A stretch of 36,204 nt of DNA from a virus, in IMG/VR virus record IMGVR_UViG_3300021399_000310, positions 1-36,204 of that record. One strand, written 5' to 3'. Position 1 is the first letter of the stretch. Each line of letters opens with the position of its first letter. The notes under the pieces are model-generated. The model was not told the origin of the DNA, did not search any database, and was given only the letters and a program-made list of their open reading frames with translations. Shown one piece after another: positions 1 to 36,204 of the stretch. The translations under genes were made by a program, and so were the position numbers.

Positions 1-127
1 TCCATGAGTATCAGCCTTATAACGAAGGCACTGTTTATGTAAACATGTTGCAGAACTCACAAACATGGACAGGATGGAAAGCACTTCCGTCAATAGACGA
101 GATGAAAGCGTCGTGGGCGAATTATGG
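1..127. repeat. 127-bp terminal direct repeat, identical to 36078..36204 (circular-contig overlap)
   Basis: Read base by base: tccatgagtatcagcc...gggcgaattatgg occurs at both ends of the window. Confidence 0.95.
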
Positions 128-809
128 ATGTAAGAACCTGCTGAGCCAGAAGAACGCCCCAGCTACCAACACAGTTAACGGCGTTACATTCACCATGAAC
201 GGAGACGGCAGTGTTAAGGTCAGCGGAACAGCAACAGCAGACGCGTTCTTCTGGCTCATTTCAAGTGGTGCTAAAGCGTTAGGATTGGCAAGCGGACGGT
301 ATACGCTGAGCGGTGGTAGCAGTAACGTAACAGTGCAGGTTCAGTATAACGGCACATGGCTGAGCGACACAGGAAACGCACCGTCATTCACCTATAACAG
401 CGCAAGCACTGCCAGTGACCTTGCACGGCTTTTTGTAAAGAACGGGAAGACCGTTAACGAAACAATTTACCCCATGATTCGCTCTGCATCCATCGCAGAT
501 GATACCTATGTACCGTATGCTCCGAATAACGCAGAACTGAACACAAGCGCTTATCAGATGAAGGGCAGTCTTCCCACAGGAACAGACCTCAATGACATCA
601 CAACAACAGGCACTTACTTCATCTCCGGTTCTTACTCTTATACACACAGTCCTGCCGGGTATGGCATTTTGATTGTCATGCGGTATCAGACTGAAGGCTC
701 AATCTGCTCGCAGATGATAGTGAACGGTGCGCAATTGTGGACAAGATATTACGGCGGTTCTTCGTGGTCAACGTGGTACAGAGCAACCATGACAGCACAG
801 GGCAGTTAA
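1..809 (+). CDS. Tail fibre / receptor-binding protein, 3' part of a gene that starts at 35705 and wraps the circular junction
   Basis: 35705..36204 is open, with no stop, in the same frame as track ORF 45..809 once the 127-bp overlap is collapsed. The joined product is 393 aa. The C-terminal knob-like domain (LNDITTTGTYFISG...WSTWYRA) resembles pyocin-knob or fibre tips. Confidence 0.8.
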   Translation, partial: HEYQPYNEGTVYVNMLQNSQTWTGWKALPSIDEMKASWANYGCKNLLSQKNAPATNTVNGVTFTMNGDGSVKVSGTATADAFFWLISSGAKALGLASGRYTLSGGSSNVTVQVQYNGTWLSDTGNAPSFTYNSASTASDLARLFVKNGKTVNETIYPMIRSASIADDTYVPYAPNNAELNTSAYQMKGSLPTGTDLNDITTTGTYFISGSYSYTHSPAGYGILIVMRYQTEGSICSQMIVNGAQLWTRYYGGSSWSTWYRATMTAQGS

Positions 810-829
810 TCAGAAAGGAAGGTAAAACA

Positions 830-1597
830 ATGAAATCAGTACAGGACTTTATTAGTCGGTACATCGGCAGACGCATCGATGATGACTACGTCGCAAATGT
901 GCAGTGCGTAGACGGATTTAGAATTGGGTGCAAGTACTGGGGCTACCCGGCGATGCGCACAGAGACAGGATGGGCGGACGGTTATTGGTTTGCCCGGTAT
1001 GATCAGGGATGGGACAAGTATTTTGAATTCGTTACCAATCCCAAAGCACTGCGTCCGGGTGATTGGTGCTTCTGGGCAATCGGCTCTAAGTCATGCCCTT
1101 CGTCTCATGTATCGATGTTCGTAGGATACACGAACACCCTCAAAACAGCCGGAGAGTTTTTCGGAGAGAATCAGGGCGGAAACGGCGGATTTACCAAAGG
1201 CGTTATCTCATTGGATATCTGCGGAGCCTTCAGACCGAAAGCACTGATAAACACAACCAAAACAACAGAGTGGGTCACATCGCTGTACAAGAACATTTTG
1301 CACCGGACACCGGACAGCGGAGGACTCACGGCATGGGTCAACAGCATCGAGAACGGAACACTTGCGAAGTCGGTAGTGGCTTCGTTTTTTAATAGCCGTG
1401 AGTATCTGAACAAAAAGACCACAGACGAGCAGTTCATCACAGACTGCTACAGCGGTTATCTTCAGAGGAAACCGGATAAGTCGGGAACGGCACACTGGAC
1501 AAAGACGCTCAGGACAAAAGGCAGAAGCGCAGTGTTGAACGGCTTCGGGAATTCTGCCGAGTTTAAGCGTTTAATCGCAAAATATGGGGTAAAATAG
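830..1597 (+). CDS. Endolysin: N-terminal CHAP amidase/peptidase plus two DUF4214-like C-terminal repeats
   Basis: RBS GAAAGGAAGG lies upstream of ATG 830. Catalytic-type Cys (NVQCVDGF) and His (SSHVSMFVGY) are present. The repeats are LYKNILHRTPDSGGLTAWV and CYSGYLQRKPDKSGTAHW. Confidence 0.85.
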   Translation: MKSVQDFISRYIGRRIDDDYVANVQCVDGFRIGCKYWGYPAMRTETGWADGYWFARYDQGWDKYFEFVTNPKALRPGDWCFWAIGSKSCPSSHVSMFVGYTNTLKTAGEFFGENQGGNGGFTKGVISLDICGAFRPKALINTTKTTEWVTSLYKNILHRTPDSGGLTAWVNSIENGTLAKSVVASFFNSREYLNKKTTDEQFITDCYSGYLQRKPDKSGTAHWTKTLRTKGRSAVLNGFGNSAEFKRLIAKYGVK

Positions 1598-1604
1598 GAG
1601 GGGC

Positions 1605-1895
1605 ATGATGGACATTACAGAGTATGTTGTCCCAGCAGTAATGGCGGGGACATGGATTGTTTTGCAGATCGTGAAAGCCGTATTGAGTGAGGAAAGCAAG
1701 ATACGGAGATTTATCCCGTTATTCTCTGCTGTGTTAGGCGTTGCTTTCACCGTCTGGGTTTCGGGCGTATTGGATTTTACGCACTTTTTACAGGGTATCG
1801 CGAGTGGATTTGCGGCTACAGGTCTAAACGAGAGCGTAAATGCAGTTTTCTATCATGCAGCAGAACCGGGCGGCGAATCTGATGGATCTGAATGA
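1605..1895 (+). CDS. Holin (small protein with 2-3 transmembrane segments)
   Basis: 96 aa. Hydrophobic segments VVPAVMAGTWIVLQIV and FIPLFSAVLGVAFTVWV, with a charged C-terminus. Adjacent to the endolysin. Confidence 0.75.
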   Translation: MMDITEYVVPAVMAGTWIVLQIVKAVLSEESKIRRFIPLFSAVLGVAFTVWVSGVLDFTHFLQGIASGFAATGLNESVNAVFYHAAEPGGESDGSE

Positions 1896-2259
1896 AATCA
1901 ACACGGTCTGGATCTTCATTGGCAAAGTTGGCGTATTTCTCGGCGTGATCGTGGCGATCGTGCAAGCCGTGAAGTATCTTGTCAGCCTCATGCCGACGAC
2001 AAAGCTGGACAACCGGGTGAAGGAAATCGAAGGGAAGCAAGCGAATGACTACGAACATCTCAAAGAGATCGACCGAAGGATTGAGCATCTGGAGCAGACA
2101 GTCAACGCAACGCAGACGCAGATTAAGGAAGTCAATGAAGGTATTCAGAGGATAGGCAAAAGCCAGATCTCTTTACTGCGTCATATGATCGACGGCAACG
2201 GCATCGACAAAATGAAGGAAGAATCTGAGGAACTGACGGAGTTCTTTATAACGAGGTGA
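1882..2259 (+). CDS. Membrane-anchored coiled-coil protein of the lysis cassette (BhlA/UviB-like architecture)
   Basis: ATG 1882 overlaps the holin stop. N-terminal TM segment VWIFIGKVGVFLGVIVAIV, followed by a heptad-like charged helix (IEHLEQTVNATQTQIKEVNEGIQ). Confidence 0.55.
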   Translation: MDLNEINTVWIFIGKVGVFLGVIVAIVQAVKYLVSLMPTTKLDNRVKEIEGKQANDYEHLKEIDRRIEHLEQTVNATQTQIKEVNEGIQRIGKSQISLLRHMIDGNGIDKMKEESEELTEFFITR

Positions 2260-2261
2260 CC

Positions 2262-2528
2262 ATGGAAGAAGACAAAACACTGACAATTCCGTACTTCGCC
2301 CACGAGGGCATGATGGTCAGAGCAGAGCGGACGAACCACCGGCTCTGGATCTTGTGTATCGTGCTCATTGTTTCACTGATCGCAACGAACCTTGCATGGA
2401 TTCTTTACGAATCGCAATGGGAGGTGTACGAAGAACAGGTTGTTGAACAGGAATCGACAACCGGAGCGAACAACTTCATCGGAAGGGATGGAAATATTGG
2501 CGATGGCGAAGCAGACAGTAACAACTAG
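2262..2528 (+). CDS. Small single-pass membrane protein (lysis-associated)
   Basis: GAGGTG RBS, then ATG 2262. TM segment LWILCIVLIVSLIATNLAWILY with an acidic tail. Confidence 0.6.
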   Translation: MEEDKTLTIPYFAHEGMMVRAERTNHRLWILCIVLIVSLIATNLAWILYESQWEVYEEQVVEQESTTGANNFIGRDGNIGDGEADSNN

Positions 2529-2649
2529 ACGCGGGCGCAGAAGAAGGGGAAGCGGAACAACGTCCGGTGGGTATGTGCAGTGCCTCCGTTGTCACGGAAC
2601 TGGTAGAGTTCGCAAAGGCGGAAACGCAAGAGGTAAGTCAAAGAAATGA
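2503..2649 (+). CDS. Possible 48-aa basic peptide with one CxxCxGxG (DnaJ-type zinc-finger) motif
   Basis: Sequence MAKQTVTTRRGRRRRGSG...CLRCHGTGRVRKGG. It fills an otherwise 117-nt gap, and its stop forms an ATGA overlap with the next gene. Codon bias is ambiguous. Confidence 0.3.
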   Translation: MAKQTVTTRRGRRRRGSGTTSGGYVQCLRCHGTGRVRKGGNARGKSKK

Positions 2650-3320
2650 ATGAACGGAAGTATTGCGTTTACAAACACACTTCACCCGACGGTCGCATTT
2701 ATATTGGGTTAACCAAAAACGACCCGAAAGTTAGGTGGCAAGGCGGGACTGGTTACAGAGGGAATTCATACTTTACTAGAGCCATCAAAAAATACGGTTG
2801 GGAAAGTTTTAAGCATGAAATAATTGCCAAAAATTTAACCGAACTCGAAGCCAAAACGATGGAAATTCAACTCATTGCTAAATTCAGAAGCAACGAAAGA
2901 AAGTTTGGATTCAATATCTCTAGTGGCGGAGAATCAAAAAAAGGGACGAAAATATCCGCCGAACAAAAAAGGCAAATTCGTGAAGCAAACATCGGTAAAA
3001 TTGTTTCGCAAGAAACAAGAGAAAAACTTCGCCAACGGTCTTTAGAAACGTGGAAAAATAAAGACCATGTAAGCCATATGCGAGAAATCAACCTTGGCAT
3101 CAATAACCCGCAATACGGAAAGAAATTGACTGATAAGGAAAAACTCAAAAGAGGCGCAAAACAAGTATCGCAGTTCACGATAAGCGGAGAACACATTGGT
3201 AATTATATTTCCATACATGAAGCCTCAAAACAAACAGGAATAAGCCGCGATGTAATTTCTAAGTGTTGCAAAGGAATGTTCAAACAAGGCGGTGGATTCG
3301 TATGGGAGTTAATGATGTGA
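2646..3320 (+). CDS. Free-standing GIY-YIG homing endonuclease (I-TevI/Seg-like) with NUMOD3 repeats and a C-terminal HTH
   Basis: YCVYKH...GRIYIGLT (GIY-YIG), with the downstream R, E (MEIQLI) and N (FGFNISSGG) positions. Repeated (S/T)xExRxK motifs. C-terminal IHEASKQTGISRDVISKCC. The region is visibly AT-richer than its flanks. Confidence 0.9.
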   Translation: MNERKYCVYKHTSPDGRIYIGLTKNDPKVRWQGGTGYRGNSYFTRAIKKYGWESFKHEIIAKNLTELEAKTMEIQLIAKFRSNERKFGFNISSGGESKKGTKISAEQKRQIREANIGKIVSQETREKLRQRSLETWKNKDHVSHMREINLGINNPQYGKKLTDKEKLKRGAKQVSQFTISGEHIGNYISIHEASKQTGISRDVISKCCKGMFKQGGGFVWELMM

Positions 3321-3556
3321 AGACTTTCGTAGACTTATCACGAAGTGATGTTGAACACTTGATCGACGAGTGGATATTCAGCGAGAGAGACCGCGCGATC
3401 CTGAAGCGGCGGATCCTCGACGGCATCTGCTTCGAACCGCTGGCGGAAGAATTCGATCTGTCTGTCCGTCAGGTAAAAACGATCGTTTACAGATCGGAAA
3501 AAACCATATACAAGCACGCGGTTTCTTTCAAGACAGAAAGAGAGGAAATCCCCTGA
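3302..3556 (+). CDS. Small sigma-70 region-4-like HTH transcription regulator
   Basis: Sequence DEWIFSERDRAILKRRILDGICFEPLAEEFDLSVRQVKTIVYRSEKTIY matches the sigma r4 / YlxM-type pattern. The start is uncertain: ATG 3302 or GTG 3317. Confidence 0.7.
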   Translation: MGVNDVKTFVDLSRSDVEHLIDEWIFSERDRAILKRRILDGICFEPLAEEFDLSVRQVKTIVYRSEKTIYKHAVSFKTEREEIP

Positions 3557-3583
3557 TACTAATTCTTTTCCGCGTGCAGTATA

Positions 3584-3612
3584 CAGACCCTGAAAAGGGT
3601 CTGTTTTTTTTT
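3584..3612 (+). terminator. Rho-independent terminator
   Basis: Stem CAGACCC / GGGTCTG, 6-nt loop, then nine T. Confidence 0.85.
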
Positions 3613-3742
3613 GCTCTTTTGGTGTACATTATTGGCGTCTTCTGGGAATCTTTGTGACACTTTTGAGCAGTTTTTTATTCATCCTTGCGGAAAGCGGCGA
3701 AAGCCGTTTTTCGTTTCCCATAATTTGCACAAAATCTGCACG

Positions 3743-3773
3743 GCAGCTTCATCGTAAAAGCTGCTCTTTTTTT
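3743..3773 (+). terminator. Terminator-like hairpin immediately upstream of the 3802 operon (a weaker hairpin lies at 3691-3711)
   Basis: Stem GCAGCTT / AAGCTGC followed by TCTTTTTTT. The weaker one is AAAGCGGC-GAAA-GCCGTTTT. Confidence 0.6.
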
Positions 3774-3801
3774 GCACAATGAAGGCGAAAAGAGGGCGTG
3801 T

Positions 3802-4194
3802 ATGTTTATAGAAACGAACCGTAACCCGATGAAGAAACGGGTCGGCGACTGCGTGATCCGTGCGCTTTCGGCGGTCATGAATGAACCGTGGGATCGGGTG
3901 TACATCGACGTCATGCTGGAAGGCTTCAGTCTGAAAGACATGCCGTCGGCAAACTATGTCTGGGGCGCTTATCTGAAGCGGAACGGATACATCCGGGAAA
4001 CGATCCCGAATACCTGTCCGAAGTGCTACAGCGTTAAAGACTTCTGCAAAGATCATCCGGAAGGACGGTACATTCTCGGAACCGGCCAGCATGCGATCGC
4101 CGTGATCGACGGCGACTATCTCGATACATGGGACTCAGGCGACGAGGTTCCGGTTTTCTATTGGAAGAAAGGAGATCCGTATGGCGACATATAA
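3802..4194 (+). CDS. Cassette gene A: small Cys...His protein (possible papain-like fold), function unknown
   Basis: RBS AGAGGG. Motifs KRVGDCVIRALS and GQHAIAVIDGDYLDTWDSGDEVPVFYW. From memory this is a family widespread in gut phages and always unannotated. Confidence 0.7.
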   Translation: MFIETNRNPMKKRVGDCVIRALSAVMNEPWDRVYIDVMLEGFSLKDMPSANYVWGAYLKRNGYIRETIPNTCPKCYSVKDFCKDHPEGRYILGTGQHAIAVIDGDYLDTWDSGDEVPVFYWKKGDPYGDI

Positions 4195-4588
4195 TCCATA
4201 TTTTCCCGTCGGCTATCAGCCGTACAATTTCCCGTACGCGGCGCAAAACAGCCCGTCTGACGCGGCACAGAATATCCCGCAGGGAATGGCAGCGCCACAG
4301 AGACAGACGCAGCAGAGCCCGATCTTATGGGTGCAGGGAGAAGCCGGAGCGAAGGCATTCCCGGTCGCACCGAATCAGACGGTGCAGCTCTGGGATTCGG
4401 AAGCCCAGGTAATTTATCTGAAATCAGCAGACACGAGCGGAATGCCGACGATGAAGGTTCTGGACTACACGATTCGGGAACAGAACAGCCCGATCAGCCC
4501 GGTGGTGAAATCTTCGCCGGACTACATCACGCGGGAAGAGTTTGAGAAGAGGCTCGCAGAGCTGAAGGAAAAGAGGGCGGAAGAATGA
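4181..4588 (+). CDS. Cassette gene B: P/Y/Q-rich N-terminus plus a beta-rich domain, unknown function
   Basis: RBS AAAGGAGA. Overlaps gene A by 14 nt. Contains ILWVQGEAGAKAFPVAPNQTVQLWDSEAQVIYLKSADTSGMP. Confidence 0.75.
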   Translation: MATYNPYFPVGYQPYNFPYAAQNSPSDAAQNIPQGMAAPQRQTQQSPILWVQGEAGAKAFPVAPNQTVQLWDSEAQVIYLKSADTSGMPTMKVLDYTIREQNSPISPVVKSSPDYITREEFEKRLAELKEKRAEE

Positions 4589-4782
4589 ACCCGATCTATC
4601 AGCAGTACGGACGCGGCAACCAGCCGCAAAACATCCTGCAGCAGTTCCAGCAATTCCGGCAGAACTTCAGCGGGAATCCGCAGCAGATCGTGCAGAACAT
4701 GCTCAACAGTGGACAGATCACACAGGAACAGGTCAACCGGGCAACGCAGATCGCGAACCAGCTGATCCGTTTCATCAAATAG
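4585..4782 (+). CDS. Cassette gene C: 65-aa Q/N-rich protein, unknown function
   Basis: ATGA overlap with gene B. Sequence NILQQFQQFRQNFSGNPQQIVQNMLNSGQITQEQ. Confidence 0.7.
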   Translation: MNPIYQQYGRGNQPQNILQQFQQFRQNFSGNPQQIVQNMLNSGQITQEQVNRATQIANQLIRFIK

Positions 4783-4830
4783 ACTTCAACCCAAGCGCGC
4801 AGGGATTGAATAAAAAGAGGAGACGAAAAA

Positions 4831-5637
4831 ATGGCATTAACAGACGAAAACGGTGCCGGCATGGTTATGCCCGTGGCACCCATGTATGGCGGAAGCGGTA
4901 CAGGCTTCGGTGACGGATTCGGCGGCAGCGGCTGGTGGATCCTGCTGCTTTTCATCCTGCTCGGAAACGGAGCGTGGGGAAATTGCGGCGGAAACGGAAC
5001 CGGCGGTCTTTATCCGTGGATGAATCAGAGCCAGCAGATCAACGGTGGTTTCCGTGATCAGATGCTCGGCAGTCAGCTGACAGGCATTCAGAGCGCTGTC
5101 ACAAGCGGCTTCGGCGATGTTCAGACGGCTCTTTGCAGCGGCTTTGCCGGAGTAAATGCGGGAATCGCGAACGGCTTCTCGCAGGCAGAGATTGCAAACA
5201 ACGCCCGTCAAATGGCAAACATGAATCAGACCTTTGCTTTACAGTCTGCTCTGCAGAACTGCTGCTGCGAGAACCGCGCAGGGCTGGCAGACGTCAAGTA
5301 CACGGTCGCAACAGAGGCTTGCGCTGATCGCGCAGCCGTATCGGATGCACTGCGTGACGTGATCGCTTCACAGACAGCAAGCACACAGAGGATTCTGGAT
5401 CAGCTCTGCGCCGATAAGATCGAGGCGAAGAACGACACGATCGCACAGCTGCGCAGCGAACTCATGTACGCACGCGGACAGGCTTCTCAGGACGTACAGA
5501 CGGCAGCGATTCAGGCAGGCCAGAGAGCACTTGCAAACGAAGTCGAGCAGTATGTACTGCCCACGCCGCGCCCGGCTTACATCGTGCAGAACCCGAACTG
5601 CTGCGTACAGAACCCTTGCGGTTGCGGCAACTTCTGA
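4831..5637 (+). CDS. Cassette gene D: Gly-rich, single-TM, Cys-cluster protein, unknown function
   Basis: RBS AGAGGAG. Gly-rich GSGTGFGDGFGGSG, then TM segment WWILLLFILLG. Also GF repeats, CCCEN, and a C-terminal NPNCCVQNPCGCGNF. Confidence 0.75.
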   Translation: MALTDENGAGMVMPVAPMYGGSGTGFGDGFGGSGWWILLLFILLGNGAWGNCGGNGTGGLYPWMNQSQQINGGFRDQMLGSQLTGIQSAVTSGFGDVQTALCSGFAGVNAGIANGFSQAEIANNARQMANMNQTFALQSALQNCCCENRAGLADVKYTVATEACADRAAVSDALRDVIASQTASTQRILDQLCADKIEAKNDTIAQLRSELMYARGQASQDVQTAAIQAGQRALANEVEQYVLPTPRPAYIVQNPNCCVQNPCGCGNF

Positions 5638-5648
5638 GGTAAACCGCC

Positions 5649-6098
5649 ATGGCAGAGTATTTAGCAAACGCCGAGCAGACGGTCGCGCTTAACGCGCCGG
5701 TGCTCTTCACTGCTTCCATCCCATGTCAGAAGGGGTATGTATACCACGAAGACGAGACCGGGATCTTTATTCTCCGCGGCATTACACAGAACTGCTTCGC
5801 GCGATACCAGGTGACTTACAACGGAAACATCGCGATCCCTGAGGGAGGCACGGTCACGCCGATCGGCGTCGCAATCGCGGTCAACGGGGAACCGAGACCG
5901 ACGAGCCGGGCAATCTTCACACCGGCTGCGGCTGAGGAATACGGAAACGTCACGAGCACGGCGATCATCACCGTTCCTCGCGGCTGCTGCTTCAGCCTTT
6001 CGGTCAGAGCGGTTGACGGCACAACGCTTGCAGCAGACGAGGCAGCGCCGGAAATTTCCGTCATTAACTCGAATCTGGTCATAAATCGCATAGCATGA
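5649..6098 (+). CDS. Cassette gene E: all-beta protein, possibly a TNF/C1q (BclA C-terminal-like) jelly-roll
   Basis: RBS GAGGT. Alternating beta-type pattern (YQVTYNGNIAIP, GVAIAVNGEP, AIITVPRGCCFSLSVRAV). The fold call is from pattern memory only. Confidence 0.65.
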   Translation: MAEYLANAEQTVALNAPVLFTASIPCQKGYVYHEDETGIFILRGITQNCFARYQVTYNGNIAIPEGGTVTPIGVAIAVNGEPRPTSRAIFTPAAAEEYGNVTSTAIITVPRGCCFSLSVRAVDGTTLAADEAAPEISVINSNLVINRIA

Positions 6099-6108
6099 GG
6101 AGGAGAAG

Positions 6109-6504
6109 ATGCACGATATTTACAAACTGAAGGACATGCTGACCGACGAGCTTGAGGAATACGGACGGAAAGGTGAACTGTCTGCCGGTTCTCTGGAGAT
6201 CATCGATAAGCTGTCCCACGCGCTGAAGAGCGTCACAACGATTCTGGCAATGGAAGACAGCGACCAGAGCCATTGGGGCTATCCGCCGTATTCACGCGAG
6301 CAGAACCGCGGAAACAGCGACAGAGGAAACTCGTACACGGGCAGATCATACCCCCGCCGGGACTCGATGGGCAGATACAGCCGGGAGTACTCCGGAGCGG
6401 TTGACGATATGATCGAACAGCTGCGCACCATGATGGACGAAGCGCCGGATCAGAGCACGAGAGCAGAGATCCAGCGGCTCGTCGCGAAAATGGAAAAAAT
6501 GTGA
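6109..6504 (+). CDS. Cassette gene F: helical protein with a central R/S/Y/G-rich disordered segment
   Basis: RBS GAGGAGGAG. Sequence REQNRGNSDRGNSYTGRSYPRRDSMGRYSREYSG, flanked by helices. Confidence 0.75.
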   Translation: MHDIYKLKDMLTDELEEYGRKGELSAGSLEIIDKLSHALKSVTTILAMEDSDQSHWGYPPYSREQNRGNSDRGNSYTGRSYPRRDSMGRYSREYSGAVDDMIEQLRTMMDEAPDQSTRAEIQRLVAKMEKM

Positions 6505-6830
6505 TACGGGAAGAGGATCTGCGGGAAGCCATCGCAGAATGCAACGGAGAGAGGAACCCGAACGCGAGCACATGCCTGAAGCTCGCAGCGTACTATACGA
6601 TTCTTAACAACATGAAAGGCACAGATCCGGAGCCGGTGAAGGCTGAAGCGCTGCCGCCTGCGTATTCGTTTGCGCCGCCGGAGTATACCAGCGACACGGA
6701 ATTCGGAAGGCTGATCAGCGAAAAAGACACATACACGGTGCTCGAAATCATGGACGAACTTATGGAGACGCTGCGGATCATGTACCCGCGCTTATATGAC
6801 GCAGTTTTGCGTAAATTGACCGCCGAATAA
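6501..6830 (+). CDS. Cassette gene G: small protein, unknown function
   Basis: GTG start in a GTGA overlap with the stop of gene F. Coding-like third-position GC. Followed directly by a terminator. Confidence 0.6.
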   Translation: MIREEDLREAIAECNGERNPNASTCLKLAAYYTILNNMKGTDPEPVKAEALPPAYSFAPPEYTSDTEFGRLISEKDTYTVLEIMDELMETLRIMYPRLYDAVLRKLTAE

Positions 6831-6848
6831 TTGGCGGTCTTTTTTTTT
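6818..6848 (+). terminator. Rho-independent terminator closing the 3802-6830 operon
   Basis: Stem GACCGCC / GGCGGTC, then nine T. It overlaps the stop codon. Confidence 0.85.
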
Positions 6849-6859
6849 GCAAAAAAGGG

Positions 6860-6888
6860 TTGATAATATACTGCGAGAAGTATACAAT
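6860..6888 (+). promoter_or_regulatory. Near-consensus sigma-A/sigma-70 promoter
   Basis: TTGATA (6860-6865), 17-nt spacer, TACAAT (6883-6888). It lies 30 nt upstream of the AAGGAG RBS of the 6920 gene. Confidence 0.6.
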
Positions 6889-6919
6889 AATAGTGCAAGA
6901 TGAAAAGGAGATTAAGAAC

Positions 6920-7288
6920 ATGACAAAGACTAAGATTTACGGAAACGAGAAGACGAACCTCAAGCTCACGGCGGCTGCCGAGTATGTGCGGAACCAGACA
7001 GACCCGCTCGACATCATGGAACACATCGAAGAAGACGGCACTATCTGGTACTCGGTCAGAGAGGACTACACGGACGGATTCTACGGATGCTACACCGCCG
7101 ACGAGATCAACGAGCACATCGAAGAGCTTATGGACGAAGCGGAATTCGTTCTGAACGCGGACGAGCCGGAACACTACGGCGCGGATGCTGAAAACGGCAT
7201 GGTTCTCACGTTCAGCGAGATCAAACGCCTCGCGAAAGAATGGGACGTACCGATCGACCTGATCATGGCAGACATGGAGGCAAAATGA
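6920..7288 (+). CDS. Highly acidic 122-aa protein (about 25% D/E), unknown function; DNA-mimic-like composition
   Basis: RBS AAGGAG. I counted 30 D/E against about 10 K/R. Confidence 0.75.
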   Translation: MTKTKIYGNEKTNLKLTAAAEYVRNQTDPLDIMEHIEEDGTIWYSVREDYTDGFYGCYTADEINEHIEELMDEAEFVLNADEPEHYGADAENGMVLTFSEIKRLAKEWDVPIDLIMADMEAK

Positions 7289-7464
7289 GCACAGAGAGCG
7301 AGAAGCGGGCGAAAAATAAATACGGGCGGGAGCGGATGACCTCGATCGCCTTCAGGCTTCACAATGAGAACGACGCGGAACTGATCGAGATTTACAGGAG
7401 CATCCCGGACAAAGCCGGGTGGTTCCGGGAAGTGCTCAGGGAATACAAAAGGCGGGCAAAATGA
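7285..7464 (+). CDS. Small RHH/Arc-like DNA-binding protein
   Basis: GGAGG RBS and an ATGA overlap. Sequence KRAKNKYGRERMTSIAFRLHNENDAELIEIYRSI shows the beta-strand plus helix pattern of ribbon-helix-helix proteins. Confidence 0.6.
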   Translation: MSTESEKRAKNKYGRERMTSIAFRLHNENDAELIEIYRSIPDKAGWFREVLREYKRRAK

Positions 7465-7476
7465 CCCGCTTTTTTG
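7452..7476 (+). terminator. Rho-independent terminator
   Basis: Stem GCGGG / CCCGC spanning the stop codon, followed by TTTTTT. Confidence 0.7.
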
Positions 7477-7578
7477 GTTGTTTTTCGGCTATTTTTTCGG
7501 CTGGATTCTCAGAAAGCCTTTAAACACAGCGCTTTCAGAGAACATCCGTTTCCCGTACAGCGCTTAAAGCACAGAAAA

Positions 7579-7609
7579 GCAGTCGGTGGATCCGGCTGCT
7601 CTTTTTTTG
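7579..7609. terminator. Hairpin at the integrase 3' end, possibly a bidirectional terminator
   Basis: Stem GCAGTCGG / CCGGCTGC (one G-U pair), with an A-run 5' and a T-run 3' on the + strand. It abuts the int stop at 7610. Confidence 0.55.
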
Positions 7610-8860
7610 TTATTCTGCGGACTTTTCCCAGCAAATAAGGGCAATTGCAGCACTCAGACGCAGCGCCCAATACTTCCGGAGAATGGCGGTGCGTGGTTCT
7701 TCGTGGCGTTTGTTTTTCGGCTGGAATTCGGCTGGCGCTTCCAGAGACCGCGCCTTGAGCGCTTCGTACAGCTGATCGTCGGTCGACCGGGCATAATCGA
7801 GGGTCATTCCAAACGACGAATGCCCGAGAATGTCCCTGGCTATGAGCGAATTTCCGGCATTGATCAATTCCGTGGACATGAGATGCCGCAGCATATAAGC
7901 GTGAAAGTCTATCCCCTCACGAGCTGCGACATCGTGAATGATATCGGAGATCGCGGAGACACTGCGCGGCTTTCCGTGCCGATCGGCGAGAAGCAGATCA
8001 TACCGTGCCCAGAGAAGCAGATCCGAGAGTATAGGGCGCAGGTCCTCAGCGACCGGAACACGGCGCACAGACTCGTCGGTTTTCGTTGGGACGATCTGCC
8101 GCTTTGCTTTTGATGTTGACCCGACCTGTTTTGTGATCGAAATGAACGTCGGGTGAATATCATCCCGTGTCAGGGCAAGACCCTCAGCAGGGCGGCAGCC
8201 GGTGAAGTACATGATCAGCAGCAGGTACCAGATGCACCGGCTGTCATACGCTTCGACACCGCGGTTGTTATACAGCAGAACCGCGTCCAGAATCCGCGAG
8301 AAGTCTGCCATGGTCATTGATTGGTTCCTGCGCTGGATGACTTTCTTCGACTTCGGAACGACCACGGCGATGGTTTTGTCCTCGATCGGATATTCCAAAA
8401 TCACGCAGACCCGGTACAACTGTTTCCAGATCGACATGAGCCGGTGGATCGCATCGTCTGAATGGTTTTCTGCGTACGCATTGATCGTCGCCTGTATATC
8501 AGCGACAGAGACTTTGTTGATCGGCGTGTCGGCGAGATCGGCGAGAGCCTTCCGGAAGATCGTGTCCTGCTTTTCCTTGGTTGCTACGGATAGAGGCAGG
8601 ACTTCCTGCTTCAGCTCATACAGGCGACCGACCGTGGGATAGACGGCGCGGATCTTCCCGGCGGCAATATCCAGCAGGGCGTTGTTTCTGATCTTCTGGG
8701 CGAGAGCCAGGGCGGCTTTTTCGCTGCCGCAGTCAACGACCCGGACCGTTTCCGTGAACCGCTGCCGCCTGCCGGCGTCATCCGTATAGGGTATCTCAAC
8801 GAGAAAAGCAGATCCGTAAGACCGGGAGCGTTTTCTGATGTACTTTGTGTCTTTTGCCAT
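7610..8860 (-). CDS. int: Tyrosine integrase (site-specific recombinase) with an N-terminal arm-type DNA-binding domain
   Basis: Arg in GCRPAEGLAL, H-x-x-R in AYMLRHLMS, and GHSSFGMTLDYAR (His...Tyr). GAGG RBS 8 nt before ATG 8860. Confidence 0.92.
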   Translation of the reverse strand: MAKDTKYIRKRSRSYGSAFLVEIPYTDDAGRRQRFTETVRVVDCGSEKAALALAQKIRNNALLDIAAGKIRAVYPTVGRLYELKQEVLPLSVATKEKQDTIFRKALADLADTPINKVSVADIQATINAYAENHSDDAIHRLMSIWKQLYRVCVILEYPIEDKTIAVVVPKSKKVIQRRNQSMTMADFSRILDAVLLYNNRGVEAYDSRCIWYLLLIMYFTGCRPAEGLALTRDDIHPTFISITKQVGSTSKAKRQIVPTKTDESVRRVPVAEDLRPILSDLLLWARYDLLLADRHGKPRSVSAISDIIHDVAAREGIDFHAYMLRHLMSTELINAGNSLIARDILGHSSFGMTLDYARSTDDQLYEALKARSLEAPAEFQPKNKRHEEPRTAILRKYWALRLSAAIALICWEKSAE

Positions 8861-8952
8861 AACCAAACCTCAAATCAAAAAACCAAACCAAAACCAAAAC
8901 GAAACCAAAGAAAACCAAACAGAAACCAAACCATAACCAAAGGAAAACCAAA
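8861..8952. repeat. Block 1: eight same-strand AACCAAA repeats at 10-11 bp phasing
   Basis: Copies start at 8861, 8881, 8892, 8903, 8913, 8924, 8935 and 8946. The first copy abuts the int start codon (ATG 8860-8858 on the minus strand). Confidence 0.9.
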
Positions 8953-8965
8953 AACAAAACTAGGT

Positions 8966-8998
8966 TTTTTGAGTTTTTGCGAAAGTTTTTGAGTTTTT
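8966..8998. repeat. 13-bp direct repeat TTTTTGAGTTTTT, two copies 20 bp apart (phased T-tracts)
   Basis: 8966-8978 and 8986-8998 are identical. Confidence 0.85.
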
Positions 8999-9073
8999 CG
9001 GAAAAACACTAAAAACGAGAGAAACAGAGAGACGCGGCCAGAGGCGAGGATTCTCAGCAGATCCGGCGGTTCA

Positions 9074-9131
9074 TTTTGGGAAATAATCAGAAAATGCAGT
9101 GTTTATGGGCATTCACCATTATTTCCCAAAA
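9074..9131. repeat. Perfect 14-bp inverted repeat with a 30-nt spacer that contains a nested 5-bp inverted repeat
   Basis: TTTTGGGAAATAAT (9074-9087) and ATTATTTCCCAAAA (9118-9131). The inner repeat is AATGC (9093-9097) and GCATT (9109-9113). Confidence 0.9.
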
Positions 9132-9180
9132 ACCAAACCATAACCAAACCATAACCAAACGAAACCAAACCGTAACCTAA
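9131..9180. repeat. Block 2: four AACCAAA repeats plus one degenerate AACCTAA, 10-11 bp phasing, same orientation as block 1
   Basis: Copies start at 9131, 9142, 9153 and 9163, with the degenerate copy at 9174. Confidence 0.9.
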
Positions 9181-9224
9181 AGAAAAAGAATAAGTAGAAA
9201 GATAAAGAATAAGTAAAAAGAGAA

Positions 9225-9252
9225 AGTATAAAGAGAAAAAGCACAGCGTCAA
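9225..9252 (-). promoter_or_regulatory. Candidate integrase promoter embedded in the upstream terminator
   Basis: On the minus strand: TTGACG, 16-nt spacer, TATACT. On the + strand these are 9247-9252 and 9225-9230. Confidence 0.45.
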
Positions 9253-9264
9253 AAAGTTGACGCT
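9231..9264 (-). terminator. Rho-independent terminator of the RHH gene
   Basis: Perfect 8-bp stem AGCGTCAA / TTGACGCT (9245-9264) with a 4-nt loop, followed on the minus strand by GUGCUUUUUCUCUU. Confidence 0.6.
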
Positions 9265-9476
9265 ATGCCATCATCCTTCTCTTTTTTTCCTGTCTCAAGT
9301 TTTGTGTGCAGATCGAGCTCTGGGTACTCATCCTTCAGGGCATCCATACCTGCCCGGAGGATCATCTCGATGACCTGCGCCTTTGACTTGAATCTGTTCG
9401 CATAAAAACAGTCTTCGATCGCCTTTGCAATCTCCGGCGAGAAGTTGCCGCCAATAAATGGTTTTGTCGTTGCCAT
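9249..9476 (-). CDS. Ribbon-helix-helix protein, candidate lysogeny repressor
   Basis: GGAGGAAGG RBS before ATG 9476. Sequence TKPFIGGNFSPEIAKAIEDCFYANRFKSKAQVIEMILRAG. It sits in the leftward arm of a divergent promoter region next to int. Confidence 0.65.
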   Translation of the reverse strand: MATTKPFIGGNFSPEIAKAIEDCFYANRFKSKAQVIEMILRAGMDALKDEYPELDLHTKLETGKKEKDDGIASTF

Positions 9477-9495
9477 AAACCTTCCTCCTTCTTTC

Positions 9496-9518
9496 ATTAT
9501 AACTTTAAAACTTTTAAA
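9496..9518 (-). promoter_or_regulatory. Leftward -10 (TATAAT) with an adjacent palindromic operator candidate
   Basis: Minus-strand TATAAT is + strand 9496-9501. The palindrome TTTAAAA-C-TTTTAAA lies at 9504-9518. No good -35 element. Confidence 0.4.
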
Positions 9519-9541
9519 CGCTGAAATAATTAAATTTTTGC

Positions 9542-9595
9542 TTGCTTCTGATGTTCTGATGGTTTAAGATTAGTACAGACGTAAAGTCTTAAACC
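9542..9595 (+). promoter_or_regulatory. Rightward early promoter plus inverted-repeat operator
   Basis: TTGCTT (9542-9547), 17-nt spacer, TAAGAT (9565-9570). The 9-bp inverted repeat GGTTTAAGA (9561-9569) / TCTTAAACC (9587-9595) overlaps the -10. Confidence 0.5.
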
Positions 9596-9612
9596 TTAAG
9601 AAAGGAGGAACG

Positions 9613-9804
9613 ATGGAGGAAACGAGAGAAACAAAGCAGCCAAGCGTGATTGGATGGACACCGAGCACCGAAGAGCTGGAGATATTCGACAAGCTGCAGA
9701 GAAAATTCTACACGCTGAACAAGTCCGATATCCTTCGCAAGGTATTTGCGATCGGCTCGGACGAGCTCTTAAAGGGAGAGCAGCAGAATGTTCGCGACTT
9801 ATGA
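9613..9804 (+). CDS. Small RHH/Cro-like early regulator
   Basis: AAAGGAGG RBS. First rightward gene. Sequence VIGWTPSTEELEIFDKLQRKFYTLNKSDILRKVF. Confidence 0.6.
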   Translation: MEETRETKQPSVIGWTPSTEELEIFDKLQRKFYTLNKSDILRKVFAIGSDELLKGEQQNVRDL

Positions 9805-10024
9805 CGCACAGGAGACCGCGGCGCGTATCGGCATTGACAGGCACAGCCTGCCGCTGATGCGAGAGCTCGGGATCCTGAAAGGGATCAAGACCGGAAGGGG
9901 CTGGAGATACTCGGACGAAGAACTCGCGGCATTCTGGGAAGAATACCTGGGCGAGGATTTATCCAACGAGGAGCACATCCGGATGACGGCACTGATCCAC
10001 AGAAAAAAAGCCGCGGGACGGTAG
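9788..10024 (+). CDS. Excisionase-type / MerR-like HTH DNA-binding protein
   Basis: Sequence YDAQETAARIGIDRHSLPLMRELGILKGIKTGRGWRYSDEELAAF fits the Xis-family HTH pattern. Confidence 0.6.
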   Translation: MFATYDAQETAARIGIDRHSLPLMRELGILKGIKTGRGWRYSDEELAAFWEEYLGEDLSNEEHIRMTALIHRKKAAGR

Positions 10025-10088
10025 ACGGGTTCCAGCGGCTCAGCCTTCGGGAAAAGGCTTAACTCAATTTTACAGGAGACAGAAGACA

Positions 10089-10193
10089 ATGAAAAGAATC
10101 GGCAGAATTGATTGGTGCGCGGTATGGCAGATTTCCTTCTTCGCGTACATGATGATCCGGGGATTATTCTGGGTCATGGGCATCGACTTATGA
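10089..10193 (+). CDS. Possible 34-aa hydrophobic peptide
   Basis: AGGAGA RBS. Sequence MKRIGRIDWCAVWQISFFAYMMIRGLFWVMGIDL. Third-position GC is about 68%, against about 43% in the overlapping track frame. The stop forms an ATGA overlap with the next gene. Confidence 0.35.
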   Translation: MKRIGRIDWCAVWQISFFAYMMIRGLFWVMGIDL

Positions 10194-10420
10194 TTGACAT
10201 GCACTTCTGGGCGGCGCAGCGCACAGACAGCGAAAGAGCGGAAGCAGCAGCGCGGATATGGGCAGAAGATGCGGCAGAAGACCGGATCGAGGAAGAAACA
10301 CAGCGTCTTCGGGAACTGATCGCAGCCGGAGAATACACAGAAGACGAAGCGGCTGAGGAACTGTTCTGGGAAACAGGGATCTACGAAGACGAAGGAATCG
10401 AACTTTTGAAAGGAGAATAA
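10190..10420 (+). CDS. Acidic 76-aa protein, unknown function
   Basis: The 3' two-thirds of track ORF 10112..10420. The start was re-assigned to ATG 10190 on the basis of codon bias and the ATGA coupling. Confidence 0.5.
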   Translation: MIDMHFWAAQRTDSERAEAAARIWAEDAAEDRIEEETQRLRELIAAGEYTEDEAAEELFWETGIYEDEGIELLKGE

Positions 10421-10426
10421 AAAACA

Positions 10427-10705
10427 ATGACTCACGCAGGAACGGACAACACAGTCCAGACATTTAACGACATCATGACGGAAGCACTTCTCAACAGGGA
10501 CGCGATGTTCCTCGAAAACGTGGCGACAGATAACGAGGTCGCAAAGAGCGGGCAGATCATGGCGTACGGCTCTTTCGACCGCTACAAGCTTGTCAACTAC
10601 GTCAACAGCTACGGTTACGACGTGATGAACGCATTCATCGCAGATTGGCGGCAGAAAATTGCCGCACACGCAGCGCACGAAGAGCAGGAGGAGGCTGAAG
10701 CATGA
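10427..10705 (+). CDS. Hypothetical early protein
   Basis: AAGGAGA RBS. Coding-like. No motif recognised. Confidence 0.65.
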   Translation: MTHAGTDNTVQTFNDIMTEALLNRDAMFLENVATDNEVAKSGQIMAYGSFDRYKLVNYVNSYGYDVMNAFIADWRQKIAAHAAHEEQEEAEA

Positions 10706-11421
10706 CAGAGAAGGCAGCAACCGTCCAGAAGTACGACGGATGGAGCGTTTACAGGAAGCTCGCCAGAGCGCGCGTAATGCTTCAGAGACGCAACCTGAAG
10801 AAAAGCGGGAACAACAAGTTCGCCGGATTCACCTACTTCGAGCTTGCGGACTTCCTTCCGGCAGTTAACGAGATTTTCGACGAACTCGGGCTCTTTGCTT
10901 ACTTCCGGATCGAGGATGCATACAGCGAGGTTGTCAGCGAAGCGACCGGTCTCATGATCGAGAATCCTTCCTGCGCGTACCTGCGCATCTGCAACATCGA
11001 CAAACCGGGCGAGGAGATCACCTTCTCTTCCCCGATCGCGGACGCCGGCACAAAAGGCGCGAGCCCGATCCAGCAGCTCGGCAGCGTGCACACCTATATG
11101 AGGCGGTACCTGTACATGGAGGCGCTGGAGATCGTCGAGAGCGATGGTCTCGATGCCCTGAACGGCACGGACAAGATCGGCGCAGGACAGCAGGCAAAGC
11201 CGGCAGCCCGGCAGCAGAGGAAGGCAGCACAGCCACAGCAGGCTCAGCAGGCGCCGGCACCGATCACGAGCGAGCAGATCGCGCGGATCTACGAGCTTTT
11301 CGCCGGAAATGACCAGAGACTGAACGACATGATGACCGTGTATAAAATCTCGGCAGTCGAGCAGCTCACAGGCACGCAGGCTGCGGCAATCATCAAGAGA
11401 ATGGAGGGAGGAAGCAGATGA
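10702..11421 (+). CDS. erf: ERF-family single-strand annealing protein
   Basis: Motifs GNNKFAGFTYFELADFLPAV and QQLGSVHTYMRRYLYM, with a Q/A/P-rich linker. Confidence 0.8.
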   Translation: MTEKAATVQKYDGWSVYRKLARARVMLQRRNLKKSGNNKFAGFTYFELADFLPAVNEIFDELGLFAYFRIEDAYSEVVSEATGLMIENPSCAYLRICNIDKPGEEITFSSPIADAGTKGASPIQQLGSVHTYMRRYLYMEALEIVESDGLDALNGTDKIGAGQQAKPAARQQRKAAQPQQAQQAPAPITSEQIARIYELFAGNDQRLNDMMTVYKISAVEQLTGTQAAAIIKRMEGGSR

Positions 11422-11744
11422 ACTTCGAAATCACAGTAAAGGACGGGCAGATTCAGCTCGGAGAAGAGGCACAGAAGGTGCTCGCAGAAGCGCGGCGGTT
11501 ATCGCTCCGCATGAAGAAGAACGAGATCCAGATGGAACTCTTCCGGCAGGCGCTGAAGGACGCGATGAGAGAGAACGGGATCACTAAATTCGAGAACGAA
11601 AGCCTGACGGCGACATACACCCCGGAACATACAACTACAAGATTCGACACGAAAGCATTCCGGAACGATCACCCGAAAACGTACGCGAAGTATGTGAAGG
11701 AAAGCCAGGTAAAAGACTCGGTGCGGGTGACGTTCGCCGAATGA
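11418..11744 (+). CDS. Hypothetical protein of the recombination module
   Basis: ATGA coupling on both sides. No motif recognised. Confidence 0.65.
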   Translation: MNFEITVKDGQIQLGEEAQKVLAEARRLSLRMKKNEIQMELFRQALKDAMRENGITKFENESLTATYTPEHTTTRFDTKAFRNDHPKTYAKYVKESQVKDSVRVTFAE

Positions 11745-12304
11745 TCACCTTTGACAGGGAGACGCACACGTACGAGCTGGACGGAAGGCGCCTCCCTTCT
11801 GTTACGCAGATCATCTCGGCACTGAATCCGGAGATCTATGCCGGAGTTCCTGAGCAGATCATGCAGAAAAAAGCGGACTACGGCCAGCGCGTGCATGAAT
11901 GGGTCGAGGCGTATGTCATGACCGGAAGAAAAAAACGGCAGTCCGAGACGATGAAGCTCACAACGGATCAGGTCAAAAAGATCGTCGTCAAAGAGCGTCT
12001 GAACATCCACAGCGTGGAACAGATCGTGTACACCGAGCACTATGCAGGAACCTACGACATGTACGGAACATGGCGCGGCGTACCGACTCTGATCGACATA
12101 AAAACGACCGCGGAGCTTCACGAGGATCTGCTTTCTGCTCAGCTCGGGTTTTATAAATATGCGGCGACCGTGCCGATCGAGAAGACCGCGTGCCTTTGGC
12201 TGCCGAAAGCCGGGGTCGCTCAGCTCATCGAGATCGAGCCGATCAGCCGGGACGCGGTGGATTGGATGGTGTACAGGTATGAGTCAGAGCATAATCCAGA
12301 CTGA
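11741..12304 (+). CDS. PD-(D/E)XK (Cas4/RecB-like) exonuclease
   Basis: HTYELDGRRLPSVTQI, then GTYDMYG...LIDIKT (D...D/ExK), then QLGFYKYA (QxxxY). Confidence 0.8.
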   Translation: MITFDRETHTYELDGRRLPSVTQIISALNPEIYAGVPEQIMQKKADYGQRVHEWVEAYVMTGRKKRQSETMKLTTDQVKKIVVKERLNIHSVEQIVYTEHYAGTYDMYGTWRGVPTLIDIKTTAELHEDLLSAQLGFYKYAATVPIEKTACLWLPKAGVAQLIEIEPISRDAVDWMVYRYESEHNPD

Positions 12305-12578
12305 CGGGATAAAACGGTGTTACTTCACCCACGAATATTGCGGGAGAAACGGCGCGCCGCTGGAGAAGCACCACATCATGAACGGCGCGCTTCGCGATTG
12401 GGCGGAAGAGGAAGGTCTCTGGATATGGGTAGACCCGGAGATTCACCGGCAGCTGCACGAGACGTCCTTCGGGGCTTTGGTACAGAAAAGGCTTCTGAAA
12501 CAGATCGCCCAGATCGCATACGAGAAGACCCACAGCCGGGAAGAATGGATGAGGAAAGTGGGGAAGAACTATGTCTGA
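12279..12578 (+). CDS. Small HNH-like (beta-beta-alpha-Me) protein
   Basis: Sequence CYFTHEYCGRNGAPLEKHHIMNG...DPEIHRQLH. The start is re-assigned to ATG 12279; the upstream part of the track ORF is R-rich alternative-frame noise. Confidence 0.55.
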   Translation: MSQSIIQTDGIKRCYFTHEYCGRNGAPLEKHHIMNGALRDWAEEEGLWIWVDPEIHRQLHETSFGALVQKRLLKQIAQIAYEKTHSREEWMRKVGKNYV

Positions 12579-13227
12579 AGACAGACGGGAAGGATTCGTG
12601 TTTTATCGGTCATACGTCGAAGCGATCCGAGAGCTTCCAGCAGATCAGATGAAGAGGATCTTCCTCGCAATCGCAGACTATGCGCTGGACGGGATCGAAA
12701 CAGAAGACGAAGATCCGACGGTGAATATGGTCATGTGCCTCGTAAAACCGCAGATAGACGCGAACACAAGGCGCTACAGAAACGGCACAAAGGGCGGAAG
12801 ACCGAAGAAGGCAGAAGAACCGGAGCCGGTAAAGCAGGAACCGCGCCAGAAGCCCGCAAAAGCGGGTTGTGAAGCGATTCTACTGAACGATGGGAGCGAA
12901 TGGCAGCCGGACGAAGATGAGTATGCCGAATATGTTCGCCTGTTTCCGGGCGTGAACGTCGGCGAGGAATTCGTAAAAATGCGGTCATGGTCAATCGCGA
13001 ACGGATCGAAGAGGAAGACGCGGAACGGGATCCGGCGCTTCGTTCACAATTGGCTCAGCAAAGAGCAGGACAGAGCAACGGCGAAAACAGGAAACACCGG
13101 CGGAAGAATCACAATCCCAACGCCTCAATACATAAAAGACGCCATGAACGGCGTTGCGGTGGAAGAAGAAAAGCCGTCGGAAGAAATGATCAGAAAATTC
13201 GAAGAAAGGATGAAGACGAAAAAATGA
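12571..13227 (+). CDS. Replication/replisome-organiser-like protein
   Basis: N-terminal GFVFYRSYVEAIRELPADQMKRIFLAIADYALDG and C-terminal RKTRNGIRRFVHNWLSKEQ. The family name is recalled only loosely. Confidence 0.6.
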   Translation: MSEDRREGFVFYRSYVEAIRELPADQMKRIFLAIADYALDGIETEDEDPTVNMVMCLVKPQIDANTRRYRNGTKGGRPKKAEEPEPVKQEPRQKPAKAGCEAILLNDGSEWQPDEDEYAEYVRLFPGVNVGEEFVKMRSWSIANGSKRKTRNGIRRFVHNWLSKEQDRATAKTGNTGGRITIPTPQYIKDAMNGVAVEEEKPSEEMIRKFEERMKTKK

Positions 13228-13655
13228 ACAGAGTGACATTGATTGGGAACCTCGCGAAGGACACCCAGGTATCGAAGACAGGCACAGGAATTTCTGTCTG
13301 CCAGTTTGTGTTGGCGGTCAGCAAGCGGTACGACCGGGAAGCTGCGCCGGATTACATCAACTGCGTAGCGTGGCGGCAGAGCGCCGATTACATCGGGCAG
13401 TACGGGAACAAGGGCGACACCGTTGCGGTAGACGGACGCCTTCAGACGCGCTCGTATGAGGCACAGGACGGTTCCAAGCGCTATGTGACCGAAGTCATCG
13501 CAGACGAGGTGAACATCGTCAGGAAGAAGGCGGCACAGCCGCAGCAGGCACCGGCAGCGCAGCAGCAGGCAGCGCCGGCACCGGAACCGGTAGCAGAACC
13601 AGCAGCAGAACCGGACAACTACATCGAGATCGGCGAAGACGATCTGCCTTTCTGA
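13224..13655 (+). CDS. ssb: Single-stranded DNA-binding protein
   Basis: OB-fold signature MNRVTLIGNLAKD...FVLAV...WRQSA, a Q/A/P linker, and the acidic tip DDLPF. ATGA overlap with the upstream gene. Confidence 0.92.
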   Translation: MNRVTLIGNLAKDTQVSKTGTGISVCQFVLAVSKRYDREAAPDYINCVAWRQSADYIGQYGNKGDTVAVDGRLQTRSYEAQDGSKRYVTEVIADEVNIVRKKAAQPQQAPAAQQQAAPAPEPVAEPAAEPDNYIEIGEDDLPF

Positions 13656-13664
13656 GGTGATGAC

Positions 13665-14060
13665 ATGAGGAAGACCATCTGCGTATGTGATCGCTGCGGG
13701 AAGCAGATCGAGGGCAGCCTGTACGGCATCGTGATCAACGAGTACGAGACGCTCGGCGACGATCTGCCGACAGGCACTGTAAAAACACCGGACGCTCAGA
13801 AGGAACTCTGCCCGGACTGCATGAAGGCGCTGGTGAGCAATCTTGCCGCATTCATGGACACCGAGGCAAAGCCGCACAAGAGGACGACGAAGAAAAAGAA
13901 GGCAGCGGCACCAGCTGCGACGAAGATCGACAGAGGGAAGATCCTCGCGCTGCACAATGCCGAGTGGACAGTCAAGAACATCGCCGGCGAGATGGGGTGC
14001 TCAGAACAGACAGTGTACAACGTTCTGAAGGAGGCGACAGCCAATGCGGGCAGTAATTAA
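13665..14060 (+). CDS. Zn-ribbon (CxxC...CxxC) plus C-terminal HTH protein
   Basis: CDRCGK...CPDCMK, a K-rich linker, then WTVKNIAGEMGCSEQTVYNVL. Confidence 0.65.
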   Translation: MRKTICVCDRCGKQIEGSLYGIVINEYETLGDDLPTGTVKTPDAQKELCPDCMKALVSNLAAFMDTEAKPHKRTTKKKKAAAPAATKIDRGKILALHNAEWTVKNIAGEMGCSEQTVYNVLKEATANAGSN

Positions 14061-14346
14061 GAGACCCGGCAGTTCTCCGGACGTCATCGAGATCGAGAAC
14101 ACGCTGGAAGCGCTGCAAAGCGCCGTCGGCGGATACATCGAGGCAGTGACGGTGGCAAAGAACGCGGTCATCATCTGCGACGAAGAAGGGCTCTTAAAAA
14201 TGAAGCCGAGAAATGTGCAACTTTTTGGGATCAGAATATACGGAACCTTCCTGATTGTCGGCACAAAGGACGAAGACTTCTGCGACGTGCCGGACGAAGA
14301 GGGGTGGCTGGACATTCTCGACCGGAAGGATCTGGTCTTATGGTAA
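14044..14346 (+). CDS. DUF3846-like protein
   Basis: Sequence IENTLEALQSAVGGYIEAV...ICDEEGLL...GTFLIVG. Confidence 0.6.
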   Translation: MRAVIKRPGSSPDVIEIENTLEALQSAVGGYIEAVTVAKNAVIICDEEGLLKMKPRNVQLFGIRIYGTFLIVGTKDEDFCDVPDEEGWLDILDRKDLVLW

Positions 14347-14567
14347 AGGCTGCACAGCTGAGCATATTCAACAACCGGGGAACGAGACCGTGTGAGTACA
14401 GCTTCGACCGGTATATCGGGCAGAAGGTCGACATCATGATCGGGTCATATTATGACGGAAGAGTCGAGGAAGGCACGGTCATTGAGATCAGGCCATATTA
14501 CACGGTGGTAAAAGTCGGCAAGGAATACCTTGCCGGCACACCGTACAACCTTTCGGAGGCGGAATGA
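14340..14567 (+). CDS. Hypothetical protein
   Basis: ATG 14340 overlaps the upstream stop. Coding-like. Confidence 0.55.
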   Translation: MVKAAQLSIFNNRGTRPCEYSFDRYIGQKVDIMIGSYYDGRVEEGTVIEIRPYYTVVKVGKEYLAGTPYNLSEAE

Positions 14568-14914
14568 AAAGCACATCGGTGAAACAACTGAGTCTGTTCT
14601 GGCAGCCTGAGGAAGAAGCCCAGGAACCAAAAGAACCACCAAAAGAACAACAGAACAAGAGCGCAGAACCAGAAGAACCAGCCGCCGAAGATGACGACAT
14701 GATCGAGCTGCTTCGGGCGGCTGACGAGTGCGCAAAATGCCACGTCAAGCCGGTGTTCTATACAAGCCCGAACCACATCAGCATACAGGGGTACCGGTTC
14801 ACCTATGTTGGTATGAAATGCCCGCTGTGCGGCTTCAGCTGCGGCGGGCGGAGCGGCGAGGACATGTACACGGTCGAGCATTGGAACGACTGTAACAGGA
14901 AATTCAACCGGTGA
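14564..14914 (+). CDS. Zn-ribbon protein, Lar (restriction alleviation)-like C-terminus
   Basis: Sequence CAKCHVKP...CPLCGFSCGG...TVEHWN. The N-terminus is acidic and P/E-rich. Confidence 0.5.
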   Translation: MKSTSVKQLSLFWQPEEEAQEPKEPPKEQQNKSAEPEEPAAEDDDMIELLRAADECAKCHVKPVFYTSPNHISIQGYRFTYVGMKCPLCGFSCGGRSGEDMYTVEHWNDCNRKFNR

Positions 14915-14926
14915 GAGGAGAGAAGA

Positions 14927-15226
14927 ATGAATGTGAAATACATTGTTCCGTGCGTTTGCATTAACCATATGCCCGGTACAGAAGACGCATGTGATTACGG
15001 CATGCCCGATATTGCAGTCGGCGAAGGAGGGTGGTTTTCCTGCTATTGTCGAAACTGCAAAAGAGGCAGTCGGTGGTTAAACAAAAAAAGCGCATACACC
15101 GCTTTGAAGGAGTGGAATCTGTTTCAACTCAATCTATGGGGCATAAGGTACGAAGAAGAGAAAGAACCGTGGGTGGATAGCATGTACGCATTCATCTGCC
15201 AACAGGAGATGAGGAGAGAAGAATGA
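14927..15226 (+). CDS. Cys-rich Zn-ribbon protein, Lar-like
   Basis: Sequence CYCRNCKRGSRW...AYTALKEWN. Confidence 0.45.
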   Translation: MNVKYIVPCVCINHMPGTEDACDYGMPDIAVGEGGWFSCYCRNCKRGSRWLNKKSAYTALKEWNLFQLNLWGIRYEEEKEPWVDSMYAFICQQEMRREE

Positions 15227-15471
15227 AGGAGTATATTGTCCACGCACCAAAAACAAATGTTATTGCGGTCGAGGAATACACATCATTTTACGGAGAACCT
15301 ATAGAAGAACTGATTCGGTGCAAGGACTGCAAATTCTTCGAATATGACCATGTTGAACATGTATACGGGGTGCCGCTCATTTTGGCGCATGAAATCTGTA
15401 CAAAATGGGGAAACGGTTGCAAGACCAGCGAGAATGGATTCTGTTTCATGGCGGAAAGGAAAGAAGAATGA
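15223..15471 (+). CDS. Small Cys-rich protein
   Basis: Sequence CKDCKFFE...ICTKWGNGCKTSENGFCFMAERK. Confidence 0.6.
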   Translation: MKEYIVHAPKTNVIAVEEYTSFYGEPIEELIRCKDCKFFEYDHVEHVYGVPLILAHEICTKWGNGCKTSENGFCFMAERKEE

Positions 15472-15929
15472 GTGATTTAATCAGCAGACAGGCGGCGATT
15501 GATGCGCTTTGCAATGATTATTGCGGCGGACATCAAGATTGCAAGCATTATCCGAAATGTGAAAATCTGAAGTCGATTCAGAAGTTGCCATCCGCACAAC
15601 TAGAAATCATAAATAGAGGAAGACAAATGACAATAGAGAAAGCTCTCGCCACATCGTTGTGGTATAACGATCTGCTCTGCGTAGTCGAATCGTGGGCAGA
15701 TTTGCAGCCGAACGAATACGGACAAATTACAATGTCGCACTTCGATGCGGATATAGACCCGATTTTCAAAGCACAACTGCGATTCGTATGGATGATCCTT
15801 GTCATCATGTACGGCGACTTCGGTACAAGCCCACGATTCGGATGGATAGAAGACATAAACGGTTTTAGGGCGTTCATTGAACGCCTGAAAGAATTTGATT
15901 TAGGAGGCGACAACGAATGCGACTGGTAG
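15468..15929 (+). CDS. Hypothetical two-part protein (Cys-rich N-terminus; GDFGTSPRFGWI motif at the C-terminus)
   Basis: ATGA-coupled start at 15468. There is an internal in-frame RBS plus ATG at 15627, so it could be two genes. Confidence 0.6.
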   Translation: MSDLISRQAAIDALCNDYCGGHQDCKHYPKCENLKSIQKLPSAQLEIINRGRQMTIEKALATSLWYNDLLCVVESWADLQPNEYGQITMSHFDADIDPIFKAQLRFVWMILVIMYGDFGTSPRFGWIEDINGFRAFIERLKEFDLGGDNECDW

Positions 15930-16366
15930 ATGCGGATATTGCAACGGACGCAATAAGCAACATGCGAGAAGAGCCGGAATATCAGCACGTTGGCGAAGAT
16001 TGGAAAATCGGCTTGATGCATGCGGAAGACATGCTGGATGAACAGCCGACAGTAGATGCGATTCCGACTGACTGGCTGACGGCAAAGATAAGCGAGCATA
16101 ACAATGATGGATTTGCGTGGATGTTTGAAGCAGTGAGGGACGAATGGAGGCGAGAGCGTGGTGAGGCACTCAGAGACGCTCCGACAGTCGAAGAGCGGAA
16201 GAAGGGGCGGTGGGTTGTTTATAAAGCACCTGACAAATACCACTGCAGTTTAGTCAAGTGCCCGTTCTGCGGGGAAGATATGATAGCAGAAGCAGAAGAG
16301 TATAACTTCTGCCCGAATTGCGGCGCAAAAATGGAGAGAGACGAAGAATGGCAAGGCAAGGAATAA
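15917..16366 (+). CDS. Hypothetical protein with a C-terminal Zn ribbon
   Basis: Sequence CPFCGEDM...CPNCGAKM. Confidence 0.6.
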   Translation: MRLVDADIATDAISNMREEPEYQHVGEDWKIGLMHAEDMLDEQPTVDAIPTDWLTAKISEHNNDGFAWMFEAVRDEWRRERGEALRDAPTVEERKKGRWVVYKAPDKYHCSLVKCPFCGEDMIAEAEEYNFCPNCGAKMERDEEWQGKE

Positions 16367-16545
16367 CGGTCGACATTGACTGCCGATTGACGGTATCAAG
16401 AGAAACAGCAGAAACATGTCTGAAACTGCTTGAAACATTCATCAACACACATAAAGGCTTCGGCATCAGGGACACAGAAAACGAGGACGGCACAGTTTCG
16501 TTCGTGTTAATGGACTATAACGAAACAAGTGTTAGTGAGCGTTAG
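16348..16545 (+). CDS. Hypothetical 65-aa protein
   Basis: GAAGAATG junction start at 16348. Confidence 0.5.
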   Translation: MARQGITVDIDCRLTVSRETAETCLKLLETFINTHKGFGIRDTENEDGTVSFVLMDYNETSVSER

Positions 16546-16549
16546 ATTG

Positions 16550-16566
16550 TTGCAATTGGTTGCAAT
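16550..16566. repeat. Two TTGCAAT motifs 10 bp apart, just upstream of the 16581 RBS
   Basis: Copies at 16550-16556 and 16560-16566. Confidence 0.85.
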
Positions 16567-16580
16567 ATGGAGGGAGACAG

Positions 16581-16877
16581 ATGAAAAAGATAAATCTGTT
16601 AGGCGTAGAAATCCTTGTTAAAGAAACAGATGTTGTGAACAAACTGGAACCCCGTAGGGGCGAATACGATTATCTTACAGCAACTATATTGCTGGACGAA
16701 AATATGCCTGTCAGCATGAAAAACAACACGCTCATGCATGAACTTCTACACGCAATGTTTGACTTACTCGGATACGATGATCTGCGTGATGACGAGCAGA
16801 AGGTACAGGCTATCGCTTCGGCATTAAGTGAACTTTTCCAACAGGAGGTTTTTTATAAAAATGGCGGTTCATGTTAA
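16581..16877 (+). CDS. Small HExxH zinc metallopeptidase-like protein (ImmA/IrrE-like minimal domain)
   Basis: GGAGGGA RBS. Sequence NNTLMHELLHAMFDLLGY. Confidence 0.65.
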   Translation: MKKINLLGVEILVKETDVVNKLEPRRGEYDYLTATILLDENMPVSMKNNTLMHELLHAMFDLLGYDDLRDDEQKVQAIASALSELFQQEVFYKNGGSC

Positions 16878-17076
16878 AAAATGCCCGCTCCGGAATATAT
16901 TCGGCAGAGCGAGACCAACAACAGAATTTTATATCGACGGAAAGCCTCAGATATACTGCTACGGCTGGATAGATAACCGGACAGACGATTTTATGGAAAC
17001 ATGTCAGGCGTGTGCCGACTGGGTATTCGGCGAACAGAGTGACGAAGATTTTAAAAAAGCAATTGATTGCAATTAG
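16861..17076 (+). CDS. Small Cys-containing protein
   Basis: Sequence MAVHVKKCPLRN...CYGW...ETCQACADW. Overlaps the 3' end of the upstream gene. Confidence 0.5.
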   Translation: MAVHVKKCPLRNIFGRARPTTEFYIDGKPQIYCYGWIDNRTDDFMETCQACADWVFGEQSDEDFKKAIDCN

Positions 17077-17095
17077 GTTGCAATTAGGTTGCAAT
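17067..17095. repeat. Three TTGCAAT motifs at 11-bp spacing (TTAGGTTGCAA tandem)
   Basis: Copies at 17067-17073, 17078-17084 and 17089-17095, immediately before the RBS of the 17109 gene. Confidence 0.9.
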
Positions 17096-17108
17096 CAGAA
17101 AGGAGAAA

Positions 17109-17363
17109 ATGATGACAGACAACGAAGTAAAAAAGCATATGAAAACCGCAAACACCTTTAATCAGAGAGGGGAAGCATACGTCCACGGAGAATGCAAAGG
17201 CGGAGAGAGTCAGCTGATCATTTCCGGCGAAGGGGTGACGCTGATCCGGGTCATCGCGCAGATGGCGGAACGAATCGGGGTGCAGTCCGGTCAGGGCTTT
17301 GACGATGTGATCGATGCAGTCAAGGCAATGCACATGCTGGATTCTGAGGGGCTGAGGAACTGA
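17109..17363 (+). CDS. Hypothetical protein
   Basis: AAAGGAGAAA RBS. Coding-like. Confidence 0.6.
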   Translation: MMTDNEVKKHMKTANTFNQRGEAYVHGECKGGESQLIISGEGVTLIRVIAQMAERIGVQSGQGFDDVIDAVKAMHMLDSEGLRN

Positions 17364-17420
17364 TATGACATTGATCAGAGAAGAGCCGGAGGAGATCGGC
17401 AAGGTGGTGAAGAAGGGCGC

Positions 17421-17588
17421 ATGAGACCTCAGGGAGAGAACGGAACGCTGGAGCACAAGTATAAAAGCCCCTGTAAGGACTGCGAGAACCGGCAGATCGG
17501 CTGCCACGGAAACTGCGCAGCATACAACGAGTACCGGGAAAAAGAGGCAGCCTATCGGAAGGAATATCGGAGAAGAAACACATACTGA
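17421..17588 (+). CDS. 55-aa Cys-rich protein (below the track size cut-off)
   Basis: Sequence MRPQGENGTLEHKYKSPCKDCENRQIGCHGNCAAYNEYREKEAAYRKEYRRRNTY. Translated by hand. Confidence 0.5.
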   Translation: MRPQGENGTLEHKYKSPCKDCENRQIGCHGNCAAYNEYREKEAAYRKEYRRRNTY

Positions 17589-17675
17589 TGAACAACAGGT
17601 CAAGGGGTGACGAGATCGACAGCGCGAGCCTCGAAGAATGGGTGACGCGCTACATCGACGAGGGGTTTGAAAGAG

Positions 17676-17840
17676 ATGGAGAAAACAAAGGCACAATTAC
17701 GGCGGGAAATCGAAGAACTGAAAGCCCAGGTATCAGACCAGCGGAAGAAGATCCAGAAGCTGGAGGAATTGAACCGGCACGCATTCAAAAGGCAGCACGA
17801 GGCAGAGCGGAGGCTTAACGCATTGTATGGCACTCAATAA
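17676..17840 (+). CDS. 54-aa coiled-coil protein (below the track cut-off)
   Basis: GAGGGG RBS 10 nt upstream. Sequence MEKTKAQLRREIEELKAQVSDQRKKIQKLEELNRH. Third-position GC is about 63%, against about 28% in the overlapping track ORF 17588..17818. Confidence 0.5.
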   Translation: MEKTKAQLRREIEELKAQVSDQRKKIQKLEELNRHAFKRQHEAERRLNALYGTQ

Positions 17841-17914
17841 AGGCGGAACGGGGATCCTGATCGGACTGCTGATCTTCATCATAGCGGCGATACTGCTGGA
17901 CGCATGGAGGCGGG

Positions 17915-18106
17915 ATGACTGAGGAACAGAGGGTACGGGATGCAATCGTACACACGCAGGAGATGCTGTACGGCGGATCGCTGACAGCCTTCCAGAAAGA
18001 AAAGATCACCGTGCTCATGAGAATGTCCTACTATCTCGGGGTGCTGGATGAATCGAAGAACCACGACGCGGTCATGAAGCTGCTGAACGGAGGTGATGAA
18101 GAATGA
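17915..18106 (+). CDS. Hypothetical 63-aa protein
   Basis: ATG lies in an ATGACTGA overlap with an upstream micro-ORF. Coding-like. Confidence 0.55.
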   Translation: MTEEQRVRDAIVHTQEMLYGGSLTAFQKEKITVLMRMSYYLGVLDESKNHDAVMKLLNGGDEE

Positions 18107-18531
18107 ACAAAGAAGACGCGCAGTACACGATCAAAGAGATCGGGTGGATGGAGTATTACGGACGGAAGACGGACTCCCTGAAAAAACAGCTGGAAGAGGT
18201 TCAGCGGCAGATCGACAACGCGACGGCGCCGAAATCGCCGCAGGGGACGGAGAACATCGGAGCCGGGCGGTCACTGTCATTCACCGGAAAGGAATCATAT
18301 CTGAATCTGAAGATCACGCAGAAGGACAGGATCGAGAAAGAGATCCGGAAGTACTCGGAGCGCTACACGGACGCGCTGGTCAGCTACTACATCCTTCTCG
18401 ACCAGACGGATGAAAAAGGCTTTGTTGAGGACTACTTCGGGAAGAAGATGAGCAAAGCGGACATCGAAACGAAGTATCACATCCAGAAAGCGTACCGGAA
18501 GATCGTGTCGATCGTGATGGAAGCGCTATGA
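18103..18531 (+). CDS. Candidate late-gene transcription activator (ArpU / DUF1492 / sigma-like)
   Basis: Last gene before the terminator and packaging module. Sequence KKQLEEVQRQIDNATAPKSPQG..., with a helical C-terminus. The family call is tentative. Confidence 0.5.
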   Translation: MNKEDAQYTIKEIGWMEYYGRKTDSLKKQLEEVQRQIDNATAPKSPQGTENIGAGRSLSFTGKESYLNLKITQKDRIEKEIRKYSERYTDALVSYYILLDQTDEKGFVEDYFGKKMSKADIETKYHIQKAYRKIVSIVMEAL

Positions 18532-18532
18532 G

Positions 18533-18553
18533 CAGGCGAAAGCCTGTTTTTTT
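18533..18553 (+). terminator. Rho-independent terminator
   Basis: CAGGC-GAAA-GCCTG followed by TTTTTTT. Confidence 0.85.
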
Positions 18554-18778
18554 GTGGAAAACCCGCCCACAGGACACTTTATGCGGCTGAGGGGCGGGAA
18601 ACTCGGCATGCGTTCCGGAACTTCCGGTGCTATTGTGTAATTGGTGAAAAAAGGCGGGTTCGGGCTTCCCTGCTTTTTTTTCGTGCCCGGCAGAACGGCG
18701 GGTGTGAAATCAAACCGGGCAGGCGCGAAAAAGATAACTCCTTTCATTCTATGGCATCGCCACCCGCCGTTTTGGTAA

Positions 18779-18988
18779 ATGATCATGAAAAAAGAAGAAG
18801 ACGTCATCGACGTCACAGAGCACGATGAATTTGTGCGCAGAATGCGCAGCGCCCGCAGGGACTATGACAACCCCTGCATCTACTGCGCGAACATCTGCCT
18901 GTCTGATAAATGCGACAGGTACACAGAGTGGGAGGAGAACCTGAGACAATCGTCTGGGAACTCTCCGAGAGAGAGAGAGAGATCATAG
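18779..18988 (+). CDS. Hypothetical Cys-containing protein ending in a (GA)8 tract
   Basis: High third-position GC. Sequence CIYCANICLSDKCDRY. The RBS is weak. Confidence 0.5.
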   Translation: MIMKKEEDVIDVTEHDEFVRRMRSARRDYDNPCIYCANICLSDKCDRYTEWEENLRQSSGNSPRERERS

Positions 18989-19009
18989 CACAACTGGGGA
19001 AGAATCACA

Positions 19010-19150
19010 ATGCCTGAGACATTGGCAGAGATAAAGGAAACGCAGAGGCAGGTAAGCGCAACGAAGAGCCCAATGAGGAAACGGGATCTTCAGAAGCGGT
19101 TAACAAAGCTATGGCGGAAATATAACCGGGAAAAACGGGAAATGAGGTGA
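19010..19150 (+). CDS. 46-aa basic protein (below the track cut-off)
   Basis: Sequence MPETLAEIKETQRQVSATKSPMRKRDLQKRLTKLWRKYNREKREMR. Hand-translated. Its stop sits just upstream of the TerS start. Confidence 0.4.
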   Translation: MPETLAEIKETQRQVSATKSPMRKRDLQKRLTKLWRKYNREKREMR

Positions 19151-19155
19151 AACGG

Positions 19156-19647
19156 ATGAAGAAAAAAGGCGGACGTCCGGGCATGTATGTCGATTGGCTG
19201 ACGGATGAACGCCTGCGGGTCATCCGGATGTGGAAAAGAGCCGGGCTCACGGATAAGGAGATCGCCGGCAAGATTGGAGTCAGGACACAAACCATTTCAG
19301 AATGGAAGGGAAAGTTTCCGCAATTTGCGGATGCTTTTAAAAGCGGAAAAGAAGAAGCGGACGCGTCAGCGGTTGAGGCGCTCTTTTCACTGTTTGAAAA
19401 ACGGACATTGACGGAGACACGGGTCGAAGAATGGACGGACGCGAACGGGCAGAAGCGGCAGCATGTGACCAGAGTTACCAAAGAGATCGCACCGTCAGCG
19501 GGCGCGATAATCTTCTATCTGAAAGCCCAGATGGGGTGGCGAGATAATACAGAAGTCACAGACACCTCGGCGATCGACAGGCTGGACAAGCTGCTGAAAG
19601 CGCAGCAGGAACAGGCAGAGGCGGAAGATGACGACGACGCGGATTGA
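19156..19647 (+). CDS. terS: Terminase small subunit
   Basis: GAGGTGA RBS. GGRPG..., the HTH GLTDKEIAGKIGVRTQTISEW, then FYLKAQMGWRD. Confidence 0.8.
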   Translation: MKKKGGRPGMYVDWLTDERLRVIRMWKRAGLTDKEIAGKIGVRTQTISEWKGKFPQFADAFKSGKEEADASAVEALFSLFEKRTLTETRVEEWTDANGQKRQHVTRVTKEIAPSAGAIIFYLKAQMGWRDNTEVTDTSAIDRLDKLLKAQQEQAEAEDDDDAD

Positions 19648-20899
19648 ATTCTCAAAAAAGCAGCGGCAGTTTTTTCGGAAAGCGACCCATCGTTTCAACT
19701 TCAAGGTAGGAGCGGTCAGATCCGGGAAATCATACGGCGACATTGCCCACGTGATCCTGTTCAGGATACGCGAAAGAGCCGGTCTGAGCGGGCTGAATGT
19801 CATCCTTGGGGTGTCGAAGGCAACGATCGAAAGAAACGTCCTGCAGCCGATGCGGGAGATATACGGGCGCGAGCTGATCGGGATGATCAACAACCGGAAC
19901 ATTGCGATCATTGCCGGCGAAGAGGTGCATTGCCTCGGCGCGGAGAAAGTAAGCCAGGTCGCGAAGATTCAGGGGGCGTCGATCAAGTACCTGTACGGTG
20001 ACGAGATCGCGAAATGGAACCGCGAGGTATTCGAGATGCTTCCGTCACGACTCGACAAAGACTACTCAGTCATGGACGGATCCTGCAACCCGGAACACCC
20101 CCGGCATTGGCTGAAGCAATTCATAGACCGGGAGGACATCGACTCATATGTGCAGCACTATGTCATCTTCGACAATCCATTCCTTCCCCGGGCATTCATT
20201 GACAACCTATGCAAGGAATACGAGGGGACGGTCTATTACCAGCGGTTCATCCTCGGAGAATGGGCGCTGGCTGAGGGGCTTATTTACCCATCGTTTCAGG
20301 ACGCTCTTATAGACGACGTGAGCGCGATCGAGGGGGAGCCGATGGAATATTCGCTGTCGATCGACTACGGCACACAGAACGCATTTGCAGCGCTCCTGTG
20401 GGCGAGATATGGAAAACAGTGGGTCATTATTGACGAATATTATTATTCCGGAAGAGACACCGGCACACAGAAGACGGATGAAGAATACGCAAACGATCTC
20501 GACAATTTTATCAGACCGATCATGAAGAAGCGAGAGGAAGAAATAGAGAAACATCAGGCGCGGTACTTACGGAAGATGAGGACGATCATCGATCCGTCTG
20601 CCGCGTCTTTTATTGAAGCCTTGGAACGGAGGAAATGGTACTCCGTCACCAAAGCTGACAACGCAGTCCTTGACGGCATAAGGGAAACGAACACATGCAT
20701 GAAAAACGGGTATATAAAAATCGCGAGGTCATGCAAGAACCTGATTGCTGAATTGAATGGCTATGTGTGGGATGACAAAGCGGAAGATGACAGACCAGTG
20801 AAAGTCAACGATCATGCAGCAGATGCGTGCAGATATTTTGTTAAAACCATGAATCTCGTAAAGCCGAAAAAGGATTACATCTCACCATTTAGGAGGTAA
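19628..20899 (+). CDS. terL: Terminase large subunit (PBSX / Terminase_3-like, headful type)
   Basis: Walker A GAVRSGKS, Walker B YLYGDE, and nuclease motifs SIDYG and DHAADACRY. Confidence 0.95.
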   Translation: MTTTRIEFSKKQRQFFRKATHRFNFKVGAVRSGKSYGDIAHVILFRIRERAGLSGLNVILGVSKATIERNVLQPMREIYGRELIGMINNRNIAIIAGEEVHCLGAEKVSQVAKIQGASIKYLYGDEIAKWNREVFEMLPSRLDKDYSVMDGSCNPEHPRHWLKQFIDREDIDSYVQHYVIFDNPFLPRAFIDNLCKEYEGTVYYQRFILGEWALAEGLIYPSFQDALIDDVSAIEGEPMEYSLSIDYGTQNAFAALLWARYGKQWVIIDEYYYSGRDTGTQKTDEEYANDLDNFIRPIMKKREEEIEKHQARYLRKMRTIIDPSAASFIEALERRKWYSVTKADNAVLDGIRETNTCMKNGYIKIARSCKNLIAELNGYVWDDKAEDDRPVKVNDHAADACRYFVKTMNLVKPKKDYISPFRR

Positions 20900-20900
20900 T

Positions 20901-22250
20901 ATGCTAACATTTCAGGACTTTCAGGAAAACAGGGACGTGATCGCATTCATCGAGAGAGCACTCGCAGAACATGCGGCAGACCCCCGGGTAAGAATGGCGC
21001 AGATTGCGGACGAATACGACCGCCAAAAGAACACGACGGTCATGAACTATTCGAAAATGCTGTACGAGATGGACGGGCAGGCGCTGGAAGACAGAACGGC
21101 ATCCACGAACCGGATCGCTTCGAACTTTTTCCACCGGCTGAACACCCAGCGAAACACCTATCTGCTCGGAAACGGCGTTTTTTTTCAGGACAAAAAGACG
21201 AAGGAACTGCTGGGCGACTCATTCGACACGGTCATGAAACGGATCGGATACAACGCCCTGAAGCACGGGGTATCGTACGGAATCTGGAACAATGACCGGC
21301 TGTATAATTTCACGATTCACGAATTTATGGGCTTCCCGGACGAGAACACAAGCGCGATCCGGGCAGGCATCCGGTTTTGGCGGCTTGCACCGAATAAGCC
21401 CAGGTGCGTGACACTGTACGAGGAAGACGGGTACACCGAATTCGCGGACAACGGCGACAAACAGCTCGTACAGATTGCGGAGAAACGCGCATACCGTGAG
21501 CGGATCGCACACACAGAGCTCGGCGGTGACGAGATCATCGGGTACGACAACTACTCTGCGCTGCCGATCATCCCGATGTACGGATCTTATCTTCAGCAAT
21601 CAACCCTTGTAGGAATGCGGGCAAAGATCGACGCGTATGACCTGATCGCTTCAGGCTTCGCGAACGACCTCGATGATTGTGCGGAGATCTATTGGCTGCT
21701 GGGCAACGCCGGCGGCATGGATGACGCAGACATGGCGCGTTTCCGGGACAGGCTGAAGTTGCAGCACATCGCCAAAGTCGATCGAGACCAAACTGTCACG
21801 CCGTACACGCAGGAAATCCCGTACACAGCCCGGAAAGAGTTTCTCGACATCATCCGGGCAGGTATTTATGAAGACTTCGGCGGACTTGACGTTCACGCAG
21901 TGGCAGCAGGAGCGACCAACGATCATATCGAAGCGGCATACCAGCCGCTCGATGAAGAGGCGGATGACTTTGAATTTCAGTGCACAGACTTCATAAAGCA
22001 GGTTCTGGCGCTGATCGGAGTCGAGGACGAACCAACATACAAGCGGAACCGGATCAGCAACCAGAGCGAGACCGTAAGCATGGTCATGCAGGCGGCGACA
22101 TACCTTGACGCGGAAACGGTTCTGAAGAAGCTGCCGTTTGTCACGGTTGACGAGGTACAGGACATCCTCAACCGGAAGGACAAAGAGGACGTCGACCGTT
22201 TTGCCGGCATCCAGCAGCAGAGCGAGGAACCGGGTGATATGAATGGCTGA
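20901..22250 (+). CDS. Portal protein (SPP1 gp6-like)
   Basis: Size (449 aa), position after TerL, and an acidic C-terminus. Confidence 0.88.
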   Translation: MLTFQDFQENRDVIAFIERALAEHAADPRVRMAQIADEYDRQKNTTVMNYSKMLYEMDGQALEDRTASTNRIASNFFHRLNTQRNTYLLGNGVFFQDKKTKELLGDSFDTVMKRIGYNALKHGVSYGIWNNDRLYNFTIHEFMGFPDENTSAIRAGIRFWRLAPNKPRCVTLYEEDGYTEFADNGDKQLVQIAEKRAYRERIAHTELGGDEIIGYDNYSALPIIPMYGSYLQQSTLVGMRAKIDAYDLIASGFANDLDDCAEIYWLLGNAGGMDDADMARFRDRLKLQHIAKVDRDQTVTPYTQEIPYTARKEFLDIIRAGIYEDFGGLDVHAVAAGATNDHIEAAYQPLDEEADDFEFQCTDFIKQVLALIGVEDEPTYKRNRISNQSETVSMVMQAATYLDAETVLKKLPFVTVDEVQDILNRKDKEDVDRFAGIQQQSEEPGDMNG

Positions 22251-23253
22251 TGACCGCGGTCACGAACTGACCGACGAAATGATCGAAAAGCTGGAGAAGC
22301 GGATCGAGAAAGAGTATGCGCAGGCATACAAAGAGGTGTCCGAGAAGCTCGAAAAATACATGAAGCGCTTCGAAAAGAAGGACGATCAGAAACGCGCAGC
22401 CATGGAGGCGGGCGAGATTACAAAGGACGAGTACACGAAATGGCGGCACGGGCAGATCATGATGGGCAAGCGCTGGGAGGAGATGCGGGATACACTCGCC
22501 GCAGACCTCGTCACGGTTGACAGCAAGACGCGGTCGATCATCGGCGAGAGCCTTCCGGAAGCGTACGCACTGAACCATGATTATGCGACCTTCGATGTTG
22601 AGCGACAGAGCCTTATAAACACCTCGTACACGCTTTACGACCGGCAGACGGTGGAGAACCTTCTGCGGGATGATGAAACGCTTCTGCCCTATCCCCGGAC
22701 GGAGTCAAAAACGGCGGAGATGCTGCGGGAGCGGATGGATCTTCAGTGGAACCGGCAGAAAATCAGTTCGTCAGTGCTGCAGGGAGTCCTTCAGGGCGAG
22801 CCGATCAGCAAGATCGCAAAACGCCTCAAAACAGTTGTCGGCATGGATAAGGCAGCAGCCGTCCGGAACGCCCGGACGATGATGACGGCAGCCGAGAACA
22901 AGGGCAGAGACGACGCCTGCAACGCGCTGGAGGAAAAGGGCGTAGGTCTTGACCGTGTATGGCTTGCGACCCTAGATGACCGCACCAGAGCCTCGCACAG
23001 GTGGCTGCACGGCGAACGGAGAGACCCGAAGACGGGCAAATATCCGAACGGCTTAGCATACCCGGGTGACCCAATGGGAGCGCCTGCGGAGGTTTACAAC
23101 TGCCGGTGCCGGCAGAGAGCGATGGTCAAAGGCATCCCACACGATATTCCTAAGTATTCTCCCAAGATGGGGTCGATGACTTTCGAAGAATGGCGGGGAG
23201 AGAAGCAGAAAGAACTCGCGGAGGAAATCAGGGAGGACGATAATGCCGAATAA
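22243..23253 (+). CDS. Head morphogenesis protein (SPP1 gp7 / Mu F-like)
   Basis: Sequence LDDRTRASHRWLHGE...YPGDPMGAPAEVYNCRCR. Confidence 0.88.
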   Translation: MADDRGHELTDEMIEKLEKRIEKEYAQAYKEVSEKLEKYMKRFEKKDDQKRAAMEAGEITKDEYTKWRHGQIMMGKRWEEMRDTLAADLVTVDSKTRSIIGESLPEAYALNHDYATFDVERQSLINTSYTLYDRQTVENLLRDDETLLPYPRTESKTAEMLRERMDLQWNRQKISSSVLQGVLQGEPISKIAKRLKTVVGMDKAAAVRNARTMMTAAENKGRDDACNALEEKGVGLDRVWLATLDDRTRASHRWLHGERRDPKTGKYPNGLAYPGDPMGAPAEVYNCRCRQRAMVKGIPHDIPKYSPKMGSMTFEEWRGEKQKELAEEIREDDNAE

Positions 23254-23474
23254 AATGAAATTTTCGCTTTCTTCAAAACTGCCGGAAGTTCTTCAGGCAA
23301 CGGACGAAGCCATTACAACGGCTTTGGAAGCGATCGGAGAACAGGCTGAAGGGAATGTCGCGGACGAGATCACGCGCGTCGGAGCGGTTGATACAGGGCG
23401 TCTGAGGAATTCCATCGACAGCCGGGTCGTTGAAAAAACGGTATACGTCGGCACAAACGTCGAATACGCTCCGT
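23243..23474 (+). CDS. HK97 gp10-family head-tail protein, exon 1
   Basis: Sequence AVDTGRLRNSI...VGTNVEYAP is family-typical up to 23474. After that the track ORF runs into the aberrant tail LTNRRRSTVMCC. Confidence 0.8.
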
Positions 23475-23728
23475 TAACAAACAGGCGGAGAAGCACAGTG
23501 ATGTGCTGTTAGAAAATCGAGCAAAATCGGTGAAAGCTAAACTGGAAGGCAAGCAAACACCGAGGTAACCGGTAGACCACCGGCACCGTAGAGCGTAGGA
23601 GATGAGCGATATGGAAGCAATAATTCTCCCAAGAGTGCTCGACTCTCAGAAATGAGATGATGATGTACGCCGACCTCATGGGAAACCATGAGAAGCAGAG
23701 GATAAAAAGCCTTTGCGATAACAAAGTG
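23475..23728 (+). ncRNA. Group I self-splicing intron (IA-like, no ORF), 254 nt
   Basis: The last exon nucleotide U23474 forms a G-U pair in P1 (23469-74 / 23485-90). P2 is 23492-97 / 23502-07 with a GUGA loop. P3 is 23517-22 / 23637-42. J3/4 is AAAA. P4 is 23527-32 / 23558-63. P6 is 23564-72 / 23580-87. P7 is 23593-97 / 23666-70. P7.1 is 23598-602 / 23625-29. P8 is 23644-48 / 23653-57 with a GAAA loop. P9 is 23675-81 / 23686-92 with a GAAA loop. The terminal nucleotide is G23728. Confidence 0.8.
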
Positions 23729-23850
23729 ATGTCGAACTCGGCACCGTAAAAATGGCAGCGAGACCGTATCTCAGACCGGGCATGGAAAACAATCTCAGAG
23801 AATACCAGGACATATTGGTTGAAGTGCTAAAAAGCCAAATGAAACGATAA
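23729..23850 (+). CDS. HK97 gp10-family head-tail protein, exon 2
   Basis: Splicing gives ...NVEYAP-Y-VELGTVKMAARPYLRP..., restoring the family motif and the reading frame. The spliced product is 117 aa. Confidence 0.8.
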
Positions 23851-23853
23851 AGA

Positions 23854-23876
23854 CGTCGGATGGATCCGGCGTTTTT
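23854..23876 (+). terminator. Rho-independent terminator
   Basis: Stem CGTCGGA / TCCGGCG (one G-U pair), then TTTTT. Confidence 0.65.
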
Positions 23877-23948
23877 ATATGCCCAAAGAACAGGGCAAAA
23901 AAACGACATTTGTCGAAGAAATGACACCGACGAAGAACAGGAGGAAAA

Positions 23949-24542
23949 ATGGCGTTAACACGAAGCATGCTGAAAGGCATGAACCTCACCGACGAACAGG
24001 TGAGCGCGATCATCGAGGAACACACGAACACTATCGACGGACTGAAGGCAGACAGGGACAGATACAAAGCGGAAGCGGCGAAAGTTCCGGATCTGCAGAA
24101 GAAAATCGATGCATACGCTTCCGGCGATGATTGGCAGAAGAAGTACAACGACGAAAAAAAGGCGTTCGACGACTACAAGAAGGCAATCGCCGGCAAAGAA
24201 CAGCTGGCAAAGGTTCAGAGCGCATACAAAGCGCTGCTGAAGTCTTCGGGAGTAGACGAAAAGCGCATCGATTCTATCGTCAAGGTCACGGACTTCGCAG
24301 ACCTTAAACTCAACGAAAAGGGCGAGTTTGACAACGCCGAAGAACTGACCAAGAACATCCGATCCGAATGGTCTGGGTTCATCGTTTCACAGGGAACAAA
24401 AGGCGCAGACATTAAAACGCCGCCCGGAAACACAGGCGCAACGATGACCAGAGAGCAGATCATGAAGATCAAAGACGGAGCAGAGCGGAGAAAGGCAATC
24501 GCCGAGAACCCGTCCCTGTTCGGTTTAAGCAGCGCAGAATAA
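23949..24542 (+). CDS. Scaffolding protein (GP20/DUF4355-like)
   Basis: AGGAGG RBS. Helical and K/E/D-rich. Immediately upstream of the capsid gene. Confidence 0.82.
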   Translation: MALTRSMLKGMNLTDEQVSAIIEEHTNTIDGLKADRDRYKAEAAKVPDLQKKIDAYASGDDWQKKYNDEKKAFDDYKKAIAGKEQLAKVQSAYKALLKSSGVDEKRIDSIVKVTDFADLKLNEKGEFDNAEELTKNIRSEWSGFIVSQGTKGADIKTPPGNTGATMTREQIMKIKDGAERRKAIAENPSLFGLSSAE

Positions 24543-24560
24543 GCGCAGGAAAGGAAAATC

Positions 24561-25433
24561 ATGGCAGACGCAAAACTCATTAAAAAGGCAGACCTCGCGC
24601 GCGTTCGTGAGGTAGACTTCACGCTTCAGTTTACAGAATCCGTCAAGAAGCTGACGGAAGCGCTGGGTGTTACCCGCAAGATTCCGAAGCAGGCAGGCGC
24701 ACAGCTGAAGATTTACACAGCGACAGGCACACTTGAAAACGGCGCAGTCGCAGAAGGCGACGTCATTCCGCTGTCCAAATATTCCACAGTCGGAACACCG
24801 GTCGGCGAAATCACTCTGCTGAAGTGGCGGAAGGCAACATCCGCAGAGGCGATCATCGACCGCGGATATGATCAGGCAGTTGCACAGACAACCGACCGCA
24901 TGCTGAAGGACGTACAGAAGAACATCCGTAAGAATTTCTTCGACTTCCTCGCGGATCTTGAAAACACAACACCGGCAACAGGCGCAGGTCTGCAGGCAGC
25001 ACTTGCGCAGGGCTGGGGCAAGCTGCAGGTACTCTTTGAGGATGACGAGATTGAGAACGTATTCTTCATGAATCCGCAGGATGTTGCTGACTACCTCGGC
25101 ACAGCGCAGGTCACAGTGCAGACTGCTTTCGGCATGTCCTACATTGAGAACTTCCTCGGTCTGGGCACAGTTATCATGAACAGCTCTGTAACTGCCGGCA
25201 CATTCTTCGCAACAGCGAAGGACAACATCGTTCTGTACTATGTACCGGCAAACGGCGCAGATCTGGACGAAGTCTTCAATTTCACAGCGGATGAAACCGG
25301 TTATATCGGCATTCACGAGGAACCGGACTACTCCAACATGACAGCAGTCAACACCGTCGTGAACGGCATGAAGCTGCTGGTCGAACGTGCTGACGGCGTT
25401 GTCTCCGGCACGATCACAAAAGCGGGGGAATAA
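24561..25433 (+). CDS. Major capsid protein
   Basis: 290 aa, follows the scaffold gene, composition consistent with an HK97-fold siphovirus capsid protein. Confidence 0.88.
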   Translation: MADAKLIKKADLARVREVDFTLQFTESVKKLTEALGVTRKIPKQAGAQLKIYTATGTLENGAVAEGDVIPLSKYSTVGTPVGEITLLKWRKATSAEAIIDRGYDQAVAQTTDRMLKDVQKNIRKNFFDFLADLENTTPATGAGLQAALAQGWGKLQVLFEDDEIENVFFMNPQDVADYLGTAQVTVQTAFGMSYIENFLGLGTVIMNSSVTAGTFFATAKDNIVLYYVPANGADLDEVFNFTADETGYIGIHEEPDYSNMTAVNTVVNGMKLLVERADGVVSGTITKAGE

Positions 25434-25486
25434 CTGAGTTACTGAACAGTTCCGCACCCAATAGAGAAGAAGTCCCGCTGGAGTCA

Positions 25487-25591
25487 ATGACGAAGGCGGG
25501 GCTGCTTTCGTATGCAGAGGAAAACGGCATAACGGGTGTCAGTAGCTCGATGAAAAAGGCGGACATTTTGGCAGCAATAACGGAGGCGTAA
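25487..25591 (+). CDS. Small Rho-N/SAP (HeH)-like protein
   Basis: Sequence MTKAGLLSYAEENGITGVSSSMKKADILAAITEA. Hand-translated. The start is uncertain because the frame is open further upstream. Confidence 0.45.
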   Translation: MTKAGLLSYAEENGITGVSSSMKKADILAAITEA

Positions 25592-25594
25592 AAC

Positions 25595-26047
25595 ATGGAA
25601 AACTTAATGGACGAATTTTGCGCGACCGTTCACAACTACTTCGAAATTCGCGGCGGCGCGCATCGTGGCACTTTCACGATCGAGAACGGAGCGATCCGGG
25701 CTGACTTCCTGCGGGAGAACCAGTACTTTCGCGTGCTCGGATCTGTATTCAATGACGGGGTTCACAAATACCCGGCGAAAGACATGACGGACGAGACTTT
25801 CACAGGAACGGTTATCGAAATGGCAGTCCCGCCGTCTGTTTTGGCATTCCTCGCAGACGTTGAGGTATGGCTGGAAGAATACGGCGACGTTTCCGGCGCG
25901 AACTACTCACCGTACACATCGGAGAGTTTCAACAACTACAGCTATTCAAAGGGAACGGTATCCAGAGCGACCGGGACATCCGGAACCCCTATGACATGGA
26001 AAGACGCGTTTGCTGATCGTCTGACGCGCTGGAGGAAAATCGGATGA
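25595..26047 (+). CDS. Head-tail connector/adaptor protein
   Basis: Position, plus the motifs QYFRVLGSVFNDGV and SESFNNYSYSK seen in siphovirus connector genes (from memory). Confidence 0.6.
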   Translation: MENLMDEFCATVHNYFEIRGGAHRGTFTIENGAIRADFLRENQYFRVLGSVFNDGVHKYPAKDMTDETFTGTVIEMAVPPSVLAFLADVEVWLEEYGDVSGANYSPYTSESFNNYSYSKGTVSRATGTSGTPMTWKDAFADRLTRWRKIG

Positions 26048-26391
26048 GACTCTTCGAAAGCATGATGGAAACCTGCGTATTTATGGAGAAGCGCCGTGTC
26101 CCGGATGGGATGGGAGGAATCGTCCTGGAATGGGAAGAAGGGGCGGAATTCCCGGCGGCGATCGGCAAGGACTCGACCACAGCGGGCAGAGTTGCCGAGA
26201 AGGAAGGAGTCTCTGAGATTTACACCGTGACAGTCTATAAAGGGCTGCCGCTTTCGCCGTTTGACGTTTTCAAAAGGAAACGGGACGGGAAGGTGTTCAG
26301 AGTGACTTCGGACATCATCGACAACGAATCACCGCAGCCGGCGAGCTTCCATATCGGGCAGGTATCGGCGGAGGCATACACCCTTGAATGA
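26044..26391 (+). CDS. Head closure / head-tail adaptor protein
   Basis: Position and size. ATGA coupling. Confidence 0.6.
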   Translation: MRLFESMMETCVFMEKRRVPDGMGGIVLEWEEGAEFPAAIGKDSTTAGRVAEKEGVSEIYTVTVYKGLPLSPFDVFKRKRDGKVFRVTSDIIDNESPQPASFHIGQVSAEAYTLE

Positions 26392-26755
26392 TCGCATGAC
26401 GATCATCGCGGAGGCGCTGTACAACTTCTGGTCATCGTTCGGGCTGCCTGCGTTCGTCGAAAACGCTGTCCCGGATGATCAGGAACTTCCGTACATAACC
26501 TACCGGCTGGCGTTTCCTGAATGGCGGTCGCAAATGTCGATCTACGGGACGGTATGGGTCAGAAGCACTTCATACGCGCCGCTGGCAAACATCGTGAACA
26601 CGATCGACATGAAACTCGGGGAAGGGCTGCAACTCGAAACCGAGCGCGGGGTGATCTTCCTGTACAAGGACATCAACTTCGCGCAAATTCAGCCGCAGGA
26701 CGATCTGTCCGTAAAGGCGGCATATCTCAGCCTCATCTTAGAGGCGGACGTATAA
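26384..26755 (+). CDS. Tail completion/terminator-like protein
   Basis: Position. Probable TTG start, 10 nt after a GGAGG. Confidence 0.55.
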   Translation: MNDRMTIIAEALYNFWSSFGLPAFVENAVPDDQELPYITYRLAFPEWRSQMSIYGTVWVRSTSYAPLANIVNTIDMKLGEGLQLETERGVIFLYKDINFAQIQPQDDLSVKAAYLSLILEADV

Positions 26756-26765
26756 GGAGGAAACA

Positions 26766-27329
26766 ATGGGAAGAAAATACACACAGATCCCGGCGGATAC
26801 GTTTGAAAATCTTCAGCTGAACGCCGGTATCATCGTTGATGAATTCACCCCGGCGACAGGCGTGATCGGCAATCAGCTGGGCGCGACATCTGGCGGTCTG
26901 AATTTCACCCACACCCACGAATTCGTAGATCTGGGCGAAGATATTGACAACTGCCCGAAAAATACGAAAGAGCTGAAGCAGATCAGTTCAACAGAGTCCA
27001 AGCTGAGCGGCACGATGCTTACCATGAATGCCGCAACGGCTCAGCGGCTCATGATCGCCGACATCGACTCGTCAGATACGACAAAGATCGTCCCGAAGAA
27101 CGTTCTGGCGGATGCAGACTTTGACGACATCTGGTGGGTGGGTGACTACGGCGCAAACGGCAGCATCGCGATCCATATGAAGAACGCGCTGTCTACTGCC
27201 GGCTTTGCGATTCAGTCAACAGACAAGGGCAAAGGTCAGTTTGCCTTCGAATTCACCGCGCATTACAGCATCGCAGAACCGGACGAGGTTCCGGTCGAGG
27301 TATTCATCTCACAGGGAGCGAACTCGTAA
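26766..27329 (+). CDS. Major tail protein
   Basis: AAGGAGG RBS. 187 aa, immediately upstream of the chaperone pair. Confidence 0.8.
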   Translation: MGRKYTQIPADTFENLQLNAGIIVDEFTPATGVIGNQLGATSGGLNFTHTHEFVDLGEDIDNCPKNTKELKQISSTESKLSGTMLTMNAATAQRLMIADIDSSDTTKIVPKNVLADADFDDIWWVGDYGANGSIAIHMKNALSTAGFAIQSTDKGKGQFAFEFTAHYSIAEPDEVPVEVFISQGANS

Positions 27330-27332
27330 AAG

Positions 27333-27692
27333 ATGAAAAGATTGTCGGATTTTAAAAACGAGGAGGCAATTGACCTCCTCGCCGACATTCTGGAGCCGGC
27401 GGCGGAGATCGTCACAGACCAGAATGTCGTTGCAGAATTCAGAAACGGAAACAAAATCCGGGCATGCGCTCAGATGATCAAAGAGCACAAAACAGCAGTC
27501 GTCCGGATTCTGGCAGCAATGGACGGAAAAGAACCGGAGAACTATGAATTCGGTTTTTTCACACTTCCCAGCCGGGTTCTTGAAGTCATCAACGACGAAG
27601 AACTGCAGGCTTTTTTTACCTCGCGGCAGATCGAGAATTTAGACAGCAATTTTGGATCTGCTCAGGAGACTACAGAGGCAGCAGAAGAATAA
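27333..27692 (+). CDS. Tail assembly chaperone (G-like)
   Basis: Acidic C-terminus. Position between the major tail protein and the tape measure. Confidence 0.75.
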   Translation: MKRLSDFKNEEAIDLLADILEPAAEIVTDQNVVAEFRNGNKIRACAQMIKEHKTAVVRILAAMDGKEPENYEFGFFTLPSRVLEVINDEELQAFFTSRQIENLDSNFGSAQETTEAAEE

Positions 27693-27940
27693 AACCGTTT
27701 GTGCGCTATGTGATCGCCAAATTCGAAGCGGCACAGCGCGAAGCGGTTTATCGGATATATGTGACGGATACCCTGTACTACTACATCACGGCAAACAAAG
27801 CCGTGAAGAAACGGTACTGCGAGATCGCCGGGTATTCGGGCGAACCGAAAGCGGACGACAGAACCGCTGAGGAGATCGCGGCGGACGTGATCAGGCGGAA
27901 CGGACTCATCCGCAAGGAGGCTGAAGATGAACGTATTTGA
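27611..27940 (+). CDS. Tail assembly chaperone extension (GT-like), reached by -1 frameshift at T7 (27611-27617)
   Basis: The heptamer U_UUU_UUU sits in the zero frame (GCT TTT TTT). The -1 frame is open from 27584 to 27940 and contains track ORF 27701..27940, which has only a GTG start and no RBS. Confidence 0.65.
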   Translation, partial: FFYLAADREFRQQFWICSGDYRGSRRIKPFVRYVIAKFEAAQREAVYRIYVTDTLYYYITANKAVKKRYCEIAGYSGEPKADDRTAEEIAADVIRRNGLIRKEAEDERI

Positions 27941-29915
27941 AATGGTGGCGACGCTTGTCCTTGATTCGGACAAATTCAAGGACGGGCTCGCTGAATCTGA
28001 AAAGACAGCGTCCGGATTCGGTGACAAGCTGGGCGGTCTGCTCGGCGCAGCCGGCAAGTTTGCGGCAGTATCAGCCGGCGCAGTAACAGCAGCCGGCGGA
28101 GCGGTTGCGGCTTTCGGCAAGGAAGCGGTCGACAGCTACGCAAGTTTTGAGCAGCTGTCCGGAGGTGTTTCCAAGCTCTTCGGAGATGCATCGGCGGACA
28201 TTCTGGAGTATGCACAGAACGCCTACAGAACTTCGGGCATGTCTGCGAACGCTTACCTCGAAACGGCGACCAGCTTCTCTGCGTCACTGATCAAATCGCT
28301 AAATGGTGACACGGCAGAGGCGGCAAGGATCACAGACATCGCCATGCAGGCAATGTCGGACAACGTGAACACATTCGGAACCGATATGGCATCGGTTCAG
28401 AATACATTCTCCGGGCTTTCAAAACAGAATTACACGATGCTCGATAACCTTAAATTGGGGTACGCAGGCACGGCGCAGGGCATGGTCGACCTGATCAATG
28501 ATTCGGGAGTCCTCGGGAGAACTCTGACGGACACCTCCGAGCTCGGTGAAGTTGGTTTTGCAAACATGATCCTAGCGATCCAAGCGGTTCAGGAACAGCA
28601 GCGGATCGCCGGCACGACAGCCAAGGAAGCGATGACAACCATCGAAGGCAGCGCAACCGCAACAAAAGCAGCGTGGGAAAATGTTATTTTGGCAATCGGC
28701 AACGGGGAAGGGCTGTCTGAGGCAATCGACAGTCTGATCGGCGCGATCTTCGGAGAAGAAGAGGGCGAAGGTCTTCTGAATCAGCTGATACCGACCATCC
28801 AGAGAGTAATGGAAGGAATCGGTCAGTTTATCGTGGAAGCGGCACCGTTCATTTCCGGGAAACTGCCAGAGCTGATTCTTGCAATTATTCCGCCGCTTTT
28901 TGAAGCAGCGATGTCATTGCTTTCATCGCTGGCAACAGAGCTTCCAATACTTGTGTCGACGATCTTCCCGACCTTCGTTGAGAACGGTCTGAGTCTGCTG
29001 AACAAACTGTCAGAAGGCTTCCGGACGGGCATCCCATCGTTCCTGTCTGAGGCGCTGCCAATGCTTCTGTCTTTCACAGAGGAACTGCGCAGCAACTTCG
29101 GAACGATCGTGGACTCTGGCATTGAAACGCTGCTGTCATTCGTGGACGGCTTAGTCGATGCAATGCCGGATCTGATCGCCTATGTGCCGAACATCATCAC
29201 AAACATCGCGCGGCTGATCAACGACAACGCGCCGAAGATCATCCGGGCGGGCTTTGAGATCATCGGCAAACTGATCATGGGCATCATAAACAATGTTCCG
29301 AACTTGCTGGCAAACTTTGGCAGCATCCTCGAAGCGGTATGGAATGTCATCACGGCGGTCAATTGGATCAGCCTCGGTTCACAGGTCATCGGCTGGATCA
29401 CAAGCGGCGTCAAAAACCTCGCGGCGAGTCTGCCGGGAGCGCTGAAGAATATCGCACAAAACGGATGGAATGCTGTAAAGAACATTGACTGGAAGGGCAT
29501 CGGATCGAACATCATACATGGTATCGTCGCGGGTATTAAGAACTTCGGCGGAGCGATCGGCGAAACGCTTCTCGGCTTTGCCCGGGATGCATGGAAGAGC
29601 GTGAAGAGCTTCTTCGGCATTTCCTCGCCGTCAAAACTCATGCGGGACACGATCGGTAAATTCATTCCGGAAGGAATCGCGGTCGGCATCGATGCAAATG
29701 CGGACAGCGTTTACGATGCGATGAACGATCTGTCAAACATGACGGTCGATGCATACAATCCAGAGGTCGAAGCGCCGGCAGTAAATGGCGGCAAAGGCGG
29801 AACGTACACAATTAACGTCTACCCTTCCGAAGGCATGGACGAAGAGACGCTGGCAAGGCGTGTCGGTCAGATCATCGCAGAGCAGCAGGAGAGAGGAGAG
29901 GTGGTATATGCGTAA
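27927..29915 (+). CDS. Tape measure protein
   Basis: 662 aa, A/G/I/L-rich and helical. Canonical position. Confidence 0.92.
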   Translation: MNVFEMVATLVLDSDKFKDGLAESEKTASGFGDKLGGLLGAAGKFAAVSAGAVTAAGGAVAAFGKEAVDSYASFEQLSGGVSKLFGDASADILEYAQNAYRTSGMSANAYLETATSFSASLIKSLNGDTAEAARITDIAMQAMSDNVNTFGTDMASVQNTFSGLSKQNYTMLDNLKLGYAGTAQGMVDLINDSGVLGRTLTDTSELGEVGFANMILAIQAVQEQQRIAGTTAKEAMTTIEGSATATKAAWENVILAIGNGEGLSEAIDSLIGAIFGEEEGEGLLNQLIPTIQRVMEGIGQFIVEAAPFISGKLPELILAIIPPLFEAAMSLLSSLATELPILVSTIFPTFVENGLSLLNKLSEGFRTGIPSFLSEALPMLLSFTEELRSNFGTIVDSGIETLLSFVDGLVDAMPDLIAYVPNIITNIARLINDNAPKIIRAGFEIIGKLIMGIINNVPNLLANFGSILEAVWNVITAVNWISLGSQVIGWITSGVKNLAASLPGALKNIAQNGWNAVKNIDWKGIGSNIIHGIVAGIKNFGGAIGETLLGFARDAWKSVKSFFGISSPSKLMRDTIGKFIPEGIAVGIDANADSVYDAMNDLSNMTVDAYNPEVEAPAVNGGKGGTYTINVYPSEGMDEETLARRVGQIIAEQQERGEVVYA

Positions 29916-30624
29916 TATCGGCAACCTGAGAATCGGAAACATATCTCTCGCAGATTACAAAGCGATGGTCACGAATGCGGGGCTTTTTAAATTCATCAAC
30001 CGGGAAGCGGTTGTGTATCATGTCCCGGGCAAAAACGGTGACCTCGTCTATGACAACGGAAACTATGAAAACGAGCCGGTTGAATACCCGGCTTTTATTT
30101 ATGAAGATTTTGAACGGAATTTTCCCCGTCTGCGTTCTCAGCTTTCGAGAATGCAGGCGGATTATTTCCGTATTTCTGACGAGTTTATCACAGATCAGTT
30201 CCGCCTCGGACGGCTGGAAACGATCAGCAACATAAAATTCACACCGGGAGCGGAAAAAGGGTCGTTTGTTCTGGCTTTCAGCTGCAAACCGCAGATCTTC
30301 CTGACCTCAGGAGAAGCGGCGGTGAGTTTCACAGCAGACGGCACGATCAGCAACCCGACGGCTTTCGAATCGAAGCCGCTGATCCGGATTTACGGCACAG
30401 GAACGGCGACAATCGGAAACACACAGGTCACGATCAGCACCGCCGACGGATACACGGACATTGACTCGGAGACGATGGTCTGCTGCAAAGGCACGGTCGA
30501 CTGCTCTGATCATGTCAGCATGACCGGGAACAACTTCCCGACGCTGGCTGCCGGCAATAACGCCGTCCGGCTTGGTACCGGAATTACCCAGGTCAAAATA
30601 ACTCCGAGGTGGTGGACGAGATGA
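29908..30624 (+). CDS. Distal tail protein (Dit, siphovirus tail family)
   Basis: ATG 29908 overlaps the tape-measure stop. Position and size. Confidence 0.8.
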   Translation: MRNIGNLRIGNISLADYKAMVTNAGLFKFINREAVVYHVPGKNGDLVYDNGNYENEPVEYPAFIYEDFERNFPRLRSQLSRMQADYFRISDEFITDQFRLGRLETISNIKFTPGAEKGSFVLAFSCKPQIFLTSGEAAVSFTADGTISNPTAFESKPLIRIYGTGTATIGNTQVTISTADGYTDIDSETMVCCKGTVDCSDHVSMTGNNFPTLAAGNNAVRLGTGITQVKITPRWWTR

Positions 30625-32873
30625 TCCCGATCTTATACCCATGGAGTGAGACAGAGTTTCAGACGGAGGGATTGGGTCGTCTCACAGAGATTACAGACAT
30701 CTCGGTCACGCAGAACCGAAACAGGGAATTTGAGTGTGAATTTAAGTACCCGATCAACGGTCGGCTTTTCGACAAGATCGAAATAGGGTCGATTATTTAC
30801 ACGACCCACGACGTCACGCAAACACCGCAGCCGTTCCAAGTGTACAGGCGCTCAGCGCCGCTTCAGGGCGTTGTCACGTTCTACGCCGAGCACTTGTCCT
30901 ATCGGCTGCGGAAGATCGTCGTAGCGCCGTTTACGGCTGGATCAGCTGCGGAAGCCATGGCGAAGATGCGGACATATTCGGTCAACGCGAATCCATTCAC
31001 CTTCTGGACAGACAAAGAGACGACCGGAAACTTCCGTGTAAAAGCGCCGGTGGCAATCCGGAACGCCCTCGGCGGAATGGCAGGATCCGTTCTTGATGTT
31101 TTCGGCGGCGGAGATTTTGAGTGGGATAAATGGACGGTTCGTCTTTACAACCACAAAGGCAACGAGACGAATGCGACCATACGTTACGCGAAGAATCTGA
31201 CCCAGCTGAAGCACGAGCTGAAGGGGGCGGATGCATACAATGCGGTGGCGCCCTTCTGGAGCGACTCAGAGAGCGGTGTGACGGTTGTTTTACCGGAGGG
31301 GTACATTCCCTTCGACAAGGCACCGGCAAGCGCACAGACGCTCGTAAACGAGGCGAGAGAGCACATCACAGCAAACGGCGAAGACATCGAAGTGAATGCG
31401 TACCGGATAGACGCGGTGCCGCTGGATCTGACCAATGAATTCGATGATCAGCCGACGGTCGAGCAGCTGAGGGCAAAGGCTGTATCAGCCATGAAGAACA
31501 AATCGCCGTGGGCACCGAAAGAGAACATCACGGTATCTTTTGCGAATCTCTGGGAGACTCCGGAATATGCGAGCATCGCACCGCTGGAGCGCTGCACACT
31601 TTGCGACACGGTGAATGTGTTCTATGAAACTCTGAACATCACCGGCAAGGCGCGGATCATCTCGACAACTTGGAACCCGCTCATAAGCAGGTACACAGAG
31701 ATGGAACTCGGCGAGCCGAAGCAGACCCTTGGCGAGATGATTCAGGCAAAGATCGAGGCGGACATCATCGAGAAGGTTCCGACAGTGACATCAATGCAGG
31801 CGGCTATAGACGCTGCCACGAAACTGATCACCGGCGGCTTCGGCGGTTATGTGCATTGGGAATATCTGAGCGACGGAACGCCTTCTGAGCTTTATTTCCT
31901 CGATCAGCCGAGCGTGGAAGCGGCGGTCAACATCCTGAGAATAAACAAGAACGGCATCGGGTTCAGCAGCGACGGCGGGACAACATACAAAACAGCCTGG
32001 ACACTTGATGGTTCATTCGTTGCCGACTTTATCACCGCCGGCACGATAAATGCGAACCTTCTGAAGGCAGGCATAATCACAGATAAAAAGGGTCTCAATT
32101 ATTGGAACCTTGAGACCGGCGAAATCTCGATCAGCTACGACGTAGACCCGGAAGGCGGAGTCACACAGGCTGATCTTCAGCGAGTGGAACAGAATGCCAA
32201 GGATTACGCAGATTCTGCGGTGGCGGATGGTATCGACGGGCTGGCGACCGAGGAATATGTCACGGGCGCAATTTCAGCGTCCCGGCAGGGCATCGAAACG
32301 GAATTTTCGAACACCTTCGTAACGAAGCCGAACGCGATCATACAGTCCCAGTACTGGTGGTATCTTTCGACATCTCCGACGCAGTTATTCGGCGGCCAAT
32401 GGTCAACGACACCGCCAACGAGAGAAGAGCAGGACAGATATGTCTGGCAGTTTACCCGGAACTATTACGCGGACGGGCATTACACAGACAGCGCCCCGGT
32501 CTGCATCTCCGGTAATGACGGCACGGCAGGGCAGGAAGTCCTGTACCTGTACATCACATCCGACGGCTCGACAGCAACGGCGAAGGAAACGCCGGCGACT
32601 GTCACGCTCACAGGATGCGTAGGGCGTGGCGCAGAAATCGACACAGACCCGAACGGCACTAAATACCATTATGCGTGGTACATGCAGAAGGACAAAGAGG
32701 ACGAATACTTCTATGACAGCGGAAAGAATGTGACTTTGACCATCAATGGCAATCTGTTTGAAGACCGAGCGCAGATGCGGTTTACGTTGGTGGACGCAGA
32801 TTTCTTCCAACTCGTCACACATAACGGAACAGCCCTCACGGATGCGGGCGGTGAAGAATTGGAGGTTGGGTGA
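30621..32873 (+). CDS. Tail-associated lysin/endopeptidase-like protein (Tal)
   Basis: ATGA overlap. The N-terminus IPILYPWSETEFQTEGLGRL is typical of prophage tail endopeptidase N-terminal domains. Confidence 0.8.
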   Translation: MIPILYPWSETEFQTEGLGRLTEITDISVTQNRNREFECEFKYPINGRLFDKIEIGSIIYTTHDVTQTPQPFQVYRRSAPLQGVVTFYAEHLSYRLRKIVVAPFTAGSAAEAMAKMRTYSVNANPFTFWTDKETTGNFRVKAPVAIRNALGGMAGSVLDVFGGGDFEWDKWTVRLYNHKGNETNATIRYAKNLTQLKHELKGADAYNAVAPFWSDSESGVTVVLPEGYIPFDKAPASAQTLVNEAREHITANGEDIEVNAYRIDAVPLDLTNEFDDQPTVEQLRAKAVSAMKNKSPWAPKENITVSFANLWETPEYASIAPLERCTLCDTVNVFYETLNITGKARIISTTWNPLISRYTEMELGEPKQTLGEMIQAKIEADIIEKVPTVTSMQAAIDAATKLITGGFGGYVHWEYLSDGTPSELYFLDQPSVEAAVNILRINKNGIGFSSDGGTTYKTAWTLDGSFVADFITAGTINANLLKAGIITDKKGLNYWNLETGEISISYDVDPEGGVTQADLQRVEQNAKDYADSAVADGIDGLATEEYVTGAISASRQGIETEFSNTFVTKPNAIIQSQYWWYLSTSPTQLFGGQWSTTPPTREEQDRYVWQFTRNYYADGHYTDSAPVCISGNDGTAGQEVLYLYITSDGSTATAKETPATVTLTGCVGRGAEIDTDPNGTKYHYAWYMQKDKEDEYFYDSGKNVTLTINGNLFEDRAQMRFTLVDADFFQLVTHNGTALTDAGGEELEVG

Positions 32874-33928
32874 TGGCACAGATGTTTAGCGCACCGATAA
32901 ATCTCATTCGCTACGACAACGGGAAGGTCGTAAAACTGACCGCTTCTGCTTCCGAGTTTGTGTCCTTCGACTATGATCTGGCACGGGAAACGGGAACATT
33001 TGACCCCGATGAAATAACCATCGACGCAGTTTTCCAAGGCGATATAGCCTTCGGAAAATGGCAGTACAGCAGGGACGGGCAATATTGGTCAGACGTGACA
33101 TCATCGAGCGGTCTGACATACACGGCGAAGCGACTGACCATTCCGAGCAATTGGTCACAGTTCAGCGCCGTCAACACTTCGATTACGTTCAAGTGCGTGT
33201 CCAGCGATGGAGAACACGAGGACACGGTCACGATCAGCCGAATCGTTGACCCGGTGACAGTCTATAAGCAGACGAGCACGCAGATCCAGCAGAACAGCGA
33301 CAAGATCGCCCTGATCGCATCGTCTGAAGAACTGTCACAGTGGAACACGAGGCAGACCATGGCAACGAAGATGGCAGCCATCGAGACGAAGGCGGACGGG
33401 ATCCTTCAGACCGTGCAGGCGGATTATCAAACCAAAGACGCGATGGGCGACTATGTGCTGGACACAAACCTTTCGAGCAAAATCCGGCAGACAGTCAACG
33501 GTATCGACCTGACGGTTGAGAACAAATCAATAAAGACCGCCCTTGATGGAAAGGCGGACACAGACTATGTCGCTTCGCAGATCAGTCAGTCTGCGGATAA
33601 GATCAGCGAGGAAATCTGGAAGACCGTAAACGGACAGGCAGTTCTGGCGGCTGCGTCAGTCACAGACGCTGAAGGTCTGCATGTCAGCACAGCAGGGCAG
33701 TCATCGACAGCAAATGTCGACGGCGAAGGCATGAAGGTGACAAAGAAGGTCGGAAGCGCGACCGAAGTCATCGCAGAATTTACAGTACAGAGGGCATACA
33801 CGAAAGACCTAACGATTGCCGGTTATTCAAGTTTTGGCGCTCATCGTATTGAGGGCATCAGCGGCAAAGAATGGGACGGCACAACCGTTCTCGGCACAGC
33901 ATGGGCATGGATTGGAGAGATTGAGTAA
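32873..33928 (+). CDS. Tail fibre / structural coiled-coil protein
   Basis: Position. The central region is heptad-like (IQQNSDKIALIASSEELSQW...). Confidence 0.65.
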   Translation: MAQMFSAPINLIRYDNGKVVKLTASASEFVSFDYDLARETGTFDPDEITIDAVFQGDIAFGKWQYSRDGQYWSDVTSSSGLTYTAKRLTIPSNWSQFSAVNTSITFKCVSSDGEHEDTVTISRIVDPVTVYKQTSTQIQQNSDKIALIASSEELSQWNTRQTMATKMAAIETKADGILQTVQADYQTKDAMGDYVLDTNLSSKIRQTVNGIDLTVENKSIKTALDGKADTDYVASQISQSADKISEEIWKTVNGQAVLAAASVTDAEGLHVSTAGQSSTANVDGEGMKVTKKVGSATEVIAEFTVQRAYTKDLTIAGYSSFGAHRIEGISGKEWDGTTVLGTAWAWIGEIE

Positions 33929-35691
33929 TGGCGTCAATAGCAGTGGGAACAGATTGGACAACGATCTGTAATAACAACATCTCATCAAACTACACCCTCG
34001 CTTACCAGATGAAACGAGGAACGCAGGACGTCAACAACAACAGGACGTACGTCTACAGGCGGTTGCTTCTGATCGTGCGGTATGCAGGCGCATCGGGCAT
34101 CGGCTGGGAAGCATCCGGAACGGGGGTGTCTACATCATCCCATCCGAGCGAGACGGCAAGCCTGTCAGTCGGTACGCATGTAGTTCTGAGCGGTGAAGGC
34201 TGGGTCAATCACAGCGATGACGGAACATGGTCACAGAACGTTTCAGGAACGTATCGGTACGGCTGGACAGGTTCTTCGTGGATGTATGCGTGGGGAACCG
34301 GCACAAACACGGCAACGCTTCCGAGTTTGCCGAGAAATGCGGTCATAACATCGTTCAACAATTTCACGATTGAGGACGGGGTGACAATCGCTTACACAAA
34401 CAATATTGCAGGAAAAACGCTGACCTTTACAGTCAAGCTCGATGAGCTGAGCGACACCCTTGCATCAACCGCGATAGGAAACGCCCAGGCTGGGTCAGAG
34501 ACGATAAAATTCACATTCACAGACGCAAATCTGGCGAAAATCCGGACGAAACTAGGAAACGCAAAAAGCGGGACTTTTATCATCACTCTGACCACGAGCG
34601 GAATCAGCACAACGAGCGTGGTCAAACCGACCGGAACGCTGAAGGAATCAGTAAACCGCCCGAGCATCGCAACGCCCACAGTCACAGAGACAGCGCTCAG
34701 CGGTAAAGGCGTTGGCGCTTTGGAATTCGTGCGGTACATCTCGACAAAAAATGTGTCGGTGGTTGTAACTCCGGGCACAGGCACGACGATCAAGTCTGTC
34801 GTCCTCAGTAACGGTACGAATCGCACCAACTGCACAGCCGATGGAACAACATGGTCGGGCTCGATTGGGAATCTGACAGAGAACACCATCGTCATCACAG
34901 CGACGGACAACAGAGGCTTTACAAACACGAGAACCATCACGGCATCGACATGGAGAACCTACGCAAAGCCGAGCGTAACAGAGGTCAAGTTCGACCGGAA
35001 CAACGCAACAACAGAGGCAGGATACATCCAGCCGAAGGGCACCTTCTGGAACGGCACAGCAGGAAACACGACAAACAGCGTATCGGTTAAGTTCAAACTG
35101 AACAGTCTGTCAGAGGCATCGTTTTCAGCGTCACAGATAAGCAAGAGCGGAACGAATTGGTCGGGTGACTACTCGATCAGCGCCAGCAGTACCTACAAAC
35201 TCGAACGGGAGAAGACCTACACCCTCCGGGTCACGGTCACAGACTCTTTCGGGCAGTCAGCGTATAAAGACGCATCGCTCGGCACAGCGGTTCTGACCAT
35301 GTGGCTCGGCAAAGTCACAGCCATCGCTCCCTATCTTCTCGCAGAGCATGACGTGGGTATCGGCAAGGGCGGAGCGGTGACAGTCAAACTGAGCGAAGTG
35401 GCATCGGATGTTACAACGCTGAAGGGCAAGGTTGTCAAAACGAAAGAGGTCTACAACGCTACGAAAGCACTCAGCACAAGCAACGGCAACGCCATAACCT
35501 TCAGCAAGCCTTCGGACTTCACGCAGTCTTTGGGTGTGCGCATCCGGAGAGCATGGCCTCAGTCATCGTGGGCAGACGGTGCGGTGGTTGCCATTAGTGC
35601 AGACGATACATTCACAGGCACAATGTCTGTCACGCTCACAACGACTCATGCGCAAAGTTACGCTTTGATTTTGGAAATGACTTATATCTGA
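33928..35691 (+). CDS. Large S/T/N-rich baseplate or receptor-binding protein (DUF859-like N-terminus, Ig-like repeats)
   Basis: TAATG overlap. Motif ATLPSLPRNAVITSF. Repeated beta-rich segments. Confidence 0.65.
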   Translation: MASIAVGTDWTTICNNNISSNYTLAYQMKRGTQDVNNNRTYVYRRLLLIVRYAGASGIGWEASGTGVSTSSHPSETASLSVGTHVVLSGEGWVNHSDDGTWSQNVSGTYRYGWTGSSWMYAWGTGTNTATLPSLPRNAVITSFNNFTIEDGVTIAYTNNIAGKTLTFTVKLDELSDTLASTAIGNAQAGSETIKFTFTDANLAKIRTKLGNAKSGTFIITLTTSGISTTSVVKPTGTLKESVNRPSIATPTVTETALSGKGVGALEFVRYISTKNVSVVVTPGTGTTIKSVVLSNGTNRTNCTADGTTWSGSIGNLTENTIVITATDNRGFTNTRTITASTWRTYAKPSVTEVKFDRNNATTEAGYIQPKGTFWNGTAGNTTNSVSVKFKLNSLSEASFSASQISKSGTNWSGDYSISASSTYKLEREKTYTLRVTVTDSFGQSAYKDASLGTAVLTMWLGKVTAIAPYLLAEHDVGIGKGGAVTVKLSEVASDVTTLKGKVVKTKEVYNATKALSTSNGNAITFSKPSDFTQSLGVRIRRAWPQSSWADGAVVAISADDTFTGTMSVTLTTTHAQSYALILEMTYI

Positions 35692-35704
35692 GGAGGAAAT
35701 TTTT

Positions 35705-36204
35705 ATGGGTATTCAGATTCATGAACTGGCAACGAAATCGGGGAATCTTTCGTCCTCGGACTTTCTCGTCGTTGACAACGGCGGTGTGACGGCGAAAATC
35801 GACTACACGAAACTCGCCAAGGCAATCGTGGAGCAGTACAACGGCAGTACCATTGCCGGGTCTGCACAGACGCTTCAGAGCGCACTGAATGGGCTGAACA
35901 CGAACAAGGTGTCTTTCAAAGCGACAGTTCGGACAGGTGGTGACTTGCTCGATGAGTCTCTGACAGAAGGTTTCTACTACATACAAGGTGCTTCTGCTAA
36001 CTTTCCAAACGATTCCGTCAACCACAGCGGATATTTGACGGTAAAGACAAAAAAAGGCGGAGAGAGTGTCTTCAGAATCCATGAGTATCAGCCTTATAAC
36101 GAAGGCACTGTTTATGTAAACATGTTGCAGAACTCACAAACATGGACAGGATGGAAAGCACTTCCGTCAATAGACGAGATGAAAGCGTCGTGGGCGAATT
36201 ATGG
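35705..36204 (+). CDS. Tail fibre / receptor-binding protein, 5' part (continues at position 1 after circularisation)
   Basis: GAGGAGG RBS. No stop before the window end. Contains the first knob-like domain (GFYYIQGASANFP...WTGWKAL). Confidence 0.8.
   Translation, partial: MGIQIHELATKSGNLSSSDFLVVDNGGVTAKIDYTKLAKAIVEQYNGSTIAGSAQTLQSALNGLNTNKVSFKATVRTGGDLLDESLTEGFYYIQGASANFPNDSVNHSGYLTVKTKKGGESVFRIHEYQPYNEGTVYVNMLQNSQTWTGWKALPSIDEMKASWANY
36078..36204. repeat. Second copy of the 127-bp terminal repeat
   Basis: Identical to 1..127. Confidence 0.95.

What the first reader, a model, noticed from the sequence alone, without database searches (positions are those of the whole stretch)
3802..6830. 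Terminator-insulated 7-gene operon of unassignable proteins in the moron position (candidate undescribed accessory system)
Seven tightly coupled genes lie between the lysis module and the integrase, where temperate phages carry lysogenic-conversion cargo. Their junctions include overlaps at 4181-4194 (14 nt), an ATGA at 4585-4588 and a GTGA at 6501-6504, plus good ribosome-binding sites. Terminators bracket the block at 3584-3773 and 6818-6848. None of the products looks like a virion, replication or lysis protein. They are: A, a small Cys...His protein; B, P/Y/Q-rich plus a beta domain; C, a 65-aa Q/N-rich protein; D, Gly-rich with one TM and multiple Cys clusters; E, all-beta and jelly-roll-like; F, with an R/S/Y/G-rich disordered core; and G, a small protein. 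From memory, individual members recur as hypothetical proteins in Clostridia genomes and gut phages, but I know of no assigned function. The composition (low complexity, Cys clusters, a TNF/C1q-like fold, a membrane anchor) suggests an envelope or surface assembly. Possible roles are superinfection exclusion, cell-surface or spore-surface remodelling, or a matrix-like structure. All of these are hypotheses.
Basis: partly seen in the sequence, partly recalled or inferred. Interest (0 to 1): 0.8.

Follow-up and report, generated by a model that had tools for sequence, protein, structure and literature searches.

The report
Conserved seven-gene phage cassette, function unknown
The seven genes are a real, separately transcribed cassette that thousands of gut and rumen Clostridia phages carry just after their lysis genes; none of its proteins has a known function, but one has the fold of spore-surface (BclA/BxpB) proteins and another looks like a new papain-type enzyme.

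Summary
Genes A-G (3802-6830, + strand) are tightly coupled, with the stated overlaps, and lie between intrinsic terminators.

The block is strongly co-conserved. In 116 related loci with enough flank, D and E occur in 116, B in 112, F in 109, A in 104, C in 102 and G in 57, almost always in the order ABCDEF(G). It follows endolysin genes but is unlinked to any particular tail or lysis module.

It also occurs in phages with no integrase seen, including the lytic isolate Butyrivibrio phage Ceridwen. It is therefore not cargo of temperate phages only.

No product matches Pfam, NCBIfam, PADLOC or PDB sequences.
- E models (pLDDT 83) as a TNF/C1q jelly-roll closest to the BclA C-terminal domain and BxpB/ExsFA.
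- A models (pLDDT 92) as a divergent papain-like fold with invariant Cys-His-Asp.
- D is a Gly/Cys-rich helical protein with one short hydrophobic anchor.
- B, C and F are low-complexity proteins.

A composite terminator/sigma-A-type promoter precedes A in many loci.

Best reading, at moderate-to-low confidence: a portable phage operon whose products assemble inside the cell into one membrane-tethered protein structure. Its role is unresolved.

The parts
2256..2528 (+). 'o': 90-aa protein with one strong hydrophobic helix. It is an optional upstream companion of the cassette.
   Evidence: Kyte-Doolittle 19-residue maximum 2.64 at residues 32-50. Homologues precede the cassette in 50 of 116 loci, usually as o-u-A. 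No Pfam or PHROG hit.
2646..3320 (+). GIY-YIG/NUMOD homing endonuclease inserted between 'o' and 'up2'. It is not part of the cassette proper.
   Evidence: Pfam GIY-YIG and NUMOD1; phrog_314 homing endonuclease, E 3e-36. It is absent from this position in most related loci.
3305..3556 (+). 'up2': small sigma-70-region-4-like HTH protein, a candidate regulator encoded just upstream.
   Evidence: Only weak Sigma70_r4/Mor hits in the window copy. Sigma70_r4 matched 16 members of the pooled alignment A11, which holds 20 up2-family sequences; the per-member assignment is not listed, best E 1.5e-8. 70% identical to the Ceridwen ORF at the same position. Present in 64 of 116 loci.
3583..3612 (+). Intrinsic terminator after up2.
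   Evidence: 9-bp stem (5 GC pairs), 4-nt loop, T8 tract.
3742..3780 (+). Composite element: a terminator hairpin (3742-3765) with a T-tract (3767-3773), followed at once by a -10-like hexamer CACAAT (3775-3780), 22 nt before the start codon of A.
   Evidence: The same layout (hairpin, T-tract, then nAnAAT 6-13 nt after the stem end, then SD and ATG) recurs in most of 34 distinct loci that have a strict terminator.
3802..4194 (+). A: 130-aa candidate papain-like cysteine enzyme.
   Evidence: Invariant D16, C17, R20, H97, D108, W110 and S112, plus C72xxC75. AF2 pLDDT 91.7. Only weak papain-like fold matches: Josephin-2 (E 0.029, TM 0.44), staphopain, UfSP2, PLpro, TssM, Tae4. phrog_3754, unknown function.
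4181..4588 (+). B: a variable P/Y/Q-rich N-terminus, a conserved ~50-aa domain (IWVQGE..A..Y.VAP...V.L.D....IY.KSAD.SG) and a C-terminal helix.
   Evidence: Alignment A10. phrog_21718. Present in 112 of 116 loci. PDB profile search gives only coiled-coil noise.
4585..4782 (+). C: 65-aa basic protein rich in Q and N.
   Evidence: 26% Q, 14% N, pI 10.9. phrog_22984. Present in 102 of 116 loci.
4831..5637 (+). D: 268-aa core component. It has a conserved N-terminal peptide, Gly-rich flanks around a short hydrophobic anchor, a long helical A/Q/N-rich region with an invariant CCC, and a Cys/Gly-rich C-terminus.
   Evidence: Alignment A4. 11 Cys, pI 4.5. Hydropathy 1.49. The family has 1166 clusters at 50% identity; the 150 best listed are 110-361 aa. 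No module family shares an ORF with another in the fetched loci. PDB profile search gives only helical-bundle or coiled-coil matches. Present in 116 of 116 loci.
5649..6098 (+). E: 149-aa TNF/C1q-type jelly-roll protein, the most conserved member of the cassette.
   Evidence: AF2 pLDDT 83.4, pTM 0.78, all-beta. Foldseek PDB top hits: F-BclA C-terminal domain 9h38 (E 4e-7, TM 0.70-0.77), BclA C-terminal domain 1wck/3twi, BxpB 8d02, ExsFA 7r1m, then EDA, C1q and 4-1BBL. BFVD: standalone 130-143-aa gut-phage proteins, TM up to 0.91. At least 8000 clusters at 90% identity. Median 62% identity across loci.
6109..6504 (+). F: helical N- and C-terminal segments around an R/S/Y/G-rich, probably disordered core.
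   Evidence: Sequence. Weak phrog_28802 hit. Present in 109 of 116 loci. It is the least conserved member, median 36% identity.
6501..6830 (+). G: 109-aa acidic protein that I read as mostly helical. It is a facultative last gene.
   Evidence: Present in 57 of 116 loci, always after F. 46% identical to the Ceridwen ORF at the same position. No family hit.
6818..6849 (+). Intrinsic terminator closing the operon. It overlaps the stop codon of G.
   Evidence: 9-bp stem (6 GC pairs), 4-nt loop, T-tract. A strict terminator follows the last cassette gene in 81 of 157 loci, against 0.35 in shuffles.

Best explanation
A-G is a portable, self-transcribed accessory operon of tailed phages that infect Clostridia. 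It sits after the lysis genes and moves between otherwise unrelated phage backbones.

My reading is that its products work together as one multi-subunit, membrane-tethered protein assembly built inside the infected or lysogenic cell.
- E is a trimer-type TNF/C1q jelly-roll like the BclA C-terminal domain and BxpB. It would be the conserved building block or docking platform.
- D is the Gly/Cys-rich helical stalk that tethers the assembly through its short hydrophobic segment.
- B, C, F and G are low-complexity or helical linker and scaffold subunits.
- A is a papain-type Cys-His-Asp enzyme that trims or cross-links a component, or possibly a host target.

Transcription starts at a sigma-A-type promoter nested in the upstream terminator, so the block is insulated from the late operon.

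**Shown:** the operon anatomy, the co-conservation and fixed order, the independence from virion and lysis modules, the presence in phages with no integrase seen, the fold of E, the catalytic-type invariants of A, and the lack of export signals.

**Inferred:** physical assembly of the products, the D-E pairing, the activity and substrate of A, promoter function and timing, and the biological role. My leading guesses for the role are a structural scaffold or coat, or a membrane-face barrier that benefits the phage in both lytic and lysogenic settings.
For: - **Coupling.** Overlapping or abutting genes with ribosome-binding sites.
- **Co-conservation.** Order ABCDEF(G) holds across about 160 loci from IMG/VR and GTDB. 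D and E occur in 116/116 loci, B 112, F 109, A 104, C 102. Reduced versions keep D and E: DE, BDE, BDEF.
- **No link to virion or lysis modules.** The window's tail and lysis proteins have homologues in 0-5 of 97 loci, against 95 for D and E.
- **Position.** The cassette always follows endolysin or amidase genes. Downstream neighbours are integrase, helicase or small unknown genes.
- **Not temperate-only.** It is present in Ceridwen, for which no integrase is annotated and only lytic growth has been seen.
- **Protein content.** Pfam and NCBIfam detect no enzyme domain in any product; A is the only candidate enzyme. The other products are compositionally structural: Gly-, Cys-, Q/N-, P/Y- and R/S/Y-rich.
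- **E.** It has the BclA C-terminal domain / BxpB fold. It is the most conserved member, as expected for a subunit with several protein interfaces and not for a fast-evolving receptor binder.
- **D.** It has a strongly conserved N-terminal peptide and invariant Cys clusters.
- **Location in the cell.** Six of the seven products lack any export signal.
- **Own transcription unit.** Terminators and a -10 element mark it off.
Against: - No direct evidence shows that the proteins interact. No multimer modelling was possible.
- The hydrophobic segment of D is short, so membrane insertion is uncertain.
- A-family proteins also occur alone in the early regions of Bacillus Tsamsa-like phages, Geobacillus phage GBK2 and Lak megaphages. 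A may therefore act on a host target independently of B-G.
- The promoter is inferred from sequence pattern only. In the window the -10 (CACAAT) and the putative -35 are weak.
- A portable virion decoration that binds a generic capsid or tail fold is not excluded.
- The role of the proposed assembly is unknown.
Confidence: 0.4

Rival explanations
1. The cassette is lysogenic-conversion cargo expressed from the prophage, and it remodels the cell envelope or the spore surface (an exosporium-like layer) or excludes superinfecting phages.
For: - The position next to the integrase in the window and in Dulem virus 33.
- The position at the prophage end next to host genes in Vescimonas fastidiosa MM35.
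- A sigma-A-type promoter and terminators of its own, like classical morons.
- The best structural matches of E are the exosporium proteins BclA and BxpB/ExsFA.
- The Cys-, Q- and R/S/Y-rich compositions recall spore-coat proteins (my own knowledge).
- Many host families are spore-formers.
Against: - The cassette is present in Ceridwen, which has been seen only growing lytically, has no integrase annotated, and infects a host I know as a non-spore-former.
- In many loci replication genes follow the cassette instead of an integrase.
- Six of the seven products have no signal peptide, so a cell-surface location is unlikely. A mother-cell location would avoid this problem, but only in spore-formers.
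- Cargo genes usually turn over quickly, whereas this block is kept in thousands of phages.
- There is no sequence membership in the BclA_C, ExsF or YjcZ families.
Confidence: 0.2
2. The proteins are accessory virion components added late. An example would be a decoration or adhesion fibril with the TNF-like E trimer as its head and D as its stalk.
For: - The block is co-directional with, and immediately downstream of, the late structural and lysis genes.
- TNF/C1q-like heads are common on viral fibres. Lower-ranked Foldseek hits include the cyanophage A-1(L) short tail fibre, the phi812 central spike knob and collagen/C1q proteins of giant viruses.
- The proteins have no export signals, as expected for virion proteins.
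- The block is present in lytic as well as temperate phages.
Against: - The cassette is unlinked to any tail or capsid module: 0-5 of 97 loci share the window's tail proteins.
- It is separated from the late operon by terminators and has a promoter-like element of its own.
- E is the most conserved member, not the most variable one, unlike receptor-binding heads.
- No structural PHROG category was assigned.
- E has no N-terminal attachment or shaft domain.
Confidence: 0.15
3. The block is a co-travelling set of host-takeover or anti-defence genes. A would be a deubiquitinase-like or other papain-type protease that removes a host defence factor. The other products would be inhibitors or decoys acting more or less independently.
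For: - A homologues stand alone in early regions next to a Ser/Thr kinase and an Ocr-like anti-restriction gene in Bacillus phage Izhevsk, and next to RecE/RecT in GBK2.
- The weak fold matches of A are mostly Ub/Ubl proteases: Josephin-2, UfSP2, PLpro, TssM.
- A host-type promoter would give early or constitutive expression.
- A small HTH gene (up2) is associated with the block. This is reminiscent of the regulators found next to anti-CRISPR loci (my own knowledge).
Against: - The strict gene order, translational coupling and near-universal co-occurrence of B-F with D and E argue for one machine rather than independent inhibitors.
- D (268 aa, Cys-rich, hydrophobic anchor) and the low-complexity proteins are unlike typical small anti-defence proteins.
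- The cassette is highly conserved, whereas arms-race genes usually diversify quickly.
- The fold evidence for A is weak (E 0.029, TM 0.44).
Confidence: 0.15
4. The block is a lysis accessory module. Its proteins would control lysis timing or help disrupt the envelope after holin and endolysin have acted.
For: - The block invariably lies just after the holin and endolysin genes.
- One or two membrane-active proteins are associated with it: 'o', and D with its hydrophobic segment.
- A has a Cys-His-Asp pattern that is also found in CHAP and NlpC/P60 wall hydrolases (my own knowledge).
Against: - There is no match to lysis PHROGs.
- The block is separated from the lysis genes by terminators.
- The endolysin types upstream are highly diverse while the cassette stays constant.
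- A has no export signal or wall-binding domain, and its fold matches are to proteases, not amidases.
Confidence: 0.05

Closest known systems
BclA C-terminal domain and BxpB/ExsFA, the TNF/C1q-like exosporium proteins of the Bacillus cereus group (PDB 1wck, 3twi, 9h38, 8d02, 7r1m)
   Same: E has the same jelly-roll fold, with TM about 0.70-0.77 and Foldseek E 4e-7 to 1e-5. Like BxpB/ExsFA, it is a standalone protein of about 150 aa with no signal peptide.
   Different: - Sequence identity is only 12-17%, and E has no Pfam BclA_C hit.
- E has no collagen-like region.
- It is encoded by phages, including a phage of a non-spore-forming host.
- It has four conserved Cys, including a CC pair.
- Its partners (D, B, C, F) have no counterparts among the known exosporium genes.
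- It is not related to the F-ENA pilus subunits, which are DUF4183 proteins.
Type II membrane TNF-superfamily ligands and C1q-family proteins (anchor, then stalk, then trimeric head)
   Same: Taken together, D (short N-terminal tail, hydrophobic anchor, long helical stalk) and E (TNF-fold head) reproduce this architecture. EDA, 4-1BBL and C1q are among the fold matches.
   Different: - Here the architecture is split over two genes, and no D-E fusion was found in any locus.
- E has no export signal, so any D-E complex would sit on the cytoplasmic side.
- There is no sequence relationship.
Morons, or lysogenic-conversion cassettes, carried between the lysis module and attR or the integrase in temperate phages of Gram-positive bacteria (for example the toxin and immune-evasion genes of S. 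aureus and S. pyogenes prophages; my own knowledge)
   Same: The position is the same, the block has its own promoter-like element and terminators, and it moves between phage backbones.
   Different: - It has six or seven co-conserved genes instead of one or two.
- It is kept in thousands of phages instead of being sporadic.
- It is also present in phages where no integrase was seen.
Papain-like cysteine proteases and isopeptidases (Josephin, staphopain, UfSP, PLpro) and the phage 'putative peptidase' family phrog_3754
   Same: A has invariant Cys, His and Asp in papain order, with the Cys at the start of a helix. Its best, though weak, fold matches are papain-like enzymes. It is a member of phrog_3754 (E 1e-28). 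Some Bacillus phage records annotate homologues as 'putative peptidase'.
   Different: - There is no significant structural or sequence match to any characterised family.
- It is only about 125 aa long.
- It carries an extra invariant CPxCY motif.
- Neither activity nor substrate is known.
Spore coat and exosporium assembly sets (Cys-rich ExsY/CotY, R/S/K/Y-rich CotG/ExsB, Q-rich GerQ with the Tgl transglutaminase; my own knowledge)
   Same: There is a compositional analogy. The cassette combines a Cys-rich protein (D), an R/S/Y-rich disordered protein (F), Q-rich proteins (B, C), a TNF-fold protein (E) and a papain-superfamily-type enzyme (A).
   Different: - No homology was detected to any of these families.
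- The genes lie in phages, not in sporulation regulons.
- The hosts include non-spore-formers.

Membership tests
BclA C-terminal domain / C1q-TNF-like fold | Ten-stranded jelly-roll (TNF/C1q) fold | tested here: met
   AF2 model: pLDDT 83.4, pTM 0.78. Foldseek probability 1.00, TM 0.64-0.77 to 9h38, 3twi, 1wck and 2z5w.
BclA C-terminal domain / C1q-TNF-like fold | Sequence membership in the Pfam BclA_C or C1q models | tested here: not met
   No Pfam family matched at E <= 1. No NCBIfam hit. No PDB sequence hit at E <= 10 with a family profile.
BclA C-terminal domain / C1q-TNF-like fold | N-terminal collagen-like (GXY) stalk on the same polypeptide | tested here: not met
   E is 149 aa and the jelly-roll domain covers residues 2-147. 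It has no GXY repeats.
BclA C-terminal domain / C1q-TNF-like fold | Homotrimer formation | not testable with these tools
   No multimer prediction was available.
BxpB/ExsFA exosporium anchor proteins | Standalone TNF-fold protein of about 150-170 aa | tested here: met
   TM 0.72 to 8d02 and 0.68-0.70 to 7r1m, with similar length.
BxpB/ExsFA exosporium anchor proteins | Encoded in spore-formers and incorporated into the exosporium | tested here: not met
   E is encoded in phage genomes. These include a phage seen only growing lytically on Butyrivibrio fibrisolvens and prophage contigs of Lachnospira and Pseudobutyrivibrio. That these hosts do not sporulate is my own knowledge.
Papain-like cysteine peptidase superfamily (protein A) | Catalytic Cys (at the N-terminus of a helix), then His, then Asp/Asn, all conserved | tested here: met
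   C17, H97 and D108 are invariant in 36 and in 118 sequences. Helix 17-26 starts at C17, and H97 and D108 lie on or next to beta strands 98-102 and 105-108.
Papain-like cysteine peptidase superfamily (protein A) | Significant structural similarity to a characterised member | tested here: inconclusive
   The best match is Josephin-2 6pgv: E 0.029, probability 0.82, TM 0.44. Other papain-like matches have E > 0.1.
Papain-like cysteine peptidase superfamily (protein A) | Membership in a curated peptidase family (Pfam or NCBIfam) | tested here: not met
   No hit. The PDB profile search gave only a chance CxxC match to a glutaredoxin.
Moron (autonomous accessory transcription unit in a phage genome) | Own promoter and terminator, inserted between conserved phage modules | tested here: met
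   Terminators flank the block. A -10-like element follows the upstream T-tract in most loci. The promoter is a sequence inference only. The flanks are lysis genes upstream and lysogeny or replication genes downstream.
Moron (autonomous accessory transcription unit in a phage genome) | Expressed from the repressed prophage | not testable with these tools
   This needs RNA-seq of a lysogen such as Vescimonas fastidiosa MM35.
Known anti-phage defence systems (PADLOC-DB) | Any component matches a defence-system model | tested here: not met
   No hits for A-G, 'o' or up2 at E <= 0.1.
Virion structural module | Match to structural PHROGs or Pfam families, and co-inheritance with a given tail or capsid type | tested here: not met
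   All PHROG hits are 'unknown function'. The window's tail proteins are shared by 0-5 of 97 loci that carry D and E. Absence from virions was not tested experimentally.
YjcZ-type tiny Gly-rich membrane sporulation proteins (N-terminus of D) | Match to the NCBIfam model of the family | tested here: not met
   No NCBIfam hit for D at E <= 1. The resemblance is compositional only and comes from memory.

The most novel reading that the evidence does not exclude
The cassette builds a previously unrecognised kind of phage-made supramolecular structure. This would be an exosporium-like, Cys-cross-linked protein lattice or coat of TNF-fold trimers (E) on helical stalks (D). The low-complexity proteins (B, C, F) would glue it together and a dedicated papain-type enzyme (A) would mature it. 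It would assemble at the inner face of the membrane, or around phage DNA or progeny, in infected Clostridia.
Probability: 0.15. Interest if true: 0.85.

Novelty: new variant of a known kind. Interest (0 to 1): 0.6.

Why it matters
- **It is common.** The block is among the most frequent uncharacterised gene sets in phages of gut and rumen Clostridia. E and A each have at least 8000 clusters at 90% identity, and D has 1166 clusters at 50% identity.
- **It is under selection.** It keeps its gene order while hopping between unrelated phage backbones. It is also invaded by homing endonucleases, which target conserved DNA. Both facts point to strong selection for a function nobody has described.
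- **What could be learned.** If the products form a structure, it would be a new thing that small siphoviruses build in addition to the virion. It would also link a fold known from spore surfaces to phage biology. If the products instead act on the host, A defines a new small papain-type enzyme family that is also found in Bacillus jumbo-size siphoviruses and in Lak megaphages.
- **It can be tested.** Two culturable entry points exist: the lytic phage Ceridwen on B. fibrisolvens DSM 3071, and the Vescimonas fastidiosa MM35 lysogen.

Tried and rejected
- **DNA similarity.** blastn of 3500-7300 against 50,697 phage records found no match. Relatives are visible only at the protein level.
- **Family libraries.** Pfam, NCBIfam and PADLOC on all seven products gave nothing significant. 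A pooled Pfam scan of 138 family members returned only Sigma70_r4 and other HTH families (which I attribute to up2), two TMP_2 hits and single chance hits. I could not trace the two TMP_2 hits to the seven D homologues I rescanned, so I dropped that lead.
- **PDB sequence profiles.** Searches for A, E, B and D gave nothing, or only coiled-coil and helical-bundle noise.
- **RNA genes.** Rfam at gathering thresholds and tRNA searches over the whole window found none.
- **F-ENA spore appendages.** I rejected this idea. Those fibres are made of DUF4183 subunits, and only their tip protein shares the fold of E.
- **A 'TGCAC-N6-TGCAC' operator upstream of the hairpin.** It is visible in the window and a few loci, but my pattern found it in only 6 of 62 loci with up2 upstream. 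I report it only as a lineage-specific feature.
- **First terminator screen.** My first, loose criteria were too permissive (110/130 observed against about 83/130 in shuffles). I replaced them with strict criteria.
- **Literature.** Searches for BclA-like proteins in prophages and for phage deubiquitinases found nothing describing this cassette.
- **Gene fusions.** No D-E or other fusion was found that could prove an interaction.

Full report
**1. The observation**

The window is a complete circular phage genome. Its ends share an exact 127-nt repeat, which gives a unit of about 36,077 bp. It carries tail genes, an endolysin (DUF4214 C-terminal domain), a holin, a tyrosine integrase on the minus strand (7610-8866) and early or replication genes.

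| Gene | Coordinates (+ strand) |
|---|---|
| A | 3802-4194 |
| B | 4181-4588 |
| C | 4585-4782 |
| D | 4831-5637 |
| E | 5649-6098 |
| F | 6109-6504 |
| G | 6501-6830 |

- The A/B overlap is 14 nt, B/C share ATGA and F/G share GTGA.
- GGAG/GAGG-type ribosome-binding sites precede A-F.
- Terminator-like hairpins with T-tracts lie at 3583-3604, 3742-3765 and 6818-6839.
- Rfam and tRNA searches of the window are empty.

**2. The block is a conserved unit, and wider than one phage type**

There is no nucleotide-level match among 50,697 phage records. At the protein level, however, all seven genes and the small gene just upstream (up2) recur in the same order in Butyrivibrio phage Ceridwen. Identities are A 44%, B 59%, C 46%, D 41%, E 62%, F 36%, G 46% and up2 70%, and Ceridwen has one extra ORF between E and F. 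They recur again in Dulem virus 33, where an HNH endonuclease sits between C and D and an integrase follows G.

I fetched 80 IMG/VR loci and 80 GTDB loci using an E profile and ran iterative searches on six-frame ORFs. Among 116 loci with enough flanking sequence:

| Gene | Loci with the gene (of 116) |
|---|---|
| D | 116 |
| E | 116 |
| B | 112 |
| F | 109 |
| A | 104 |
| C | 102 |
| up2 | 64 |
| G | 57 |
| 'o' (small membrane protein) | 50 |

- The order ABCDEF(G) is almost invariant. Reduced forms keep D and E.
- The families are very large. E and A each have at least 8000 clusters at 90% identity. D has 1166 clusters at 50% identity; the 150 best listed are 110-361 aa, and no ORF in the fetched loci combines two module families.
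- Every source that gives a name calls these proteins 'hypothetical'.
- Host assignments are Lachnospiraceae, Oscillospiraceae, Ruminococcus and Acutalibacteraceae, mostly from rumen and gut. A cultured lysogen exists, Vescimonas fastidiosa MM35.

**3. Genomic context**

- The two ORFs upstream of the unit are predominantly endolysins or amidases of many different PHROG families.
- The two ORFs downstream are integrases in a minority (about 10-13 of 145 ORFs from about 73 loci). Otherwise they are helicases, other DNA-metabolism genes or small unknown genes.
- The window's own tail and lysis proteins have homologues in only 0-5 of the 97 loci with at least 4.5 kb of upstream sequence. D and E are present in 95 of them.
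- The cassette is therefore a mobile unit placed after the lysis genes of otherwise unrelated phages.
- Ceridwen was only ever seen growing lytically, and no integrase or excisionase was found in it (PMC7372960; annotation).
- The cassette is thus not confined to the lysis-integrase gap of temperate phages, although in prophages it does sit at that classical cargo position.

**4. Transcription signals**

Under strict criteria:

| Region | Loci with a terminator | Expected from shuffles |
|---|---|---|
| Within 140 nt upstream of A | 35 of 130 | 0.05 |
| Just after the last cassette gene | 81 of 157 | 0.35 |
| Inside the cassette | 1 of 165 | not computed |

In 34 distinct loci with an upstream terminator, a -10-like hexamer (nAnAAT; for example GATAAT, GAAAAT, TACAAT, TATACT) begins 6-13 nt after the stem end. 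It lies directly after the T-tract and 15-25 nt before the Shine-Dalgarno sequence. Elsewhere such hexamers occur about once per offset.

The hairpin loops are often TTCATTG or TTTATTG. This places a TTG where a -35 element would be expected (my inference).

In the window the elements are the hairpin at 3742-3765, the T-tract at 3767-3773, CACAAT at 3775-3780 and the ATG at 3802.

I read this as a composite terminator and sigma-A-type promoter. Late transcripts stop there and a host-type promoter restarts transcription for A-G. The promoter is a pattern inference and has not been demonstrated.

up2 belongs to a family of small proteins of about 70 aa. Sigma70_r4 matched 16 members of the pooled alignment that holds 20 up2-family sequences; the per-member assignment is not listed. 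It may regulate this junction, but that is speculation. A 'TGCAC-N6-TGCAC' repeat seen in the window is not general.

**5. The proteins**

- **Family searches.** None matches Pfam, NCBIfam or PADLOC. The PHROG hits are all of unknown function.
- **E.** With an 80-sequence alignment it models at pLDDT 83.4 and pTM 0.78 as an all-beta protein.
  - Its best PDB matches are the C-terminal domains of F-BclA and BclA, and BxpB/ExsFA (E 4e-7 to 1e-5, TM 0.64-0.77). EDA, C1q-family proteins and 4-1BBL follow, and some phage fibre and spike domains rank lower.
  - In BFVD the best matches are standalone proteins of 130-143 aa from uncultured gut phages (TM up to 0.91), one of them named 'BclA protein'.
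Sequence membership in BclA_C is not met, and there is no collagen stalk.
  - E is the most conserved member. Median identity to the window copy is 62%, against 36-47% for the others. A host-range determinant would not be expected to behave this way.
- **A.** With 118 sequences it models at pLDDT 91.7.
  - C17 (first residue of a helix), H97 and D108 are invariant, as is a CPxCY motif.
  - Fold matches are weak but almost all papain-like: Josephin-2 (E 0.029, TM 0.44), staphopain, UfSP2, PLpro, TssM and Tae4.
  - A is best called a new, minimal papain-type family with unknown activity.
  - Homologues also occur alone in the early regions of Bacillus Tsamsa-like phages, next to a Ser/Thr kinase and an Ocr-like gene. 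They also occur in Geobacillus phage GBK2 and in Lak megaphages.
- **D.** It has five recognisable parts:
  - a conserved N-terminal peptide, MALTDENG..MVMPVAPMYGG;
  - Gly-rich segments around a short hydrophobic core (WWILLLFILL; hydropathy 1.49, borderline for a membrane span);
  - a LYPW motif;
  - a long A/Q/N-rich region that matches only helical bundles and coiled coils, with an invariant CCC and further invariant Cys;
  - a PAYxVQNPNCC...GCGCG tail.
- **B.** It combines a variable P/Y/Q-rich N-terminus with a conserved domain of about 50 residues and a C-terminal helix.
- **C, F and G.** C is 26% Gln and basic. F has an R/S/Y/G-rich core between helical ends. G is acidic.
- **Export signals.** Only D, and the optional upstream protein 'o', have a hydrophobic segment. 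No product has a signal peptide.

**6. What it most likely is**

The following points suggest one multi-subunit assembly rather than a bag of independent genes:
- tight coupling and a fixed gene order;
- near-universal co-occurrence;
- a D+E core;
- Pfam and NCBIfam detect no enzyme domain in any product, and A is the only candidate enzyme;
- the structural-type compositions of the products.

The products lack export signals, so the assembly would form in the cytoplasm, tethered by D if its hydrophobic segment inserts into the membrane. Together, D (anchor plus helical stalk) and E (TNF-fold head) mimic the layout of type II TNF ligands or of BclA on BxpB, but split over two genes. That is an analogy, not a demonstrated interaction.

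The role of such an assembly is open. My estimates are:

| Reading | Estimate |
|---|---|
| An intracellular, membrane-tethered structural assembly that serves the phage in both lifestyles | about 0.4 |
| A portable virion decoration | about 0.15 |
| A set of anti-defence or host-takeover genes led by protease A | about 0.15 |
| A lysis accessory | about 0.05 |

The spore-surface idea is attractive because of the structural neighbours of E and the coat-like compositions. It is weakened because the cassette occurs in a lytic phage of Butyrivibrio and in Lachnospira and Pseudobutyrivibrio contigs. I know these hosts as non-spore-formers.

**7. Comparison with known systems, and novelty**

The nearest known things are:
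- the BclA C-terminal domain and BxpB, at the level of fold only;
- TNF/C1q ligand architecture, as an analogy;
- classical morons, which share the position and the autonomous transcription;
- papain-like proteases, through the catalytic pattern and weak fold matches.

No membership in a characterised family is met at sequence level. Literature searches found no description of the cassette.

What is demonstrated is a new, unusually large and unusually conserved variant of a known kind of element, an autonomous phage accessory operon. Its content is uncharacterised. Whether it is a categorically new system depends on experiments.

**8. Verdict**

Interest is 0.6. This is a solid, very widespread unknown with tractable experimental entry points, but it has no demonstrated function yet.

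Noticed in passing
window 1-127 and 36078-36204: The two ends of the window share an exact 127-nt direct repeat. The window is therefore a circularly closed assembly of a complete phage genome of about 36,077 bp, and the tail genes at the right end continue into the tail-fibre, endolysin and holin genes at the left end.
   Followed up: partly
window 2646-3320; L003 19040-19591 (- strand); L020, L058, L077, L078: Homing endonuclease genes are inserted at different points in or next to the cassette. The window has a GIY-YIG/NUMOD gene between 'o' and up2. Dulem virus 33 has an HNH gene between C and D. Several IMG/VR loci have GIY-YIG relatives between A and B or before D. Such elements usually target highly conserved phage DNA.
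   Followed up: partly
window 3727-3765; similar sequences in L022, L082, L084, L089, L069, L125: A tandem 'TTGCAC-N5-6-TGCAC/TGCCC' motif abuts the 5' arm of the terminator hairpin just after the up2 stop codon. It is conserved in a subset of lineages only (6 of 62 loci by my pattern). It could be an operator for the sigma-region-4-like up2 protein.
   Followed up: partly
L166 (Bacillus phage Izhevsk) 4965-5360; L165 (Geobacillus phage GBK2) 4977-5366; Lak megaphage records: Standalone homologues of protein A (30-41% identity) lie in the early or host-takeover regions of unrelated phages. In Izhevsk the neighbours are a Ser/Thr kinase and an Ocr-like anti-restriction gene, and in GBK2 they are RecE/RecT. 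Some records call these homologues 'putative peptidase'.
   Followed up: partly
L004 (bajarodcaudo virus 5) 12653-13069: In this distant variant the gene after the D homologue is not an E homologue. It encodes a different 139-aa protein with an N-terminal Cys cluster (MACSQYTNGGYGCGGC...) and no Pfam hit. The partner of D may therefore be exchangeable.
   Followed up: no
L001 (Ceridwen) 24928-25722: Ceridwen carries an extra 264-aa ORF between E and F. It has a weak C-terminal HTH_17 match, and the depositors predicted a promoter just before it. The cassette tolerates insertions at this junction.
   Followed up: no
L168 (Vescimonas fastidiosa MM35, NZ_AP023416.1) 12418-15152: A cultured human-gut Oscillospiraceae strain carries the cassette as six consecutive hypothetical genes, the fourth of which is the E match. 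They follow the holin and amidase genes at the end of a prophage and lie directly next to host lactate permease and dehydrogenase genes. This strain is a usable lysogen for experiments.
   Followed up: partly
window 827-1597: The endolysin has a C-terminal DUF4214 domain (E 9e-26) and only weak N-terminal matches to endolysin PHROGs. None of the fetched related loci shares this endolysin.
   Followed up: no
window 6920-7464: Two small + strand ORFs (122 aa and 74 aa) lie between the cassette terminator and the integrase, behind a promoter-like site at 6860-6888. The second has relatives in 13 loci (12 besides the window), some downstream and some upstream of the cassette. Its function is unknown.
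   Followed up: no

Follow-up and report, generated by a model that had tools for sequence, protein, structure and literature searches.

The classical IA2 introns of phages (T4 td, nrdB and sunY, Twort orf142) combine the group I core with two hairpins, P7.1 and P7.2, placed between P7 and the 3' strand of P3 (P3'), and with peripheral P9.x hairpins; they reside in phage genes and are associated with homing endonucleases. Self-splicing is common among the small ORF-less group I introns of phages and bacteria, those of 205-265 nt. Group I introns, small ORF-less ones included, have been documented in phage structural genes (PMC3706429, PMC11878797). In the mycobacteriophages BAKA and Optimus (Cluster J), an ORF-less 265-bp group I intron interrupts a minor tail gene, and its splicing was demonstrated by RT-PCR (PMC3706429). 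For Streptococcus thermophilus phages, the passages of PMC5601072 that relate the work of Foley et al. 2000 describe a group IA intron of the lysin gene, found in full-length and in shortened ORF-less forms and distributed sporadically among close phages.

The locus studied here belongs to a 36,204-nt stretch of viral DNA (IMG/VR record IMGVR_UViG_3300021399_000310), called the window below; all the features described are on its + strand. Positions 23475-23728 very probably constitute a compact, ORF-less, IA-like group I intron of a late-operon Neck1 gene, which splices and has spread by homing in the way proposed below. Compared by description with the IA2 introns, as delimited by the Michel-Westhof definitions, it has the group I core, an extra pairing between P7 and P3' and peripheral P9.x hairpins, but it possesses one extended P7.1 where IA2 introns have two hairpins (P7.1, P7.2). 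Its likeness to the BAKA/Optimus intron (PMC3706429) is of several kinds: both are small, endonuclease-free and lodged in a virion structural gene, both follow an exon 1 ending with U and end with G, and both are defined against intron-less sisters and have a related copy elsewhere that carries a homing endonuclease. The differences are the host phylum, which is Actinobacteria for BAKA/Optimus, and the nature of the evidence for splicing, RT-PCR there and prediction from the sequence here. With the S. thermophilus lysin-gene intron, as far as it is described in PMC5601072, it shares the coexistence of full-length and ORF-less forms in one family and a sporadic distribution. The host gene is different: when the window intron was compared by blastn to S. 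thermophilus phages, only the terminase region, and not the lysin region, was matched.

The interrupted tail-completion gene

In the ENA, NCBI and Logan assemblies containing the window sequence, the gene is represented by an 89-aa ORF (23243..23512, C-terminus ...VGTNVEYAPLTNRRRSTVMCC*) and exon 2 is not called; ENA ERZ28612961 scaffold_2116 (sample label SAMN02144230) and Logan SRR873602 contig 5136 both match the window at 100% identity. This ORF is an artefact, truncated because the intron interrupts the gene, as had been proposed from a sequence-only reading of the window. Joining exon 1 (23243..23474, i.e. codons 1-77 plus U23474, the first base of Tyr78) to exon 2 (23729..23850, i.e. 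the second and third bases of Tyr78 followed by VELGTVKMAARPYLRPGMENNLREYQDILVEVLKSQMKR up to the stop codon) gives 354 nt coding for 117 aa, which read ...NVEYAP-YVELGTVKMAARPYLRP... (junction-spanning peptide ...NVEYAPYLENGTSR...). On the RNA side, the predicted ligated-exon junction is ...GCUCCGU joined to AUGUCGAAC, in a molecule 254 nt shorter.

The boundaries were set by comparison with intron-less alleles. Two sister phages, L001 and L251 (the latter a 9.7-kb syntenic contig, 91-97% identical to the window across ~8 kb), have flanking genes showing 91-97% identity to those of the window and both lack the 254 nt. The alignment of each to the window displays a single gap of exactly 254 nt, at 23475-23728, i.e. 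an exact insertion in an HK97-gp10-like tail-completion gene. The boundaries cannot be slid, because the sequence reads T|TAAC...AGTG|ATG; the intron-less insertion site is GAATAYGCNCCGT^ATGTNGAA. Should JGI sample 3300037400, the origin of L001, be RNA, L001 would represent a sister phage's transcript after splicing. The gap coincides with the junctions put forward in the sequence-only reading, and the intact homologues (exon 1 has uninterrupted ones that are 97% identical) establish that the two halves form one gene.

The affiliation of the 117-aa product to the gp10 family, also part of that reading, was confirmed: it scored 35.2 bits against Pfam PF04883 (cut-off 21.4), in an alignment that takes in profile positions 5-78 of 78 and the conserved YxxxxExGT motif, and matched phrog_5 over residues 1-117 (E 3.4e-23). 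A profile of its homologues matched PDB 9mu2_P ('HK97 gp10 family') across the junction (E 2.9e-4); a PDB search with the spliced protein as a single sequence gave nothing meaningful. The insertion splits NVEYAP|YVELGT, the motif that the family conserves best, and the residues flanking the junction, N72-T83, are invariant or almost so. The gene lies between a Mu-F-like minor head gene and the scaffold gene, a position rightly described beforehand as unusual. Among genomes, the best relatives of the protein come from rumen and gut MAGs and are just 53% identical to it, and no close phage relative was found in GenBank. As to context, a terminator-like hairpin of 14 bp directly follows the stop codon (23847..23878; dG -17.9 kcal/mol, z -4.2); it was absent from the consensus scan output.

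Architecture and covariation of the intron RNA

P1 (23469..23490) consists of 6 bp between the exon sequence CUCCGU (23469-23474) and the internal guide GCGGAG (23485-23490), with U23474·G23485 at the 5' splice site. The guide and the junction are identical in L187 and L194, two introns inserted at the same site, and a 4-bp version exists in phage phiCP39-O. P2 (23493..23506) is the hairpin GCACA-GUGA-UGUGC, predicted by folding, with a GNRA loop and a closing pair that changes from G-C to A-U in L187. The 5' strand of P3 (UCGAGC, 23517..23522) pairs with GCUCGA (23637..23642); in an alignment of 25 homologues P3 is 100% paired and displays double changes at 6/6 pairs. The A-rich J3/4 (23523-26) stands directly upstream of P4. 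The 23527..23563 segment contains P4 (23527-32 with 23558-63; 85% paired, one G-C becoming A-U in L187), J4/5 (AAA), P5 (23536-38 with 23552-54; 67% paired) and L5, where the HNH ORF of sister introns (L194, L004) is located. P6 (GGU/ACC; 93% paired and covarying) and P6a (CCGGU/ACCGG) occupy 23564..23587; P6a, whose length varies, is not well aligned by MAFFT.

The 5' strand of P7 (23591..23597) is made of G23591, a bulged A23592 and GCGUA; its partner UACGCC (23666..23671) is preceded by J8/7, UGAUGAUG, at 23658-65, and was found in both the MAFFT and the model-based alignments. P7 is 100% paired. Its first pair, G23591-C23671, covaries (G-C versus A-U, 45 and 46 of 96), and the second one, G23593-C23670, is G-C in 88/93 and was never seen to covary; placed after the bulged A23592, it is the candidate guanosine-binding pair. 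Between P7 and P3' lies P7.1 (23598..23629; GGAGA/UCUCC with a 22-nt interior), 99-100% paired, covarying at 5/5 pairs and showing three compensatory double changes relative to L187; the 2-bp P7.1a (23606/07 with 23617/18) is 41% paired in the MAFFT alignment. Then come P8 (23644..23657; UCUCA-GAAA-UGAGA), predicted by folding and 90% paired in the model-based alignment, and P9 (23675..23692; CUCAUGG-GAAA-CCAUGAG), 99-100% paired with 7/7 covarying pairs. The 3' end (23695..23728) comprises P9.1 (GCAGAGG-AUAAAAAG-CCUUUGC, 23695-23716; 99.9% paired, 7/7 pairs covarying), the conserved tail GAUAACAAAGU and the last intron nucleotide, G23728 (omega-G). The 3' motif was found in at least 120 IMG/VR stretches. 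As a possible partner of the GAUAACA tail, J2/3 (UGUUA) was considered and rejected: it pairs in the window and fails to do so in L187 and L003.

All the helices named in the sequence-only reading (P2, P3, P4, P6, P7, P7.1, P8 and P9 with GAAA loops, and a 3' hairpin), together with the A-rich J3/4, are thus present, and the U·G pair of P1 and the terminal G agree with the sequence, the fold and the intron-less alleles. The extra helix between P7 and P3', characteristic of IA-type introns, was likewise correctly placed. The set, which had been called nested, is not so: P3 and P7 form a pseudoknot, and a short P5 is present too.

The minimum free energy of the fold has a z-score of -5.2, none of 200 shuffled sequences being equally stable. 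In the MAFFT alignment (n = 25), 83.9% of the cells are paired, versus 67% for shuffled and 31-47% for slid controls, with P3, P7, P7.1 and P9.1 100% paired and double changes in 41/55 pairs (shuffles as good: 0/500). For the 3' domain of 96 distinct family members, the values are 97.6% of cells paired and double changes in 28/30 pairs, in an alignment that is model-based and biased toward the structure used for fitting. The fold with its P3/P7 pseudoknot is conserved, with covariation, in ~100 sequences located inside terminase, tape-measure, DNA polymerase and gp10 genes. These alignments show that the helices have been kept by compensatory evolution.

A search with the Rfam group I intron model, suggested as a check along with the initial proposal, gave a divided answer. 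RF00028 aligned to the full-length intron with 23.6 bits (E = 6.8e-4 in a 551-nt search), which is below its gathering cut-off of 50 bits; among related introns, it gave 39.9 bits for L002 and 51.9 bits for the terminase intron of S. thermophilus phage 858. A default gathering scan of the whole window with RF00028 reported nothing, and neither did an Rfam E-value scan of 10 loci; larger RF00028 searches drop members of the clade at the speed filters. Since short-stretch scans gave matches, the null results reflect filters and threshold and not absence. Model R1, a covariance model built from the introns of 20 other phages with the window left out, gave one match in 36 kb, at 23588-23728 (118.4 bits, E~1e-25), ending on the terminal G; its score for the phage 858 terminase-gene member was 82.7 bits. 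The intron at 23475..23728 is identified by the gap relative to intron-less sisters, the RF00028 and R1 alignments and covariation.

Splicing may be pictured as follows. In the late transcript the intron would fold, and exogenous guanosine would bind G23593-C23670 of P7 and attack after U23474, held in P1 by the guide through the U·G wobble. The 3'-OH thereby released on U23474 would in turn attack after the terminal G23728, and the ligated exons (CCG-UAU-GUC) would be translated into the 117-aa protein. Unspliced RNA would yield the 89-aa product only, terminated by the in-frame UAG at 23510; because this stop sits 36 nt inside the intron, ribosomes could traverse P1 and P2. No experimentally tested member of the clade to which the intron belongs was found. 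Splicing might also occur in vivo without being autocatalytic, and depend on a protein cofactor, which could come from the host or be an endonuclease/maturase provided in trans by a co-infecting relative. The weakness of P5 (3 bp, the third pair unsupported) and of P10 (only ~3 bp, with an A·G at +1), the compactness of an intron with few peripheral stabilising domains and the existence of a protein encoded in L5 of sister copies would fit such a dependence, which we nevertheless judge improbable: to our knowledge no HNH intron endonuclease is a maturase, small ORF-less introns commonly self-splice, the L9 (GAAA) and L2 (GUGA) tetraloops are present and available for tertiary docking, and the ORF-less 265-nt tail-gene intron of mycobacteriophage BAKA does splice (PMC3706429).

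Alleles at the site and mobility

No intron occupies this site in L001, L251 or L166; one is present there in the window, in L187, L194 and phiCP39-O, and in six public contigs. L187 has an ORF-less 254-nt intron at the identical site, with 92.5% identity to that of the window. Their 19 differences comprise 10 that make up five compensatory pairs, one that converts a G·U into a G-C and 8 at unpaired positions; none breaks a helix. The introns of L194 (an IMG/VR contig) and phiCP39-O, of 941 and 930 nt, respectively, are both at the identical CCGT|AT site and contain in L5 an HNH ORF of 216-219 aa. These ORFs were identified with PHROGs (phrog_374, E 1e-76 and 1e-80), a Pfam search with that of phiCP39-O giving no match. 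Three alleles therefore exist: empty (L001), ORF-less (L187) and HNH-bearing (L194, phiCP39-O). The window intron contains no homing endonuclease gene, only a 30-aa chance frame, and no HNH homologue was found in the window. The distribution is sparse: among loci encoding gp10 relatives, the intron was present in just 2/80 viral loci and 0/33 genome loci. Within 19600-27400, no part other than the intron has matches in over 100 unrelated GenBank phages.

Splice sites are asserted where protein homology fixes them, i.e. in the window, L187, L194, phiCP39-O and Krappator149; the L088 junction could not be cleanly placed. Calling splice sites by P1 pairing and open reading frames, tried on 27 homologues, was too permissive and its output was not used. 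We propose that the HNH endonuclease of the sister copies drove the spread of the intron by homing. The window copy would have lost its HNH ORF, or never had one, and its movement would now require an endonuclease provided in trans.

That copy could conceivably be a group I intron by descent that has lost splicing, which would make the gp10-like gene a pseudogene and the genome a defective prophage or a dead end. The lack of an endonuclease ORF and of an HNH homologue in the window and the sub-threshold Rfam score (23.6 versus 50) go in that direction, but decay is very improbable given that the core helices are all intact, with five compensatory double substitutions and zero helix-breaking changes relative to L187. 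Moreover, exon 2 remains in frame and the two exons differ from those of L001 by 14 synonymous and only 3 non-synonymous codons, the neighbouring structural genes are all intact ORFs and the intron-bearing allele is present in at least four independent assemblies. That the 254 nt are no intron, and reflect a non-splicing insertion (miniature transposon or recombination scar), a pair of small genes independent of each other or an element for translational bypass, is scarcely credible, in spite of a 7-nt end similarity (TAACAAA, 23475-81 and 23719-25) and of a 32-aa ORF opened by the ATG at 23752: terminal inverted repeats and target duplication are both absent, other family members lack the 5' TAACAAA copy, the 32-aa ORF misses the invariant YVELGT motif, the length far exceeds the 50 nt of the known bypass gap in T4 gene 60, and the pseudoknotted fold contradicts it because the helices covary in ~100 sequences across several host genes.

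Related introns in phages of Bacillota

The group I intron of the window is one member of a large clade that is widespread in phages of Bacillota. Members in GenBank are found in the terminase gene of S. thermophilus phage 858 (orf4/orf5), in the terminase and tape-measure genes of Staphylococcus Sextaecvirus, in the tape-measure genes of Arcanobacterium phage TPWB06 and Caldibacillus phage CBP1 and in the gp10-like gene of Clostridium perfringens phages phiCP39-O/phiCP26F. They are 70-85% identical to the window intron from P6 to the 3' end and have its helices and its 3' module (GGAUAAAAAGCC...GAUAACA). Their host genes differ from that of the window, except in phiCP39-O, which agrees with the window in gene, gene order and splice site; the phiCP39-O, S-CoN_Ph1 and MMB025 copies have an HNH ORF, unlike the window copy. 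The experimentally spliced terminase intron of Lactobacillus phage LL-H was examined as a relative and discarded: it gave no nhmmer match and lacks the 3' motif.

The intron is a real but fairly ordinary new case of a familiar type of mobile element, and our understanding of how group I introns work is unchanged. Its novelty had been overstated initially: structural-gene group I introns of phages, small ORF-less ones among them, were already on record (PMC3706429, PMC11878797), and the Bacillota-phage clade is large. It is conceivable, though rather unlikely in our estimation, that the window intron represents a large undescribed clade of compact group I introns in Bacillota phages, defined by the near-invariant 3' module (the P9.1 loop AUAAAAAG and GAUAACA before the terminal G), largely missed by Rfam and perhaps deserving its own subgroup or model. 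If so, the invariant 3' module would be a tertiary contact or a recognition element unseen in the classical IA2 phage introns.

For annotation, the consequence is that the gp10-like gene is mis-called in every public copy. None of the GenBank records named here has an intron feature, and phiCP39-O, Krappator149, TPWB06, CBP1, S-CoN_Ph1 and phage 858 display split or spurious CDSs instead. A clade-specific covariance model would rescue these annotations, since default Rfam scanning fails to do so. The tail-completion gene joins the phage structural genes into which group I introns have inserted, and the series of empty, ORF-less and HNH-bearing alleles, at one nucleotide position in near-identical phages, is well suited to the study of the gain and loss of homing endonucleases.

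The interrupted gp10-like gene and its surroundings

On translation, the ORF at 23243-23512 gives 89 aa. These conform to the HK97-gp10 pattern as far as ...VGTNVEYAP, after which they read LTNRRRSTVMCC, followed by a stop. When 23243-23474 is joined to 23729-23850, a 354-nt frame of 117 aa results (...NVEYAPYVELGTVKMAARPYLRPG...); this product scores 35.2 bits against Pfam PF04883 (HK97-gp10-like; cut-off 21.4 bits) versus 27.7 bits for the short ORF, and it matches the PHROG family phrog_5, 'tail completion or Neck1', over its whole length (3e-23). The 89-aa ORF is, as the sequence-only reading had it, a truncated artefact. Among 5.8 billion proteins searched there were thousands of relatives with no interruption, the top one (P0001, 117 aa, 97% identical) being encoded on L001, a sister-phage contig with an intron-less allele. 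A profile of 38 relatives matched PDB 9mu2_P ('HK97 gp10 family phage protein') in an alignment that spans the junction, and conservation in the relatives' profile peaks at N72 to T83, the residues flanking it. Compared with L001, the exon codons show 14 synonymous and 3 non-synonymous differences, so that both exons are under protein-level selection as one frame. In an ENA metagenome scaffold 100% identical to the window, the 89-aa ORF was called and exon 2 was not.

The alignment of L001 with the window contains one gap only, of 254 nt, at 23475-23728. The identical gap is found with a second uninterrupted allele, carried by L251, a 9.7-kb Logan contig which is 91-97% identical to the window over about 8 kb and shares its gene order. 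The proposed comparison with uninterrupted homologues therefore confirmed the insertion point and showed the two halves to be one gene; removal of 23475-23728 restores the frame exactly. The ends of the insert cannot be slid (CCGT/TAAC...AGTG/ATGT), so that U23474 is the last base of the 5' exon and G23728 the last base of the insert.

The genes for the terminase large subunit (19628-20899), the portal (20901-22250) and a Mu-F-like minor head protein (22243-23253) precede the gp10-like gene (23243-23850), which overlaps the latter by 11 nt and is followed by the genes for the scaffold (PF06810; 23949-24542), the major head protein (24561-25433) and the major tail protein (26766-27329), with only three small ORFs (25595-26755) between the last two. 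The gp10-like gene does lie unusually early, and since this position is kept in L251, in the Clostridium perfringens phage phiCP39-O and in L187 and L194, two IMG/VR loci with an intron at the same site, it is a lineage trait and not a rearrangement. The nearest relatives are found in gut and rumen assemblies and among Lachnospiraceae phages. Two features of the gene borders were seen besides. Directly past the gp10-like stop codon, ahead of the scaffold gene, lies a 14-bp hairpin, AUAAAGACGUCGGA-UGGA-UCCGGCGUUUUUAU (23847-23878; dG -17.9, z -4.2), which resembles a bidirectional intrinsic terminator by its A-tract and U-tract flanks and is not listed by a consensus terminator scan; L001 and L251 share it apart from two changes in the loop, and in L187 the same place is taken by a hairpin with another sequence. 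In the gene upstream, the window (22243-23253) and L251 (2374-3996) encode Mu-F proteins of 336 and 540 aa, respectively, and L001 (1-130) has unrelated sequence; as these phages are otherwise near-identical, a mosaic boundary coincides with the beginning of the gp10-like gene.

Fold of the insert and covariation in its family

The helices of a group I intron can be assigned from end to end: P1 (23469-74/23485-90, with U23474·G23485 marking the 5' splice site), P2 (23493-23506, GUGA loop), P3 (23517-22/23637-42), J3/4 (AAAA, 23523-26), P4 (23527-32/23558-63), a short and weak P5 (23536-38/23552-54), P6/P6a (23564-87), P7 (23591 and 23593-97/23666-71, with bulged A23592), P7.1 (23598-23629, between P7 and P3'), P8 (23644-57) and P9 (23675-92), both with a GAAA loop, P9.1 (23695-23716) and a 12-nt 3' tail (23717-28) ending with G23728. 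Most of them are recovered by the MFE fold (z = -5.2). The complete helix set announced from the sequence is thus present, but it is not simply nested, since P3 and P7 form a pseudoknot. The suggested Rfam check gave a divided answer: the full RF00028 model (positions 1-253) aligns to 23465-23692 with 23.6 bits (E = 6.8e-4, 551-nt search), a value under the gathering score of 50, and the default scan of the whole window listed no entry.

By blastn, the 254 nt of the insert match 139 GenBank phage records, and the 3' motif AGGATAAAAAGCCTNNNNGATAACA was found in 120 or more stretches of IMG/VR. The blastn matches fall in tape-measure genes (Arcanobacterium TPWB06, Caldibacillus CBP1, Staphylococcus Sextaecvirus), terminase genes (Staphylococcus S-CoN phages and S. 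thermophilus phages, e.g. 858) and a DNA polymerase gene (Alicyclobacillus MMB025). All of these records annotate the host gene in pieces, and intron annotation is absent. On short stretches, RF00028 gives 39.9 bits for the TPWB06 intron and 51.9 bits for that of the phage 858 terminase, so that the clade is linked to the curated family, although the copy in the window itself stays below the threshold.

When the window and 24 full-length homologues without an ORF were aligned by MAFFT (poorly in P6a, P8 and P5, which vary in length), 83.9% of cells were paired; shuffling lowered this to 67% and sliding of the partners to 31-47%. Both sides had changed at 41 of 55 pairs, and P3, P7, P7.1 and P9.1 were 100% paired. 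A covariance model of the 3' domain, built from 20 homologues with the window and its nearest relative left out, gave a single match on the 36-kb window, 23588-23728 (118.4 bits), ending at G23728, and detected 113 copies in 100 sources. In the resulting alignment (96 distinct rows), which is fitted to the model and so leans towards its structure, 97.6% of cells were paired and 28 of 30 pairs covaried. There, the first P7 pair alternates between G-C and A-U, and the second, past the bulged base, shows no covariation, with G-C in 88 of 93 sequences; a guanosine-binding site canonically has this layout, and that is the role predicted for it here.

A few further observations concern the ends and the grouping of the copies. 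The P9.1 loop AUAAAAAG and the GAUAACA tail (23700-23723) are almost invariant, including in members found by blastn and not by pattern; no pairing partner was found for either. The intron starts with UAACAAAC (23475-23482) and ends with AUAACAAAGUG (23718-23728), a 7-nt direct similarity which is probably due to chance, as the 5' copy is missing elsewhere in the family. Two or three copies lie close together in many viral contigs (L033, L018, L014, L066, L072, L037, L040, L096, L098, L047, L092 and L007), with three inside 1.6 kb in L033, which suggests multi-intron genes or adjacent invaded genes.

Given the exact insertion, the group I helices and the covariation, which support the initial reading of an ORF-less group I intron, we consider it very probable that 23475-23728 is a functional one; the main doubt concerns splicing of this copy, and its occurring unaided. 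Following the general group I mechanism, putative splicing would start with folding of the late transcript. A free guanosine docked at G23593-C23670 would attack after U23474, the freed 3'-OH of which would attack after G23728, and ligation of the exons (CCG-UAU-GUC) would yield the 117-aa tail-completion protein. Unspliced RNA would give the 89-aa product, ending at the UAG stop at 23510-12.

The same site in other phages

L187 and L194 were located by a search for protein relatives in IMG/VR followed by an intron-profile scan. In L187 the intron is likewise 254 nt long and without an ORF, lies at the very same CCGT/AT site and is 92.5% identical to that of the window. Ten of the 19 differences make up five pairs with full compensation, of which P7.1 has three and P2 and P4 one each. 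Of the other nine, one changes a G·U to G-C in P9.1 and eight are unpaired; none of the 19 disrupts a helix. In L194 the same ribozyme is 941 nt long and carries in L5 a 219-aa ORF matching HNH endonuclease families (phrog_374, E 1e-76). The minor head gene of phiCP39-O is followed by a gp10-like exon 1 (...SNVEYAP), a 930-nt intron (EU588980.1; 716-1645 in 490-1760) with a homologous HNH ORF (phrog_374, 1.6e-80), and an exon 2 continuing as YLENGTSRQPARP.... In its record, exon 1 is a 'hypothetical protein', the HNH ORF is 'similar to Staphylococcus phage protein', exon 2 is uncalled and the intron unannotated; our literature search found no published mention of an intron in this phage. The blastn matches of phiCP26F, phiCP9O and vB_CpeP_PMQ04 are the same as that of phiCP39-O.

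In the Oenococcus phage Krappator149 (PQ156466.1, 1158-1996), the gp10-like gene contains a family intron, inserted 2 nt upstream of where the window has it; the junction reads GCC CT/A TAT, and the record has four short minus-strand ORFs over the intron. Another gp10-like gene (...GSNLAYSV / VELGTGIFAEKG...), on the minus strand of IMGVR_UViG_3300045988_010777 at about 1230-2700, has an intron with a homologous HNH ORF, the splice junction of which is not cleanly placeable (P1 of only about 3 bp, ambiguous reading frame).

Among loci encoding relatives of the gp10 protein, the intron is present in 2 of 80 viral and 0 of 33 genome loci, and within 19600-27400 more than 100 otherwise unrelated phages are matched by the intron segment only. 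Homing elements typically target the most conserved motifs of genes, and the window's intron sits in just such a motif, the most conserved of the gp10-like gene. No HNH homologue was found in the window. Its intron copy is a version without an ORF; the endonuclease is encoded in sister copies.

The novelty first attributed to an intron in a structural gene was overstated. Group I introns in phage structural genes are established; in Cluster J mycobacteriophages, for instance, they occur in the capsid and minor-tail genes, and splicing was shown for an ORF-less one of 265 bp (PMC3706429). The references cited in this literature also include introns in the Tuc2009 capsid, LL-H terminase and S. 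thermophilus lysin genes. According to a recent survey of Bastillevirinae, the introns of phages are a heterogeneous group for which the present subgroup models work poorly (PMC11878797). In our literature search, no report placed an intron in a gp10/tail-completion gene, but what is new here is the host gene and not the kind of element.
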